Shown one piece after another: positions 1-64,000 of a DNA stretch of 64,000 nucleotides (position 1 is the first letter of the stretch; every line of letters starts with the position of its first letter). Where the stretch lies: positions 1 through 64,000 of the forward strand of contig NIVC01002878.1 in the NCBI GenBank assembly GCA_002269645.1. The letters run 5' to 3'. The notes below the pieces were generated by a model, which saw nothing but the letters and a program-made list of their open reading frames with translations, made no database searches and was not told the origin of the DNA. Made by a program: the position numbers and the translations under genes. The DNA is from Macrostomum lignano (taxonomy: Eukaryota).

Positions 1-1312
1 AATTTCATACTTTGGTGCTGGAGCAGGAGAGGCAGCAGTATGCACCGTCAGAATTTTTAGTTCTATCGACTGTGTAATTTTAATGTTTTCCAATACTAGC
101 TTTTTGGTAACCTGTTGGTCTCACTAATACGAGCATATTTATTCTACCTGACGATGCTGTATGTTCAGCGAAACATGTCGTACAAATAAAGTTTTATTTT
201 ATTCGCCATCAATATCCACAAATCCTCGAAAAAGAAATTTTTTGTCGGCTTTGTCTTTCTAGGCTACGAGTTGTATTAAAGAAAAGTAGCCTGCCTCAAA
301 TCCAAATGATATCATTGTAAAGTTCCACGTCCTGAACATGTAGCATTCAGACAAACTTACAATATATATCTACTAGCTTAAACGGACAACTTTGAATCGA
401 CAAAATTTGCCTACTCGCATCGAAATTCTTGCAGAGGTTGTTCATGTACTTCTGGGGTTTTTTCATTTGTCCCGTAGCTCAGAACTAAAGGAGTAGCAAG
501 TAAACAAACAAATTTAAATAAACTAACTTAATAATAGTTTTGAAACCGAAAGTCATCAAACAGAGTGTATTTTTTGCATTGTAAAATGGTACATAAAAGG
601 TTTGTGGAATGAAAATAGGTGCAAATAACAAATCATTTATAACGTAAGTTGAATAAATATTCTTAAGAAAAAAAACTTGTTTAGTAATAAAAAAACTTAC
701 GAATTCGATATCTGAGTCAAAAACTGTACCGCAGTTACTTACACTTTAAGTAGCTATACGTTCGACATTCGCCAACCTATCCGACGTACTCAACGTCAAT
801 GGACGTCGCTTCCAAGCGGATACTTTTATATTACACCGACAGTCAGTCGATGAATGTCGTAACTTGTCGAAGTAACGTCAAAGTGCCCGTTGTTACCATT
901 CGCGAAGAGGGTCAATCTTTAAATTCCAAAATATATGGACGTCTATCTAGGCTGACGCCTTGGCGGTGGAAGCGGAACTCGAAGAAGTCTTAGTGGACGT
1001 CGACTTTGACTTCGACGAGTTGGACTTTTTGCTTGACGTCGTCTTTGAAGCTGGCGGCGCCTTTAAGGCCCCGCAGCTGACCATCTTTGTCGCTCAAGAC
1101 CGTCGACGCAGTCTTTGTGCCTGGCGGCCAGCTGCTGCGCGCTGCTTCTCACCTCCGATGGGGTCATGTGATCCTGGCGCTTGATCCAGGCGGTGACCGT
1201 TCTGCAAGCGAGTTGTAGCGCGAGTGGGTACTCATGAGAGTAGAATGACAATAGTTTTCAACTTCAGACACCGCGGACACTAAATTTTAAGGCTACGTTC
1301 GTCAAGCCACTA

Positions 1313-1454
1313 GCCACCCCTCCCAAATCCTCAGTTTCCTGGCCAGCCTCCCAAATCCTCAGTTGCTGTGCCAGCCTCCTAAACCCTCAGTTGCTGTGCC
1401 AGCCTTCCAAATCCTCAGTTGCTGGGCCACCCTAGTAGGTCCTCAGCTGCTGGG
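1313..1454. repeat. 28-bp minisatellite (~5 units, CCAGCCTCCCAAATCCTCAGTTGCTGGG-like)
   Basis: Tandem units visible in the sequence; reverse complement of the array at 61467-61798. Confidence 0.85.
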
Positions 1455-1570
1455 ACAAAGACACCCTCCAGAAGTCCTTTGCTCACGGACAGACGTCCAT
1501 GACGCCCCCGGACTGCGCTTATACTATAGCAGATCTTAGACATTTGCGACAAATCCATTTCATTGTCAAC

Positions 1571-4242
1571 TCACGGCTCTGATGAGCTGAACCGAACGCT
1601 TCGCTGCAGTCCGCCGCCACCGCTTCCATCTCCGACCACTTGGATGCCTCTGTCGCCGCACGGAGTGACTCGCCTCACCCGGCAGGGCCGCTCCTCTGTC
1701 GGCACCGAGGGCGGCGTAACGTAGCGGCGTCGACTTTCGCGCGATCGCTCGTCTGGCGGCGTGGCAGTAATGCGACGTCGGCCACCGAATCGACCGTCGG
1801 GCGTCTCTTCGACGCTTACGGCGGCAGCGGCTGTGGAGCCGCGAGTTTCAGCCATGCGCGCCAGTCGAGCGGCCTTGGCAGACTCCTCGTCTGCTCGAGA
1901 GCGCAACAGTGCATCTGCGCGTTCCGCCGACACGGCGCGTCTGTGCTCGTAAATTCGATGTTGACGAGTCTCGAGTTCCAAGTCGCCCCGGCCGAGACAC
2001 GAGCCGATCTCAAGTGGCCGTCGGTTGTACATATTGGCCGAACGCACCGTCCATCTGGAAGATTGCCGATGGCCCGAGTAGCCGCAGGAGAAGCCGTTCT
2101 CCGAAGCCCAGTTGGTGCTCGCCCCGACAGCAAACGATCGCTGCTTTGACGGCGCCGGCGGTGGCTTCTTCAGAATCGACTTTGTCGGCGCTGTGCGACT
2201 CTTTGACTTAACAGCTGGAGCTTCTGGTCCCACAGAGGCGTCGACAAGGCGCCTGTCGAAGTCGGCAATCAGCTGGTCGGCGCGCCGATCCGTATCGTCT
2301 GGCCACTGTTCGAACTCGTCGTATTCTGCCGAGTCGTAGAGCATCCGGCCGCCATCAACGCTTCCGCTGCGGTGAGATCGAGCCGGAACAGCTTCCGGAA
2401 GCATGCGACCTGGTGGCCAAACCGGCCGCACTGCTTCGAATTCGTCTGGATTCCTGAGCGGCCGCGTAGCCAAATAGCCCGGACGAGTCGCCTCCGGGTA
2501 CTCGGGCGTCCAGTCGGCCAGGGCGAGCCGCTCCCGCCTTGGCATGACGGCCTCGAGCTGCAGTCGGTGGTACATCGAGTGGCTGATACGAACTGCCTTT
2601 CCCGGCTCCGCCACGCAGCTCGCGCCGTCCGTGAAAGCGACGGCCAACGGTCGCACGCCACCCCGCTTTTGCAGTCGTCGACGCTGTCGTCTGGTTGGTC
2701 TTCGACGCGATCTCCTGCTGCTGCTTGTCTCCGACGCAGCTCGTAGCCGTCCAGCACGATTGCAGGCCCATAGTCGGGTCTGTTGGGGCCGCGCGGCGCC
2801 AGGACGCAGTCTCCTGGGAGCAGTTGTCGGCGCAGCGCGTCGTCCAGGGCGATAAGCTCGCCAACCGGAGTAATTTGGTACTCGGTGTCTGAGAAGCCGT
2901 CTTTTCCAGCACAGTTTTTGGGTCTGTTTGTCTGCAGTTCTACGTTGAATTGGCCGGGAGTTGATGCCTGCGTAATGGATGCAATGAATGTACACGTTAT
3001 ACGAGTATTCTCGTATTATACGAGTTTTAAAACTACAGACATTTTTTCTCGTAAGATATCGTCTTTTTAGACGTATGTCTGAAATCGAAGTTAGAAATTT
3101 CTTTATTAAAATATCGAGATTCAGGCGCGTTACTGATTCCCATCGGTATCAGTAGGAAATTTCCTACTGAAATTCTAGCTTCTCTAATTAGAGTATTAGA
3201 GATACTCTATTGAAGACAGAAAAGACTTTTAAGGAAAAATTTGCTCACCTCTGATAAGACGGTGCCCTCATAGAAGAGTCCGTCCGACCGTCTCCTTGCC
3301 AACACTCGACGTCCCAGCAGGCTGACTCCAGCAATTGAAGGCGGCGGTGATCTGGGCGGCGAGGCGCCTCGTTCTGCGGCTCGAACTCTTGGCCGACTAG
3401 CCTGAAACTTGCTCCAGCTGCCGCCCCAGTGAGTCCCTGGCGGGCCTTGGTTTGAATACACAAACCGCCAGCCGTCTCTGTCCTCGCCTTCGAATAGCAG
3501 AGCCGGAGCGTCTAGCAGCGGGTCGCAGCGCAGCGAAGCTGTCACCGAGCAGAGTTTCCCACCGTTAATGGCAGGTGGAACCTGTTGACCGCCAGGACGG
3601 CCCCAGCGAGTCGCTGGCGAGCCGTCCGAGCAACCGGAGCTACCCGTTCGATGACACCTCGATGGCTGACGTTGGCAACTGTCAACGAACCGCCGGTAGC
3701 GCCGGCAATCTGCTGGAGCTCGGCCATCAAACCCGGCTGCGGCGTCAGCTCCGACTCTTTGGGGTAGACGCAGTGCACCGGCAGCGGCAGCGAGGACATC
3801 TCCGAAGATGTCAGGGTGGCCTCTGGCAAACTGTCTGTCACGAGGCAAACGGACGATGCGCCGCAATTTTTTGCCTCAACGGAGGCTGTGGTCAGCGCGG
3901 CTCGGGTGTCGGAGCAGCAACCGGACGTGCCGCCAATCGAAAGCCATCTGTCCGCGTCGACAATGGCTGCGGGTGTGCAGTCCACCATGCCTTCAGACCA
4001 GCGCTGCAGAGAGCCGGCGCCAAATCTGATCAAATTGAATCGGCGCGAACTGCCCGACCATCGTTGAGCAGCTCTACTAGCTCGGAGCGGACGGCTGGCA
4101 GCTTAGAGTGCATGCTGCCTGAGGTGTCGATGCAGAATAGCACGCCTCCGCTATTGCCGCCGCCATTGTAACAGACAGTGTCGACACTGTCGAATATTGT
4201 TGGTGAAGTGACGCCTGGCGCAGCATGCGATGTGTTAGGCAT
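1571..4242 (-). CDS. VWA domain + DUF4537 (tudor-like) protein, VWA3B/C11orf16-like; 2 exons (4242-3249, 2932-1571), three apparent frameshifts (~4065, ~3600, ~2660)
   Basis: VLFCIDTSGSMHSKL...FNLIRFG...VCLVTDSLP...LQQIAGATGG is a VWA motif set. RVLARRRSDGLFYEGTV and LLPGDCVLAP...YGPAIVLDG...LAVAFTDG resemble DUF4537. Donor GAG|GTGAG at 3249/3248 and acceptor CTGCAG|AC at 2933/2932. The similarity changes frame three times. Confidence 0.72.
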
Positions 4243-6012
4243 GGTTACTGTGGCGACTGCAAAAATTAATGTTTTTTAAGCATGTGATTTAATATTTTAT
4301 TGATTTCTTTAACATCAGTAGCCCACATCAATCCCCACGGAATCATTTAAAAGCACTAGCGGCAGAAGTCCAGTTTTGATATACGAACGTATTTGGGCCA
4401 AAGGCTACTTTGTTTCATTGATTCTTCAGTGCTTTTTTCGATTTTTCTGTCAGAAAAGTAAAGGCCTCGCAATGGTTCAATGTTCTCTGAGTACCCTGTG
4501 GCTTAGCAACTCAAATGTCAGTGATCAAACCTGAAACTTTTTCGTTAAAATTCTCATAGCATATGGTGAAGTGAGTTGCCAAGCCGCATAGTACGCAGAG
4601 AATATTCCATTGCGAGCTTGAAAGAAAGTTAAAAAAACTTTATTTCAGAATTTAAACTCTGAAAAAATCTAGAAAATCTAGCAAATGCCTATGTACATAG
4701 AACAATGTACAAAAAACACATAAGCAGTATTATTCAATCAATTATAAAAGCGGACATTTGCTTTGAAATTTACTTTGCTAAGTATAAAATTTTCATAAGA
4801 AAGCAAGAAAATAATTTTCATTTGATACCTTATCAACTTATCTTATCAACTTATCAACTATATATTTTTAAGTTACTTTGCATAAAGTTTGCACTTATCA
4901 TAAAGTGTTACTTTATGTTAGATAAAACTCCAACAGAATATGACAGAGTTTAAAAAAGTATTTTAATATAATGCATCGATAAAAGATTAATCCAATATAC
5001 TAAAAATATGTAGCTGAGCTGAGAATAAATAGCCAAGACAAGATGGAAACACAACACTGGACAAATTCATACCTCGTATGAGCTGATCATAAGTTAGAGG
5101 AGGTAAAGATATATAAAAAATAAATCAGAAAGTTTATTATCTTTTTTTATTAATTAATATGAAAGCTATATAATTTCAAAATCAAAACGACACGAATTAG
5201 TATTTGTTACGGCCGCTATGAAAAATGTAGAATAATAACCTAATTGACTTTGTCGAAAACGGTATCCATTATAAATATATTATACATTATCTAAGTCTTA
5301 AATTTAATATTTTTTAATACAATAAATTTTTTGATACAAAAATCTCTAGGATTGCAGTTTTTGTGCATTTTTATGATAAATAAATGTAGCTTTGTTAAGC
5401 TTAGAAGAATCATTTCAGCAAAAGCAGTCACCCATTATAATTAAAAGTTTTCGGAAAGCTACACAATAAAAAATGCGATTAATAAAAGATCTCTAATGTT
5501 TTACTAAGAGGGTTTTAACTAGGGGACTTTATTATTTACATATACACTGTATACATGTACGTTCGTTCAGAAAAATTGATTTCTGACCTAAAGAACTGTT
5601 CCAAAATTCTACAATTTTTCAAACACGTCGATCGTTACTTACATATATTAGAAGAGCGCTACAAATTAAAGACTTTCGAAAATCCCGTGTATTTTTGTGT
5701 ATCAAAAAATTCGTTTTTCTATTTCAGTATTCCTATTTCTAATTACTGTATCGATCCTGCGTGCACCTACGTAACCGAATCCAGGGACTACGTAAATTAC
5801 TTAATTAAGTAGTCCTTGACTAAATCATGGTTATTGCATAATGAATAATGCAGGGCCTAGTAAAATTGCAGGTAGCAAACATTAAAATATACATGAACAC
5901 CTTACTGATCTGTGCCTTTTGTAAGATTTTTGTGCAATCCATGCGGCCCGCGAAATCGGCTGCCAGAAGTACATGTACATGTACATGTATATGGTGCTGC
6001 ATGGCGTCGTCT

Positions 6013-6699
6013 AGTGCTGGCGCCCCTGGTGCTGGCGCCCCTGGTGCTGGCGCCCCTGGTGCTGGCGCCCCTGGTGCTGGCGCCCCTGGTGCTGGCGCCC
6101 CTGGTGCTGGCGCCCCTGGTGCTGGCGCCCCTGGTGCTGGCGCCCCTGGTGCTGGCGCCCCTGGTGCTGGCGCCCCTGGTGCTAGCGCCCCTGGTGCTGG
6201 CGCCCCTGGTGCTGGCGCCCCTGGTGCTGGCGCCCCTGGTGCTGGCGCCCCTGGTGCTGGCGCCCCTGGTGCTGGCGCCCTGGTGCTGGCGCCCCTGGTG
6301 CTGGCGCCCCTGGTGCTGGCGCCCTGGTGCTGGCGCCCCTGGTGCTAAAGCCCCTGGTGCTAAAGCCCCTGGTGCTAAAGCCCCTGGTGCTAAAGCCCCT
6401 GGTGCTAAAGCCCCTGGTGCTAAAGCCCCTGGTGCTAAAGCCCCTGGTGCTAAAGCCCCTGGTGCTAAAGCCCCTGGTGCTAAAGCCCCTGGTGCTAAAG
6501 CCCCTGGTGCTAAAGCCCCTGGTGCTAAAGCCCCTGGTGCTAAAGCCCCTGGTGCTAAAGCCCCTGGTGCTAAAGCCCCTGGTGCTAAAGCCCCTGGTGC
6601 TAAAGCCCCTGGTGCTAAAGCCCCTGGTGCTAAAGCCCCTGGTGCTAAAGCCCCTGGTGCTAAAGCCCCTGGTGCTAAAGCCCCTGGTGCTAACCCCCC
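6013..6699 (+). repeat. 15-bp minisatellite: (GGTGCTGGCGCCCCT)n switching at ~6341 to (GGTGCTAAAGCCCCT)n
   Basis: Near-perfect tandem array read directly. Confidence 0.97.
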
Positions 6700-7349
6700 T
6701 CAAATGAAATAGCGCTTTCAAAGACACACCCTTTGCAAAATTCTGTCGGTCCACGTCCCTGGTGCATGTGAAACCATGCTCCATACACTTTTTAGCCGCT
6801 ACTTTTGTAGCGTTAGCATAGCTTTAAATGATGAAATAATTGTCCGAGTAATTTGCAGAACATGTGCATGCACACTTTATTTTCAACTACGCTTGTTAGA
6901 AAGCAGTCGCAGACACATTCATAAACCTCCTGTAATTAACGGACCAACGCCATTTTCACAGTGCAGCGCCGTTTTCATGAGCACAGTTCAGCTGCAACTC
7001 GCATGTTGGCAAATTTTAGTGAAGATAATACATAGCAGCTGCACTGGATGAAGGGGTTGTGGCCGGTGCTGCAGCCGGTTAGCAGCGGAGTCCTCACGCA
7101 TGGAAACTTAATTGCTTAATAGTTGGCTCTGTGTGGCAAATTTTGATGCTGCTGTGTGATTCTGGACTCTCCCTCTTGCCACCCCTCCTCTCTCTCTGTT
7201 ACTCCTACTCTCTCCCTACCACTTGCTAAAACTCTTCTGTGTATATGCTGGCTCTAGTTAATTGGGATCATAAAGTAATATACACATACGCATAGCTTAT
7301 ATGTATGCATATAGAGAATTGTTTTAATATACTTAAACAACGCCGAAGC

Positions 7350-8966
<1,617 letters not shown>

Positions 8967-8967
8967 A

Positions 8968-9494
8968 TCTAATCGTCGGTCATCTTCCTCGACTGGACTA
9001 ACTCGCAATTCAACTGCGCCAAACTTGTCGCCTTATCCGGCTGAGTCTATTCTCAGCTTGATGTCGCCTCCAACTGATGCTGAACCCACTCAGCAACAGC
9101 AGCAGCAAGTTGCTCAGCAACAGCAGCGTCACTGGAATCGACTCAGTCCTGAGCACACTATTCGACTATTAGGCATTGATCGCGAATTGGACTGCACTCC
9201 CAGAGGCCTTGACAAATGGTTGCAGGGCATTCGAGCTTGGCTGCACGGTACCCTGATCGAGCCTCTGAGCAGGGATATCGAGCGGGTTAATGCTCGGCTT
9301 AGGGAGGCTGGAGCTTCATCCGAGATGTTAATAAGGCAAGCCAGTTTGTCCCAACTTCAAGCTGTTATTAATAACGTTTCGGCTAATGCCGCCACCGCTG
9401 CGCCTTGGACTCGAGCTCTGGCACCGCTGATGCCCTACCTGCAGGCCTGCGATGATCAGGGTTACCTGGTTAGACGGTTGGCTGAACTGGCTAG
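8968..9494 (+). CDS. TMEM209: Isolated exon of a TMEM209-like nuclear envelope protein (other exons not found in the window)
   Basis: LDKWLQGIRAWLHGTLIEPLSRDIERVNARL...ASLSQLQ...PYLQACDDQGYLVRRLAELA matches recalled TMEM209 (W..KFRNWI..TIL.PL..EIE.V...YL..RIKEL). Donor AG|GTGGGG at 9494/9495; candidate acceptor TCTATTCTCAG at 9056. Confidence 0.7.
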
Positions 9495-9665
9495 GTGGGG
9501 CTGGGGCTCGGTTTTTGCTGGATTTGGTAGATTGTGTGTAGAGTTGGTTGAGTTGCAGGTGGATTAGTAGTTTTGGTCGATGGTTAACCTTAGCAGTTGG
9601 TTTGGTAAATTGGGTAGAGTGGGCTGGTAGGTTCGGCATATTTATTCGAGAAGTGGATTTTGATG

Positions 9666-10089
<424 letters not shown>

Positions 10090-10152
10090 CAATACAATAC
10101 AATAAATACAATGGCCACCGGCCACAAGTGGTCAGGAAAGGGGGGGACATTG

Positions 10153-13100
10153 TCAAAAAGCACGCTTAGCTGCGCAGTCTCTGATGAAGGTAGCGCCATT
10201 GATCTGATCAGGCGCCCTGGCGTCTTCTGTCAGACAGTCGACGAACCTCCGGGTCCGCGCCTGCCCCCGCCGGAACGGGCCCTGCTGCGTGTACAGCAAG
10301 ACCTCCTGCAGCGGCTCCGGGCAGTAGGACTCGGCGCGAATGACGTGGCCCGCCAGCTTCAGGCGGCGCTGTCGCAGGGTCACGCTGGGAGGGCTCAGCT
10401 TGGCCCGCTGGTAGAGAGCCTGGTTGGTGACGTGTTCGGCGTGACGGTGCACGCTGAAGGCAGCGCGCAGCAGGCTGGAGTGCGCCGCGTCCAGCTGGCG
10501 CTCCAGCACATCCGTCATGGTCCAGGTCTCGGCGTTGTAGAAGAGCACCGTTTCCACCACCGCCTGGAACAGTCTGGTTCTCAGCTGGTCTGGCAGGGCG
10601 TCGCTTTGGAGCACGATGCGCACTGAGCGGAAAGCCGCCCACGCAAGCCCTCTGCGACGCCGCAGGTCCTCCTGGACGCTGGGCACGAGACCACCAAGGT
10701 ACCGGAACTGCTCACATCGGGGGAGCGGTGCTGCCGTTGCGCTGTCCATGCTGGGAAGGCGGATGACCGCTGGCAGATCGGCTGGCACAGTCAGGACCTC
10801 CGTCTTCTTGGCGTTGATCTTAAGGCCAACCTTCGCAGCGGCAGCAGCTAGGCCGTCGAGGAGGCGTTGAGCACCAGCAGCAGTGGATGCCAGCAGGGCG
10901 AGGTCATCAGCATATCCGAGGACTGCCAGCCGCTTCTCCGGGTGCCGGCTGCTCGTTCGCCTGCATAGGATGTAGCCGTCCGAGTTGTCCGGTAGTCCTG
11001 TCCGCAGCACCCAGTCCAAGATGAGGATGAACAGGAAGGGAGCGAGGGTGTCTCCTTGCAGGACTCCGGATGAGGTGGTGAAGAAGTCGGAAAGGCCGTC
11101 AGGTGTGATCACAGCAGCGTGCGTGTCGTGGTAGAGCGCCATCACTGCTGCAATCAGTTTCTCTGGCACGTTGTAGGCTCGGAGAACTAGTGGAATCACG
11201 CCTCGAGCCACCGAGTCGAAAGCCTTCAGGAAGTCGATGAACAGACAGAAAAGGTCCGACTGGCGAATGCGCGATTCCTCGATAATTCTCCGGAGCGCCA
11301 GAATTTGCGTGACTGTACCACGTCGTGGCCGGAACCCATTCTGCTCGTACCGCAGGTAAGGGTCCAGCACTGGCTGCAAGCGCGACAGTAGCAGCTTGTT
11401 GTGCAGCTTGGCGGCACAGGACATCAGGGAGATGCCCCGATGTTCTTCAATCTTGTTGGTGCCCGGCTTCTTGGGGATTCCGACGATATGTGCTCGGGTC
11501 CACTCCGGAGGTGCGACGCCAGTATCGAGAACGTTGTTGATCACCCTGGCGATCTCCTGGGCGACCTTGGGCAGTCTGAGCACCTCGTTGGGAACTTCGT
11601 CGGGACCCGTTGCCTTGCCGCCTGGGATCTTCTTGGCGAGCTGACAAACATCGATTGCGGTCACATGGCCGGTACAGAAATGATGCGGAGGCGGCAGTGG
11701 CGTGTCAGGGGCAGCGCCAGCACATCAGGGAGCGCAGGTGGTGGCGCATTCACTATGCTAGCGAAAAAGTCCCGCAGGCTGTTCTTGCGCTCATCCGGCG
11801 TGTCCCCAACCAGGTTGAGCGCCGTGCGTTGCTTCCTGCCAGTGAGGGTGTTGATGGCAGTCCACACGGTGCCGCTTTTCCTGTCCGGGGCGGCGGAGGT
11901 GACGGCGCGGATGGCCTCGCTCACGGCAGCCAGCTGCTGCTCTTTGTAGACAATGGCGAGGGCCTTTTCCGCCTCGTCTGTTGTGTGCCTGCTCCTCCTG
12001 AGTCGCTGCACTCGATCTTGGGCCTCTCTGATCGCTGGGTCGCTCATCCACACTGGTTGTGAGCGCTGCGGTGGACGCACGAGTGGTAGCGTGCTTTCCG
12101 CCGCGGTGTGGATTGCGTCGCATATGTCACCATACTGAGCGTTGTGGGTGTCGCCCAGCGCGGTGGAGAAGGCGCGAGAGAAGCGGTTCCTAGTTGCTGG
12201 GTTCCGCAGTGCTCTAAAGAAACGCCTCGGTCTTTTCTTCGGTGGTCGGTACAGGGGGTCACGGAGACGCAAGTCACAGAACAGCAACTTATGGTCTGAC
12301 CCCACGGCCAGTGGTCTGACGGTGTCGCAATTCAATGCTCGGCGGCGTTCGCGAGTGCGCAGTAGCACGTGGTCTAACTGCGCTAGCCTGCAAGTCGCGT
12401 TACGGCCGGTTGCATTTCGCCTTCTCCGTTTACAGCCGGTAAAGGTCGCGAGCCGGCTGGCAGGTTTGCGGAAGGTGGTATTTGCGGACACCAGATCGTG
12501 CTGCTCTGTCAGACTCACCAGCGCATCAGTGTTTGGATTCTCGCGTGAAGTCACATAAGGGGCGCTAGCGGATCGACGCATCACCGCATTCAGATCGCCA
12601 AGCACCACCAGAGTGTCTCGCTGCGCGATGGTTTCTAGTTGAGCCGACAGGAGATCGTAGAACCTGCCAGCTTCTTCTGGGTGGGCAGCTGTCGGCGCGT
12701 ACGCGCAGAAGAGGCGCGCGTTGCGGTTACGTAGGCGAATGTCAACCCGCATCAGTCGGGGGCTCAGGGGGAGACAGCGCACGCTTTGTCGCAGCCGAGG
12801 GTTTACAAGGGCACCGACCCCGCCACGTCCTTTCTTGTCCGCGGAGGTGTAGAACAGTGTCCAGCCGCCACCAAGGTCTTCCACTTGCAAGTTGGGTCCG
12901 CTGACGATGGAATGCTCTTGCAACATCAGGATGTCCAAACGCAGATCTTGGGCGAGTTGGGCAACCAATCCTCTTCGCCAGGTTGCCTTCAGAGTGCGGC
13001 AGTTGAAGGTTGCCAATCTAAGCGTGCAGTTTGGTACGGCTGGGGCCCGCTGACATTGGGCCTCATGGTCTCCGGCGCCACCCGGCAGATCCAAATCCTC

Positions 13101-13322
13101 AGTGGACGGGGTGGGCTGGCGGCGCATGTTGGATCCGCGCAGCCGGCCTCTGCGATTCCGTTCACGACGCCTCTCAATCCGACGCCGAACGCTCCGCTTG
13201 CCCCGTCTCACTTTGGTGCTGACTTTTGCAGCCGCAGCCGGGGGGCGCGGCTCACCGAGCCGACCGAGGAGAGCGCAGTCTGATGCAGGTGCTGCTGCTG
13301 CGTCACCAGGAGGCGTCAGCAT
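10153..13322 (-). CDS. RTE endonuclease-reverse transcriptase single ORF, one -1 frameshift in a C-run near 11705
   Basis: APE motifs LATFNCRTL, LMLQEH, LGDLN, LDHVL, SDH; RT motifs GFR, FIDFLKAFDSV, GVLQGDTLAPFLF, YADD, FRYLG; RTE C-terminal RRLKLAGHVIR. The two ORFs join if one C is added in CTGCCCCTGAC. Confidence 0.92.
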
Positions 13323-13338
13323 TATACTTGCACATCAG

Positions 13339-13446
13339 TGTAAATATAAGTGGCTCTGTAAATATAAGTGGCTCTGTAAATATAAGTGGCTCTGTAAATA
13401 TAAGTGGCTCTGTAAATATAAGTGGCTCTGTAAATATAAGTGGCTC
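13339..13446 (-). repeat. Six perfect 18-bp units (GAGCCACTTATATTTACA on the element strand) in the RTE 5' UTR
   Basis: 6 x 18 bp counted directly, ending 17 nt upstream of the ORF ATG at 13322. Confidence 0.95.
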
Positions 13447-13460
13447 TTATCTATCTATCT

Positions 13461-13956
<496 letters not shown>

Positions 13957-14692
13957 AATGAAACTCTGGCTTCATCTTACCATTGAAAATTCATTAGGCA
14001 TCCATTAAAATCCATTACCCCGACGCGGGGGAATTTCAATGAAAAAACTGAGTAAAAATTTTCAATAGATAGGATGAGCATCATAAAAACAAAATTCAGT
14101 GAATCGCAACTCAATGCCGGTAAAATGCCACGCGTTTTGGGGATGGGGTGTTTTGTTGAGCCCCGACTCAAATTGGTGTTTTTCTATAAACTCATTCCTG
14201 CTCTGCGCTCCTCTCCGGCAGTCGGCCGGTCTTCCCAGTCGCTTTTTGGGGACTTTTTTAAAGGCCTAACAAGCGTTTTTTTGTAGTTCTGCTGTAAGCT
14301 GTCATCGCGTGCCTGTGCTCCATCGCTGTGACTGGGCGCAAAACTTCTCAACTTGTGCCTATGCAGGGAAGACGCGGCCTACCACTCTCCTCTCCTCTGC
14401 TCCCCTCTGCTCCCCTCTGCCTCTCCCTGAGTCTCTGAGCCTCATGGCTGCATGCCGCTCCCCCAGCAGAGCTGACCAATTGTTAGCAGTCAGTGCTGAG
14501 AATGCCACTTCTCTGCAGACAGCTTCCATCTGTCTTCTAGCAGACACAGCCACCCAGTACCAACCGTTAAATATTCTCTAAAACTTTGACGTCACCACAA
14601 GCATGCTTATCCACTTGGAGCAATGATAGCGTTTTGACGCTTTTGTTCTAAAAAACTTCTAAGCGCTTGTGGGCGCCTCTGAGCTGAGAGCA

Positions 14693-16710
14693 ATGTACTC
14701 ATTTCTCCGAGTCGCGCAGCGGGGCAAGTCCCGCCGGTGCAAAAAATCCGCCGCGGCAGCCGCAGCCGAAGCCGCCTGTCCCGAGCCGGACGATGCATCG
14801 AAGACCAACGCGAATGCGGCAGACAGCGGTACTACAGCCTCCGCTCCGCATCAACCCCATCATCAGCATCGGAGCGCAGTTGTCGACGGAGTTGCTGGCA
14901 GTTTACGCCGACAAGAATCAAGCTGCGACAGCGGCTGCCAGCGAGTCAGCATCAACGTGGCTGGAGAAATATTCGAAACTCAGCTGAGAACGCTGCGTCG
15001 ATTTCCCGGCACTCTGCTTGGCAACGACCAGAAGCGGCTGCAGTACTGGGACGCCAGTCGAGGACAGTACTTCTTCGACAGGCACCGCCCTTCGTTCGCC
15101 GCGATACTCAACTATTACCAGTCTGGCGGCAGGCTGCGTCGACCAAATGAAGTGCCCGAGGAGGTGTTCTACGAGGAGCTGAGATTCTTTCAACTTGACG
15201 AAGCCGTCATTCGCAGCTTCTTAGTGTCCGAAGGTTACTCGCAGCTCACGGTGCGGCACTGGAGTCAGCCGAGCTGGAGAACCAGCCTGTTCTCTGCGCT
15301 GCACTATCCGAAGACTACCAAGTTTGGCAGGCTGCTGGTGGCGCCCAGCGTGGCCATCATTATCCTGTCAGTGGCGCTGCACTGCCTGCACTCGCAGCCA
15401 GACCCGTGCACCGCGGCTGATGGCACCGGGGAGGATGGCAACAGGAGCTCCGCGGCTTCGACACGGTGAGTGTCTGGTAAAGCTTCTGGGAACACTGGTG
15501 CAACGTCTTCGTCGATATAATCCTACAACTAGCAAAGAGGTAGTTCTGCCTGTTTCCCTGACCCCTGAGCACATGCAAGCGCGCAGAACGCTTTCATACG
15601 CTCGCTCACAAAGGGTGTGCAGCAGCTCAGACTTTCTAATCGTCAAATATGTACACTCACTGAGCCTTGTCCTGATTGGGTGAGAATTGGACGACAATCT
15701 GGCCACGCAATCTGAAAATGCTATCTCATAAAAAAACACGATCTCAGCTTTTGTGGCTGAGGTGCGTCGTACTGTTTGGCCCTTCAGATTTTCCTTTAGA
15801 GACGGAATACCTTTTAAAAGGATTTAAAACTATAGAGTATGTATGGTTGGATCTATCAATTCAACCCGAAAGGGAAATCAGCAAGTATGTTATTTTTACC
15901 TGCGGAACTTGCCACCCCTGACGGGCCCATCACTGAAAAAAGCAAAAACATGCTCATTCGACCGCCTTCTGCAGCTACCTGCCGCTGGTATTCGGTCCCA
16001 AGCAAATGTCAATCAGCTCCAACAGTCTATGGTTTACCAGACTCGAATTCGCTTGCGTCTCTTGGTTCGCTCTGGAGTTCTGCATCAAAGTGGCCGTCTG
16101 CCCGCTGCCCCGAACTCACCTGGTCCGTTCCGCGGCTGTTTGGCTTGACGCAATCAGCTTTACACCCTACTTCATCTCAGTTGCCATGGAAACGTTGGGA
16201 AGATTCTGCGCCGACAGCGGCCTGATGCGAGCGTTGCACTTTAGCCATGTGTTGAGAATCTTCAAACTGTACCGCTACGTGACCGGGATGCAAATTCTGG
16301 GCAGGACGCTCAGGATGAGCATCCGGGAGCTCACCATGTTTCTGTTCTTCGTCGGCGTCAGCGTGGTTTTGTTCGCTTCGGCGATTCACCAAGCGGAAGG
16401 AGCGGTGCAGCGGCAGTTCCAGAGCATCCCGCACGCGTTCTGGTGGGCGGTGATCAGCTTGTGCACCGTCGGGTATGGAGACGCAGTGCCGCGAACCCTG
16501 GTTGGCAAGCTGATTGGTTCAGCGTGCGTTGTAGCCGGGGTCATGACGGTGGCCCTGCCAGTTCCTGTCATCGTCACGAACTTCAACAGCGTCTACAGGC
16601 GGACGGTGCTGTCAAAACGGGTGCAAAATCGACCAGAGTTGCTGCACAAAAAACTGCTACATCCGGTGAAATGCTGTGCAATCAGGTCGTCTTCGGACAT
16701 TGTTGAGTAG
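14693..16710 (+). CDS. Shaker: Shaker/Kv1-family voltage-gated potassium channel; exons 14693-15465 and 15975-16710
   Basis: T1 domain RVSINVAGEIFET...YFFDRHRPSFAAILNYYQSGGRLRRP; pore SIPHAFWWAVISLCTVGYGD; S6 ALPVPVIVTNF; GT-AG intron 15466-15974 keeps the frame (CG|C = Arg). Confidence 0.95.
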
Positions 16711-18148
16711 TGATCTAAGATTCTTTCATTGTCCTAATTTAAAGTGTCGTAACTTTTTTGAAGCTACATGTCAGTGTCAGACACTTTATTAAGCTACATG
16801 AAGTTCTCAGCTATTTCTAGAAGAGTTCACTGCTTTTAAAGTAAGTTAACTTCTTGATTTATACTCGGTTAAAACAAACTCAAAGTTTTAATAGAGTTTT
16901 GAAGTCAAAAAGCATTTTAGCATCATTTTACTGTCATACTCGTACAAATTTTTATTATGATTGTTAGTAACCAATATTTTTAAGATAAACTATGAGGAAG
17001 CTGTGATAATTTTTTGTTGTATCCTAAAGCTGTCAACTAATTTTGGTGGAACGTTGCTCGAGGAGGTGCTACTTTCAGGGACTCAAGGATGCTCCTGGAA
17101 AAGATGCTGTTGTTACATGCAGGAATCAAGGATGCTTGTGCAGGTTGTGCTGATTGTAGGGTGGATTTTATTGGGATAAGTTTTAGTCGGGGCCAAATTT
17201 TTCACAGCTTCTATCTCAAACGTTGTAGAATTACATGTACGTCATTTAAGATTAAACTTAGGATACTTTCTTAGGCCAGCTTAGAAATATTGGTCATTTC
17301 TTGGTGAGACTAATAAAAATAATTGAATTTGCTCAGCCATAATTTGCATTATACGCGTGACATTCACAATTTGCTACTGAGCACTACATACATGTAAGTA
17401 GTCACTAACGCACTGCAGCGAATATTTTACTTGCACCCATGAAAATTTTCTTACAATGCGCGAATACCAAATGCTCAATTTTCCAAAACAACAATGTTTA
17501 TTACAATTTGACAATAAAGACTTCAAATTCTCATCTAACACACAGACTTGTATTTTTTTATTTTTAAGCTAGCTATGAATTACTCAAATTAAAGATAAAG
17601 CAAAGAAAGTTCCTAGGGTTTTATTTATTAATTATCGGGAAGGAAGTCGAAAAATTGAAAAACAAAAAGAAACAACCTCATTCAAACAAAAGACTTTCTC
17701 AAAAATCAGCTTTCCACACCGAATTGATTTCGCGAAAGTTTACGATCATGGAAAATTACACGGAAGGACTGTCACAGACAAAAAACTAACTTGCTACATT
17801 TGCAATTCAATGATTAATCAAGCCTCCTATCTTTTTTAAGACCCCCTGTTCGTTCTTTAAGATCCTCATTTTCCTCCTACAACCGCTCGAATTCATTTTG
17901 AAATGCATTGAAATGCATGAAATCTAATTTTTTTGGAGTACTTAATGCAGTATTTGTTACCTCTGGCTTACTTACGATAATCGCATGAAGCTATATTATG
18001 TATTTGGACCGAGCTAATTGAGATTGCCGATAGTTTTGTGCTAAAAATAGACAAAATTTTCTATTTCTCTAATGGGAGACGAGACTTCAAAGCAAAGTTA
18101 AGCGCGAAAATCAAGTATTGCGTCCTGATACGATTATCAAATAAAACT

Positions 18149-21100
18149 TCATTCAACAACATTGGGCATTAGCGGTTCCAGCACAGCCCTGGCTGGTCCG
18201 TCTGTACTCAAATCCGGACTGCTATCGGACAGGTCGAGCACTTCGGGCAGCCTCCAGGCCTGGCTCTGGTCCCGCTCTCGACAGGACTCCACGCTCAGGC
18301 CTGGCTGAGACATGGCCGCCGTGTGCCGCAGGGTTAGGCACTGGCCAGTGGCCGGGTGGTAAATCTGCCTGTCCCCGGTGTCCTCGTACCGCCAGCTCTG
18401 GTATTTGCCGTAGCCTCCATAGCCTTGACAGGCCACGAGGGTCAGGGCGCGACCGTTGTAGTGCAAGCAGTCTGTTTCACGGATCAGCTCGCCGTGCTCC
18501 GACAGAGTCCAGACTTGATTGCCGCCCTGTAGAGTAATAGTAGTGTGGTTAGCGTTTTTAATGATATATTTATTATTTTCATTTAATATTAATTTTTATG
18601 TTTCCTGCAATTGATTGATTGATTGACATAAATGAGCAGGGGAAAGAAAAGGACCCGGATACGGATGGAGAAGACCCGGATAGGGATGGAAAGGACCCGG
18701 ATAGGGATGGAAAGGACCCGGATATGAATGCATGGAGAGGATCTTGATATAGAAGAAAATGATCTAGATATGAATAGGATATCTAGATATGGAAGCACGG
18801 GGCACTAATAAGAGACCCAATACGGCACTATAACACTAATACTAGACCCAACGATGTTGTAATAAAGCCACAATATATTTTTATGTTGATATCAGGGATG
18901 TTAGATAGGAAATATAGATACTGACAACTCATTTTTAGTGTAGCGGGAAAGAAAAAGATCGAGAGCAGTGATTAGATTCACATTCCAATACCTTGTTGTG
19001 GCACCGCTGCAGGCTGACTTCAGCGCCTCCTTGTCGCCTGATTCCGTCAAGGCACCAGGCATCTCCGCCAACTAGGCGGAAGGACTGAATGACCCCGATT
19101 CGCGTGCTGTTGCCCCATCTCAGCTGCTCAGGGTAGACGTGCTCCAGGTACCAGCGAAACGAATGGCAGTTGAGCCGTTTTCGGAGAGCCATACGATCAG
19201 AAACATCGCCATAATCGCCCAGCAGGTTGTTAAACTGGCGATAATAAATATGCTTGAAATTATCCATCCACACTTCGGCCATTCGAATAGTGTTCCGCTT
19301 GAGAACGTCGCCGGACCCTTCGCCCCAGGAGTAGGGGCTTCGGGTGCGAAACACGTGACCGATGATGGAGCAGGGCAGAATCTCGATGCGACCGCCGCAC
19401 ATCCAGATGCGGAAACTGCAAGGAATTTTTGTTTGGATACTTTTGTTTGAATGTGAGTCAGGCACAACACTCGAGCAACTTTTAAAGGGTGCACAGTGGT
19501 TTTGACTTTCTCATCGTTTGGTTGGCTGGTAGGTACACACGCTCTCAGGATCCTCATACAGTAGGATCAGCTGGGATGAGATTTGACGAGTGATTCGGGT
19601 TAAAATTGGCTGGATAAAAATGTGGATGTACTTTTAAAAAATCATTATCTCTGTATACTAATAGATTTTCATTAGATAAGTTACGAATACGTACATCTAT
19701 GCTCACCTGATTTCAAGATTCTCCGCGCCCCAAATCTCCATGCCTTCGTCGTATCGACCAAGCTCGTCAAAGTAGCTCCTATCGATGCTGAAAAGTCCAC
19801 CGGCCATGGTTGGCGTCGGCACCGGCTGAGCCAGGCTGCTGAGATTCTGTCGGATTCTCTGCGGCATCGACTGCCAGCTGAAGCTCATGGTGTTCCAGCG
19901 GAATCCACCAACAACCATGCGCTCGTTGGCGACGTGGAAGAAGCCGAAGTTATCTTCGTTGATAACGTCGATGTGGGGCACGGCGACATTTCGTCGATCG
20001 TCTCGGATGCGTTGGAGCAGCGGCTCCAGCCAGCCGTCGGTGCACTCGATGTGCGAGTCGAGGAAGGTCAGCGTCTGCCCGGTGGCCACAGACGCGCCAA
20101 CCAATCTTGATCGAATTAAACCTTCGCGTTTCTTGTTGCGCAACAACCGTACGCGACCGAGTTTTGCCAGGTAATCTTCAAGGGGTCGGCCTAGGTGAGG
20201 TCGATTAGAGAAGTCGTCTACTAGAATGATCTCGTGCAGCAAAGCAGGCGGTGCTCTGTCCAGCACAGAGTGGATGCTGCGCAGAAGGACGCTCCAGGCC
20301 TCGTTGTGCATGCACATGATGACGCTGGTGTTTGGCAGCTGCTCAATCGAGTACTTTCTGTTTCGGCAGTCCTTTGGACGGTAATCCTGATAATTATAAC
20401 AAACGCTAAGTTTTTTTGTCATTTAAGAAGCTTTCTCAGAATCTATCTGCATTATCATGTTTCGCTAAAAAACTATTGCCATAAAGGTGCTACAAATCGG
20501 TCAAGTATTCAGTAATAACACCCAGAAAAGTGCTCAGTCTAGTTAATTGGCCCTAGCTAGAAAAATACTTCATCTATCGATGCTCAAAAAAGCTACTCTG
20601 ACAAAAAATCGAAGGTAAAAATTACCTGCAACCTGCGTTGCACACTGATTAGTTCGCTGGCGTATTCGTTGAACGCATTCTCCTTCCAGCCTCGCTCAAA
20701 TCGTTCGAGTTGGCGCTGATCCAGCAGCTGCTTGTTGACTACCACGCTGGCGCCGAGCTCGCCGGGACCTGTCGGGGTCGGCAACTTGCTGGTGACTTGC
20801 TGGGTTGTCGTCGGCGTTGTTTCAGTCGACGTCTTGCTTGTTTTTGCAGTTACGGACGAAGTTTTGGTCGTTCCTGTGGTTGTCTTTGCTGTCGCTGTCG
20901 TCGATTCCTCCGTTGTTTCTTCGGCTGTTGTTGTCTCAGTGGCAGCCTTCCTCAAATCTGCCAGACGTTGCCTGAATTGCTCATTTTTACGTTTCAACTT
21001 AGCCATTCGGTTACGGATGTCTGCATCGATTGCCGAAGCAACATCGTATCTGCTCTTCTTAGTTAAGCGGGATTTATCTGCTGAATCGGCATTCCACAGC

Positions 21101-21339
21101 TCGGCTCTGACGCGCTCTTTATCTAGTCGAATCGCCTCCCGAATCGAGCCCAAGACCGAGTCGTCGACATCGTCTTTGCTGCCGTCCAGTAGTCTGTCGC
21201 CGCGATCTTCAACCGGTTGATCACTGCCACCGTTGTGAGAGCCGATCAAGAAGAGAGCGACGGCGAACCACAACAGTGGAATGAGCAGCAGTACGCGATA
21301 GTTGACTAGGCGCCTCAGGGACCAGACCACCAGGGACAT
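18149..21339 (-). CDS. GALNT: Polypeptide N-acetylgalactosaminyltransferase; exons 21339-20626, 20386-19707, 19415-18992, 18526-18149 (~731 aa)
   Basis: Type II TM anchor, Thr-rich stem, [22 protein letters not shown], DxH motif [30 protein letters not shown], ricin lectin repeats (GGNQVW, QSW, QAW). All introns are GT-AG with consistent phases. Confidence 0.96.
18643..18725. repeat. ~21-bp intronic tandem repeat (GGAAAGGACCCGGATAGGGAT)
   Basis: About 4 units inside GALNT intron 3. Confidence 0.8.
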
Positions 21340-22962
21340 GAGGACTCAGAAATCAGGATGCAATCGGCAGTTTAAAAATCTAATAAAGACACGCGCAGAC
21401 TAACAAAGTACTGTGCAACATTTATGCGCTGTTGTTTTACTGCAGTAACTCAGTATTTACTGCTTTACAAGCTTCCGTAGTTCCTCCCCCGAAGTTTTTG
21501 AGGACTATGAGGCGATCGGATTTATTTTTCTCTCCAGATCTTTTCTCCCATTCTTATGGAGGATTTGAATAGCAATTCTATACTATATTGCCAGCTGTTG
21601 TTTTTGCGGCGTAGGGATTGTGGGTCAATTCTCGGGATTAAATACGCGCGCGCGCACTCGCGAATTACCTGAAGGGGGCAGAAACAAAGCCAGTCACGTA
21701 GTATAGAGCTGACTGCAGAAGCAACAGCTTGTGCGAAGCGGCGGCATTGCGGCACGCTTAGGCTTGGCGTCCTCTGGCAAGATCGTCTTCCACAATGCGC
21801 AAAATAAGACTAAGACTTTATTGTGCAAACTGTAACTTTATAGTAACTGGTCTTTGGGAAAATAACTATGAATTTGATTCACTGTGTCGTACTCACTTAT
21901 AAATGTTGAATGAGAGTTGTTGGTAGAGACGCTTGAGAATCACGTGATCGGAAACTGGATTAGAAGAGAGAAATACGCTTTGTCAGTCAAATCTCTATTC
22001 AGTCTGGAGTGAACGGCGTGCAGCCTTGATGTGAGCGAGCGCTATAGCTGAAGGCCGGTCTGTCGGTCTACTAAAGCTGCGTCCGTGACCCCAACCTCTT
22101 TCCAACCATCTTTCCCTCCGTCCCGCTCTCATTGAATCGGTCGCCGCCTCTCTGTTCACTAATTACAAATGCACACTGAAGAGCCGCGTCACGAAAACGG
22201 TGTGCGGTTGTGACGTTTTCCTGTCACACATTAGCGTATAATTGACACAGAGATGACGTTTAGTCTAGAATTGCGGTCGCAGCACAATTATGGCTGATAA
22301 TAAACGTGCCAGCAATTGATTTTAGGAAAATATCAATCAGCTGACTAAAATGGTAATCTTTTTTATAAGCTAGATTTTTTCTATTGCATTGTATGAAGTG
22401 AGTGGATTTAAAAGAAAGTAAAGTAATGAAAAACGCATACTATGTACGACTTAAAATTAATCTTTGATTTAAATTTCTTTTAATATTGTGCAGTTTCATG
22501 TTTAAACACGATTGAGCAATAATGTGATTGTTTACGTCTTAAAAATATTGTTTAAATTCATCCATAAAGATACTAGTAAAACAAACTAATCATTCTGGCC
22601 GCTGCGCATTTATTAAAATAATTTACCTAAAGAATGCAACAAGCGGTTCTATAATTATACTGATATCAACCTATACTACTAATAAAAAGTAGAGTTAGTC
22701 ACCCGGTTTAAGTTTGGAAAGGAGAAGACACCCATCGTACGAGCTAGTAGTACGTCTGGTGTAACGTCGTCTATTCTTGGACGCACAAGCTGCTCTTTGA
22801 CAAACAATCAAACCCCAGCGAGTGCATGTGGTAGTCGCGGACATTCAGGCTGCACTTGTTGAACACAACAATTACACATGCTCTGAATCAAATTGACAAT
22901 TCAAGGTTTTCTATCTTTCGAGTTCAATGGGTTTCACTCTTAGCGCAACTGAACACTTCACT

Positions 22963-23648
22963 ACCAGGGGCTTTAGCACCAGGGGCTTTAGCACCAGGGG
23001 CTTTAGCACCAGGGGTTTTAGCACCAGGGGCTTTAGCACCAGGGGCTTTAGCACCAGGGGCTTTAGCACCAGGGGCTTTAGCACCAGGGGCTTTACCACC
23101 AGGGGCTTTAGCACCAGGGGCTTTAGCACCAGGGGCTTTAGCACCAGGGGCTTTAGCACCAGGGGCTTTAGCACCAGGGGCGCCAGCACCAGGGGTTTTA
23201 GCACCAGGGGTTTTAGCACCAGGGGCGCCAGCACCAGGGGCGCCAGCACCAGGGGCGCCAGCACCAGGGGCGCCAGCACCAGGGGCGCCAGCACCAGGGG
23301 CGCCAGCACCAGGGGCGCCAGCACCAGGGGCGCCAGCACCAGGGGCGCCAGCACCAGGGGCGCCAGCACCAGGGGCGCCAGCACCAGGGGCGCCAGCACC
23401 AGGGGCGCCAGCACCAGGGGCGCCAGCACCAGGGGCGCCAGCACCAGGGGCGCCAGCACCAGGGGCGCCAGCACCAGGGGCGCCAGCACCAGGGGCGCCA
23501 GCACCAGGGGCGCCAGCACCAGGGGCGCCAGCACCAGGGGCGCCAGCACCAGGGGCGCCAGCACCAGGGGCGCCAGCACCAGGGGCGCCAGCACCAGGGG
23601 CGCCAGCACCAGGGGCGCCAGCACCAGGGGCGCCAGCACCAGGGGCGC
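22963..23648 (-). repeat. 15-bp minisatellite, same family as 6013-6699, opposite orientation (left part of an LTR-split array)
   Basis: AGCACCAGGGGCTTT then AGCACCAGGGGCGCC units. Confidence 0.97.
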
Positions 23649-24665
23649 TGATGTGTTCCTTATTACCTGCCTTCGATAATCAAGGAACAATCACTTCTAG
23701 CTCTGTAGCTAGGCAACCCAGTAAATCAAATGAAGGTATGTATTACCTTGAGTCCTGTCTCGGAGAGCTCTTCCGTGTTCTGTAGTTCTCGGACTTCCTT
23801 TGACCCTCGAACTTCGTTAGACGTCTATGTTCGTAACCAGGTCCGCGTTCCTTTACGTCCACTGAAGTCGTTTCCGGCCGGTATCTGTAGTGCGGACCAA
23901 TGGGAAGCTTCCAAATCAACAATGGGTACCCTGCGCCAAACTGCGGTTTAACATAAGCCTACTCCTTCTAGCAGTGCCTCTATGCACTCTAGGTATAGCT
24001 CCGGAAACCTTTGATAGTCTTCTAAGATCTATCAGAGGCAGTCCTTCTGGAGACTGCAACCAGTAGAGTCTAAACAGACTCAGGAGTCTCAACAGACTCA
24101 AACTAAACTCCAACGAGACGTCTCAAAACACAGGCGCAAATGAGTAAGGCTTACCGCAAGAACTCGACGAGTCTTCTGTAGGAAGTCCTGTAGTGGCTTC
24201 CTCTTCGGAGCTCTTCTCCTTCCGGAGGAATTGTGGCTCCGGGTCCGTTCCGGACCACTTGTATTTATAGACGTTCAGACCTCTCTCGAGGTCGTACATC
24301 ACTGTCTTCGCAAATGTCAAAGGGTCAAGATTCGGTGGCTGTCAAGCATGACAGGGTAGAAAGTTGCGCAACTAGTCTACTGTAAAAGCGCATGATTGGT
24401 TACCGTAGCTGGTAGACTTTGATTGGTTCATCCGGGTGCAACCCAAATGATGACTTGAAGGTGGGGTTTGAATTGACAGTTGTTGGTCGCACGTGATTGG
24501 GTGATTTCTAAAATTAGCATGCTCGAGGTCTCTCTCTTCCTATTGGTTAATTCGAATATATGTATGGTTCAGCGCATATCCTTATACATGCTCCTCAAAT
24601 TACTACTATTTAAGTAGTACGTTAACAATTTTAAATAACTTTTCTGGGAGATATAATACTCTACA
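23649..24665 (-). mobile_element. Solo LTR (1017 bp) with 4-bp TSD GCGC, related to the LTR at 45100-45951
   Basis: Termini TGATGT...CTACA on the + strand; GCGC at 23645-23648 and 24666-24669; 23649-24270 aligns by eye with 45100-45739; TATAAATA on the - strand at 24262-24269. Confidence 0.92.
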
Positions 24666-25481
24666 GCGCCAGCACCAGGGGCGCCAGCACCAGGGGCGCC
24701 AGCACCAGGGGCTTTAGCACCAGGGGCGCCAGCACCAGGGGCGCCAGCACCAGGGGCGCCAGCACCAGGGGCGCCAGCACCAGGGGCGCCAGCACCAGGG
24801 GCGCCAGCACCAGGGGCGCCAGCACCAGGGGCGCCAGCACCAGGGGCGCCAGCACCAGGGGCGCCAGCACCAGGGGCGCCAGCACCAGGGGCGCCAGCAC
24901 CAGGGGCGCCAGCACCAGGGGCGCCAGCACCAGGGGCGCCAGCACCAGGGGCGCCAGCACCAGGGGCGCCAGCACCAGGGGCGCCAGCACCAGGGGCGCC
25001 AGCACCAGGGGCGCCAGCACCAGGGGCGCCAGCACCAGGGGCGCCAGCACCAGGGGCGCCAGCACCAGGGGCGCCAGCACCAGGGGCGCCAGCACCAGGG
25101 GCGCCAGCACCAGGGGCGCCAGCACCAGGGGCGCCAGCACCAGGGGCGCCAGCACCAGGGGCGCCAGCACCAGGGGCGCCAGCACCAGGGGCGCCAGCAC
25201 CAGGGGCGCCAGCACCAGGGGCGCCAGCACCAGGGGCGCCAGCACCAGGGGCGCCAGCACCAGGGGCGCCAGCACCAGGGGCGCCAGCACCAGGGGCGCC
25301 AGCACCAGGGGCGCCAGCACCAGGGGCGCCAGCACCAGGGGCGCCAGCACCAGGGGCGCCAACACCAGGGGCGCCAGCACCAGGGGCGCCAGCACCAGGG
25401 GCGCCAGCACCAGGGGCGCCAGCACCAGGGGCGCCAGCACCAGGGGCACCAGCGCCAGAGGCGCCAGCAACAGGGGCGGCA
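24666..25481 (-). repeat. 15-bp minisatellite (right part of the LTR-split array)
   Basis: (AGCACCAGGGGCGCC)n resumes in phase after the TSD. Confidence 0.97.
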
Positions 25482-26414
25482 ACAGTATAATGTCTACAGT
25501 GCAAGCCCCTTTTGATAAAAACAGTGTGTAACCGGCTATTCAATATCGACAAGTCCAAGTGTGATTGCAAAGCAAATAACCGTGATAATAAGACATTAAG
25601 CACCAGTAGCTAGATCTGGTTTGTTGAAGAGTTTCAATTAGAAAGATTTTTGTTTACCACCTGAAAGAGACTGTTTACTGTCTCTTTCGCGGTAGTCGGA
25701 CGGTAAGATTCCCGTTAACCCATAAGAGGTTGCCCATGTTTCACCGTCCTCCCGCAGCTATGCAGCAAACGATTACATAATCGGGTTAGATAGCGCGAAG
25801 CACTCAGCATAATGTCGGAGAATTTTTGCTCAATTGATAGATAACGAAATTTTCACGTTAGAGCTCGGCTTGCAAGTTGACGTGTTAAGTTGAAAATTTG
25901 GTTGTTTGTTTTAATCGACAGATTTAACTGATTATTTATAAAAATGATTTCTAGGAAATTCTATCAGAAAGTCTTAACATTTCGATGCCAGGATTAATTA
26001 GATAATTTGCTGTTTTGCTAGCAATAACTGCTGCTATCAGTTTATTTATGTTTATAAAATATTCAATAAGATTAAACATAAGAGGAGAATTTCTTCAACA
26101 ATAGTTAGTCTTGGTTTAATTTCAAACTGAAAAAAACTTTATAAATATTAGGGCAAATTATTAAATATATATAATTATATAAATTATATAAATATAATTA
26201 GTATATATATATTCATACATGTACACTTTTAGGGCACTGCGGTTAACTAGATATAATTCGACTTGTGTAGATATGTTTGTCATACTTATAAGTAGTGTCT
26301 TTGGTTTTAGGCTCTGTTAGGTTTTTTATAGTTGCTTTTGGACTTCAAATTGTCTTAACATATCGAGTGTAAATTTCTGCGATCATCAAAATTTGACTGA
26401 CTTAGAAGTCGAAT

Positions 26415-27614
26415 TCAGCCGTTTGAGCACATCAGCTCAAGCTGGTGAAACTCTTCCAGGCTGAGAGCTCCAAGGCTGAAACCGTAGCAGAACATTGTGC
26501 CGTTCAGGCACTTTGAATCTGTCGATGACCGTCCCAGATTCAGTATCTCAAATCGATCTACCGAGTAGACGTCTGATTCACGTTCAACCGAATCAGCTAA
26601 AGCCAGCGAGCCGCTATACGAGCCGTAGTAAAATTGGTGCACGGCGGTTCCATTGCAAACGAATCCCGTCGACATCACTCGCTGGGCTCCGTCAGATGGC
26701 AGGATTGGCTGCCACGTAGAGCGAATTTTTTCTTTCCCATTTGCGTCCGGTTCCACCCTAACAACGTCGTAGATTTTTCCCTCGTCCAAATAAAACACAT
26801 TTCCGAACTTGGAATTGTTGTTCGAAAACTTTTGATAGAACTGGACACTAAAATAGTGAAAAGATTCTGCAAGTCTTGGTCGTGGTCAGCCACTACATTT
26901 AACTTTTAAATGCAATATTCACGCCTCAGCTTACAGTGAATTGTGGAACAAGTGCCGAACTCGAACGAATGCAGAGTACTTTTCACCGAGTTTGAAGTAT
27001 CTCCAGAATCCGGGAGTCTCAGTGCTCAGGAATGAGCCAGAATGACCACCAAAGTGAGCACCCACTGAGTCGATTGTCACGTTGCGAGACTTCAGACAGA
27101 ACTGTCTCGGGTTGACTTCATTCCTGAGACCGCTCCTCGAGAACTTGTAGAACAGCTTCAGTTTGAGCTTGGTGAACTCGGGCTTGGGCAAGTCTGAAAC
27201 AATTTGAGTACTCGATCAGCTCATTTGAGACGGAATAAATGAAAATTTCAGTCCAAATACGTATGAGCTGCTGTGCAACTCACCGCAGTCTCCGCACAGC
27301 ACATCCGTGTACTTGTACGAGTCGCAGTCGTCTTCGTCAGTCCATTGCTTGAGTTCTGAGCACGCGTCTCCATGGTAACACTGGCCGGTGCCAATTTTGA
27401 AGTGGAATGCGTTGCAGGTGGGCAGTCGGGAGCAGGCGGCGGCGCACTGCAGCTTGCTGGTCAGCTTTTGCGGCAGCAGAGAGGCTTCTTCGGTGGGACA
27501 GCTGTGGAACTTCTCGAACGACAGCTTAGAGGCGGAGGTACCGGCTGCTGAGCTCCAGCCTAGCAGTGAGAGTATCAGTGACAGGGATAGGACCTTGCTA
27601 ATCCTTCTCATCAT
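26415..27614 (-). CDS. Secreted PAN/Apple-domain protein, copy A; exons 27614-27284, 27193-26935, 26847-26415 (~340 aa, intact)
   Basis: Signal peptide; PAN pattern C...SKLQCAAACSRLPTCNAFHF..GQCY; GT-AG introns give an open frame of 1023 nt. Confidence 0.82.
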
Positions 27615-28380
27615 GGTAGGTGTTGCAGTAATTGCACTACGCCTGCTGCTGATAGCTCACTGAATGGCAAGATGGCTCGAGTTTTTAAAAGCTCGAGACA
27701 AGTCTCCACACAAGCCACTGCATTATGGAACGGAAGTATTCAGTCGCCTAAATTGGATTCCATTACTTATGCCATTGGGATGCCATTAGTCGCCATAATG
27801 GGATGAAATATTGGAATTTCTTCCATTTCCTATAGGCACATCAGCTGTGTTTCCTGCTTGCAAACTCTGTTGGCGCTAAGCGTTTTTCGGTAAGCAAATG
27901 TGAGCGACTAACTGTCTTTGCATAGGCTCGGACGGTGCCACAACGATCCCTGGTCTAAGAATTGTTTTAATGTGACAACTATATCGCTGGCTTTTAGCCA
28001 TTGCAATTAGGGTGGCTGGCAGTTTACATAGGAGCCTCAGTTGCAAGGTGTTTGCATTAGCTTGCTGAATATTTTTTCGCGATTTTTGTTAACAGCACTA
28101 TCTGTCGGACCGGAGCCCGCACGCGAGTGAATCAATATCAATTAAACGGACAGGAGATTATAGACATTAAAAGGGTCTTATAGGGATATGAAATATATAT
28201 TTAGAATCAGATTATTTAACGGCATCGATGCCAACTAAATATTGAAGGGAATGTCAAATAGATACTTATAACATTTTTATGAGATTTGCTACATTTTGGG
28301 GAATGCAAAATACCATAGGCATCAAAGCTGTGTACCAGCTTAGAAGCGATCATTTTGCGAGAAACGACGCGGGTGCATAG

Positions 28381-28719
28381 ACAAGGGCTACTCAAGTAGA
28401 AGGACTGGAAACGACACTTCTTGGAAAATTTTAGAAGGCCGGAAAAATATATATTACGGAGAATGGAGGCTTTTATTAGTGTAACTGTGTAAGAAAATGT
28501 GTAACAGAATGATGAAATAGATTCATAAAACCAATGAGTCGAGCTGTGCCATTTTTATGGGATGAACATTGGATCAGCCTCCTATCAAAAGCAATAACCA
28601 TTTTTGCGCTGAAAAATTGAAAGCCTTCATTCTCGGTAATGTATTTTAAGGCAAAACATGCCTCTTAAAAACTTTCCAAGAGACGAAGTTTCCTGTCCTT
28701 CTACTTGAGTGGCCCTTGT
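28381..28719. mobile_element. MITE-like element with long terminal inverted repeats
   Basis: Left ACAAGGGCTACTCAAGTAGAAGGACTGGAAAC versus reverse-complemented right ACAAGGGCCACTCAAGTAGAAGGACAGGAAAC; inner similarity continues; TSD not resolved. Confidence 0.75.
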
Positions 28720-29916
28720 TCATAAACTGGAGTGGATTCGAGATATTTAGACGACGGCTTAGTTGGTTGTCTGAAATTACATCTTTTTACAGCATCAGAA
28801 CCTAAATTAACCTAACTGCTTCACTTTAATTTTCAGCTTAAAATTATTAAAGCGTTATAAGAATCTCTTTGTAATTGTTATTGCCTAAATTAATTAAGTA
28901 AATTTTATTATCAACATTTGACTGACTTCGAAGTCGAGTTCAGTCATTCGAGCACAGCAGCTCGAGTTGGTGAAAGTCATCCAGGCTGAAAGCTCCAAGA
29001 CTGAAACCGTAGCAGAACATTGTGCCGTTCAGGCAACTTTGAGTCTGTCGATGACCGTCCCAGATTCAGTATCTGAGATCGATCTACCGAGTAGACATGG
29101 TTTGTGGCGCTTGTCACGACACAACAATATGAATCGACTGTAGCAAGGGAGCCGTTGAATTAGAAGTGCTGCACAGCGGTTTCATTGAAGGTGAATCCCG
29201 CAGAAATGACTAGCTGATTTCCATCAGATGACAGTATACGTGCCGATGTGCAGTGACTTTGAAGTTCGAATGAGATTTTGCCTACCTTAGCAAAGTCGCG
29301 TATACGGCTACGTGATGAAAAGGATGAATTGCCGTAAGAGCCACTCGCCGATTAAAACCAGTGATAATTCTGATTTCTGAAATGGTACAATTTTTTCTGA
29401 ATACAATTTCTAAAACCGAGTTTAATTGAAACAAGATTAACGCATGCAATATTCACGCCTCAGCTTACAGCGAATCGTTGAACAAGTGCTGCACTCGAAC
29501 GAAAGGAGAGTACTTTTCACCGAGCTTGAAGAATCTCCAGAATCCGGGAGTCGCTGTGCTCAGGAATGAGCCAGAATGACCACCAAAGTGAGCACCTACT
29601 GAGTCGATTTTTACGTTGCGAGACTTTAGACAGAACTGTCTCGGGTTGACTTCATTCCTGAGACCGCTCCTCGAGAACTTGTAGAACAGCTTCAGTTTGA
29701 GCTTGGTGAACTCGGGCTTAGGCAAGTCTGAAACAATATTTAAGTACTGGATCAGCTCATTTGAGACGGAATAAATGAAAATTTCAGTCCAAATACGTAT
29801 GATCGAGCTGCTGTGCAACTCACCGCAGTCTCCGCACAGCACATCCATGTACTTGTACGAGTCGCAGTCGCCTTCGTCAGTCCATTGCTTGAGTTCTGAG
29901 CACGCGTCGCCATGGT

Positions 29917-32900
29917 CCCAGTCTCTGACGCAGCGCGTATTACGCGTGTAATTACTGCGTAAGCGACGCGCGTAAATTTTACACTGCGAATACACGCGTA
30001 TTACGCGTGTAACTGCTGCGTATATCGACGCGCCTAATTTGTACACTAGTTTTACACGCGTAAACATCGCGTATTCAAACTCACAATTTTACGCGCGTAA
30101 AGATCGTGTTGTTTTACGCGCATTCTACCCGCGGTCGCGGACACAAATGAAGCACCAATTTAAGTTTTTCGCTTCGTGACAAAATCGGTCCAAAGCGAAA
30201 AATGTCCAGTAGAGACCTCAGTCGACACGTTGCCAGGCAGCTGTTGTCCTTTTTATACCATATTCAAGAATTCATATGATTCTTGATTAATCCTTGACTA
30301 ATTACTTTTAGTAACTAGGTAGCATGGTATCCTTTTGCGTGTTTTTTATTATTATAGTGTATATTGTATATTTAGTCGATTGGAAAAACATACAACTGGG
30401 CTTCAAAACATTCTTAAGAATAATTCAAGTATACAAAGCATCTCATTATTTCTCTTCAGCTTGATTAAAGTCAATTTATCAATTTGTTCTCATTCAACCC
30501 TTAGAAGTACTAGAAATGTGCATCTTAAGCTATTTTTACTTAAAAATGCACTATATATCTTATAGTTAAGCTATAATGCATATATAAAAGTATTTAAAAG
30601 TGTATATAAAGATAAAAAAGATAAATTGCTACATTAGTTTGTCAATTATATATTTTATTGGTTAGAGAATAGATATTAACACTAAATTTAACAGATGCAT
30701 ACTATATATTTGGCTAAAAATTGACATTATTCTGAAAATTATTTGGGAATGTTGCTTAGTTGTGCTTCAAAAAAGTTTTATTGTATTATAATTTATAAGC
30801 TATATGCCTATATCTATTAAGACTTCTACAATTTAAACTAGAGTCTTAAATACTGTTTATTTATTAATTGAATGAATTTTGTGTAGCACCTTTTTGCATA
30901 CCATTACTAGTAGTTATATATATATGAGTATTTCATGACATTATAAATAAAAATATATTACCATTCATGCACCAAAAAAGTGTTGCATACTATCAAAATC
31001 AAGTTAAACTAGCCTGATTCTAATCACTATAGTCTATCTAGATATTATACTTCCAATCATCTTTGACTATGTCTATAACATAGTCAATAAATTCAATAAT
31101 TAACATTTCAATACATTTAAAGGTTGTAATGAATGAAATAAAAACTGAATTCTGATTGTAACTCCAATGCATTATGTCTGGAATATATGCTTTTCAAAAT
31201 TCTTATAGATATTTAGTAGGCATATGGCATAATTTTTCTGGTAGCTTGTATATATTGTAATTCTATCATAAAACATTCACAAAATCAAATATCCCTTTGA
31301 CTGAATAGCATGGAAAGGAAAACTATGAATCTCGAAATGTGCAACTAAATACAATTTTTACCATGTTTAAATATTCCTGCCACCATTGTCTTTAACTATA
31401 TTTCAAAATCAAATAAACATTTTCAAAATGTTGAAAAGTGAGAAATGTATACAACTTTTATGTAAAAATAACACAACAAAACAAAACAACATTAATTATA
31501 CTTTAATGTAATTTAGAATAGCATTTTGAATTTTTTGTATGATTGTCACTTCTAGGATGAAACATAGTATTTTTGCTCAATTTTGTCACCACTTCAATTG
31601 ATTAAAGCATAAATTTTATGAATTTGGTATGGTATTCAACTGGCTCTGCATGGAAATCAATTTATACTGTTTTAATGGCATGAAAACCAATGCTAAAATA
31701 ATTAACAATGAAACATATTTTTTACACTAGATCTAGCCGCCTCTTTCTGACTGCCTTAAGCTGGCAAACTTCGACTACAGGACAACCTTGGCAAGCTTGG
31801 CAAACTTATAGGTGGCAACTTAGCTGGCTGTCAATCTTCCAGCTGACATGACAGCTGAATAAACTGAATCATTTTAGACAGATGCTGCATTTTAGTGGCG
31901 CCTGCAAAAATGCATTACAAATGCAGTGAGGTAATAATAATGATAATAATATTATTTTATTATTAATTGATTACACCCGCTCCAATTAAGCAGATTTACA
32001 ACCGACAGCTTCAGCCTCTGACGGACAGCATGCAGGGACCGGGCCTGGATACGGCGGTTTGGATCGCCCTGTCGCATGCGGAGGCCACCTTGATCGTCCC
32101 GATGCTGATGCTGTTGGCGCTGCTGTCAGCCGCCATTGCGATGTAGACTATGTCAAGATCCTTGCCCTCGTAGTTCGACGGTGTTGGACATACATGTATC
32201 TGGCGGCTCAGGACATCTGCCGGGTTGTCACCCCCAGCTGGTATATAGGTGACTTTGAAGGAGGTTTTGCAGCTGAAGTGCCATGCGCTCGATCCGCAGT
32301 GGGAGCCGCGAACCGGGGCTGAGCAGGCTGACCAGCGGCTTGTGGTCGGTGATGACCGATGACCCTGGACTTTGGGTAGCCACTAAGGTAGTGGTAGAAT
32401 TTGAGGACCAGCGCCTCCCTTTCTGTCTGCAAGTAGCGCTGTTTGGTGTCACTGAAGCTGCGGCTGGCGTAGGCGATTGGCCTGGTTTCACCTGGGCGAG
32501 TATCGCGCCGGCGGGCTGGCGGCGACAATCTGCCTGGTCTCGCAGTTCTTGTTAAAGAAGGCAAGCGTGGAGCTTTGTGCGATCAACTTGATGGACTGGA
32601 AGGCTGAATCGAGGCTTGCTGTGGGCCCCACGACCATTTCACATCTTCTTGGTTAGTTTCGAAATGGCCTCGGGATGAGGGATGAAGGTTAAGGGAGGCC
32701 TACGAATGTGACGAGTCCGAGAAAGCACAGCTCCTCCGTTGCAGATTTTATGGTCGGTTGAAGTTGGCCACAGCCTCCAGTTTTTACTCAGTCGGTTGGA
32801 TTCCCTGCCGCCTGGCCAGGAAGTCGATCAGCCTGCTGGGTTGCGATGCGGCATTTGCGCGGGTTCAGAGTCACCTTGTGTTGGCGCAGCCTGTCGATGC

Positions 32901-33400
32901 AGTTGCGCAGCTTCTCATTGTGCTCTTTTATTATGGTGCTGGCAAAGATGATTAGCTATGTCGTCATGGATCCACCGCACGCCTCTCAAATTGCGCGATC
33001 AGGATGAATATGTCGTATCTATTTAAATGCATGAAATCGTTTTCAACTTATATATCACTAGCAATATCAAATTGTAATACATTTACCGTGCATTTTGCGA
33101 GCCTACCATATTAAAAATATGTTGATATGTGCCACAAACGTGCCTCAATCTTTATCTTTCAGCCGCGTATTTAATGGATAAATAATACACATATGCGCGT
33201 ATTATTCGTGTAAAGTGTGCGTAAAGCGCGCGTTTTCGGCGCGTACCTCACACGGGTATTCTGCGCGTATATTACGCGCGTAGATTCGCGTAAAAAAAGT
33301 GACACAAAACGTGTGTTTCCCGCGCGTCAATTACGTGTGTATTACGCACGTGATTGACACGCGTAATACGCGCGGAATACGCGCGTGAGCAGAGACTGGG
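29917..33400. mobile_element. Non-autonomous CACTA/EnSpm-like DNA transposon (3484 bp), 2-bp TSD GT
   Basis: TIR CCCAGTCTCTG...CAGAGACTGGG; GT duplicated at 29915-16 and 33401-02 relative to intact paralog CATGGTAACAC; dense TACGCG-type subterminal repeats; no transposase seen. Confidence 0.85.
31990..32975 (-). pseudogene. Degenerate Gypsy pol fragment (RT C-terminus, RNase H, linker) inside the CACTA-like element
   Basis: IHDDI, EHNEKL...TLNPRKC, IDFL, PIAYASRS...YLQTEREAL, TDHKPL, RIERMALQLQ, ADVLSR, in shifting frames. Confidence 0.85.
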
Positions 33401-34497
33401 GTAACACTGGCCGGTGCCAATTTTGAAGTGGAATGCGTTGCAGGTGGGCAGTCGGGAGCAGAGAGGCTTCTGCGGTGGGACAGCCATGGAACTTCTCGAA
33501 CAATGGCACTACTGCAATAGCGGCTGCTGAACTCCAGCCTAGCAGCAAGAGAATCAGTGACAGTGCTGGGAATTCGCTAATCCATCTCATCATGATCGGT
33601 GTTGCTGTATTTGTAGCTGGTTTGACATTCAATTCAAGACTTTCGCCTCCTGCTGATAGCTCGAATTTTTAGAAGCTTTAGACAAGTCTTGTACTCGTAA
33701 AGAGTTTGCATTATCGAACGGAAGTATTCAGTCGGTAAAACGCGATTCAATATCTCATTTATCCTATTTCTTTGACACATTAACTTAGTTTCCTGCTTGC
33801 AGACTCTCAAGCTTTGCAGACTATCAAGCTTTTCTCGGTCTCGAAAGCAAATGTTGATCGAGTAACCATGTCATTGCATAGGCTCGGTGCCATTTCTATT
33901 TTCTATTTTCTATTTCTAGAATATTTCGCTATTTGTTTCAATAGCGCCTTCTACCGGTATATTGTGAAGGAAGCGTCTCTTCTGTAAGTTAGCTTTTAAT
34001 AATCTGTCGGAGAGGGAGCTAGAACACGACTAAAATAATAAACAATTTAGTAATATTACAGACAGAGATTATAGACCTCAAAAGGATCTCATTAGGATTT
34101 GAAATGTATATTTAGAATCCGGCTGTAACAGCCTGGATGCCAACTAATTATTAAAAGGGAATATCAAATAAGTTATTATATGTTTTAAGAATACATTCAA
34201 TTGAGTTCGAAGTTTTATAGGGATCAAAGCTGTTTCCCTAAAACGCGATTGTTATTGTTTCTTCTGAAATTATTCCTTCAATTGAAGAGTTGAGTCAGGA
34301 TACGCTTGTCATTCGACGACTGATTGATCGCGATCGGTTGTTTGAAACGTATTTTTATAGCGTCAGCGCATAAAGCATTCTTTCCAAAACTTATTAGAGT
34401 ACTGATATTAAAATCTCTTTAGAGTTCTTACTCCCTATATTAATTGAGTAAATATCTCTTCTACTATAACAACCGTTGACTGACTTTGAGGTTGAAT

Positions 34498-35661
34498 TCA
34501 GTCATTTGAGCACAGCAGCTCGAGCTGGTGAAACTCGTCGAGGCTGAGAGCTCCAAGGCTGAAACCGTAGCAGAACATTGTGCCGTTCAGGCACTTTGAG
34601 TCTTTCGATGACAGCCCCAGATTCAGTCTCTCGAATCGATCGACAGAGAAGGCACTACTCTTACGTTCAGATGAATCGACTGTAGCGATGGAGCCGTTGA
34701 AGTAGAAGTGCTGCACGGCGGTTTCACTGAAGGTGAATCCGGCAGACATGACTAGCTGATCTCCGTCAGATGGCGGGATGAATGCCGATGTGCAGTGGCG
34801 TTGAAGCTCAGATGAGACTTCGTTCACCCTACCAAAGTCGCAAATCCGCCTACCTGATGAAAAAAACGAATTGCCGAAATCGCCACTCGCCGATAGAAAC
34901 CGGTGATAATTCTGATTTCTGAAATTGTACCATTTTTTCAAATTAAATGTCAAGAAAACGAGTTTATTTAAAACAACCTTTCAATACTCAGGTCGCAGCT
35001 TACAGCGAATCGTTGAACAAGTGTTGCACTCGAACGAAAGCAGAGTACTTTTCACCGAGCTTGAAGAATCTCCAGAATCCGGGAGTCTCAGTTCTCAGGA
35101 ATGAGTCAGAATGACCACCAAAGTGAGCACCCACTGAGTCGATTGTCACGTTGCGAGACTTTAGACAGAACTGTCTCGGGTTGACTTCATTCCTGAGACC
35201 GCTCCTCGAGAACTTGTAGAACAGCTTCAGTTTGAGCTTGGTGAACTCGGGCTTGGGCAAGTCTGAAACAATTTGAGTACTCGATCAGCTCATTTGAGAC
35301 GGAATAAACTAAAATTTCAGTCCAACTCACCCCAGTCTCCGCACAGCACATCCGTGTACTTGTACGAGTCGCAGTCGTCTTCGTCAGTCCATTGCTTGAG
35401 TTCTGAGCACGCGTCTCCATGGTAACACTGGCCGGTCCTAATTTCAAACTGGAAAGCGTTGCAGGTGGGCAGACGGGAGCAGGCGGCGGCGCACTGCAGC
35501 TTGCTGGTCAGTTTCTGCGGCAGCAGAGAGGCTTCTTCGGTGGGACAGCCATGGAACTTCTCGAACGACAGAACTACAGTAGCGGCTGCTGCTAGGCACA
35601 AGCAGAGCAGCAAGCTGAGAAGCAGCAGAGCTGACACTTGTAGTTTATCAATCCTCTTCAT
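34498..35661 (-). CDS. Secreted PAN/Apple-domain protein, copy C; exons 35661-35331, 35262-35004, 34918-34498 (~336 aa, open)
   Basis: Same intron positions and exon 1/2 lengths (331, 259 nt) as copy A; one Cys to Trp change at the end of exon 1. Confidence 0.82.
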
Positions 35662-36457
35662 CGCACAACTACAATGGCTAGCAGTTTTTTGAATTGATCC
35701 TCGCGGAGAATGCGATGTAGCGCAAAACGTTTTGAGTTTCCGATATACTCACTGTTTAAATGTAGGAGAAAAAAGAAAAAAATTGTTTGTTAATCGCTCG
35801 GCAAATATCAACTTGGCAAACACAAAACCTTTTAGTGTCAATCTGTTTTTTTGAAAACCGGTTTAGAAGACGCGACGGAATCGTATAGGCTGGATTTCCA
35901 AGAAGAAAGCTTTCTCTTGCCTCATTCGTTTGTCAATTTCTTTTTATCTTCCGCCGCAGAAGCACGCCACGTATATTTTCTGTACGCTTGCTATAGATAT
36001 TTGAATAAGCCTTCAGCAATACTCATCTTCTGATTTCAGACTAATAGTCAGCAGATCTTGCCAGGCACAGTGGGTCGCTAGGAGGACGGTGTGAGCCTCA
36101 GAGCAGACTCAAGAGGTCTGGGTTTAGGATGACAACTGAGTCAGCAAAATTGGAGAAATAGGGCAATTGCAGAACTGGAGAGAGAACAGAGCTAAAGAAT
36201 CCTTGATTGGAAAACAAGGCTTGAGAGGGCTCGCATTTATGGGCAGGAAATATTTGCACCATTACGCGCGAGACCCCGATTTTTCTTAATTTTTACACGG
36301 TCCCCAATCTTGATTATACAGTATCTCTATTTTGAACCATAATGTAAGAAAAATGAACAGTGAGCTCTTAAGGATGCGCGAGGGTTAAAGCGAATGCGTG
36401 CAGTTATTATAGATATAAACAAGGCAGCATAAATAAGGACAAGGTAGGGGCCTAAGC

Positions 36458-37100
36458 CTATTCTAATAAACTAATAAATAAAGCGACTCCCCTGTTTGCA
36501 CGAACCGGCGGCGTCTGCGTCGGCGGCGCCTGTGGGAGGATCGGGGGACGGGGGCGTTGGCTAGCGGCAACAGTTCCATCAGCGGCGTCTGCGGCACCGG
36601 CTTCTGCGCTGGCGGCGCTTGCGGGAGGATTTGCGGGGGGGGGCGGTGATGTTGGCGGCAACTGTTGCATCGGTGGCGGTGGTGGGGGCTGCTGTAACTC
36701 TGCCAGCTGTCGTTCCAGCACCGCAACTCGTGGATCCTCCGCCGGTGCCGGCAGTGGGTCTGCCAGTGCTGGCGGCGGGTGCTGGATTCCGTCATTTAAA
36801 AGGACACGCCGGATCTGCTCCATATGCCTTTGGGGATTTCCGACCAGGCCATGCACAAAGAGTGCAGTTCGTAGGCCTGGTCTGAAATACAGCGCCGAGT
36901 TTTGCCCCCTAAAAACTCTGACACCGTTCGAAATTCCGCTGCTGTGCGAGCTCGCTCTGCGCAAGCATGGGCACAGCGCTGTTCTTAAGGAGCTGCCGGG
37001 TTGTCCTCGAGGTGATTGCTTCCGGGCACACTTCCATCGGTTCCGCAGCATCGGCGTTGCCCTCTACTACTAGATCCTCCAGAAGCTGAGCGAAAGACAT
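36458..37100 (-). other. GC-rich orphan ORF pair (overlapping, different frames) with a Pro/Ala-rich C-terminus
   Basis: ORFs 37100-36909 and 37051-36458; no recognised domain. Confidence 0.3.
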
Positions 37101-37904
37101 AGTTGCCGCAGATGAGTTTGATGAGACGAGACGACGTTAAAAATCTGAGAATTGCGACGGGGAGGCAGATTCTTGAAAGCCCAACTCACACACACTTAAG
37201 GAATACGAATACGCGATGTGGCCATAGACACTCCACTAAATTGCGGTTGCAGCCCAGCATTCAAGTCGTAAGCACTGCTGTCAAAGTCGCGTAATTTTAG
37301 CCAGCCTTGGAGGATAAGTACAAGTTCTTTCCGTTTCTTCCCTTCTTTGGCCCAAATTATTCGGCTGAGAGCTCGTATCTTAGAAGAAGCGAGCTTGTAG
37401 CCGTGGACTTTGGGCCATAGACAGAAAGAAACGGAAAGAATATATTTCTTCCAAACTTGGACCGGGCCAAAGAAATGATAGGCCTGGCCAAAGAAATGAA
37501 AAAAAGCATTGAACCATAGACAGACACGGCTCAGCCAAGTGGGAAAGAAATGAGGCTCCAGAATTGGAGCCTCGAGATCCAATACTAGATAGATGTGCAG
37601 TATTCGACGTGCTCAGTGGCTGTCGTAGTTGTCGTCGCCTATTTTCGGCGGCATTGACGACATCTCCAATCGAATTCAGTCCATTCTAGGCAGGTTTCTT
37701 ATCATCGCCTCTAAGCCTATTTCGTCTTTTTGTGGTGCAATTGTAGCATATAGCGGACTACTGGTGATAACGAGCATTCAGTACACCCATGTGCGCCAAT
37801 CAGCACTGCGCCTTAGTTCAGCCTTGCCAAGTCTCCAAATTTCATCAGCACGTCGACCTCATGTGTCTGCACCAGCTCTGACATTGTTGGTCACTGGCCT
37901 TCTC

Positions 37905-38720
37905 CCAGACGGAGCTTCTGGACCTTCAACAGGTGGCACCAAGTGACTATGGACACGTTGTTGCAGATTTCTCCTGATCGCTGACAGTGGGCAAACTTCA
38001 ACTGCTAGGTATCTTCAGCTATCGTAGTCTCTCGAGCCTTCCATCAACACCCCGACGCCGTCGGCACCTTTAACAGATTACACCAGGTGACTATGAGCAG
38101 CCTGATAAGAATTGCTCGAGTTTCGCTGATCAAGCCTTGACAATGGGCAAGCCTCAACCGTGGGACATCCTCAGCTAGTCTCTCAAGCATTCCGTCATCA
38201 CCCGGACGCCGTCGGCACCTTCAACGGATTACACCAGGTGACTATGGACACTTTGATGCAAATATGCCAGATTTTTCTTATCAACCTTCAATAATGAGCA
38301 CACCTTAACTGCTAGGCATCCTCAACTAGTTTCTCAAGCATTCCGTCATCACCCTAAAGCCGTCGACACCTTCAACAGGTGGCAACAGGTGACTATGGAC
38401 ATCCTTTTGCAACTTTGTCTTGCTTTTCTTCAATAACTTCAATAATCAATCTTCAATAACTTCAATAATGGGCAAGCCTCAACCGTGAGACATTCTCAGC
38501 TAGTCTCTCAAGCATTCAGTCATCACCCCGACGCCGTCGGCACCTTCAACAGATGACACCAGGTGACTATGAACACCCTGATACGAATTTCTCTTGTTTT
38601 GCTGATCAAGCCTAGCAGTGGGCAAAAATCAACTGCTGAACATTCTCAGCTAGTCTGTCGAGCATTCCGTCATCACCCGGACGCCGTCGGCACCTTCAAC
38701 AGGTGGCAACAGGTGACTAT
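37905..38720. repeat. Diverged ~141-145-bp tandem repeat, ~6 units
   Basis: Recurring GTCGGCACCTTCAACAGGTGGCAACAGGTGACTATG core at regular spacing. Confidence 0.85.
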
Positions 38721-39646
38721 GTGACCTCTAGTCTTCCCTCAAACGATGGGAAGAGATAGGGCATACCGGGTCACGGAGGTAGAATGTGGAATAAAATAGC
38801 AAATTCTCCGGTGTCCTTTTTAGTTTTAGATAAAACCTGAATCAATTTTGTACCTATACATAAAGTACGTAAAGTAAAGCTCGTAAACTACATCTAAAGT
38901 TACCATACGTAGTAAAGTACCTATACATGTACGTAAAGTAAAAGTACCTACGGAAACCAGTACAGTCGTCCAAATTTAAAGCCGGGTTACTCCAAACTAT
39001 TCTTATTAAATCTATTTTAGTCTCTGATTTAGCTCCGACGCAGCAAATAGTGATTTGTTTTAACGTTGTTTCTTATATTTTGAATTGCTCCAGAAAAAAA
39101 TAGTAAATATGGGGTAAAAATAATGGGTAGTATGCCGAGACAGGCAGCATGATGAGCTCCCTTGAGCAGGGACGCTACTCCATGGGTTATAGCGAATAGC
39201 TGATACCCTGCTACCCAACGACATAATGCAGCCACTACAAGTGACTTGTCTAGTAAAGATCCGGCTACTCTTCTGTTGCCAATTTGTTGTAAAGGTAGAA
39301 AATTCAGAGAAGTCAGGTCAAGGGGTCAGGCTTCAGGGTGAGTCATGATAAGGGGATCAGGATGAGGGGTGAAGATGAGGGGTTGAAATAAGGATTTTGG
39401 AGTAGGAAATCTGGGCGAGAGATCAGGATGGGGTCAGGAATGGGTGAACAAAAGTGATCATTATGGGCTCAAGGTAACTGTCTTTTAAAGTGACTATACA
39501 TGTAGCTCGTATATACTCGTAAATAAATATATTCAGACGGCTTCTTACCGTCGTCGCTATCTTCCAGAGGGTAGTCTTCTTCTTCTTTAATATTCACAGC
39601 CTTATCCATCTTATCCATCCGCTTACCATGCTTGCGATTTTCACCT

Positions 39647-40781
39647 TTAAAATTTTTTTTTGACTAGATGCTTGGCGATCGGGTACGGCTTGCACTGAAT
39701 AGGTTCCGTGTGCGGTAGAAGCTTGATCTCTTGCTTGATGTCTTTAGCTCGTCCGATGTCGTAGTCATGGTGGCAGAAGGCGTCGTTGTACTTCCACAAC
39801 AGTTGTCGAACTTTCTTCTTTTGCTGTTCCGTAATCGGGCTGTCGTCCAAGTTTATCTTCTTTTGGAATTCCTCTTCCGTTAGTCGTGGAGTTGTTTGTT
39901 CGATCAGCATTACCGACGCTTGGGTGTTGAGATGACCAATACACATTCCTTGTCGAAGGTGAACCATTTCCGTGTTTGAATTGAATATTTGTACGGGCAG
40001 TTGTTTGTCTTTTGCTACCAGTACTAGAGCTGTAGGCATCATAACTTGATGTTTAGCCATGACTCTTCTGTGCGGATCAAATATCATTGCTTCATCTGCC
40101 GCGCTAGCTGGTTGCTTTCGCTCTGACCCAGCATGCGCTTTCAGGCTGGATGATGACGTCTTGCTGCAGAGTTACTTTCGGTAGTACGCGAATCTGGTTG
40201 ATCAGCGGTTGCTCCACGGTGTCGATCCTGAACGTTTGCTTGTTGAAGTCGAAGGTCAAAGGTAGTCGAAGCTGCTTGAACGTGTCGATTCCAACGATGA
40301 CGTCTTGGTTTGGTAGTCTGTCGATGATGTACGTCGGGACCGTCAGCTGTTTATTAGCAATTTTCAAGTCGATATCTGCTTTTCCTAGGATGTTGAGTGA
40401 ATGTCCTCCTGCTCCTGCAACTGCGATTGCTGCTGGTCGTACCGCGAGTCGTAGCTTGTTGCATAATTGTTGCGAGATGACTGTGATCGAGCTGCCTGAA
40501 TCTAGCAGTGCTCGACATGGCAAGTTGTTGACAATGACCTGAGCCATTGCGGCTGCATTCTCGGTGCTGTTGGTGTTGTCGGAATCGATGGATACATTCG
40601 CGTTGATAGTGTCGGCTGTCCTTGAGTTTCTCGACGTGCATCCTCTGTCAATTCCAAGTTGTTGTCTTCTTCCCTTGGTGTCTTCTGCATGATGGCGTTC
40701 ACTGTTTGTTTCGCTGTAGGACAAGTGTTGCTGAAGCATCGTACTATCGACGAGATGATAAAAATCGCCGTAACTATCCAT
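39647..40781 (-). pseudogene. pol 5' part: aspartic protease and start of RT, frameshift near 40105, truncated near 39650
   Basis: VIVNNLPCRALLDSGSSITVIS and DVIVGIDTF (protease); KKVRQLLWKYNDAF...IKQEIKL...PIQCKPYPI (Gypsy pre-RT region). Confidence 0.88.
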
Positions 40782-42862
40782 ACCACACAGGCGCTGTAGA
40801 AGATGAATCCTTGATATAGACTGCCTCTTCCGTTAAGCAGCTCCAAGAAGCTGTTTGTCCAAAACAATTGGATGGCGTTGTCCATAGACACTAGGACCGG
40901 GAAACTGCTTGTGCCTGTTCCCTTATTCTTTCGTGTGAAGAGTTGACGAATCATCTTTCGTTGAGTGATGAACGCTTGCAAGAAGTCGTTGATAGTCCAT
41001 CCAGGTGTTATCTCATCGAGTTGGATATCGGCGAATGGCGTGTACTTCGTTCTGTTGAACCGTATCTTCAGATCGTCCATATCGTACGTTTCATCGACAA
41101 TCACTTCTGGTTCTGTGATGTTCGCTGTCGTTCCTGTCGTTTTAATGACGTGTAGTGCATCGTCCAGTTGATAGTAGTTTGCTGCAGTGGTGCAAGGTCT
41201 TGGTATGGCGGTGCCAACGATGATGTTGTGTACCGTGTCCAAGAATCCTTGTATCCTTTTGCCTTCGTAGAATGCCTCAATTCTAGGCTTGTCGTAGCAA
41301 GTTGTTGAAGTGTTCGACGGCAAGATGTTGAAGTGCTGTATCGGCGTGCACTTGTATATCAGGAGATGTCCATATATCGGAATTGCCAGAACATCTCTCA
41401 TTCCAGTGATCTTGCGAAATGTCATCGTAGGGTTAACATAGTAGTTCTGTCTTGCGTAGTTCAAGTTGATTGCGTGCATTTTGCAAGTTAGCTGAACCAG
41501 TGATCGATGTAAGTGGTTTAGCTGGTTATGCAGGTTGTGATCCAGCGCAGTGATCTTTGCTGACAGTAGTCGGTTCGACACCAATCGTGGACGTTCTATG
41601 TCGCGTCGTTGCCTTTCTTGTTGTTGATACGTCCCGTTTATGATCGCCAGGAAGGTTCGTTTGTCGTCCTCCTTTACATAGACTGGTATTTCTTGCTCCG
41701 AAATGAATAGCGTCTTGTCCGTATCCTTACATTTGAGTTCCTGTTCGACCGGCTTCTTTTGAAACGTCAAGGCCAAGTCTCCTGCTTTTGTCAAAAACGT
41801 ATTCGACAGTAGTCCTCCTTCCACTGTGTGATACTTTTGAAGCTTGCAGTCAATTTCCGGCTCCACTTTCCATGCGAAAAAATATTGTCGTGACTTGTAC
41901 GGTTCCTCATAGTGGGAGTGTGCTCTGTGCACAATCTGCCATCGATTGTCTTGATGATATGTTGGACTCAGTGGTAGACTGTGTAGTTCTTCCTTCCGTA
42001 GAGTTGGTGTTGGACACCATCCTTCACTGTATCGACATTCGCTTAGTTGCAGCTGTAACGATTCCATTTTCTCGTACAGATTGTAGTAGAATGGTACATT
42101 CCTGATCAAGTAGCTGTTTCATGCCATATATTCTTTCCATTTTCCGAAGAAGTGAATGTATCGACCGTTGGCTGAATTCTTTGTTCTGAACAGCTGTGCG
42201 TTGCCGACCTTCTCATCTGGTTCCAGTTCACCATCCTTTGAAAATAGTGTTTGGTTCCATTGTAGGCATTCCGCGTGTGACACATGTAGCTCATGTTGTC
42301 GAAATCGGATCCAGTTCCATTGTCCGCGCCAAACTTTTTCCACTAGGTGCTTGTCTCTGAAGCACACTATTCCGTGTTGTCGGTGCTTCTTGATGTTAGC
42401 CTTGTAGAGATCGAGTGTAATCTTCTTTGGCTTCGTCTGGTTTGTCTTGAAGTAGCTGCATTTGATGTCGGTTGGTATCTTGTAGATCATCGGTTGGATA
42501 TGCGCATCCGTTAAACAAATCATTGGCTTTTCCGTTGCCGTTGCTTTGGCGACTACTGCTATCAGTAGTATCACGATGATCCAGAATAGCCAGTTTTTCC
42601 ACTTCTTGGACTTTGCCGTTGTCTTTGCTGGCATTGGCCGCGATTGCCATTCGTTATTTTCCATGTCCGCATCATATCCTTCCGGTTGTTCCATTGGCTG
42701 TTTCAGGCGGAAGGCTTCTGATTTGCTTTGCTCTTTGGTTATTTCAGTATTTTCGTCTGCAGCTTCTTCCGATGTTTCGGTTGTTTCGCTCCATTGCGTT
42801 TGGTATCTTTTCTCTGTCTTGTAGTCGACCGTTTGAATGTAGGCTTGGCCATTTCGCTTGTA
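40502..42862 (-). CDS. Envelope-like type I glycoprotein (class III / gB-like fusogen), in frame with gag, one internal TGA at 42119-42121
   Basis: Internal signal WLFWIIVILLIAVVAKA (~42592-42544); Cys-rich ectodomain with several N-x-S/T sequons; furin site RQRR (41614-41603); TM segment FIFYSACVVWIVTAIFIISSIV (~40800-40740). Confidence 0.85.
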
Positions 42863-44398
42863 TCATATCTCGTAGCATTCGTCGCTGTCGGAACTCAGCT
42901 TTTCTTTCATCCGTTCTTTTTCTATTTCTTCATCTTTCAATTGTATTTCGTAGCCTTGATCGCTGTCGGAACTTAGATATTCGGCTCTCCGTTCTTCCTG
43001 CATTCCTTCTTCGGCTGGGCAGTTGTTTGTGTCATTGCGCGTCTCACAGTCATGATCGTTGTTGTAACTCATACACTTTTCTTCTTCTTCCTGCCTTTCG
43101 TCATTCACTGTTGTCGTTTCATGGTTGTTTTCTCTGTCGGTCTTCATCTTTTCTTCGTTGCCGGTGTCGCTCTCTGCCTCCTCCCTCTTCTTGTGATTTA
43201 CTTTCTTCCTGTTTTCTCTGCTGTCTCCGGTGGTCTCTTTTGTTTCGATCATGTCGGTTTCATCTGTGTTGTCAGTGTTGTCCTTGTGCGTCGTCTTCTT
43301 TTCGATCAAGCTGATGTCAAGTTCCGGGACTGTGAAGTCCATTTCCAAGTCGTCGATTGTGAACACTTGCTGTTCATGCTGCTCATTTTCCGGTGTGTAC
43401 GTGATGGCATTCGCGTATCGTGGCATTGCTTGTGTCGGCTGTTTTTGTGTGTACCTGATGTTGCGTGGCCTGTAGCCATCATTTCTGAAGCGGCCGTTAT
43501 TTCCGAAGCGGCCATCATTTCCGGAGCGTCCATCATTTCCGAAGCGTCTCATGCCTTGTTGTGGGCGATTTTGATATTGCTGCCATGGTTTCTGCGGCTT
43601 TTGATTGTTGAATATCTGTCGCGGCTTGTAGTATCTTGTTGACCAATGAGGACAATTAATCTGATAATGTCCTTCTCGTCCGCAGTAGTAACATCTGGCT
43701 GAGGCTCGTTTATTTCGTCTTTTTTGTTCGGCGGTAGCAGCTGTCTGGTGCTGCATTAACTTGTTTAATTGCTGCGTCAGTTTCTGCACTTCATTGTTGC
43801 CTGTCGTCATTAATGGGGCACTGGCTTCCCACTGCATTCCGCACCGCAAAAGGTCTTCTTCGGTTTCGATATTTTCACGCAAAAGTCTATCCCGAAGTGA
43901 CGGCTGTGCGTTGTTTATTACGTGCAAGATGAGGTTTTGTTCGCGATCCATCAATCGCTGTCTTTCTCTGGCGGCCAATTCTGCCGCACCCAGTGGCGGT
44001 TGGTCCGCAGCTTGCAGCGGTGGCTGATGCAGTGCCTTAATTATCTGGCGGATATCGTCCACAAAGGCGAGGAAGGATTCCGTTGCTTGCATCCTTCTGT
44101 TATGTAACTTGTGCAGCAGCACTGATCTGTTTGTGCCGCAACGGTTGAAATTCGCGCACAGTTGAATGATTAGTGCTGGATAATTTTGCTGTGTTGCCGC
44201 ATCCAGCTTGCCGTAAATTTCTCGTGCAGTACCTTGGAGAAGAGGTGGCAGCAGCTGTGCCTTCTCTGGATTTTGTAGGTGGTATTCCCTACATACCAGG
44301 TCAAAATGGTCGACAAAGGTGTTAAAATCTTTCTCCATCGAGAAGGTACCGACCGTTTCTTTGATGTTTCTGTGTACCGTTGGATTGCGCCGCGCCAT
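42863..44398 (-). CDS. gag: Gag (capsid plus single CCHC knuckle) followed by an acidic low-complexity linker
   Basis: CYYCGREGHYQINC zinc knuckle; capsid-like FNTFVDHFDLVC...LLQGTAREIY. Confidence 0.9.
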   Translation of the reverse strand: MARRNPTVHRNIKETVGTFSMEKDFNTFVDHFDLVCREYHLQNPEKAQLLPPLLQGTAREIYGKLDAATQQNYPALIIQLCANFNRCGTNRSVLLHKLHNRRMQATESFLAFVDDIRQIIKALHQPPLQAADQPPLGAAELAARERQRLMDREQNLILHVINNAQPSLRDRLLRENIETEEDLLRCGMQWEASAPLMTTGNNEVQKLTQQLNKLMQHQTAATAEQKRRNKRASARCYYCGREGHYQINCPHWSTRYYKPRQIFNNQKPQKPWQQYQNRPQQGMRRFGNDGRSGNDGRFGNNGRFRNDGYRPRNIRYTQKQPTQAMPRYANAITYTPENEQHEQQVFTIDDLEMDFTVPELDISLIEKKTTHKDNTDNTDETDMIETKETTGDSRENRKKVNHKKREEAESDTGNEEKMKTDRENNHETTTVNDERQEEEEKCMSYNNDHDCETRNDTNNCPAEEGMQEERRAEYLSSDSDQGYEIQLKDEEIEKERMKEKLSSDSDECYEI

Positions 44399-45079
44399 GC
44401 TGTTGATAGGATAGAACGGTAGTTCAAGATCTGGATCGATTTGTAACGGATCGTCCAGTGTGGTGTTTGCCTCGGAATAAACCTCGACTGTAACGAATTG
44501 TATTGTGGCGTCGATCTGTTATTCGCTGGCCTCGAATGCGGACGTGTGGCTTGCTGCCACTGGTTGTCCTCAAATGAACTTGTTCTGTTCGCTTGCTGAT
44601 TTCGCACTTATGCGGCGTCCCGCAAAGTCTATCTTCAAGTTGTACTTGTCTTCTTGCTTTGCAAAGGCTTTTTTCTCTCTTTTGTCAATTAACTCCGCTC
44701 TCCACGAAGTTTCAATTAATTTCGGTTTTGTTTCAGTTTTGTGCCGACAAAAAGTTTCAGTTATTTTTTTGTTTGTTTTTAGCTTGCGTCGACAATTCTT
44801 TTATTTTCGGTTTGTTTTCAGTGTACCGACGAAGTTAATTTCAGTTTTGTTTTAAACTGACACTTGCTCGAGCTCGTTTAAACAAAATTTAACACGCGTG
44901 CTCACTGTACTCAAATTGACAGGTGCTCAAACCTGTACACCAAAATTTTACTCGAGTTTCAAAACGTACGGACTTCAAAAGTGTTAACTCTAACACGTGC
45001 GCGCAAAATTAATGAATTCGCTCTGTCGTCACTTTACAATAGCTTGATCAGGGCTATTGCTCAAAGTTTGAGTAGTGCC

Positions 45080-45097
45080 GAGAAAGCGAGATCACCA
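45080..45097 (-). promoter_or_regulatory. Primer binding site TGGTGATCTCGCTTTCTC
   Basis: Begins with TGG, 2 nt after the LTR end (...ACATCA AT TGG). Confidence 0.8.
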
Positions 45098-45099
45098 AT

Positions 45100-45951
45100 T
45101 GATGTGTTCCTTATTACCCGACTTTCGATAATCAAGGAACAATCACCTCTAGCTCAGTAGCTAGGCAACCCAGTAAGTCAACAGAAGGTATTCAATTACC
45201 TTGAGTCCTTATGAGATATCTCTTCAATGTTGATCTCGGGTAGATCTCGTCTGTAGTCTCTTCTGACTGTCGCTCGTAGGTCGGGTCCGAGTCTTCTTTT
45301 CTTCTTCAAATAGTTCAGGCCGGATTCTGTTGCTCGGACCAATGGGAAGCTTCCAAATTAACAATGGGATCCCTGCGCCAAACTGCGGTTTGAATTAAGC
45401 CTCCTTCTTCTAGCAGTGCCTCTGTGCACTCTAGGTATGGCTCCGGAAACCACTGATAGTCTCCTAAGATCTATCAGGGGCAGTCCTTCTGGAGACTGCA
45501 ACCAGTGGAGTCTAAACAGACTCAAGAGTCTCAACAGACTCAAATAAACTCAAGTCCCACTAGACTTGAGCGAGACGTCTCTAACACAAGGGGCGCAAAT
45601 AAGGAAGGCTTACCGCAACAACTCGACCGAGTCTCGATTGACTTGGTGATCAGGAAGTCCTCCTAAGGCTTCCTCTTCGGAGCTTCTCCTCTCGTCGGGA
45701 GTTGGCTCCTGGTCCGCTTCGGACCGCTTGTATTTATAGGCGACTTTTTTGATCCAAAATAGCAACATTACAATTCACGTGTTGCGCTAAAAGGGGAAAA
45801 TGGCTCATGGCGTATTTTTCTGGTAACATCTTTTCCTGGTAGCGTGATTCATTCAAAGCTTTAGGCGCACATGCGTGTACTTACTTACTTATAGTAGCAT
45901 TATACGATTATCTTCTTTTTACCTTTTTAACGGGAGGTAGAACACTCTACA
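45100..45951 (-). mobile_element. 5' LTR (852 bp) of the env-bearing element
   Basis: TGTAGAGT...ACATCA termini identical to the solo LTR ends; TATAAATA on the - strand at 45731-45738. Confidence 0.9.
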
Positions 45952-46981
45952 GCAGAATTCCATGATGCTGAACTGACCGGCTGGCTCGAAAGAATCGGTT
46001 GCCGCCCTATCAAGACCCCACCACTGCATCCTCAGTCGAACGGCATCGCGGAACGAATGGTTCAATCTATCAAGAAGGCCTCTCTAGGCCATGGGATCGT
46101 CGGGAAACGTACAAGAGCTTCCTGGCCAGGCTTCTACTAAACTACCGCTGCATCCCGCATGCCGGACGTCCGCACAGCCCATCGGAGCTGATGGGTCGGC
46201 AGCTGCGAAATCCCATTACCATGCGCACGCCGACCGGATCGGGCATCTGGTACGTCCCCGCCGCCGGACTGCCCCCTGAAAAGGCGGAGTTTCTTCTGCA
46301 GAAGGGCTCGAATACCGCCCTCATTCAACGAGGATCCGGGCGTCTCACATTGGCGCATCAGGATCAGATCCAACCGTTGATCAATCCCGAAGCGAGTCAA
46401 TCGAGCACAGAATAGGCAGAGAACAACGCCGCTGCTCCGTTACCAAGACATGACGGGGACGCTGCTGCTGGCCTGATCGGCGGCTCTGCTGAGCGGCACA
46501 ACGCGGACGGTGACGATGACGCGCACACTGAACAGGCAGCGGAGAGGCGCCGGATGTTGCGCTCGACCTGGCGTCGAACGCTGAACTCGACACGACACCG
46601 GAGCCACATCCGACTCACCCTGGTGGCACGTTAGGACGCTACCCATCGCGCTCGAATAAGGGAGTGCCCCCTCTACGATTCGGAGGGGGAATATGACGTG
46701 TTGGGAGGTTGTCACTGACTATTGACTGGCTAGCTATAAAACTGACTCACTTTGTGCCCTTCTCACCATGCCAAGCGTGCACCCCACCCATGCGTACGTC
46801 AATGCGTACATAGCGTACTTTCTACTCTAACTTTTATCAATAACTCAAATATCGTTTTATGCCACTTCGTATTTAAATAACGATATCCTTTTTTTCTTCG
46901 TAGTATATTTATTACTCAGCAAATATATCAGTTCGCTGCATTATTGTTCAAACTAAAACAAGTCTTGTCTGCGTCGCGTCA
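45952..46981 (+). mobile_element. 3' remnant of a second Gypsy element: integrase C-half, PPT and probable short 3' LTR (46694-~46981)
   Basis: AEFHDAEL...TPPLHPQSNGIAERMVQSIKK, then after a frameshift FLARLLLNYRCIPH...SPSELMGRQLR; PPT GGAGGGGGAA at ~46682; TGACGTG...CGCGTCA termini (LTR end uncertain). Confidence 0.8.
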
Positions 46982-47194
46982 CCCTTCACACCTAGATTTA
47001 TCAATATCGGGACAAATAATTTATAGTACGTTGTAAATGTATCTATAACTATTACTGAAATATTATATTACACAGTATTATAGTAAACAATAAATTTAAT
47101 AGAAATGTAAGTGTATTATTTTTATTTACAAGCTTGTGTATAAAAAACTTTAGTTTATTCCTTTATGTAGTTGCTCACGGCACATGCGTATCGA

Positions 47195-48860
47195 TTAGCA
47201 GCAGTGGCATGTGTAGTGGGCTTCAGGGATGTGGGCCATCCTCAGTGGAGCTCCAGCTGCTGACTGCGGTTTCATAACGATCGGCACAACTGCATCGGGC
47301 TGGTCACGGGCTCTTCCCTGATTGTTGGGTTCTCCAATAGGTAGTCGCGCTAGCCTGTCGCTGCAGTTGAAGGGCATCTGCCTTACCGCCTTCGGCCGTC
47401 AGCAGCTTCTCAACGCTCTCAAAGAAGCAGCTGCCCAGGTGAGCAACGTCTCCCAAATTAGCAGTCTATAGGCTTGCAGAGAATGACTTAAGGACGGCGA
47501 TGGCATCCACCTGCTCGTCTGCCAGCTTTTTTCGACGTATCCGCAGCTTGTCCTGGCAAACGACCTTCCGTGCTCGGGGTGCCTGCAACTGATTCCTTCG
47601 TCGTTGGTTTCGGTTTCGAAAATAAAATAAGGTTGATTTGCTGGTTAGGTTTGAGTGTGGGATCTCCTGGACGACTGGCTTCCGTCGTCGAATCAGTTTT
47701 GAGGCCTTGCGTCGGTGTCCAACTGCCAGCATGTCTCTGACCGCGGCACTGCAGGCGTCCCACACGGATGAGAACGGTGAGAAGTGTTCTGTTGAATTAC
47801 GAGTATTTAAAAGCGTGAGTATTGTGCAGCTAACTCATATAAATCTTGAAAGCTATAAAACTTATGACAAAATAGCAGACTTAAAGGGAGAATAGAAGGC
47901 ACGGGAAAAGATGAAGAGCAAATGATGAGACGAGAGATGAGAGGATAAGATCAGATCATGCAGAGGATGAGATGAGAGAGCAGTGGATGCAGAGGGTGAG
48001 ATGAGAGACCAGAGGATGATAGGGTACGGTGGACATGTGAGTTGGGTGATATGCAAAGAGAGGGATGCAGAGAAGGTAAGAAGACATTGATCGGAATGCA
48101 TATAATTGCTCAATTACTCATAACTAGCTATCTCGGCTTATAGGCCTACCTTTTGACTGGACTGAATCCGTCTCCATCCTCTCTCAGTCGGTCATGGGCT
48201 GAGTGTCACATGAGTCATCCATCATGCCCGTAGCTCTCGGACTGCTGGAAGTCGGATGAGTCGGGCTCACCTGTGGTGCGACAGAGGAGAGGGAGACACG
48301 TTCCTGTCAGCTATTCGAGCAGATCCTTCCACGGACGGTCGGAAGCTGTCACAGGACCTGTCTTGAGCTGCTGCAGCTTCTCAAAGCCCAGGACCCGCTC
48401 GAAGCAATGCTCGACGAAGCAGCTCATTGTTTGGCGAAGGCCAGCGCGTCCGGGTTTCGGGGATAGATGCCGGCCTTCCTGAATCCTGACTGGATGTTCT
48501 CCGCCGTTGATCTCTGCTGTGTGCGACATCACGGAAGAGACGCACGAACTGCAGCCTGCTGACTGTCTCGCTGACAGCCGCATGACGTGGTCGCTCGGCT
48601 AGGAGCTCACGCCAACCACCCTTCACTGATCGAAACACAGCCAAGTCTAGCGGCTGCATGACGTGGGTGGCATTGGGCACCAGGCCGTACAGCACGATCC
48701 GCTCTTCCCTCAGCAGCTCGAGAACTTCAATGGACAACCGGGACTCATGCAGGTCCGTGAAAAGAACAACCGACCGACGGATTTTCTCCTGTAGCAAAAA
48801 GGGAATGAAGGTTTTTCAATGAATTCTTGCAAAACGACTGCCATCATCCAGCCTGATGGA
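47195..48860 (-). mobile_element. Degenerate pogo/Fot1-like (DDE_1) transposase remnant, possibly with a C-terminal PHD-like Cys tail
   Basis: GWM...FIPFL...VVLFTDLHESR...LVPNATHVMQPLDLAVFRSVKGGW and KAGIYP; YTCHCC near 47200. The link of 47195-47770 to the transposase is inference. Confidence 0.7.
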
Positions 48861-48869
48861 GACACTGAA

Positions 48870-49085
48870 TAGCGGAGAACGAAGGAGAGCGGAAGGAGAG
48901 CGGAAGGAGCAGGGGGAGAGCGGAAGGAGCAGGGGGAGAGCGGAAGGAGAGCGGAAGGAGCAGGGGGAGAGCGGAAGGAGCAGGGGGAGAGCGGAAGGAG
49001 AGCGGAAGGAGCAGGGGGAGAGCGGAAGGAGAGCGGAAGGAGCAGGGGGAGAGCGGAAGGAGAATGGAAGGAGTGCGGAAGAAAT
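48870..49085. repeat. Purine-rich minisatellite (GGAGAGCGGAAGGAGCAGGG variants)
   Basis: Direct reading. Confidence 0.9.
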
Positions 49086-49312
49086 GGGCAGAAAGAAGAA
49101 GAAAGAACTCTTTTTTCTTATTTCTTTCTTTCTTTTTTCTAAGAAAGAAAACTTAACATTTTGTTAAAAGTATAACTATATGCAGTTTTATATTTAAGGA
49201 TTCATAAAAAATTTTTTATCGAAACAACAAAAGTTAAAATTGCCAAATAAAATTGATTATGATTCTATTTTTTATGCAATTATAGGTACTTACGTGACAA
49301 ATTTAGCAAAGG

Positions 49313-49478
49313 GGCCAAAATCATGCTCAAATGACCAAAAACACCCCGCTTACCCCCAACAAATCTAACAACATGTGAAACAATCCCAAAAGCAGGTAAA
49401 TTAATATATAAACCTCCGGATGACCAAAAAACAAAAAATATGTTGAAATAAAATTAGACCTAAGAAGGGACTCAAAAC
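49313..49478 (-). pseudogene. cox1: Nuclear mitochondrial fragment (NUMT) of cox1
   Basis: [28 protein letters not shown](AGA)FVGGKRGVFGHLSMILA with 1-nt deletions; AGA falls where Ser/Thr is expected, fitting an invertebrate mitochondrial code. Confidence 0.9.
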
Positions 49479-50735
49479 TCGGATTTATTGAGTAAGAAAT
49501 GTGGCGGGCTGACTGATGAAAGGTATAAGACAAACACGTAAAATACAGCTTAAAAAGTAAGTTAAAAGTCCAAGACTATATATGAATAAATCTAACAATG
49601 GATGCATTAATGAATGAGGAAACAAAATAATAAGAGGACAGCTATCCAAAAATTCCGAGAACCAGAGAACAGAATAGAACCTGGCAAAGCATTGATGGCA
49701 GCAACTGAGCAAACTCTGTAGGTGGATGAATCGGATGTTTTTGCCTCTTCTGTTGTGCTACAGGCCGGATCACTACCCTGATTATCACAGTGAACGAGCC
49801 GAAGATGGCGTCAGTCAACTGGCCGGATTGACTTCGGACTCTGAGCGGGGGATCGCGTCAGGAGACTTAATCAGCCCGTCCCTATTGCACAGATTAATTC
49901 CCACCAGTCCCTCAAATAAGAGACACGGGGTAACAGCGGTGGCGGCAGCAGGGGTGGCTTCTCTCAATGTTCTCTCTTCAGTCTATGGAATAGACAGGTA
50001 TCTAGGTTGCAGTATCAGACTTATGGCTGTGACTTGCACAATTAAACCAAGGAAAGAGATGCCTCTCCTACTGCCGCTCCTGCATATATTTATATTTGTA
50101 CTAGCTGGTTAAGCCCTGGGGTATCGCTACCCCAGGCCCAGCTAGCCAAAATTACGACCGTCTTATCCAACAAGGAAAAAGTTACAAGTCGGGGTCGCGA
50201 TTGGAGGGGAGAGGCAAAAAACCGATTGGCTGGACCACCAGCAAATTGCAGGGCGAGAGGGGGCGCACTGGGGCCGAAGCCAGCCAAAGCGGGCTGGCCT
50301 AACAGGCAGTGGGGTGATTGCAACTGGAGGGGGGTTGACGCAGACAGAATGGGGGGGGGGTTGACGCAGACAGATGGGGGTTTGACGCAAACTGAATGGG
50401 TGGTTGGCGCAGGCACGCGGCCGGGGGGGGGTGGAGTGCAGTGCCGGGCACACTTGACCGAGAGCCAGAGATTGCTCATCGGTGCAAGTGCACCTGGGCA
50501 CAACACTTCTTTTCGACCATTTTGACTCCCAGAAGCCAATGCAGTCTACAGGTCTCCAGATTCTCAACTTTACCATTGGCAATGTTAATTAGAGCAGTTA
50601 GACAATGCAGCTAAGCTAACCAGTGCTGACACTCCACATTGTCCGAAGGAAAGCGATCGATATACAGGTATTGGCATTATTGCAATTGCTTTTTGGATCA
50701 GACTCAATTCATGATAGGTTGATTGTCTTTTTGTC

Positions 50736-51799
50736 GGCTTCCAGTTCAGTTCGGCGACAAGCCAATTCAGCGAAAACCGATTCGGCGACAAGTCAGTTCG
50801 GCGACAGCCAATTGGGCAAATGCTAAAAGCTAAAGCATTAAGCTACTAGAACTCGTTGAATGTTAAATATCTATGCGTATACACTGCCATTCGCCCATGC
50901 CATTCAATATAGAAAAATTGTTTTAATAAAGCCAAATCGCACGTTTTCAAAAATGTGCATGTACTGCGTATGCTGGGGGATACGCATGGCCATGTATACC
51001 ATTTACCCACCTGACCCAAAATACTGGGCCTAAATACTTTGATGGTTATTTAGGATTATTATTATATTTTAGATTTACTACACACGTACCATTAGGGTTA
51101 ATATAATAATTCTTACGGTGTTAGAATTAGGTCACGTGGGTGTATCAATGCTTCGCGGCATTTGTCGAGAAAAAAATCGCCACTAAATTGCTACCAATCG
51201 CCAACGATTCACTGACGGCGACGGCTTTCTGCTGGGAGGGACGTTGTTGTTACTTGTTGCTTCTATCTCAACATTTGTATTGCTGAAATACGTTTGACAT
51301 TTAAAACAGGCAAAAAGCATAGTGCACGTTGTGACGAAGCGAGCAGTAGTCGTAGTGGGTTTTTTTAGTTTTAGCTGAGAATGTATAATTTATTTTTATT
51401 TAATTGACAGGATCGCTTTACAGACGAAGGAGTGGACTTCTGTAGCGGTCAAACACAGTAGTATGATGAAGGGCCTTCAGTTTAGCGCGTAATAGATGGA
51501 GTTTGATTGGTCCACAAGACAATGCTAGAGCCCGCGGCGAATGACAGACGGTAAAAAAGAGACACAATAATGACTTTCAAAATAATTCATTTTGAGATAC
51601 GATTAAAACAAACTTAAGTATCGATTACATTAGATATTAATATATCAGGTTAGTAAATCAAAATTACACTAAAAATCACAAATTTTATGCTTGAAAAATC
51701 CATACAGTATTTAAATGAATTTGACACCGTCACAACGTCGTCGAACTGATTTTGTCGACGAATTGACTGTCGCCGAGTCTACCTGGACGAACTGGTTCC
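50736..51799. mobile_element. Possible non-autonomous MULE-like element
   Basis: Imperfect TIR GGCTTCCAGTTC / GGAACCAGTTC with repeated TTCGGCGAC subterminal motifs; 9-bp flanks CTTTTTGTC and CATTTTGTG match at 7/9. Confidence 0.4.
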
Positions 51800-52916
51800 C
51801 ATTTTGTGTGCCACAAAGACTAAGTACGATGCCAGCAGTAGGCCTTTATATAATATTGATATAATATTAGTATATCAAGCAATATTGCTTATATAAAGCA
51901 ATATTATATAATTTGCTTTATACAAAGTATAAACTATGTAGCTTAAATTTTAATTAAAAAAAGTCATTTTATAATAAAATAAAATATTATTGTTTGACAG
52001 GCTGAAAAATGAAAAATTAGATGTCTTAGATCTCAGGGATTCTAGGCCCTAGCTGCCAGCAGACGAAAAGGCATCAAACTAAATGATTGCGAACTGAATC
52101 ATAGTGTGTTAGGGGCCTAATCTGTTCAAATATTAGAAATATTATATGCAATGAATAGGCCTGAAAAGTATTTATGATTAGGCCTAGGCCTTTAAGCAGA
52201 TAAAGTTAAAGTTAGGGCCTAGTATTATAAATTTAGGCCTAGGGCCTAAGTAGCAAGATCAATATTTTGAAATATTTTGATTAAGTAAAAAATTCTCAAG
52301 ACAACTATCTTGAATAAATAGTTGTTGCTATTACACCTATCATATATTTTAATAAAAAACTATTAATTTCTAGTTTAAAGCACTCAATATTAGGCCTAGC
52401 TTCTAATAGAATCTTATTCTAAATATAGTCATATAGAAAAATCGGAAGAATAAAAACTTAATAGCATAACTTAATAGGAGGCTAGGTCTAAGTGCTTAAT
52501 GGTAAAAGTATCTAACTTATACTAGGATATACTATGATCTTTGGCTTAATTTTAAAGGCAACTGCATTGTAGAAAAATTTTTGCCAAGTTAGGGGCTTAT
52601 TATATAATTGTTCATATATATTAGTATAAAGTTCAACCTAAAGCAAATAGAAATTTATATAACTGACAATTAGAATGTGTCTGCACTCTGCATCATAGTA
52701 TCTATATATATTTGTCTATATAGCAATGAATTAGCCAAGACAATATTTGCAAAAACTCACAACCATTCTATAATATTTGTTATTAGTATTATTAACTATT
52801 TATCATTATTTTATAAATCTTTAGCATAAAATAAATGCGTATATTTATTAACAAAGTATATCAAAATCTAATTGATAATTTTTTCTGCAAAAAATTCTTA
52901 AACTAGCCATAAAACA

Positions 52917-55900
52917 ATGTCAGAATTTAAAGAAAATAAAAGTGAGCATGGCCTACTAGAGAATAATCAAAGCAGGTCAAAGCAATTGGAGGTAAGCATT
53001 GTCTGTTAGGTCAGCTTGTCATTTGATATTTAGGTTCACCAAGTATTCAATATTGATTCTCTTATTGATCCCTAGTAGAATCTACAGTGGCCATACTTTA
53101 TCTTTCTCTCAATTCCTTCTTGTCTTAGTGGATTCTACAATCTCATTTAGTGATTCTCTTATCTCTTATGGGGGTTGTAGCCCAGTGGTTAGAGCATTCT
53201 AGACTCACAACTTAAAGGTTGGGGGTTCGATTCTTGACTCACTTGGAACAATTTGTGTTCTTAAGCAAGACACTTTACTCTACATTACTTCAGTTCACCC
53301 AGCTATAAAATGGGTGCCAGCATTAGCTGGGGTAATTGAGGGTGTGTGTGGCCTGTGGCGACCCACCAGTCCTTGGACTGAACAGCTGTATGCAGCCTTC
53401 AGATGCATTGAGGAATAGGGCATTAGGGCAGGTGTAATAAATTATAATTTATTATCTAACTGTAGATTCTCTAATTTCACTCATGGATTCTCTCATCTCA
53501 CCCTTTGTTGGATTCTATTATCTACCTGTGGATTCTCAAATCTCACCTGTAGATTCTCTAATCTCATCCTGGATTCTCTTATCTACCTGTAGATTCTCTA
53601 ATCTCACATGTGGATTCTCTTATCTACTTGTAGATTCTTTAATCTCACCCTGGATTCTCTTCTCCCTAGAAATCTATTCTCATCTATGAATTCTCTTATC
53701 TCAGCCTAGATTCTTCTGTATTATTCTCTAGACTAAGAGTGACTCTAAATTACGACCTCACGCCTTCAGGCCTTCAATCATCACTGTCAACTGGAGCAGC
53801 TGCCAACCGAGTTGCTAACCAGGATTTTATCCGAGCTAGACCAGGCCACCCTTGGCCGATGTGCTCAGCTGAACAAGCAATGGCGTCAGCTCACTGCTCA
53901 GCCCCTTCTATGGCGCAACAGTATTCGAATTCGAGCTCAAACCATTATTGACAGTCCAACTCCGGTTAACCAGCTGTCGTATTGGACATCTTTCTGTTCA
54001 TCGGCCAGTATTCAACAGCTGCATTTTGAGTTATGCAGCTCGGATGCTGAGTACAACAGGCGCAGTGTACAACTGCTCAACACGTTTCTCAGCAACTCGC
54101 CCTGTCTGCAGGCTCTGACTATCCAAGGATTCGATGGAATGCCTACTGAAGAGCAAAATCCGCTAGTAGTTCTGGGGCAATCCTGTTCTCAGCTTTGTAC
54201 TTTAAAATTGATTCGTTTTGGCAGAGATCTGCTGACTGAGGAATCCGTGACCGCTTTAAACGAAGGCTGTTTGGAACTTGTCGATTTGGAGTTTCGTCAG
54301 AGTGTCCTAGCTGGACCGGACTCCAATCCACTGCCGCTACCTCAGCTGGCATCTCTGTTTAGCCGGTTGACGCGGCTGAACTTTCTGCATGAAGCTACGT
54401 TTCCTTTGTTTCTGGACGAAATGGTTGATGGTACTAGTATTCGCGAGCTTGTCTTGAATGCCAGCGATCTGTGCTATGATGGTTGGTGTTAATTGCTATT
54501 TTTTTCATTACAAATGCTTTATGAGATTTTCTAACCTAGAGTTTTTTTTAAACTAATGTACTCTTATATGATCATTATCATAATCTAGGGAATTCCTCAT
54601 CTGGCAGCTCTAGGATTTCCTATCGGGAAATTTCCCACCTAAGCGATATCCCATCTAGGATATTTTTTCACCTAGGAAATTTCCTACCTCTTGGATTTCC
54701 AACTAAGGGATTTCCCACCAGGGATTTTCCACCTAGGGGATTTACAACTACGGGATTTCCCACCTAGATGATTTCCCACCAGGGATTTTCCACCTAGGTA
54801 ATTTCCCACCAGGGGATTTCCCACCTAGGGGATTTCCCACCAGGGATTTTCCACCTAGGTAATTTCCCACCAGGGGATTTCCCACCTAGGGGATTTCCAA
54901 CGAAGGGATTTTCCACCTAGGTAATTTCCCACCAAGGATTTTCCACGTAGGGGATTTCTAACTAAGGGATTTCCCACCAGGGATTTTCTACGTAGGGGAT
55001 TTCCCACCTACGGGATATTCCACCTAACCTGTATGATTTTTCACCCAAAGTATTCCACTTACGGAACTTCCCCTCCAGAAAATTTCCCACTCGGGGGATT
55101 TCCTATCTCTGGGATTTCGACCTAATGGATTTCCCACCTAGGGGATTTCTCACCTAACCTGTATGATTTCTCATCTAGGGGATTCCCACTTAGGGGACTT
55201 CCCCTTTAGGAAGTTTCCCACTCGGGGGATTTTCCACCTTGGTAGTCCCCATTTAAGGGATTTCCCACCAAATGAGATATTTTTGAGAAAAAAAATATAT
55301 TCCCTTAACGCAGAACATTTGCACCGGCTGCTGTCTCTGGCTCCCTACCTGACGACTCTGAAGCTTCAATTCGGCGAGTTCACCGAAAGTCACGCGGGTC
55401 CTCTGGCTTCCGGCTGTCCGAATCTGCAGTCTTTAGTGCTGAAAAATGTCTCGCTATGTATGATTAGCGCAACCGGTTTTGTGGAACTGCTCAATGGCTG
55501 TCCCAAGTTGCGGCGACTCAAGATATCCAGTCATGACGAGCTGGACTCAGAGTGCTATCGCAAAATTGTTGCTAATCTACCCTCGGGCATTGAGGATTTG
55601 AAGCTGCCGAGTTTTCGGAAACTGAGACAGCCGGACTTACAATCGCTACTGCCGCGAGGTCTCAAGAGATTTGAGCTGCCAATTCAAGAGCTTAAACATG
55701 GCTGCATGCGGGGCTTGCTGGTTGGATTGCGACCATGCTCTGGTGAGTAGATTTTTCCAATTTCTCCTATCTCACGCTAGATTCTCCCATCTCACCCTAG
55801 ATTCTCCAATATCACCCTAGATTCTCCAATATCACCCTAGATTCTCCAATATCACCCTAGATTCTCCAATATCACCCTAGATTATCCTATCTCACGCTAG

Positions 55901-57097
55901 ATTCTCCCATCTCACCCTAGATTCTCCAATATCACCCTAGATTCTCCAATATCACCCTAGATTATCCTATCTCACGCTAGATTCTCCCATCTCACCCTAG
56001 ATTCTCCAATATCACCCTAGATTATCCTATCTCACGCTAGATTCTCCTATCTTACTCTTGATTCTCCTATCTCACCCTAGATTATCCTATCTCACCCCAG
56101 ATTTTCCAATCTCACTCTAGATTCTTTTATCTCACCCTAGATTTTTAATCTCACTCTTGAGTTCTCACATCCCACCCTAAATTCTCCTATCTCACGCTAG
56201 ATACTCCTATCTCACCCTAGATTCTCCCATCTCACTCTAGATTCTCGTATTTCACGCTAGATTCTCCTATCTCACGCTAGATACTCTTATCTCACCCTAA
56301 ATTCTCCTATCTCAACCTAGATTATCCTATCTCACCCTAGATTCTCCTATCTCACGCTAGATACTCTTATCTCACCCTAAATTCTCCTATCTCACCCTAG
56401 ATTATCCTATCTCACCCTAGATTCTCCAATCTCACTCTAGATTCTTCTATCTCACTCTCGATTTTTAATCTCACTCTTGAGTTCCCACATCCCACCCTGA
56501 ATTCTCCTATCTCACCCTAGATTATCCTATCTCACCATAGATTCTCCAATCTCACTCTAGATTTTCCCATCTCACCCTGAAATTCATTTATCTAAACGCA
56601 AAGATTTGGGAATCGCTGGCTCACCCATCGCGCAAATCCCTCACTCGCCTACTTCAGACCTGACCAATCTGAACATCAGCGACTGCGATGACAAACTGCT
56701 GTCGGATTTGCTCACCCTGCTGCCCCGCCTGCGTCGCCTCCGCCTCACCAACTGCAATCGCCTGAGCGGCAAAGTGTGGGAAAATCTGCTCAAACGTGGA
56801 GCCACTCAGCCACTGCCTGAGCTGCACGAATTCGCGGCATTGAAGTTTAGCGATGCCAGTCTAAATGACGAATTCGTGGCGAAAATGTGCCACACTCCGG
56901 TTGCTAGGGGCCTCCGCAGGCTAGAGCTGAGCGACTGTCGCAGCCTCACTGACGCTGCCTTGGTCAGCATCGCCGGGGCCTGCCCGCACCTGACTGACCT
57001 GAAGCTGTCGGGTTTACAATTTAACAATTTTGCAAACGGATTGGATCAGTTTCTGAACTCGTATGGAGGTCGGCGAGTCCGCGTGCACAGCGACTGA
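52917..57097 (+). CDS. F-box/leucine-rich repeat protein; exons 52917-52991, 53770-54481, 55314-55742, 56604-57097 (~569 aa)
   Basis: F-box LEQLPTELLTRILSELDQATLGRCAQLNKQWRQL...LW; Cys-containing LRRs (CPNLQSLVL, CPKLRRLKI, LRRLELSDCRSLTD, CPHLTDLKL); GT-AG introns with phases 0,1,1 give an open frame. Confidence 0.9.
53170..53430 (+). mobile_element. tRNA-derived SINE in F-box gene intron 1
   Basis: A box TAGCCCAGTGG, B box GGTTCGATTC, then a CORE/Nin-like segment GCAAGACACTTTA...CAGTTCACCCAGCTATAAAATGGGT. Confidence 0.7.
53455..53730. repeat. Degenerate ~20-bp minisatellite (TAGATTCTCTAATCTCACCC-like)
   Basis: Same family as 55765-56580. Confidence 0.75.
54595..55275. repeat. Short-period intronic repeat (GGGATTTTCCACCTA / GATTTCCCACCA variants)
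   Basis: Direct reading. Confidence 0.88.
55765..56580. repeat. 20-bp intronic minisatellite (TAGATTCTCCAATATCACCC variants), ~40 units
   Basis: Direct reading. Confidence 0.95.
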
Positions 57098-57269
57098 TTC
57101 TGGCGTTTGACTGTGCTGGGCGATCTTTTTTGCTCAAATTATAATTACCTTTTTTATGCGTTTTTGACTGTGAACTTTTGTAACTGGCAGTTTTACGTAT
57201 TGCTGCATTTCTTGTACTTTGTGTGATCAATAACTGACGCTTTGTTGTTTCTCACGATTATACCTGGAA

Positions 57270-57745
57270 GAGGGGCGATTTTTCCTTGAGATGCTAAAGG
57301 GGCAATTTTTTCTAAGATAGAGAAAAAGCGATTTTTCTTTAAGATGGTTGTTTAAAGGGCGATTTTTCTCCCCAAGATAGTTGAAGGGCGATTCCCCCCC
57401 CCCCCAAGATAGTTGAAGGGCGATTTTTCCCCAATATGGTTAGTTGAAGGGCGATTTTTCCCAAGACGGTTAGTTGAAGGGCGATTTTTCCCCAAGATGG
57501 TTAGGTAAAGGGCGATTTTTCCCCAAGACGGTTATTTGAAGGGCGATTTTTCCCCAATATGTTTAGTTGAAGGGCGATTTTTCCCCCAAGATAGCTAGTT
57601 GAAGGGCGATTTTTCCCCCAAGACGGTTAGTTGAAGGGCAATTTTTCCCCAAGATAGTTAGTTGAAGGGCGATTTTTCCCCAATAAGTTTAGTTGAAGGG
57701 CGATTTTTTTTCAAGATGGTTGGTTGAAGGGCGATTTTTTCCACA
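57270..57745. repeat. ~31-bp minisatellite (GAAGGGCGATTTTTCCCCAAGATGGTTAGTT)
   Basis: Direct reading. Confidence 0.9.
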
Positions 57746-58476
57746 GGTCAGAAGAGCAATCTTCCCAAAATTACCAATAATTTTGGACTTTTACCAATAG
57801 AGATTAAAATAGCGATTTTCCAAGAAAGAGTCGAGTTCTTTTAGTCAGTGACAAAGCATTTTTCTGTTGTGCAAGGGCTACCGTCTTTTGGAGGTGATCT
57901 GAGCCTGTGCTCTAACAAATGAGGATCAGATTTTGCGCGCAAACTTGTATTTTTTACTACATACTACTTGTCGCACCTATTCTCTCAAGTAGTATGATCG
58001 CATTTGTATCCTTTAATTTCGATAATTTTCAGTATTTTATGCACCAAATAGAACTTAAATAAATGAAAATAGTAACAAAATAAAAACCAGCTTTCAATAT
58101 TTTCGAATAAACATGCACAGAAGACATCAAGAAAGTTTTTTGAACTTTTTTTCTTCAAATTAATACCACTTTGAAATTGCATGAAAGGTCGTTGCACCGT
58201 TTCGTTTGATGATTAATAATTGTATAAATAATATCCTCAAATATTATTTATAGACTTCAACACTTATTTAACAATATTTAGAAAATCAAAAAGTGTCAAG
58301 CAAATGTATCGATAAAAATCAATTTTTAAGAACCAAAAATTCAAGCTTGAAGCAAGCAAACAGAAATTTCTGCGGATTAATGAAATTACAGACAAAGTGG
58401 AGATCTTTCGTTTATTGACAATTAGAAACTATAAATACGGGAAATTGTCTGGAGTAAATGGAGAATACTCTGGAGC

Positions 58477-59631
58477 GTGCAAGATTGACTCCCAATAAAT
58501 AATTGGTGCAAGATTGACTTTCAATCAATAATTGGTGCAAGATTGACTCCCAATCAATAATTGGTGCAAGATTGACTCCCAATAAATAATTGGTGCAAGA
58601 TTGACTTTCAATCAATAATTGGTGCAAGATTGACTCCCGATCAATAATTGGTGCAAGATTGACTCCCAATCAATAATTGGTGCAAGATTGACTCCCAATC
58701 AATAATTGGTGCAAGATTGACTCCCAATCAATAATTGGTGCGAGATTGACTCCCAATAAACAATTGGTGCAAGATTGACTTTCAATCAATAATTGGTGCA
58801 AGATTGACTCCCAATCAATAATTGTTGCAAGATTGACTCCCAATCAATAATTGGTGCAAGATTGACTCCCAATCAATAATTGGTGCAAGATTGACTCCCA
58901 ATCAATAATTGGTGCAAGATTGATTCCTAATCAATAATTGGTGCAAGATTGATTCCCAATCAATAATTGGTGCAAGATTGACTCCCAATCAATAATTGGT
59001 GCAAGATTGATTCCCAATCAATAATTGGTGCAAGATGGACTCCTAATCAATAATTGGTGCAAGATGGACTCCTAATCAATAATTGGTGCAAGATTGACTC
59101 CCAATCAATAATTGGTGCAAGATTGACTCCCAATCAATAATTGGTGCAAGATTGACTCCCAATCAATAATTGGTGCGAGATTGACTCCCAATAAACAATT
59201 GGTGCAAGATTGACTTTCAATCAATAATTGGTGCAAGATTGATTCCCAATCAATAATTGGTGCAAGATTGATTCCCAATCAATAATTGGTGCAAGATTGA
59301 TTCCCAATCAATAATTGGTGCAAGATTGATTCCCAATCAATAATTGGTGCAAGATGGACTCCCAATCAATAATTGGTGCAAGATTGATTCCCAATCAATA
59401 ATTGGTGCAAGATTGATTCCCAATCAATAATTGGTGCAAGATTGATTCCCAATCAATAATTGGTGCAAGGTTGATTCCCAATCAATAATTGGTGCAAGAT
59501 GGACTCCTAATCAATAATTGGTGCAAGATTGATTCCCAATCAATAATTGGTGCAAGATTGATTCCCAATCAATAATTGGTGCAAGATTGATTCCCAATCA
59601 ATAATTGGTGCAAGATTGATTCCCAATCAAT
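58477..59631. repeat. 29-bp minisatellite (AATCAATAATTGGTGCAAGATTGACTCCC), ~40 units
   Basis: Period 29 measured directly; no spacers. Confidence 0.97.
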
Positions 59632-60169
59632 ATTTTGGAATTCGGTATTTAAAACAGTTGAATTATTACGAATAATAAATATGATTTACGAGCGTAGCTA
59701 CTGCATTAAATCCAGTTTTTTAAAATAATTAATTTACACCAAAAAAATAACTAAGCGGACAGTTAAAACAAAAACTAAACGCACCAAAATAACAGTGAGC
59801 ACATACACAAAAGAGTTCTCTTATACAATTTACTAATTAGCAATAAGAATAACAACATGCTTAATTAACATCTAATTATCCTTGTTCTTCACATGTATAA
59901 AGTATTGCATTTTGTAAGCTTTTGAATTGCAATGTCAAGAAATGGAACATTAATAAAATGGTGACGTCATGCAGACAGGAGGGGGTAAGGAGAATTAATG
60001 CAAGCAAATCAATATTTCAGTAATTAATGAATGAGTTCTCCCCATGACAACTTCAGGCTACTAAATAACAATAATTTTTACACGCATTTACACACAATGA
60101 GACACTCAGATATCGTAGTGCGCTAAAATCAGAAACAATTTTATACAGTGGTACATTCTACTTATTGAT

Positions 60170-60460
60170 GGGGAAGCTTCAGTAGATTCTACTACAGTTT
60201 CGGTAGTTTAGTGGGTAGACTCCACTACACAATGGGTAGTTTATGGGTGGATTCTATCTACAGATTCGTTAGTTTAAGGGTAGACTCCACTACAGAATGG
60301 GTAGTTTATGGGTAGACTCCACTACAGAATGGGTAGTTTATGGGTAGACTCCACTACAGAATGGGTAGTTTATGGGTAGACTCCCACTACAGAATGGGTA
60401 GTTTATGGGTAGACTCCACTACAGAATGGGTACCAGGTAGTTTATGGGTAGATTCTATCT
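60170..60460. repeat. ~32-bp tandem repeat (GGGTAGTTTATGGGTAGACTCCACTACAGAAT)
   Basis: Direct reading. Confidence 0.9.
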
Positions 60461-60581
60461 ACAATGCATGAAATATATTATTACCACTTAAGCTCGCACA
60501 TAACTATCATAATTCAGTAATGCTTAGCAAACATAAAAAGCAATTCAGCATAACAAAATATCACACATCTTAAGCAATCGA

Positions 60582-62155
60582 TCAGATATAGTGAGGAGCC
60601 TCCTGCCCAGTCAGCAATCTGAAGATCGATGTCGGCATGGTTTTCATGTGAATCTCGCCAACCCCGGAGGCCAGCATAGCAACAATGCGGTCGTGCGGAG
60701 TGGCCACCACAGACTGGCCGTTAATCTCGATAATCCGGTGCCCGACTCGAACCCCGCCCCGCTCGGCAATGCCGCCTCTCAGCAGGGAACAAATCACGCC
60801 ATTCTGAACGCTGAATCCCAACTGGAATTTCACATCCGGCCGTCGGATCAGGACTTCAACAACTGGCGGGCAGGACACCAGGCGAACTTTCACAGCCGTG
60901 TTGGATTTGCAAGCTCGAACATGCTGCTGGCACGTAGCCAGGGGCAGGCCAACCAGACTGACTCCGTTGATGGCAAGCATCTGGTCGCCAATGTTCAGCT
61001 GGCCGCAGCGAGCGGCAGGACCGGAGGGCTGCATGTTGGCCAGGACCACAGTGGGCAGCATGGAGCCCCAACCGCTCTCCACTATCACTACGCCCAGCGG
61101 TTCGCCTTTGGTTTTGGGCACTACAACTTCTTTCTGGGTTTCAGATCGGCTGAATAGAGCCAGTTCCTCGCCAATGATGTCCTGCTGGTTGAGCACATCT
61201 TGGTAGTCCATGTCTCTGAGCTGGTAGCCGGGGTCTTCGATGCCGTTGGCGCGTAGGAATTCCATGTAGGCCACTTGGAAGGCCTGGCCAATCGATTGGG
61301 CAACCAGCTGGGCCTGCGAGTTGTTTTAAATTTGGGCCAGGAAATTTGGTTGGCAATATGCGCTGAATGCACTACTGATAGGGGCAAAGAGGGGTTTTGT
61401 GCTTATTTTTATTGGCAAATGCTGAATATTTTTCGGAAATTTTGAAAATGTTCCTATTGTAAAGGGCAACTGAGGATCTGGGATGCTGGCCCAGAAACTG
61501 AGGATCTGGTAGGCTGGCCCAGAAACTGAGGGTCTGGGAGACTGGCTTAGCATCTGAGGATCTGGGAGGCTGGCCTAGAAACTGAGGATCTGGGAGGCTG
61601 GCCCAGCAACTGAGGATCTGGGAGACTGGCCCAGCAACTGAGGATCTGGGAGGCTGGCCTAGAAAATGAGGGTCTGGGAGGCTGGCCTAGAAAATGAGGG
61701 TCTGGGAGGCTGGCCCAGCAACTGAGGATCTGGAAGTCTGGTGGCGCTGCAAGGGAGGATCTGGGAGGCTGGTGGTTCAGTAACTGAGGATGTGGGACCA
61801 GAATCAAAACGCACCATAAAACCAATCAGGCTAAACACACACAAAGGGTCATTCACCTCGTCAGTCTCAAACACGTGGCAGACAATTTTTGTCTGTCGCC
61901 GTTCGCTCTGCTGCACGAAGCGCCGCCTGGCCATGAACACCAGCACGTTGCCGATGTCGGCGATGTAGGAGATGGTCTTGAGCGCATGGTCCATCATGAT
62001 CTCCTGCAGGTTGGTGTTCAGCACCATGATCTTCTCGGTTGAGATGAACAGGTCGACTGGGACGCAGGGCTGATGCTCCCCGTCTGGTGCCTGCGGGACG
62101 GTGCGCGCGGAGGAGCTCCGTGAGCCTCACAGCATTGCAGCAGTAAGGGAGATGC

Positions 62156-62224
<69 letters not shown>

Positions 62225-62275
62225 AACAGACAGACAGACAGACAGACACAGACAGACAGAGACAGAGACAGGCAC

Positions 62276-62321
<46 letters not shown>

Positions 62322-62390
62322 GCACAGACAGACAGTCAGACACACAGACAGACACACAGACAGACACACAGACAGTCAGTCAGTCAGACA

Positions 62391-62424
<34 letters not shown>

Positions 62425-62463
62425 AAGACAGACAGACAGACAGACAGAGACAGAGACAGGCAC

Positions 62464-62508
<45 letters not shown>

Positions 62509-62523
62509 GACAGAGACAGGCAC

Positions 62524-62568
<45 letters not shown>

Positions 62569-63811
62569 TAGACAGGCAGGCAGACAGAGGATAGACAGAC
62601 AGTCAGACACACAGACAGACACACAGACAGACACACAGACAGTCAGTCAGTCAGGCACACAGTCAGACACACAGTCAGACACACAGACAGTCAGTCAGGC
62701 AGGCACACAGGCACATAGACAGTCAGTCAGTCAGACACACAGACAGACTCACCTTAATCCGGCCCACAGCCTCCTGAGCCTGGGCCATCCTAGTAGACTT
62801 GCTGGGCTGTCCCTCCGAGAGCAGCTGAGTGGAGCCCAGGTACAGGGCCCGAAACAGCAGGCCCTCAATAAGCACCGTAGGCTGGTCCGGGTGACGCACG
62901 GCCACTTTGGGAGGATGAGAAGAGTAAAGTGTAAAGTACGAATACTATCAGCATATATTAATAAGCCTTTCTATTGTGTTTTATTGCAAAGACGAACAGT
63001 TTATCTCAGCCATCTATATTACGTAATAAGGCAACATACAAAAACAAAGAGTTTAAGGATGCAGGATATTGCACACAAGTACTGACTGTGACACAATTAT
63101 ACGGCAGCGGTGAAGGCAGTGTGGCACCAGAAACAGGGGGTGCATAGAGGTACCGCATCACAAGCATAATCAAGTTCCGCATAATGCACAAAGACCATAT
63201 TCCTAGTTAATGGTAGAAAGGCAACAAAGTGTTTACAAAGATCATTAATAACACGGATGCACAACTTTTAAGCTTATTTTTGTGACACTATAACCACCAT
63301 ATTTTGTTTGTCTAGCCTTTAAAGCTACTGATTTTTTGAAGTAAGTAGTATCATTAGACTATTTCTATAATATTGATTGCCAGCTTAATGCAGAGAGAAA
63401 ATCATAAACAGCCAATATAAAAAACTTTATATAAAAAACTTACTTTCTTGATTGGCGAATGTTGAGATAGAAGCAAACGTTGTGTGGGTTTTAAGAGAGG
63501 GTCGGGGTAAAATACTAAGAAATAAATGAAACAATATGTTAGTTTATGCTGCTACTATATTAGTAAAACATTTAAATAACAGAAAAAATGTTGCATGCTT
63601 ATTAAATGTTAATAATTATGTATTATTTATTATCAAATAAATTCTTTCTAGCTTCAAGTATCCAGACACGACTACTCACCTTCTCTGCCTCTGTCTTTGC
63701 GCTGATCTTCAAAGCTGCGCTTGTCAGCCTGCAGTTCGGGTATTTCAACCCGCCTGTCGGATTCGTATTGCTTCTGCATCAGGCCTTCCGTGTCGCCATC
63801 GCTGTCGTATT
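60582..63811 (-). CDS. APBA: X11/Mint/LIN-10 adaptor (PTB + 2 PDZ); exons ~63811-63680 (start uncertain), 62904-62753, 62090-61857, 61313-60582
   Basis: [17 protein letters not shown]...[32 protein letters not shown]-like [63 protein letters not shown]; GT-AG phases consistent. Confidence 0.95.
61467..61798. repeat. 28-bp intronic minisatellite (ACTGAGGATCTGGGAGGCTGGCCCAGCA)
   Basis: Direct reading; reverse complement family of 1313-1454. Confidence 0.92.
62155..62748. repeat. Compound (GACA)n microsatellite in an APBA intron
   Basis: Direct reading. Confidence 0.97.
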
Positions 63812-64000
63812 CTGTTTGATGAATTTCAATTTTAACAGATTTGCCGGATTATTGAAATATACGTTTTGTATTACTTGTAAGGTAGTTAGTTGTTTAGTTA
63901 GTGAGTCAGTGAGGATATAGACAGTAATGCCTATTTATTCCACTTTTATGAAGAAATATAAGTGACACTCTGACAATTCCTTCCTCTTATCATATTCTTC

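What the first reader, a model, noticed from the sequence alone, without database searches (positions are those of the whole stretch)
16222..16278. Kv1 channel with histidines at S4 gating positions R2 and R3
Seen: S4 reads LMRALHFSHVLRIFKLYRY against Shaker ILRVIRLVRVFRIFKLSRH, so R2 and R3 are His (CAC 16237, CAT 16246, each one transition from CGY). S2/S3 countercharges, the F gating-charge transfer residue, TVGYGD and PVP are retained and the ORF is intact. Knowledge: engineered Shaker R365H and R368H transport protons through the voltage sensor, and a Kv3 channel of the flatworm Notoplana conducts naturally through a gating pore. Inference: a natural pH-tuned or proton-carrying Kv1, or a regulatory subunit.
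Basis: partly seen in the sequence, partly recalled or inferred. Interest (0 to 1): 0.75.

Follow-up and report, generated by a model that had tools for sequence, protein, structure and literature searches.

The report
Flatworm Kv1 channel with histidine sensor
An intact potassium-channel gene of the flatworm Macrostomum lignano has histidines at four normally invariant charged positions of its voltage sensor, which makes it a natural counterpart of laboratory mutants that carry protons, though its function has not been tested.

Summary
Codons CAC 16237 and CAT 16246 encode His at S4 positions R2 and R3 (Kv1.2 R297/R300, Shaker R365/R368). They lie in a two-exon, 502-aa Shaker/Kv1-family gene (14693-15465 and 15975-16710) that is nearly identical to a Macrostomum lignano UniProt entry.

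All six database copies from this species carry the same S4. All 116 non-Macrostomum relatives among the 120 best hits, and the closest M. lignano paralogue, have Arg at both sites.

E183 is the salt-bridge partner of R3. F180 is His too (H230). The charge-network pattern is HHEED-RHHRKR, against EEEED-xRRRK(R/K) in every relative.

T1, the S1-pore interface, the filter TVGYGD and the gate PVPVIV are all kept. Compared with its sister paralogue, extra change is confined to the voltage sensor (26 versus 11 lineage-specific changes; 7 versus 9 in T1 and 8 versus 9 in the pore).

Best reading: a working Kv1 alpha subunit with a remodelled, pH-titratable (possibly metal-sensitive) sensor that may shuttle protons. 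A regulatory-only subunit is disfavoured.

No orthologues from other species, expression data or structure model could be obtained, so function remains inference.

The parts
14693..15465 (+). Exon 1: ATG, N-terminal region, T1 domain, S1 and the start of the S1-S2 loop (residues 1-257 plus 2 nt of codon 258).
   Evidence: ORF and splice reconstruction. tblastn of P0001 is 100% identical over 14693-15466.
15466..15974 (+). Intron of 509 bp, with donor GTGAGT and acceptor TCTGCAG.
   Evidence: The spliced product is near-identical to database protein P0001.
15975..16710 (+). Exon 2: rest of the S1-S2 loop, S2-S6, the C-terminus and stop codon TAG.
14945..15214 (+). T1 tetramerisation domain (residues 85-174), Kv1 type.
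   Evidence: Pfam BTB_2, 4.4e-25. It aligns with Kv1.1-1.3 T1 crystal structures at 1e-33 to 1e-30. There are no Cys residues that could form the Zn motif of Kv2-4 T1 domains (direct reading of the sequence; the motif itself is from my own knowledge).
15302..15304 (+). H204 (CAC), at the position of Kv1.2 E154, the S0/S1 member of the internal negative cluster.
   Evidence: MAFFT column is E in 116/116 relatives. The role of E154 is described in PMC2766034 and PMC8469797.
15326..15400 (+). S1 helix (residues 212-236), ending HCLHSQP where relatives have FCLETLP.
15380..15391 (+). H230-C231-L232-H233. H230 replaces Kv1.2 F180. H233 replaces E183, the external countercharge that salt-bridges R3.
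   Evidence: F and E are each 116/116 in relatives. The R3-E183 salt bridge is reported in PMC3361024 and PMC2650729.
16039..16047 (+). R280-L281-E282. A lineage-specific Arg sits two residues before the retained external S2 acid (Kv1.2 E226).
   Evidence: The column is I/L/V/M in relatives and is never Arg.
16066..16077 (+). Charge-transfer centre in S2: F289 (Kv1.2 F233) and E292 (E236), both retained.
16147..16149 (+). D316 (Kv1.2 D259, the S3 countercharge), retained.
16222..16278 (+). S4, LMRALHFSHVLRIFKLYRY: R1 is R343, R2 is H346, R3 is H349, R4 is R352, K5 is K355, R6 is R358.
16237..16239 (+). H346 (CAC) at gating-charge position R2.
   Evidence: Arg in 116/116 relatives.
16246..16248 (+). 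H349 (CAT) at gating-charge position R3.
   Evidence: Arg in 116/116 relatives.
16465..16482 (+). Selectivity filter TVGYGD (residues 422-427).
16558..16575 (+). S6 hinge and activation gate PVPVIV (residues 453-458), an exact match to the consensus.
   Evidence: The criterion comes from PMC6279357.

Best explanation
This is a real, intact Shaker/Kv1-family alpha-subunit gene of Macrostomum lignano. Its assembly domain, S1-pore anchor, K+ filter and S6 gate are conserved. Its voltage-sensor charge network has been rebuilt with histidines: R2 and R3 on S4, the S1 acid that pairs with R3 (Kv1.2 E183), the S0/S1 acid of the internal cluster (E154), and F180.

Most likely it still forms a voltage-gated K+ channel. 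R1, R4 and K5 would be its only fixed gating charges, and H346 and H349 would be titratable ones. The expected result is a reduced, shallower voltage dependence whose midpoint and steepness shift with pH, and possibly with Zn2+-type metals bridging the facing HxxH motifs of S1 and S4.

As a by-product or as a function, the sensor should move protons down a pH gradient when it cycles, as Shaker R365H and R368H do. It may also leak in an intermediate state, because two adjacent Arg are missing.

Shown: the sequence, family membership, rarity of the substitutions, presence in all copies, and sensor-specific acceleration. Inferred: everything about currents, pH and metals.
For: - **Family and integrity.** Pfam BTB_2 plus Ion_trans. 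Kv1.2 scores 4e-97, far ahead of Kv3, Kv4 and Kv2. Splicing is canonical GT-AG, and the product differs at 2 residues from a M. lignano UniProt protein.
- **Rarity.** R2 and R3 are Arg in 117/117 other proteins. The network pattern HHEED-RHHRKR is unique; all 116 relatives show EEEED-xRRRK(R/K).
- **Not an error.** Six M. lignano copies share the same S4.
- **Correlated change at a known contact.** R3 salt-bridges E183 in activated Kv1.2 (PMC3361024; PMC2650729). Both are His here.
- **Bias toward His.** 5 of the 25 deviations from near-invariant columns are to His (binomial P about 0.003-0.015). Core His content is 2.6-2.8%, against a median of 1.0% in relatives. Three of the five (E to H twice, F to H once) need two nucleotide changes each.
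- **Constraint elsewhere.** 97 of 122 near-invariant columns are kept. S1-pore interface residues C231, I409, P410 and F413 are kept. T184 is Ser, the only substitution that preserved function in Shaker (T248S; PMC2650729). PVPVIV is exact.
- **Sensor-specific acceleration.** Lineage-specific changes against sister paralogue P0004 are 7 versus 9 in T1, 8 versus 9 in the pore and 26 versus 11 in the sensor (binomial P = 0.02).
- **Mechanistic precedent.** Shaker R365H and R368H transport protons (PMC2233663). Two adjacent S4 substitutions such as R2/R3 give non-proton omega currents in Shaker (PMC3372090).
Against: - There are no functional data of any kind.
- No orthologue from another species was found, so conservation of the His residues and dN/dS are unknown.
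- No transcript evidence was found.
- The protein is the most divergent of the 120 compared: 25 deviations from near-invariant columns, against a median of 0 and a maximum of 14. This also fits relaxed constraint on the sensor.
- Some database copies have frameshift-like model defects.
- The sensor-versus-other-domains contrast is only borderline by Fisher test (P = 0.05).
- At the alkaline pH expected of a marine habitat (my own knowledge), the His would be mostly neutral, so the sensor might simply be weak.
- No structure model could be made.
Confidence: 0.5

Rival explanations
1. It is a regulatory ('silent') Kv1 subunit. It cannot form homotetramers, and it tunes the voltage dependence of heteromers formed with canonical M. 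lignano Shaker subunits.
For: Silent subunits have evolved repeatedly, including within Kv1 in cnidarians, and they evolve fast (PMC3519636). This protein is unusually divergent. Its T1 is of Kv1 type, so co-assembly is plausible.
Against: 42 of 43 known regulatory subunits have atypical S6 gate sequences, while homotetramer-competent subunits keep PVPVIV (PMC6279357). This protein has the exact PVPVIV. T1 and the pore evolve no faster than in the sister paralogue.
Confidence: 0.2
2. The voltage sensor is under relaxed constraint. The gene is a redundant duplicate in a repeat-rich genome (known from my own knowledge to be recently duplicated). Its sensor is decaying, or has become nearly voltage-independent, and the histidines have no specific role.
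For: It has the highest number of deviations from near-invariant columns (25/122). Acceleration is concentrated in S1-S4. Several near-identical copies exist, some with broken-looking gene models. A LINE-like element and long microsatellites lie within about 1.4 kb upstream.
Against: The ORF is intact. T1, pore, gate and S1-pore interface are conserved despite about 50% divergence from the nearest paralogue. All copies share the His residues, so the changes predate the copy divergence. The substitutions are non-randomly His, they hit both sides of a known salt bridge, and three needed two nucleotide steps. R1, R4, K5, R6, F233, E236 and D259 are all kept.
Confidence: 0.2
3. It is a metal-regulated sensor. 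The facing HxxH motifs of S1 (H230, H233) and S4 (H346, H349), with C231 and E282 nearby, would bind Zn2+, Cu2+ or Ni2+ and lock or bias S4 in one state.
For: Position 233 contacts an S4 gating-charge position in the activated state (PMC3361024, PMC2650729). Two HxxH motifs lie at otherwise invariant positions. Further His lie on the predicted external face at H396 and H411.
Against: This rests purely on geometry inferred from homology. No model or coordinates were available. It is not exclusive of the pH reading.
Confidence: 0.1
4. The genome encodes His, but the mRNA is recoded to Arg by A-to-I editing (CAY read as CGY). The mature channel would then have a canonical S4, or a regulated mixture of the two.
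For: Both His codons are one A-to-G change from Arg. His-to-Arg is a possible ADAR recoding, and Kv1 mRNAs are heavily edited in some invertebrates (my own knowledge).
Against: No long inverted repeat pairs with the S4 codons; the best is a 17-nt, 76% match 1.9 kb away. The local RNA fold is not unusually stable (z = -0.76). Editing would not explain the E154, E183 and F180 changes to His.
Confidence: 0.03

Closest known systems
Engineered Shaker R365H and R368H (histidine-scanning mutants; Starace & Bezanilla 2001, PMC2233663)
   Same: His sits at exactly the R2 and R3 positions of a Kv1-family S4, with R1, R4, K5, the S2 and S3 acids and the Phe of the charge-transfer centre all present.
   Different: Here the substitutions are natural, both are present at once, and two acidic partners (E154 and E183 equivalents) and F180 are also His. 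Proton transport has not been measured.
N.at-Kv3.2 of the flatworm Notoplana atomata (natural omega current; PMC2443804)
   Same: A platyhelminth Shaker-superfamily channel with a natural His in S4 and a second non-basic gating-charge position.
   Different: It belongs to a different subfamily (Kv3). Its His is at R1 and a Gly is at R3, and its S2 acid is shortened to Asp. Here R1 is Arg and the S2 Glu is kept, so a resting-state omega pore of that type is not predicted.
Shaker 'double gap' mutants (two adjacent S4 Arg replaced; Gamal El-Din et al. 2010, as summarised in PMC3372090)
   Same: Two neighbouring gating charges (R2/R3) are missing, the arrangement reported to open a cation leak in an intermediate closed state.
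   Different: Here the gap is filled by imidazoles, and the change is natural. I did not read the primary paper and rely only on reviews, so I cannot say which residues the engineered mutants used.
Natural voltage-sensor proton pathways: Hv1, human TPTE (H207 in S4), zebrafish HCNL1 (PMC10651576)
   Same: A natural substitution at an S4 charge position, His in TPTE, is linked to proton flux through the sensor.
   Different: Hv1 and TPTE have no pore domain, and the HCNL1 pore is dead. This protein keeps a complete, canonical K+ pore.
Regulatory Kv subunits (Kv5, Kv6, Kv8, Kv9; Nematostella NvShakR; PMC6279357, PMC3519636)
   Same: A fast-evolving, lineage-specific paralogue inside a Shaker-like subfamily.
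   Different: The S6 gate PVPVIV is intact, whereas it is altered in 42 of 43 regulatory subunits.
Rat Kv1.2 (closest solved structure, e.g. 2A79, 3LUT, 8VC3)
   Same: Same T1-S1-S6 architecture. The match is 4e-97 over residues 80-469, with about 40% identity.
   Different: The charge network is HHEED-RHHRKR rather than EEEED-RRRRKR. The S3-S4 linker is shorter, there is an extra Arg next to E226, and the N- and C-termini are unrelated.

Membership tests
Shaker/Kv1 subfamily of voltage-gated K+ channels | N-terminal T1 (BTB_2) domain of Kv1 type, without the Zn-binding Cys/His motif of Kv2-4 | tested here: met
   Pfam BTB_2, 4.4e-25. It matches Kv1.1-1.3 T1 crystal structures at 1e-33 to 1e-30. 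There are no Cys in residues 85-182 (direct reading of the sequence). The Zn-motif criterion is from my own knowledge.
Shaker/Kv1 subfamily of voltage-gated K+ channels | Closer in sequence to Kv1 than to Kv2, Kv3 or Kv4 | tested here: met
   Kv1.2 4e-97, Kv1.3 3e-93 and Shaker 2e-87, against Kv3.1 6e-58, Kv4.2 2e-52 and Kv2.1 4e-52. Nearly all named hits among the 120 best are Kv1/Shaker.
Shaker/Kv1 subfamily of voltage-gated K+ channels | Six transmembrane segments, the TVGYGD filter and the PVP hinge | tested here: met
   Ion_trans 1.2e-36. TVGYGD at 422-427 and PVPVIV at 453-458.
Shaker/Kv1 subfamily of voltage-gated K+ channels | S4 with Arg at R2, R3 and R4, Lys at K5, and acidic partners at E183, E226, E236 and D259 | tested here: not met
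   R2, R3 and E183 (plus E154) are His. R4, K5, R6, E226, E236 and D259 are kept. This is a deviation in functional residues and does not argue against common descent.
Regulatory ('silent') Kv subunits | Atypical substitutions in the S6 gate sequence PVPVIV (seen in 42 of 43 known regulatory subunits) | tested here: not met
   The gate is exactly PVPVIV. The criterion is from PMC6279357.
Regulatory ('silent') Kv subunits | T1 self-incompatibility, with no homomeric current | not testable with these tools
   This needs expression experiments. PMC6279357 reports no consistent T1 sequence signature.
Histidine-tagged voltage-sensor proton transporters (as Shaker R365H and R368H) | His at an S4 position that crosses the focused field between inner and outer crevices | tested here: met
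   H346 and H349 align with Shaker R365 and R368. Those positions traverse the field in Shaker (PMC2233663).
Histidine-tagged voltage-sensor proton transporters (as Shaker R365H and R368H) | Steady, bell-shaped, pH-gradient-driven current and pH-titratable gating charge | not testable with these tools
   Requires electrophysiology.
Natural gating-pore (omega) channels of the N.at-Kv3.2 type | A small or non-basic residue at R1 and Gly at R3, with a shortened S2 acid that opens a resting-state pore | tested here: not met
   R1 is Arg (R343), R3 is His rather than Gly, and the S2 acid is Glu (E282). The criteria are from PMC2443804.
Hv1-type voltage-gated proton channels | A voltage-sensor domain alone, with no S5-S6 pore | tested here: not met
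   A complete pore domain is present.

The most novel reading that the evidence does not exclude
This is a natural K+ channel whose voltage sensor also carries protons. H346 and H349 on S4, with H233 and H204 replacing their acidic partners, would form a relay. That relay would shuttle or conduct H+ across the gating septum in a voltage-dependent way, or be clamped by a metal ion. The same protein would then couple membrane potential, pH and K+ flux. This is the natural occurrence that Starace and Bezanilla raised as conceivable in 2001.
Probability: 0.2. Interest if true: 0.85.

Novelty: new variant of a known kind. Interest (0 to 1): 0.6.

Why it matters
Histidine replacement of the S4 arginines was a classic experiment showing that gating charges cross a focused electric field. 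Its authors raised the possibility that such proton-carrying sensors might occur naturally (PMC2233663).

The natural sensor pathways listed in a 2023 review (Hv1, TPTE, HCNL1 and N.at-Kv3.2; PMC10651576) either lack a working K+ pore or use a different position. This gene offers a ready-made natural test case inside an otherwise canonical Kv1 channel.

The case comes with a correlated change of the salt-bridge partners. That bears on how charge networks co-evolve, and on how pH or metal sensitivity can be built into a voltage sensor.

It is directly testable by routine oocyte electrophysiology, and by RNAi or in situ hybridisation in Macrostomum lignano, a tractable flatworm model. If the histidines turn out to be inert, the gene still shows how much of the charge network a Kv1 sensor can lose while the rest of the channel stays under constraint.

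Tried and rejected
1. **Orthologue search, full length.** The search returned only M. lignano copies above 50% identity.
2. **Orthologue search, 43-aa S4 segment.** Against 1.84 billion representatives it gave 5 hits, none with His at R2 or R3. The query was too short for a real survey.
3. **Orthologue search, sensor only.** The search returned one unrelated hit and failed even to recover P0001, so I treat it as uninformative.
4. **Transcript or other genomic copies.** Exact look-ups of P0001 and of the exon-2 ORF were not on record. No dN/dS and no RNA evidence were therefore possible.
5. **Structure prediction.** All three-dimensional statements rest on alignment to Kv1.2 and on published structures.
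6. **Second Kv copy or alternative S4 exon in the window.** tblastn finds only the two exons.
7. **A-to-I editing of His to Arg.** No complementary sequence and no unusually stable local fold were found.
8. **Sequencing error.** Rejected, because six copies agree.
9. **General His-rich composition.** Partly true: core His is 2.6-2.8%, against 1.0% in relatives. But the excess sits at invariant network positions.
10. **First regex survey of S4.** It anchored in the wrong register and was replaced by a proper alignment.
Full report
**1. What is in the sequence**

Window 16222-16278 (+) reads LMRALHFSHVLRIFKLYRY. CAC at 16237 and CAT at 16246 encode the two histidines.

The segment is part of a two-exon gene:
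- Exon 1 runs from 14693 to 15465 and starts at the ATG.
- The intron is 509 bp, with donor GTGAGT and acceptor ending CAG at 15974.
- Exon 2 runs from 15975 to 16710 and ends with TAG.

The spliced 502-aa product differs at two residues from UniProt A0A1I8GGE2 of the free-living flatworm Macrostomum lignano (P0001). This fixes both the organism and the gene model. tblastn finds no second Kv copy and no alternative S4 exon in the window.

**2. Family**

Pfam finds a BTB_2 (T1) domain (4.4e-25) and Ion_trans (1.2e-36). Against solved structures the best matches are:
- Kv1.2 at 4e-97
- Kv1.3 at 3e-93
- Shaker at 2e-87
- Kv3.1 at 6e-58
- Kv4.2 and Kv2.1 at about 1e-52

It is therefore a Kv1/Shaker-family alpha subunit.

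The phmmer alignment to Kv1.2 and a MAFFT alignment of the 120 best database hits agree on the S4 register: R343 is R1, H346 is R2 (Kv1.2 R297), H349 is R3 (R300), R352 is R4, K355 is K5 and R358 is R6.

**3. Is it more than chance or error?**

Among the 120 best hits, R2 and R3 are Arg in all 117 proteins that are not copies of this gene. R1 is variable: it is S, I, A, V, N or Q in 36 of them.

The same S4 is present in six separately predicted M. lignano copies: P0001, P0002, P0003, P0121 and two in the fused model P0122. A base-calling error is therefore excluded.

The closest paralogue is P0004, also from M. lignano and about 50% identical. Its S4 reads FLNLLRFLRVFRIFKFYKY, with R1 as Asn and R2 and R3 as Arg.

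**4.

I listed the columns that are at least 95% conserved in the 116 non-Macrostomum relatives. This protein deviates at 25 of 122 such columns. Five of the 25 deviations are to histidine. Besides R2 and R3 they are:
- H204, in place of Kv1.2 E154
- H230, in place of F180
- H233, in place of E183

E183 and E226 form the external negative cluster (PMC9545881). E154, E236 and D259 form the internal one (PMC2766034). In the refined activated Kv1.2 structure, R3 is salt-bridged to E183 (PMC3361024). In Shaker, E247W (the E183 equivalent) shifts V50 by more than 50 mV (PMC2650729).

Both partners of a known salt bridge are therefore now histidines.

Written as E154-E183-E226-E236-D259 followed by R1-R6, the network is HHEED-RHHRKR in this gene. 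It is EEEED-xRRRK(R/K) in every one of the 116 relatives.

Several further points fit a directed change:
- Five His among 25 deviations is more than expected (binomial P about 0.003-0.015).
- The conserved core has 2.6-2.8% His, against a median of 1.0% in relatives.
- E to H and F to H each need two nucleotide changes, so three of the five His were not single-step events.
- A lineage-specific Arg (R280) sits two residues before the retained external Glu of S2.
- Two more His (H396 at the outer end of S5 and H411 at the start of the pore helix, where relatives usually have Asp) lie on the predicted external face.

**5. Is the rest of the channel under constraint?**

Yes, as far as sequence can show:
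- 97 of 122 near-invariant columns are kept.
- The S1-pore interface that MacKinnon's group showed to be essential is kept. C231, I409, P410 and F413 are unchanged. T184 is replaced by Ser, the only substitution at Shaker T248 that preserved function, whereas T248V, A and W gave no current (PMC2650729).
- The S6 hinge and gate is exactly PVPVIV.

In a neighbour-joining tree the protein is sister to P0004. A relative-rate count against the consensus of the other sequences gives the lineage-specific changes below.

| Region | This gene | P0004 |
|---|---|---|
| T1 | 7 | 9 |
| S4-S5 linker to S6 | 8 | 9 |
| S1-S4 (sensor) | 26 | 11 |

For the sensor alone the binomial P is 0.02. Fisher's test of the sensor against the other two regions gives P = 0.05.

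The acceleration is therefore specific to the voltage sensor. That does not fit a decaying pseudogene. It does fit either adaptive remodelling or relaxed constraint on the sensor alone.

**6. How it most likely works (inference)**

R1, R4 and K5 are the only fixed charges that can cross the field. H346 and H349 are titratable. The channel should therefore have reduced gating valence, with a voltage dependence that moves with pH.

The lost positive charges (R2, R3) are matched by lost negative partners (E154, E183), and by a new Arg next to E226. This looks like a charge-balanced rebuild rather than random loss.

Three published results set the expectations:
- Shaker R365H and R368H each move fully across the field and transport one proton per sensor cycle down a pH gradient, giving a bell-shaped steady current (PMC2233663).
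- Reviews report that in Shaker two adjacent substitutions such as R2/R3 are what is needed for a non-proton omega current in an intermediate closed state (PMC3372090; PMC10651576).
- The known natural sensor currents are Hv1, human TPTE (His 207 in S4), HCNL1 and N.at-Kv3.2 (PMC10651576).

The two facing HxxH motifs are HCLH in S1 and HFSH in S4. They also suggest a metal site or a His-His proton relay.

None of this can be tested with the tools at hand. I put about 0.5 on 'functional Kv1 subunit with a pH- or metal-titratable sensor' and about 0.2 on physiologically meaningful proton flux.

**7. Rivals**

- **Regulatory-only subunit (0.2).** It is plausible from the fast evolution and from the cnidarian Kv1 precedent (PMC3519636). 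However, 42 of 43 known regulatory subunits have a degenerate S6 gate (PMC6279357), and this one does not.
- **Relaxed constraint or a dying duplicate (0.2).** This is supported by the divergence, by broken-looking models of some copies and by a LINE-like element and microsatellites just upstream. It is opposed by the intact ORF, by domain-specific rather than uniform acceleration, by the shared His in all copies and by the non-random His pattern.
- **His-to-Arg recoding by A-to-I editing (0.03).** No duplex partner and no unusual fold were found.
- **Sequencing error.** Excluded, as in section 3.

**8. Comparison with the known**

It works most like the engineered Shaker R365H and R368H channels, and perhaps like the R2/R3 'double gap' mutants. 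By descent it is a member of the Kv1 family, but it fails the family's usual charge-network signature.

It is not of the N.at-Kv3.2 type, which has His at R1, Gly at R3 and a shortened S2 acid (PMC2443804). It is not an Hv1-like protein either.

My literature searches found no description of this gene, or of a natural Kv1-4 channel with His at R2 and R3. The searches cover open-access text only.

**9. Limits**

- No orthologues from other species were found.
- No transcripts and no other genomic copies as DNA were found.
- No structure model could be made.
- The rarity statement rests on 116 relatives, not on an exhaustive survey.

**10. Verdict**

The functional reading is plausible, has precedent and is directly testable, but it is unproven. 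I rate it a new variant of a known kind, with interest 0.6.

Noticed in passing
window 14693-14746: The N-terminus MYSFLRVAQRGKSRRCKK has a short hydrophobic start followed by a cluster of seven basic residues. This is the general layout of N-type inactivation 'ball' peptides. It is followed by an Ala run and a His/Gln-rich stretch (HQPHHQH).
   Followed up: no
window 15440-15448: There is an N-X-S sequon (N250-R-S) in the S1-S2 loop, at the place where many relatives have N-G-T and where Kv1 channels are usually N-glycosylated (my own knowledge). This is consistent with a surface-expressed protein.
   Followed up: no
window 16387-16389 and 16432-16434: Two further His lie on the predicted external face: H396 at the outer end of S5 (aligned with a Tyr in Kv1.2, AVYFAE) and H411 in SIPHAFWW, where relatives usually have Asp.
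   Followed up: partly
window 10153-13322 (-): Two long ORFs carry an endonuclease/exonuclease/phosphatase domain and a reverse transcriptase domain, so this is a LINE-like retrotransposon. Its 5' side lies about 1.4 kb upstream of the channel's start codon.
   Followed up: partly
window 7350-8966, 9662-10089, 13461-13955, 62155-62748: Very long tetranucleotide microsatellites: (AGAT)n of 1.6 kb, (GATA)n and (ATAG)n flanking the LINE-like element, and a (CAGA)n array near the window's end. They explain the strong GC and AT skew seen at 8-10 kb.
   Followed up: no
window 18149-21339 (-): This is a polypeptide GalNAc-transferase-like gene: a GT2 domain at 19703-20422, and ORFs at 18149-18466 and 18935-19465 whose sequence lies in the ricin-B-lectin part of database model P0003. 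It is convergent with the channel gene. P0003 wrongly fuses the two genes.
   Followed up: partly
window 6022-6693, 22963-23648, 24666-25478: 15-bp minisatellites of 45-54 copies (for example GCCCCTGGTGCTAAA) lie inside long ORFs. They would encode Gly/Pro/Ala-rich pentapeptide repeats. Pfam finds no match for the two ORFs I scanned (22856-23785 and 24569-25603).
   Followed up: no
window 40502-44398 (-): Two large ORFs have weak, sub-threshold Pfam matches: a zinc knuckle (zf-CCHC) and a viral fusion glycoprotein family. This may be a retroelement with an env-like gene. It was not analysed further.
   Followed up: no
P0002, P0003, P0121, P0122 (database copies of this gene): Several M. lignano copies have models that skip S3 or part of T1. 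Some switch frame just after the PEL codons (about window 16642), which gives a different C-terminus (…AAQKTATSGEMLCNQVV…). These are either assembly indels or real differences between copies.
   Followed up: partly
window 58477-59632: A 29-bp tandem repeat of about 40 copies at 94% identity. Its significance is unknown.
   Followed up: no

What the first reader, a model, noticed from the sequence alone, without database searches (positions are those of the whole stretch)
39647..45951. Gypsy-type retroelement with gag-ENV-pol order: envelope fused behind Gag, ahead of protease
Seen: LTR, PBS, Gag with CCHC knuckle, acidic linker, internal signal peptide, glycoprotein ectodomain and TM all lie in one frame (44398-40502, 1298 codons, two internal TGA), followed by protease and the RT start. 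Knowledge: retroviruses, errantiviruses and env-bearing BEL/Pao elements place env after pol. A single knuckle, the pre-RT motif and the 4-bp TSD of the related solo LTR point to Gypsy rather than BEL. Inference: a possibly undescribed endogenous virus lineage making a Gag-Env polyprotein cut by signal peptidase, as alphavirus structural polyproteins are.
Basis: partly seen in the sequence, partly recalled or inferred. Interest (0 to 1): 0.92.

Follow-up and report, generated by a model that had tools for sequence, protein, structure and literature searches.

The report
Known flatworm gag-env-pol retroelement, broken copy
This is a broken, truncated copy of a flatworm retrovirus-like element whose herpes-gB-type envelope gene lies between gag and pol; that gene order and apparently this family are already published, although how its single long protein is cut and assembled remains untested.

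Summary
The order gag-env-pol is real and family-wide: 81 of 84 family RT matches in the genome have env upstream, none downstream. The env folds like herpesvirus gB and is under purifying selection. It is not undescribed. Chary & Hayashi (PMC13524379) report gB-type GAG-ENV-POL Ty3/gypsy elements in nematodes, bryozoans and flatworms. Their supplement lists a Macrostomum lignano element whose LTR length, primer site and LTR spacing match this family.

The window copy has two private stops, a 79-nt gap before protease, a second frameshift and a 3' truncation. Other copies read Gag-linker-signal-gB-TM-PR-RT-RH-IN in one frame of about 2,440-2,500 residues.

Most likely mechanism (inferred): one polyprotein threads the ER membrane twice, so Gag hangs from the internal signal peptide and Pol from Env's cytoplasmic tail.

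Details not found in the text I saw: a tRNA-Val primer, and a 3' accessory ORF with two tandem RING fingers. Verdict: already known kind and probably a catalogued family; modest interest.

The parts
45100..45951 (-). 5' LTR, 852 bp, TG...CA
45086..45097 (-). Primer-binding site complementary to the host tRNA-Val(AAC) 3' end (12 of 18 contiguous here, 14 of 18 in six other copies, 18 of 18 in L037)
43652..44398 (-). Gag: capsid domain from residue 1 (no matrix domain in front), then one CCHC knuckle at 43652-43693
   Evidence: model pLDDT 80; listed PDB hits are retroviral CA, Arc and PNMA2 capsids but weak, E 0.01-0.06; zf-CCHC
42614..43651 (-). Basic post-NC segment and long acidic, low-hydrophobicity linker (~350 residues); private TGA at codon 512 (42863-42865)
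   Evidence: dN/dS 0.36-0.50
42536..42613 (-). Internal signal-peptide-like segment (basic n-region, hydrophobic core, small residues before the ectodomain); cleavage inferred, no signal-peptide predictor run
   Evidence: hydropathy 2.4; same character in the divergent subfamily and distant relatives
40811..42535 (-). gB-type (class III) fusogen ectodomain; furin-like RQRR at 41603-41614; private TGA at codon 760 (42119-42121)
   Evidence: PF24664 E 1e-4; model of another copy pLDDT 78, herpes gB best PDB hits E 2e-21, TM ~0.45
40733..40810 (-). Env transmembrane anchor
40551..40732 (-). Env cytoplasmic tail, cut short by a private 79-nt gap at 40550/40551 that shifts the frame
40284..40541 (-). 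Aspartic protease (in frame with env in other copies, out of frame here)
39660..40283 (-). PR-RT spacer with a second frameshift near 40107-40120, and the start of RT; the element is truncated here (no RT core, RNase H, integrase, accessory ORF or 3' LTR)
   Evidence: the 1 kb beyond matches 0 of 39 family loci
23649..24665 (-). Solo LTR of a related subfamily (1017 bp, 78% identical over 666 nt), 4-bp target duplication, inserted in a 15-bp tandem array

Best explanation
A dead, 3'-truncated copy of a multi-copy Ty3/gypsy element of a flatworm (Macrostomum lignano by protein identity) that belongs to the published gB-type GAG-ENV-POL 'errantiviruses'. SHOWN: full-length copies hold one frame Gag(CA-NC)-acidic linker-signal-gB ectodomain-TM-tail-PR-RT-RH-IN, then one or more small tandem-RING ORFs, between near-identical LTRs with a tRNA-Val primer site. 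INFERRED mechanism (about 0.6): one polyprotein is made from genomic RNA. The internal signal peptide opens ER translocation and the TM stops it. Signal peptidase leaves Gag anchored on the cytosolic face by its C-terminal signal (like flavivirus capsid before prM; recalled) and Env as a type I protein carrying Pol on its tail. Furin cuts the ectodomain. Env trimerisation clusters the protease, which frees Gag from the linker and Pol from the tail, and cores bud into gB-bearing membrane for cell-to-cell spread. The long acidic linker is the flexible tether that a matrix-less Gag needs.
For: Order: 81 of 84 family RT matches have env upstream and 0 of 84 downstream. One frame: CCHC to integrase stop-free in 8 of 9 copies fetched at length, which were mostly chosen for long open frames; signal to protease stop-free in 21 of 30 env loci; same in a subfamily only 64% identical in env. 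Selection: env dN/dS 0.05-0.11, Gag up to 0.09, RT up to 0.04. Fold: herpes gB; nyami-, chu- and rhabdo-like G. Ty3 is the best solved RT relative, E 6e-63. Among 55 ectodomain relatives, 10 hold CCHC before and a protease motif after env in one chain, 2 of them from the same host. A nematode protein (P0030) holds env-PR-RT-IN in one chain. No slippery heptamer or canonical splice site is shared by three subfamilies in crude scans. Published match.
Against: No protein, particle or strand-specific RNA data were seen, so topology, cleavage and infectivity are inference. One frame implies 1:1:1 Gag:Env:Pol, and I found no mechanism for excess Gag. A Met lies within 22 residues before the hydrophobic core in 29 of 29 loci with a detected signal, so a separate Env start is possible. 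The Gag fold match is weak. The match to the catalogued element rests on features; I did not see the authors' sequence for it.
Confidence: 0.8

Rival explanations
1. The single frame is only the genomic layout. Env is made from a subgenomic, spliced or trans-spliced RNA starting at the Met just before the signal peptide, and Gag or Gag-Pol from RNAs that skip env, as in retroviruses and insect errantiviruses.
For: Met within 22 residues of the hydrophobic core in 29 of 29 loci with a detected signal; this would solve the stoichiometry problem; spliced env is the norm in Drosophila errantiviruses (recalled).
Against: In divergent copy L037 the nearest Met before the hydrophobic core is 72 residues from the ectodomain start; no donor or acceptor is shared by three subfamilies in a crude scan; frame continuity at both env junctions is kept across subfamilies and in distant relatives.
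Confidence: 0.25
2. The gB protein no longer makes extracellular infectious particles. It serves as an intracellular membrane scaffold or short-range cell-fusion aid, and the element copies itself within germline cells.
For: Herpes gB needs partner glycoproteins and the entry route of these elements is unknown (PMC13524379 discussion).
Against: The whole ectodomain, a furin-like site at the same position in both subfamilies and the TM are kept under dN/dS 0.05-0.11, and the model retains the full gB-like fold.
Confidence: 0.2
3. One reading: a Gag-Env polyprotein ending at 40502, with Pol in a separate frame, in an undescribed lineage.
For: True of the window copy's sequence.
Against: The stop follows a 79-nt gap that 29 of 29 other loci lack; the arrangement is published.
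Confidence: 0.03
4. A BEL/Pao element, or a one-off rearrangement or assembly chimera that placed env before pol.
For: Weak DUF1759 hit on Gag, E 0.0012, below cut-off; one ectodomain relative (P0050) is a BEL/Pao protein with env after integrase.
Against: No Peptidase_A17 or DUF5641 in two full-length copies; RT closest to Ty3; order constant in 81 of 84; contigs of other public runs bridge gag-linker-signal and TM-protease.
Confidence: 0.02

Closest known systems
Platyhelminthes_Rhabditophora_Mlig_errantivirus_2 and the other gB-type GAG-ENV-POL errantiviruses (Chary & Hayashi, eLife 2026, PMC13524379)
   Same: Host species, gB-type env, GAG-ENV-POL order, LTR of about 860 bp, identical 12-nt primer site at position 865, second LTR about 9,727 nt after the first.
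   Different: The main text has no occurrence of 'polyprotein', 'splic' or 'frameshift', nor of 'RING' or 'accessory', and lists the primer as 'others'. Here the single frame, tRNA-Val primer and tandem-RING 3' ORF are spelled out. The window copy is a damaged member, about 89-93% identical to other copies.
Nematode endogenous retroviruses, NERVs (Sacco et al. 2022, J Gen Virol, doi 10.1099/jgv.0.001739)
   Same: Env before pol (as cited in PMC13524379). A continuous gag-env-pro-pol ORF, a nyamivirus-like glycoprotein and small extra ORFs are recalled from the abstract; the paper was not held.
   Different: Nematode hosts. In my quick RT tree the two Macrostomum families are sisters (SH-aLRT 99) and the other env-before-protease rows form a separate branch; one origin is neither shown nor excluded. 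Several relatives have much shorter NC-to-signal linkers, about 50-150 residues.
Drosophila gypsy/ZAM errantiviruses and env-bearing BEL/Pao elements (Anakin, Atlas)
   Same: LTR element plus a captured viral fusogen.
   Different: Env lies after integrase as a separate or terminal gene; Drosophila env is F-type (spliced expression recalled).
Flavivirus and alphavirus structural polyproteins (recalled; analogy only)
   Same: Capsid followed by an internal signal sequence and an envelope protein in one chain.
   Different: Unrelated viruses; here the replication enzymes would hang from the fusogen's cytoplasmic tail.

Membership tests
Ty3/gypsy (Metaviridae) | LTRs with TG...CA ends and a tRNA primer site | tested here: met
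Ty3/gypsy (Metaviridae) | Pol order PR-RT-RH-IN | tested here: met
   two full-length copies; the window copy lacks RT core, RH and IN
Ty3/gypsy (Metaviridae) | RT closest to Ty3/gypsy | tested here: met
   Ty3 RT E 6e-63, ahead of caulimovirus, foamy virus and MLV; no named-clade reference tree was built
Ty3/gypsy (Metaviridae) | 4-5 bp target-site duplication | tested here: met
   4 bp at the related solo LTR; one case only
gB-type GAG-ENV-POL errantiviruses (PMC13524379) | HSV/gB-type ectodomain between a signal or TM segment and a TM | tested here: met
gB-type GAG-ENV-POL errantiviruses (PMC13524379) | env between gag and pol, in multiple near-identical copies | tested here: met
   81 of 84; three copies 99.95% alike, though assembly redundancy may inflate copy number (PMC12801592 passage)
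Mlig_errantivirus_2 (catalogued element) | LTR length, primer site sequence and position, LTR spacing | tested here: met
   supplement row against L038
Mlig_errantivirus_2 (catalogued element) | Direct alignment to the authors' deposited sequence | not testable with these tools
   the name occurs only in supplement files 2 and 6, without sequence
NERV (Sacco 2022) | Continuous gag-env-pro-pol ORF (feature recalled) | tested here: met
NERV (Sacco 2022) | Nematode host, one clade with nematode elements (feature recalled) | tested here: not met
   flatworm host; separate branch in a quick tree, monophyly unresolved
BEL/Pao (Belpaoviridae) | Peptidase_A17 and DUF5641 domains, env after integrase | tested here: not met
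Infectious endogenous virus | Enveloped particles that enter other cells | not testable with these tools
   no particle or protein data

The most novel reading that the evidence does not exclude
These elements are enveloped reverse-transcribing viruses built from one double-membrane-spanning polyprotein: a matrix-less Gag tethered by a C-terminal signal anchor, and Pol packaged and switched on as the cytoplasmic tail of a trimeric gB fusogen, with a tandem-RING E3 ligase in the usual env position to counter host defence or to trim the 1:1:1 stoichiometry. This would be an assembly route unlike that of retroviruses or gypsy. It could be observed in a laboratory flatworm whose copies have near-identical LTRs. 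I found no test of it in the papers I could search.
Probability: 0.4. Interest if true: 0.6.

Novelty: already known. Interest (0 to 1): 0.24.

Why it matters
As a discovery of gene order it does not matter: the order and very probably this family are in print. What remains is a mechanism question. If Gag, Env and Pol come from one membrane-threaded chain, Pol packaging, protease activation and membrane targeting would all be solved differently from retroviruses. M. lignano, with many recent copies under strong selection, would be a practical animal in which to watch it. The tandem-RING 3' ORF and the tRNA-Val primer are small additions to the annotation.

Tried and rejected
Expression: no RNA holder listed (18 of 24 listed runs from 6 studies hold half or more of the words, none on record as RNA). 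All four runs laid were contigs, so they say nothing on strand, level or absence of splicing. No joint skipping env from gag to protease was among those listed. One joint (L038 935-5817, runs X1 and X3) is not GT-AG within 12 nt and is unexplained.

No shared slippery heptamer, and no window of unusual synonymous conservation after allowing for many windows (best p about 0.01). No shared canonical splice signals (crude patterns). No heat-shock elements in three LTRs. The Gag homologue search gave one hit and the Gag PDB sequence search only weak knuckle hits.

The RT tree is the quick one only, with 69 rows and half of the 119 background proteins left out for time; no one-clade test was run. 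Two RING regex scans failed to match and were replaced by an alignment. Sacco 2022 was not held. Searches of earlier findings returned nothing. Only 9 copies were read at near full length, so counts of whole open frames are not a census. No complex prediction was run: a gB trimer would exceed the size limit and pass by likeness to solved structures.

Full report
VERDICT. The gene order is real and family-wide, but it is published, and the family is very probably catalogued. The window holds a damaged copy. What is left open is how the single long protein works.

1. The observation. The minus-strand frame 44398-40502 has 1298 codons and two TGA, at codons 512 and 760. It holds a CCHC knuckle at 236, an acidic linker, a hydrophobic stretch at about 603-621, a Cys-rich domain with RQRR at 929, and a TM at about 1197-1222. 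Pfam gives zf-CCHC, a weak Monjiviricetes fusion hit (E 1e-4, below cut-off) and, in another frame, aspartic protease. The LTR is 852 bp with TG...CA ends. The primer site matches the 3' end of a host tRNA-Val(AAC): 12 of 18 contiguous bases here, 14 of 18 in six other copies and 18 of 18 in L037. The related solo LTR at 23649-24665 has a 4-bp target duplication.

2. The window copy is broken. The genome (G000, 764 Mb) gave 83 matches to the env piece. All 29 other env loci fetched lack the window's 79-nt gap at 40550/40551 and both stops. The stop at 40502 and the out-of-frame protease are therefore lesions. There is a second frameshift near 40107-40120, and the copy ends near 39660, before the RT core.

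3. The family. TM and protease share one stop-free frame in 27 of 30 env loci, and signal through protease in 21 of 30. Of 9 copies read at near full length, most chosen for long open frames, 8 are stop-free from CCHC to integrase; five run 2,439-2,498 residues from the first Met. Pfam on two of them gives PR-RT-RH-IN, with CCHC and env in front in L037. The ninth, L038, is broken in the linker, where all four public runs differ from it by several 1-2-base indels; assembly error is the likely cause (inference). Env lies upstream of 81 of 84 family RT matches and downstream of none (matches are not copy numbers). LTR pairs are 99.6-100% identical over the 273-471 nt held for three copies, which points to recent insertion. 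Pairwise dN/dS over four comparisons is 0.05-0.11 for the ectodomain, up to 0.09 for Gag, up to 0.04 for RT and 0.36-0.50 for the linker; some values are saturated for the divergent copy. Patchy dS suggests recombination between copies. The host is Macrostomum lignano by named proteins: P0002 is 84% identical over env and 100% over RT.

4. What the proteins are. The ectodomain model of one open copy (pLDDT 78) matches herpesvirus gB best in the PDB (E 2e-21, TM about 0.45) and nyami-, chu- and rhabdo-like glycoproteins among viral models. RT-RH is closest to Ty3. Gag models as a helical capsid from residue 1; its listed hits are retroviral CA, Arc and PNMA2, all weak (E 0.01-0.06). No matrix domain precedes it. 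Of 55 ectodomain relatives, 19 have CCHC upstream in the same chain, 16 a protease motif downstream and 10 both; 2 of the 10 are from the same host. One relative is named from the nematode Panagrolaimus, one is a second M. lignano family of 2,852 residues, and one is a BEL/Pao protein with env after integrase. A quick RT tree joins the two Macrostomum families (SH-aLRT 99) and leaves the relation to the other env-before-protease rows open.

5. An extra gene. Full-length copies carry one or two small ORFs after integrase, where env normally sits. Three aligned versions, 29-42% identical, keep all sixteen Cys/His ligands of two tandem C3HC4-type RING fingers. Database support is weak but uniform: TRIM31 RING E 6e-4, Pfam below cut-off, nearest atlas clusters mostly viral RING proteins. 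The ORF has 151 matches in the genome, many cut short by stops shared among copies. An E3-ligase role is inference. The window copy lacks this region.

6. Mechanism. Shown: one frame, two hydrophobic segments flanking a gB ectodomain, and selection on all of it. Inferred from general membrane-protein biogenesis: the internal signal starts translocation and the TM stops it. Signal peptidase then gives a Gag anchored by its C-terminal signal and an Env with Pol on its cytoplasmic tail; furin cuts the ectodomain; trimerisation brings protease monomers together; protease frees capsid and enzymes at the membrane. This accounts for the missing matrix, the long flexible linker and the conserved frame at both junctions. 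It leaves the 1:1:1 ratio unexplained. The main rival is subgenomic or spliced expression: a Met precedes the signal in 29 of 29 main-subfamily loci but not closely in L037, and no shared splice or slippery signals were found. I put the polyprotein model near 0.6 and this rival near 0.25.

7. What is in print. PMC13524379 (seen: abstract, section 14 whole, first parts of sections 5 and 9, passages, and supplement rows from files 2, 3, 5, 6 and 7; figures not seen) states that elements in Nematoda, Bryozoa and Platyhelminthes carry only gB-type ENV arranged GAG-ENV-POL. It lists nine flatworm elements, among them Mlig_errantivirus_2: gB-type, 16 copies, LTR ending at 863, primer site at 865, second LTR at 9727. 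L038, 89% identical to the window element, has the same 12-nt primer site at 865 and the same LTR spacing. The main text does not use 'polyprotein', 'splic' or 'frameshift', nor 'RING' or 'accessory'; the preprint text has no 'fused' or 'in-frame' (passages). For Sacco et al. 2022 I saw only the citation and citing sentences; that it reports a continuous gag-env-pro-pol ORF in nematodes is recalled. PMC12801592 (passages) classifies M. lignano LTR families with no occurrence of 'envelope' and notes assembly redundancy. PMC5408684 (passages) covers other extra ORFs and has no 'RING'. Ten paper searches found no test of processing and no RING ORF for such elements. Most subscription journals, figures and the authors' repository lie outside what I could see, so these details may be in print.

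8. Score. Already known; interest 0.24. The boldest reading left (one membrane-threaded polyprotein with Pol on the fusogen's tail, plus an E3 ligase in env's usual place) has probability about 0.4 and would merit about 0.6.

Noticed in passing
L033:1031-1708 (-), L033:328-957 (-), L037:8584-9165 (+): Small 3' accessory ORFs with two tandem C3HC4-type RING fingers after integrase; one or two per element, fast-evolving, some subfamilies truncated; also matches on contigs without a listed family RT match.
   Followed up: partly
P0005, P0058, P0059; G000 contigs C270, C247, C1672, C4280: A second M. lignano gag-env-pol family with open frames of about 2,860 residues, 41% identical in RT and sister in the quick tree; the paper's supplement lists only one element for this species.
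   Followed up: partly
L038:935-5817: Joint skipping 4,881 nt from mid-env to the end of integrase in contigs of two runs; not GT-AG; may be a deleted non-autonomous copy.
   Followed up: partly
L038:6629-7343: Several 1-2-base indels in the linker where all four runs differ from this locus; probably assembly error that splits gag from env-pol in this copy.
   Followed up: partly
G000 C1130, C2121, C87, C669, C2447: Several family copies cluster on the same contigs, 10-15 kb apart, possibly tandem arrays or a piRNA-cluster-like locus.
   Followed up: no
L031, L033, L039, L040 pairwise: Synonymous divergence jumps from about 0.04 to 0.8 between neighbouring domains, suggesting frequent recombination among copies.
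   Followed up: partly
window 22963-25478: Solo LTR inserted in a 15-bp GC-rich tandem array; a related inverted array lies at 6022-6693.
   Followed up: partly
window 10156-13334 (-): Non-LTR retrotransposon with endonuclease and RT in two frames, flanked by GATA-type microsatellites.
   Followed up: no
window 14663-16707 (+), 19706-20422 (-), 53749-57094 (+), 60585-61325 (-): Host gene pieces: voltage-gated potassium channel (BTB plus ion transport), glycosyltransferase family 2, F-box/LRR, PDZ.
   Followed up: no
P0003: A 3,074-residue predicted protein that fuses host-like domains with part of this element (99% identical over part of env); probably a chimeric gene model.
   Followed up: no
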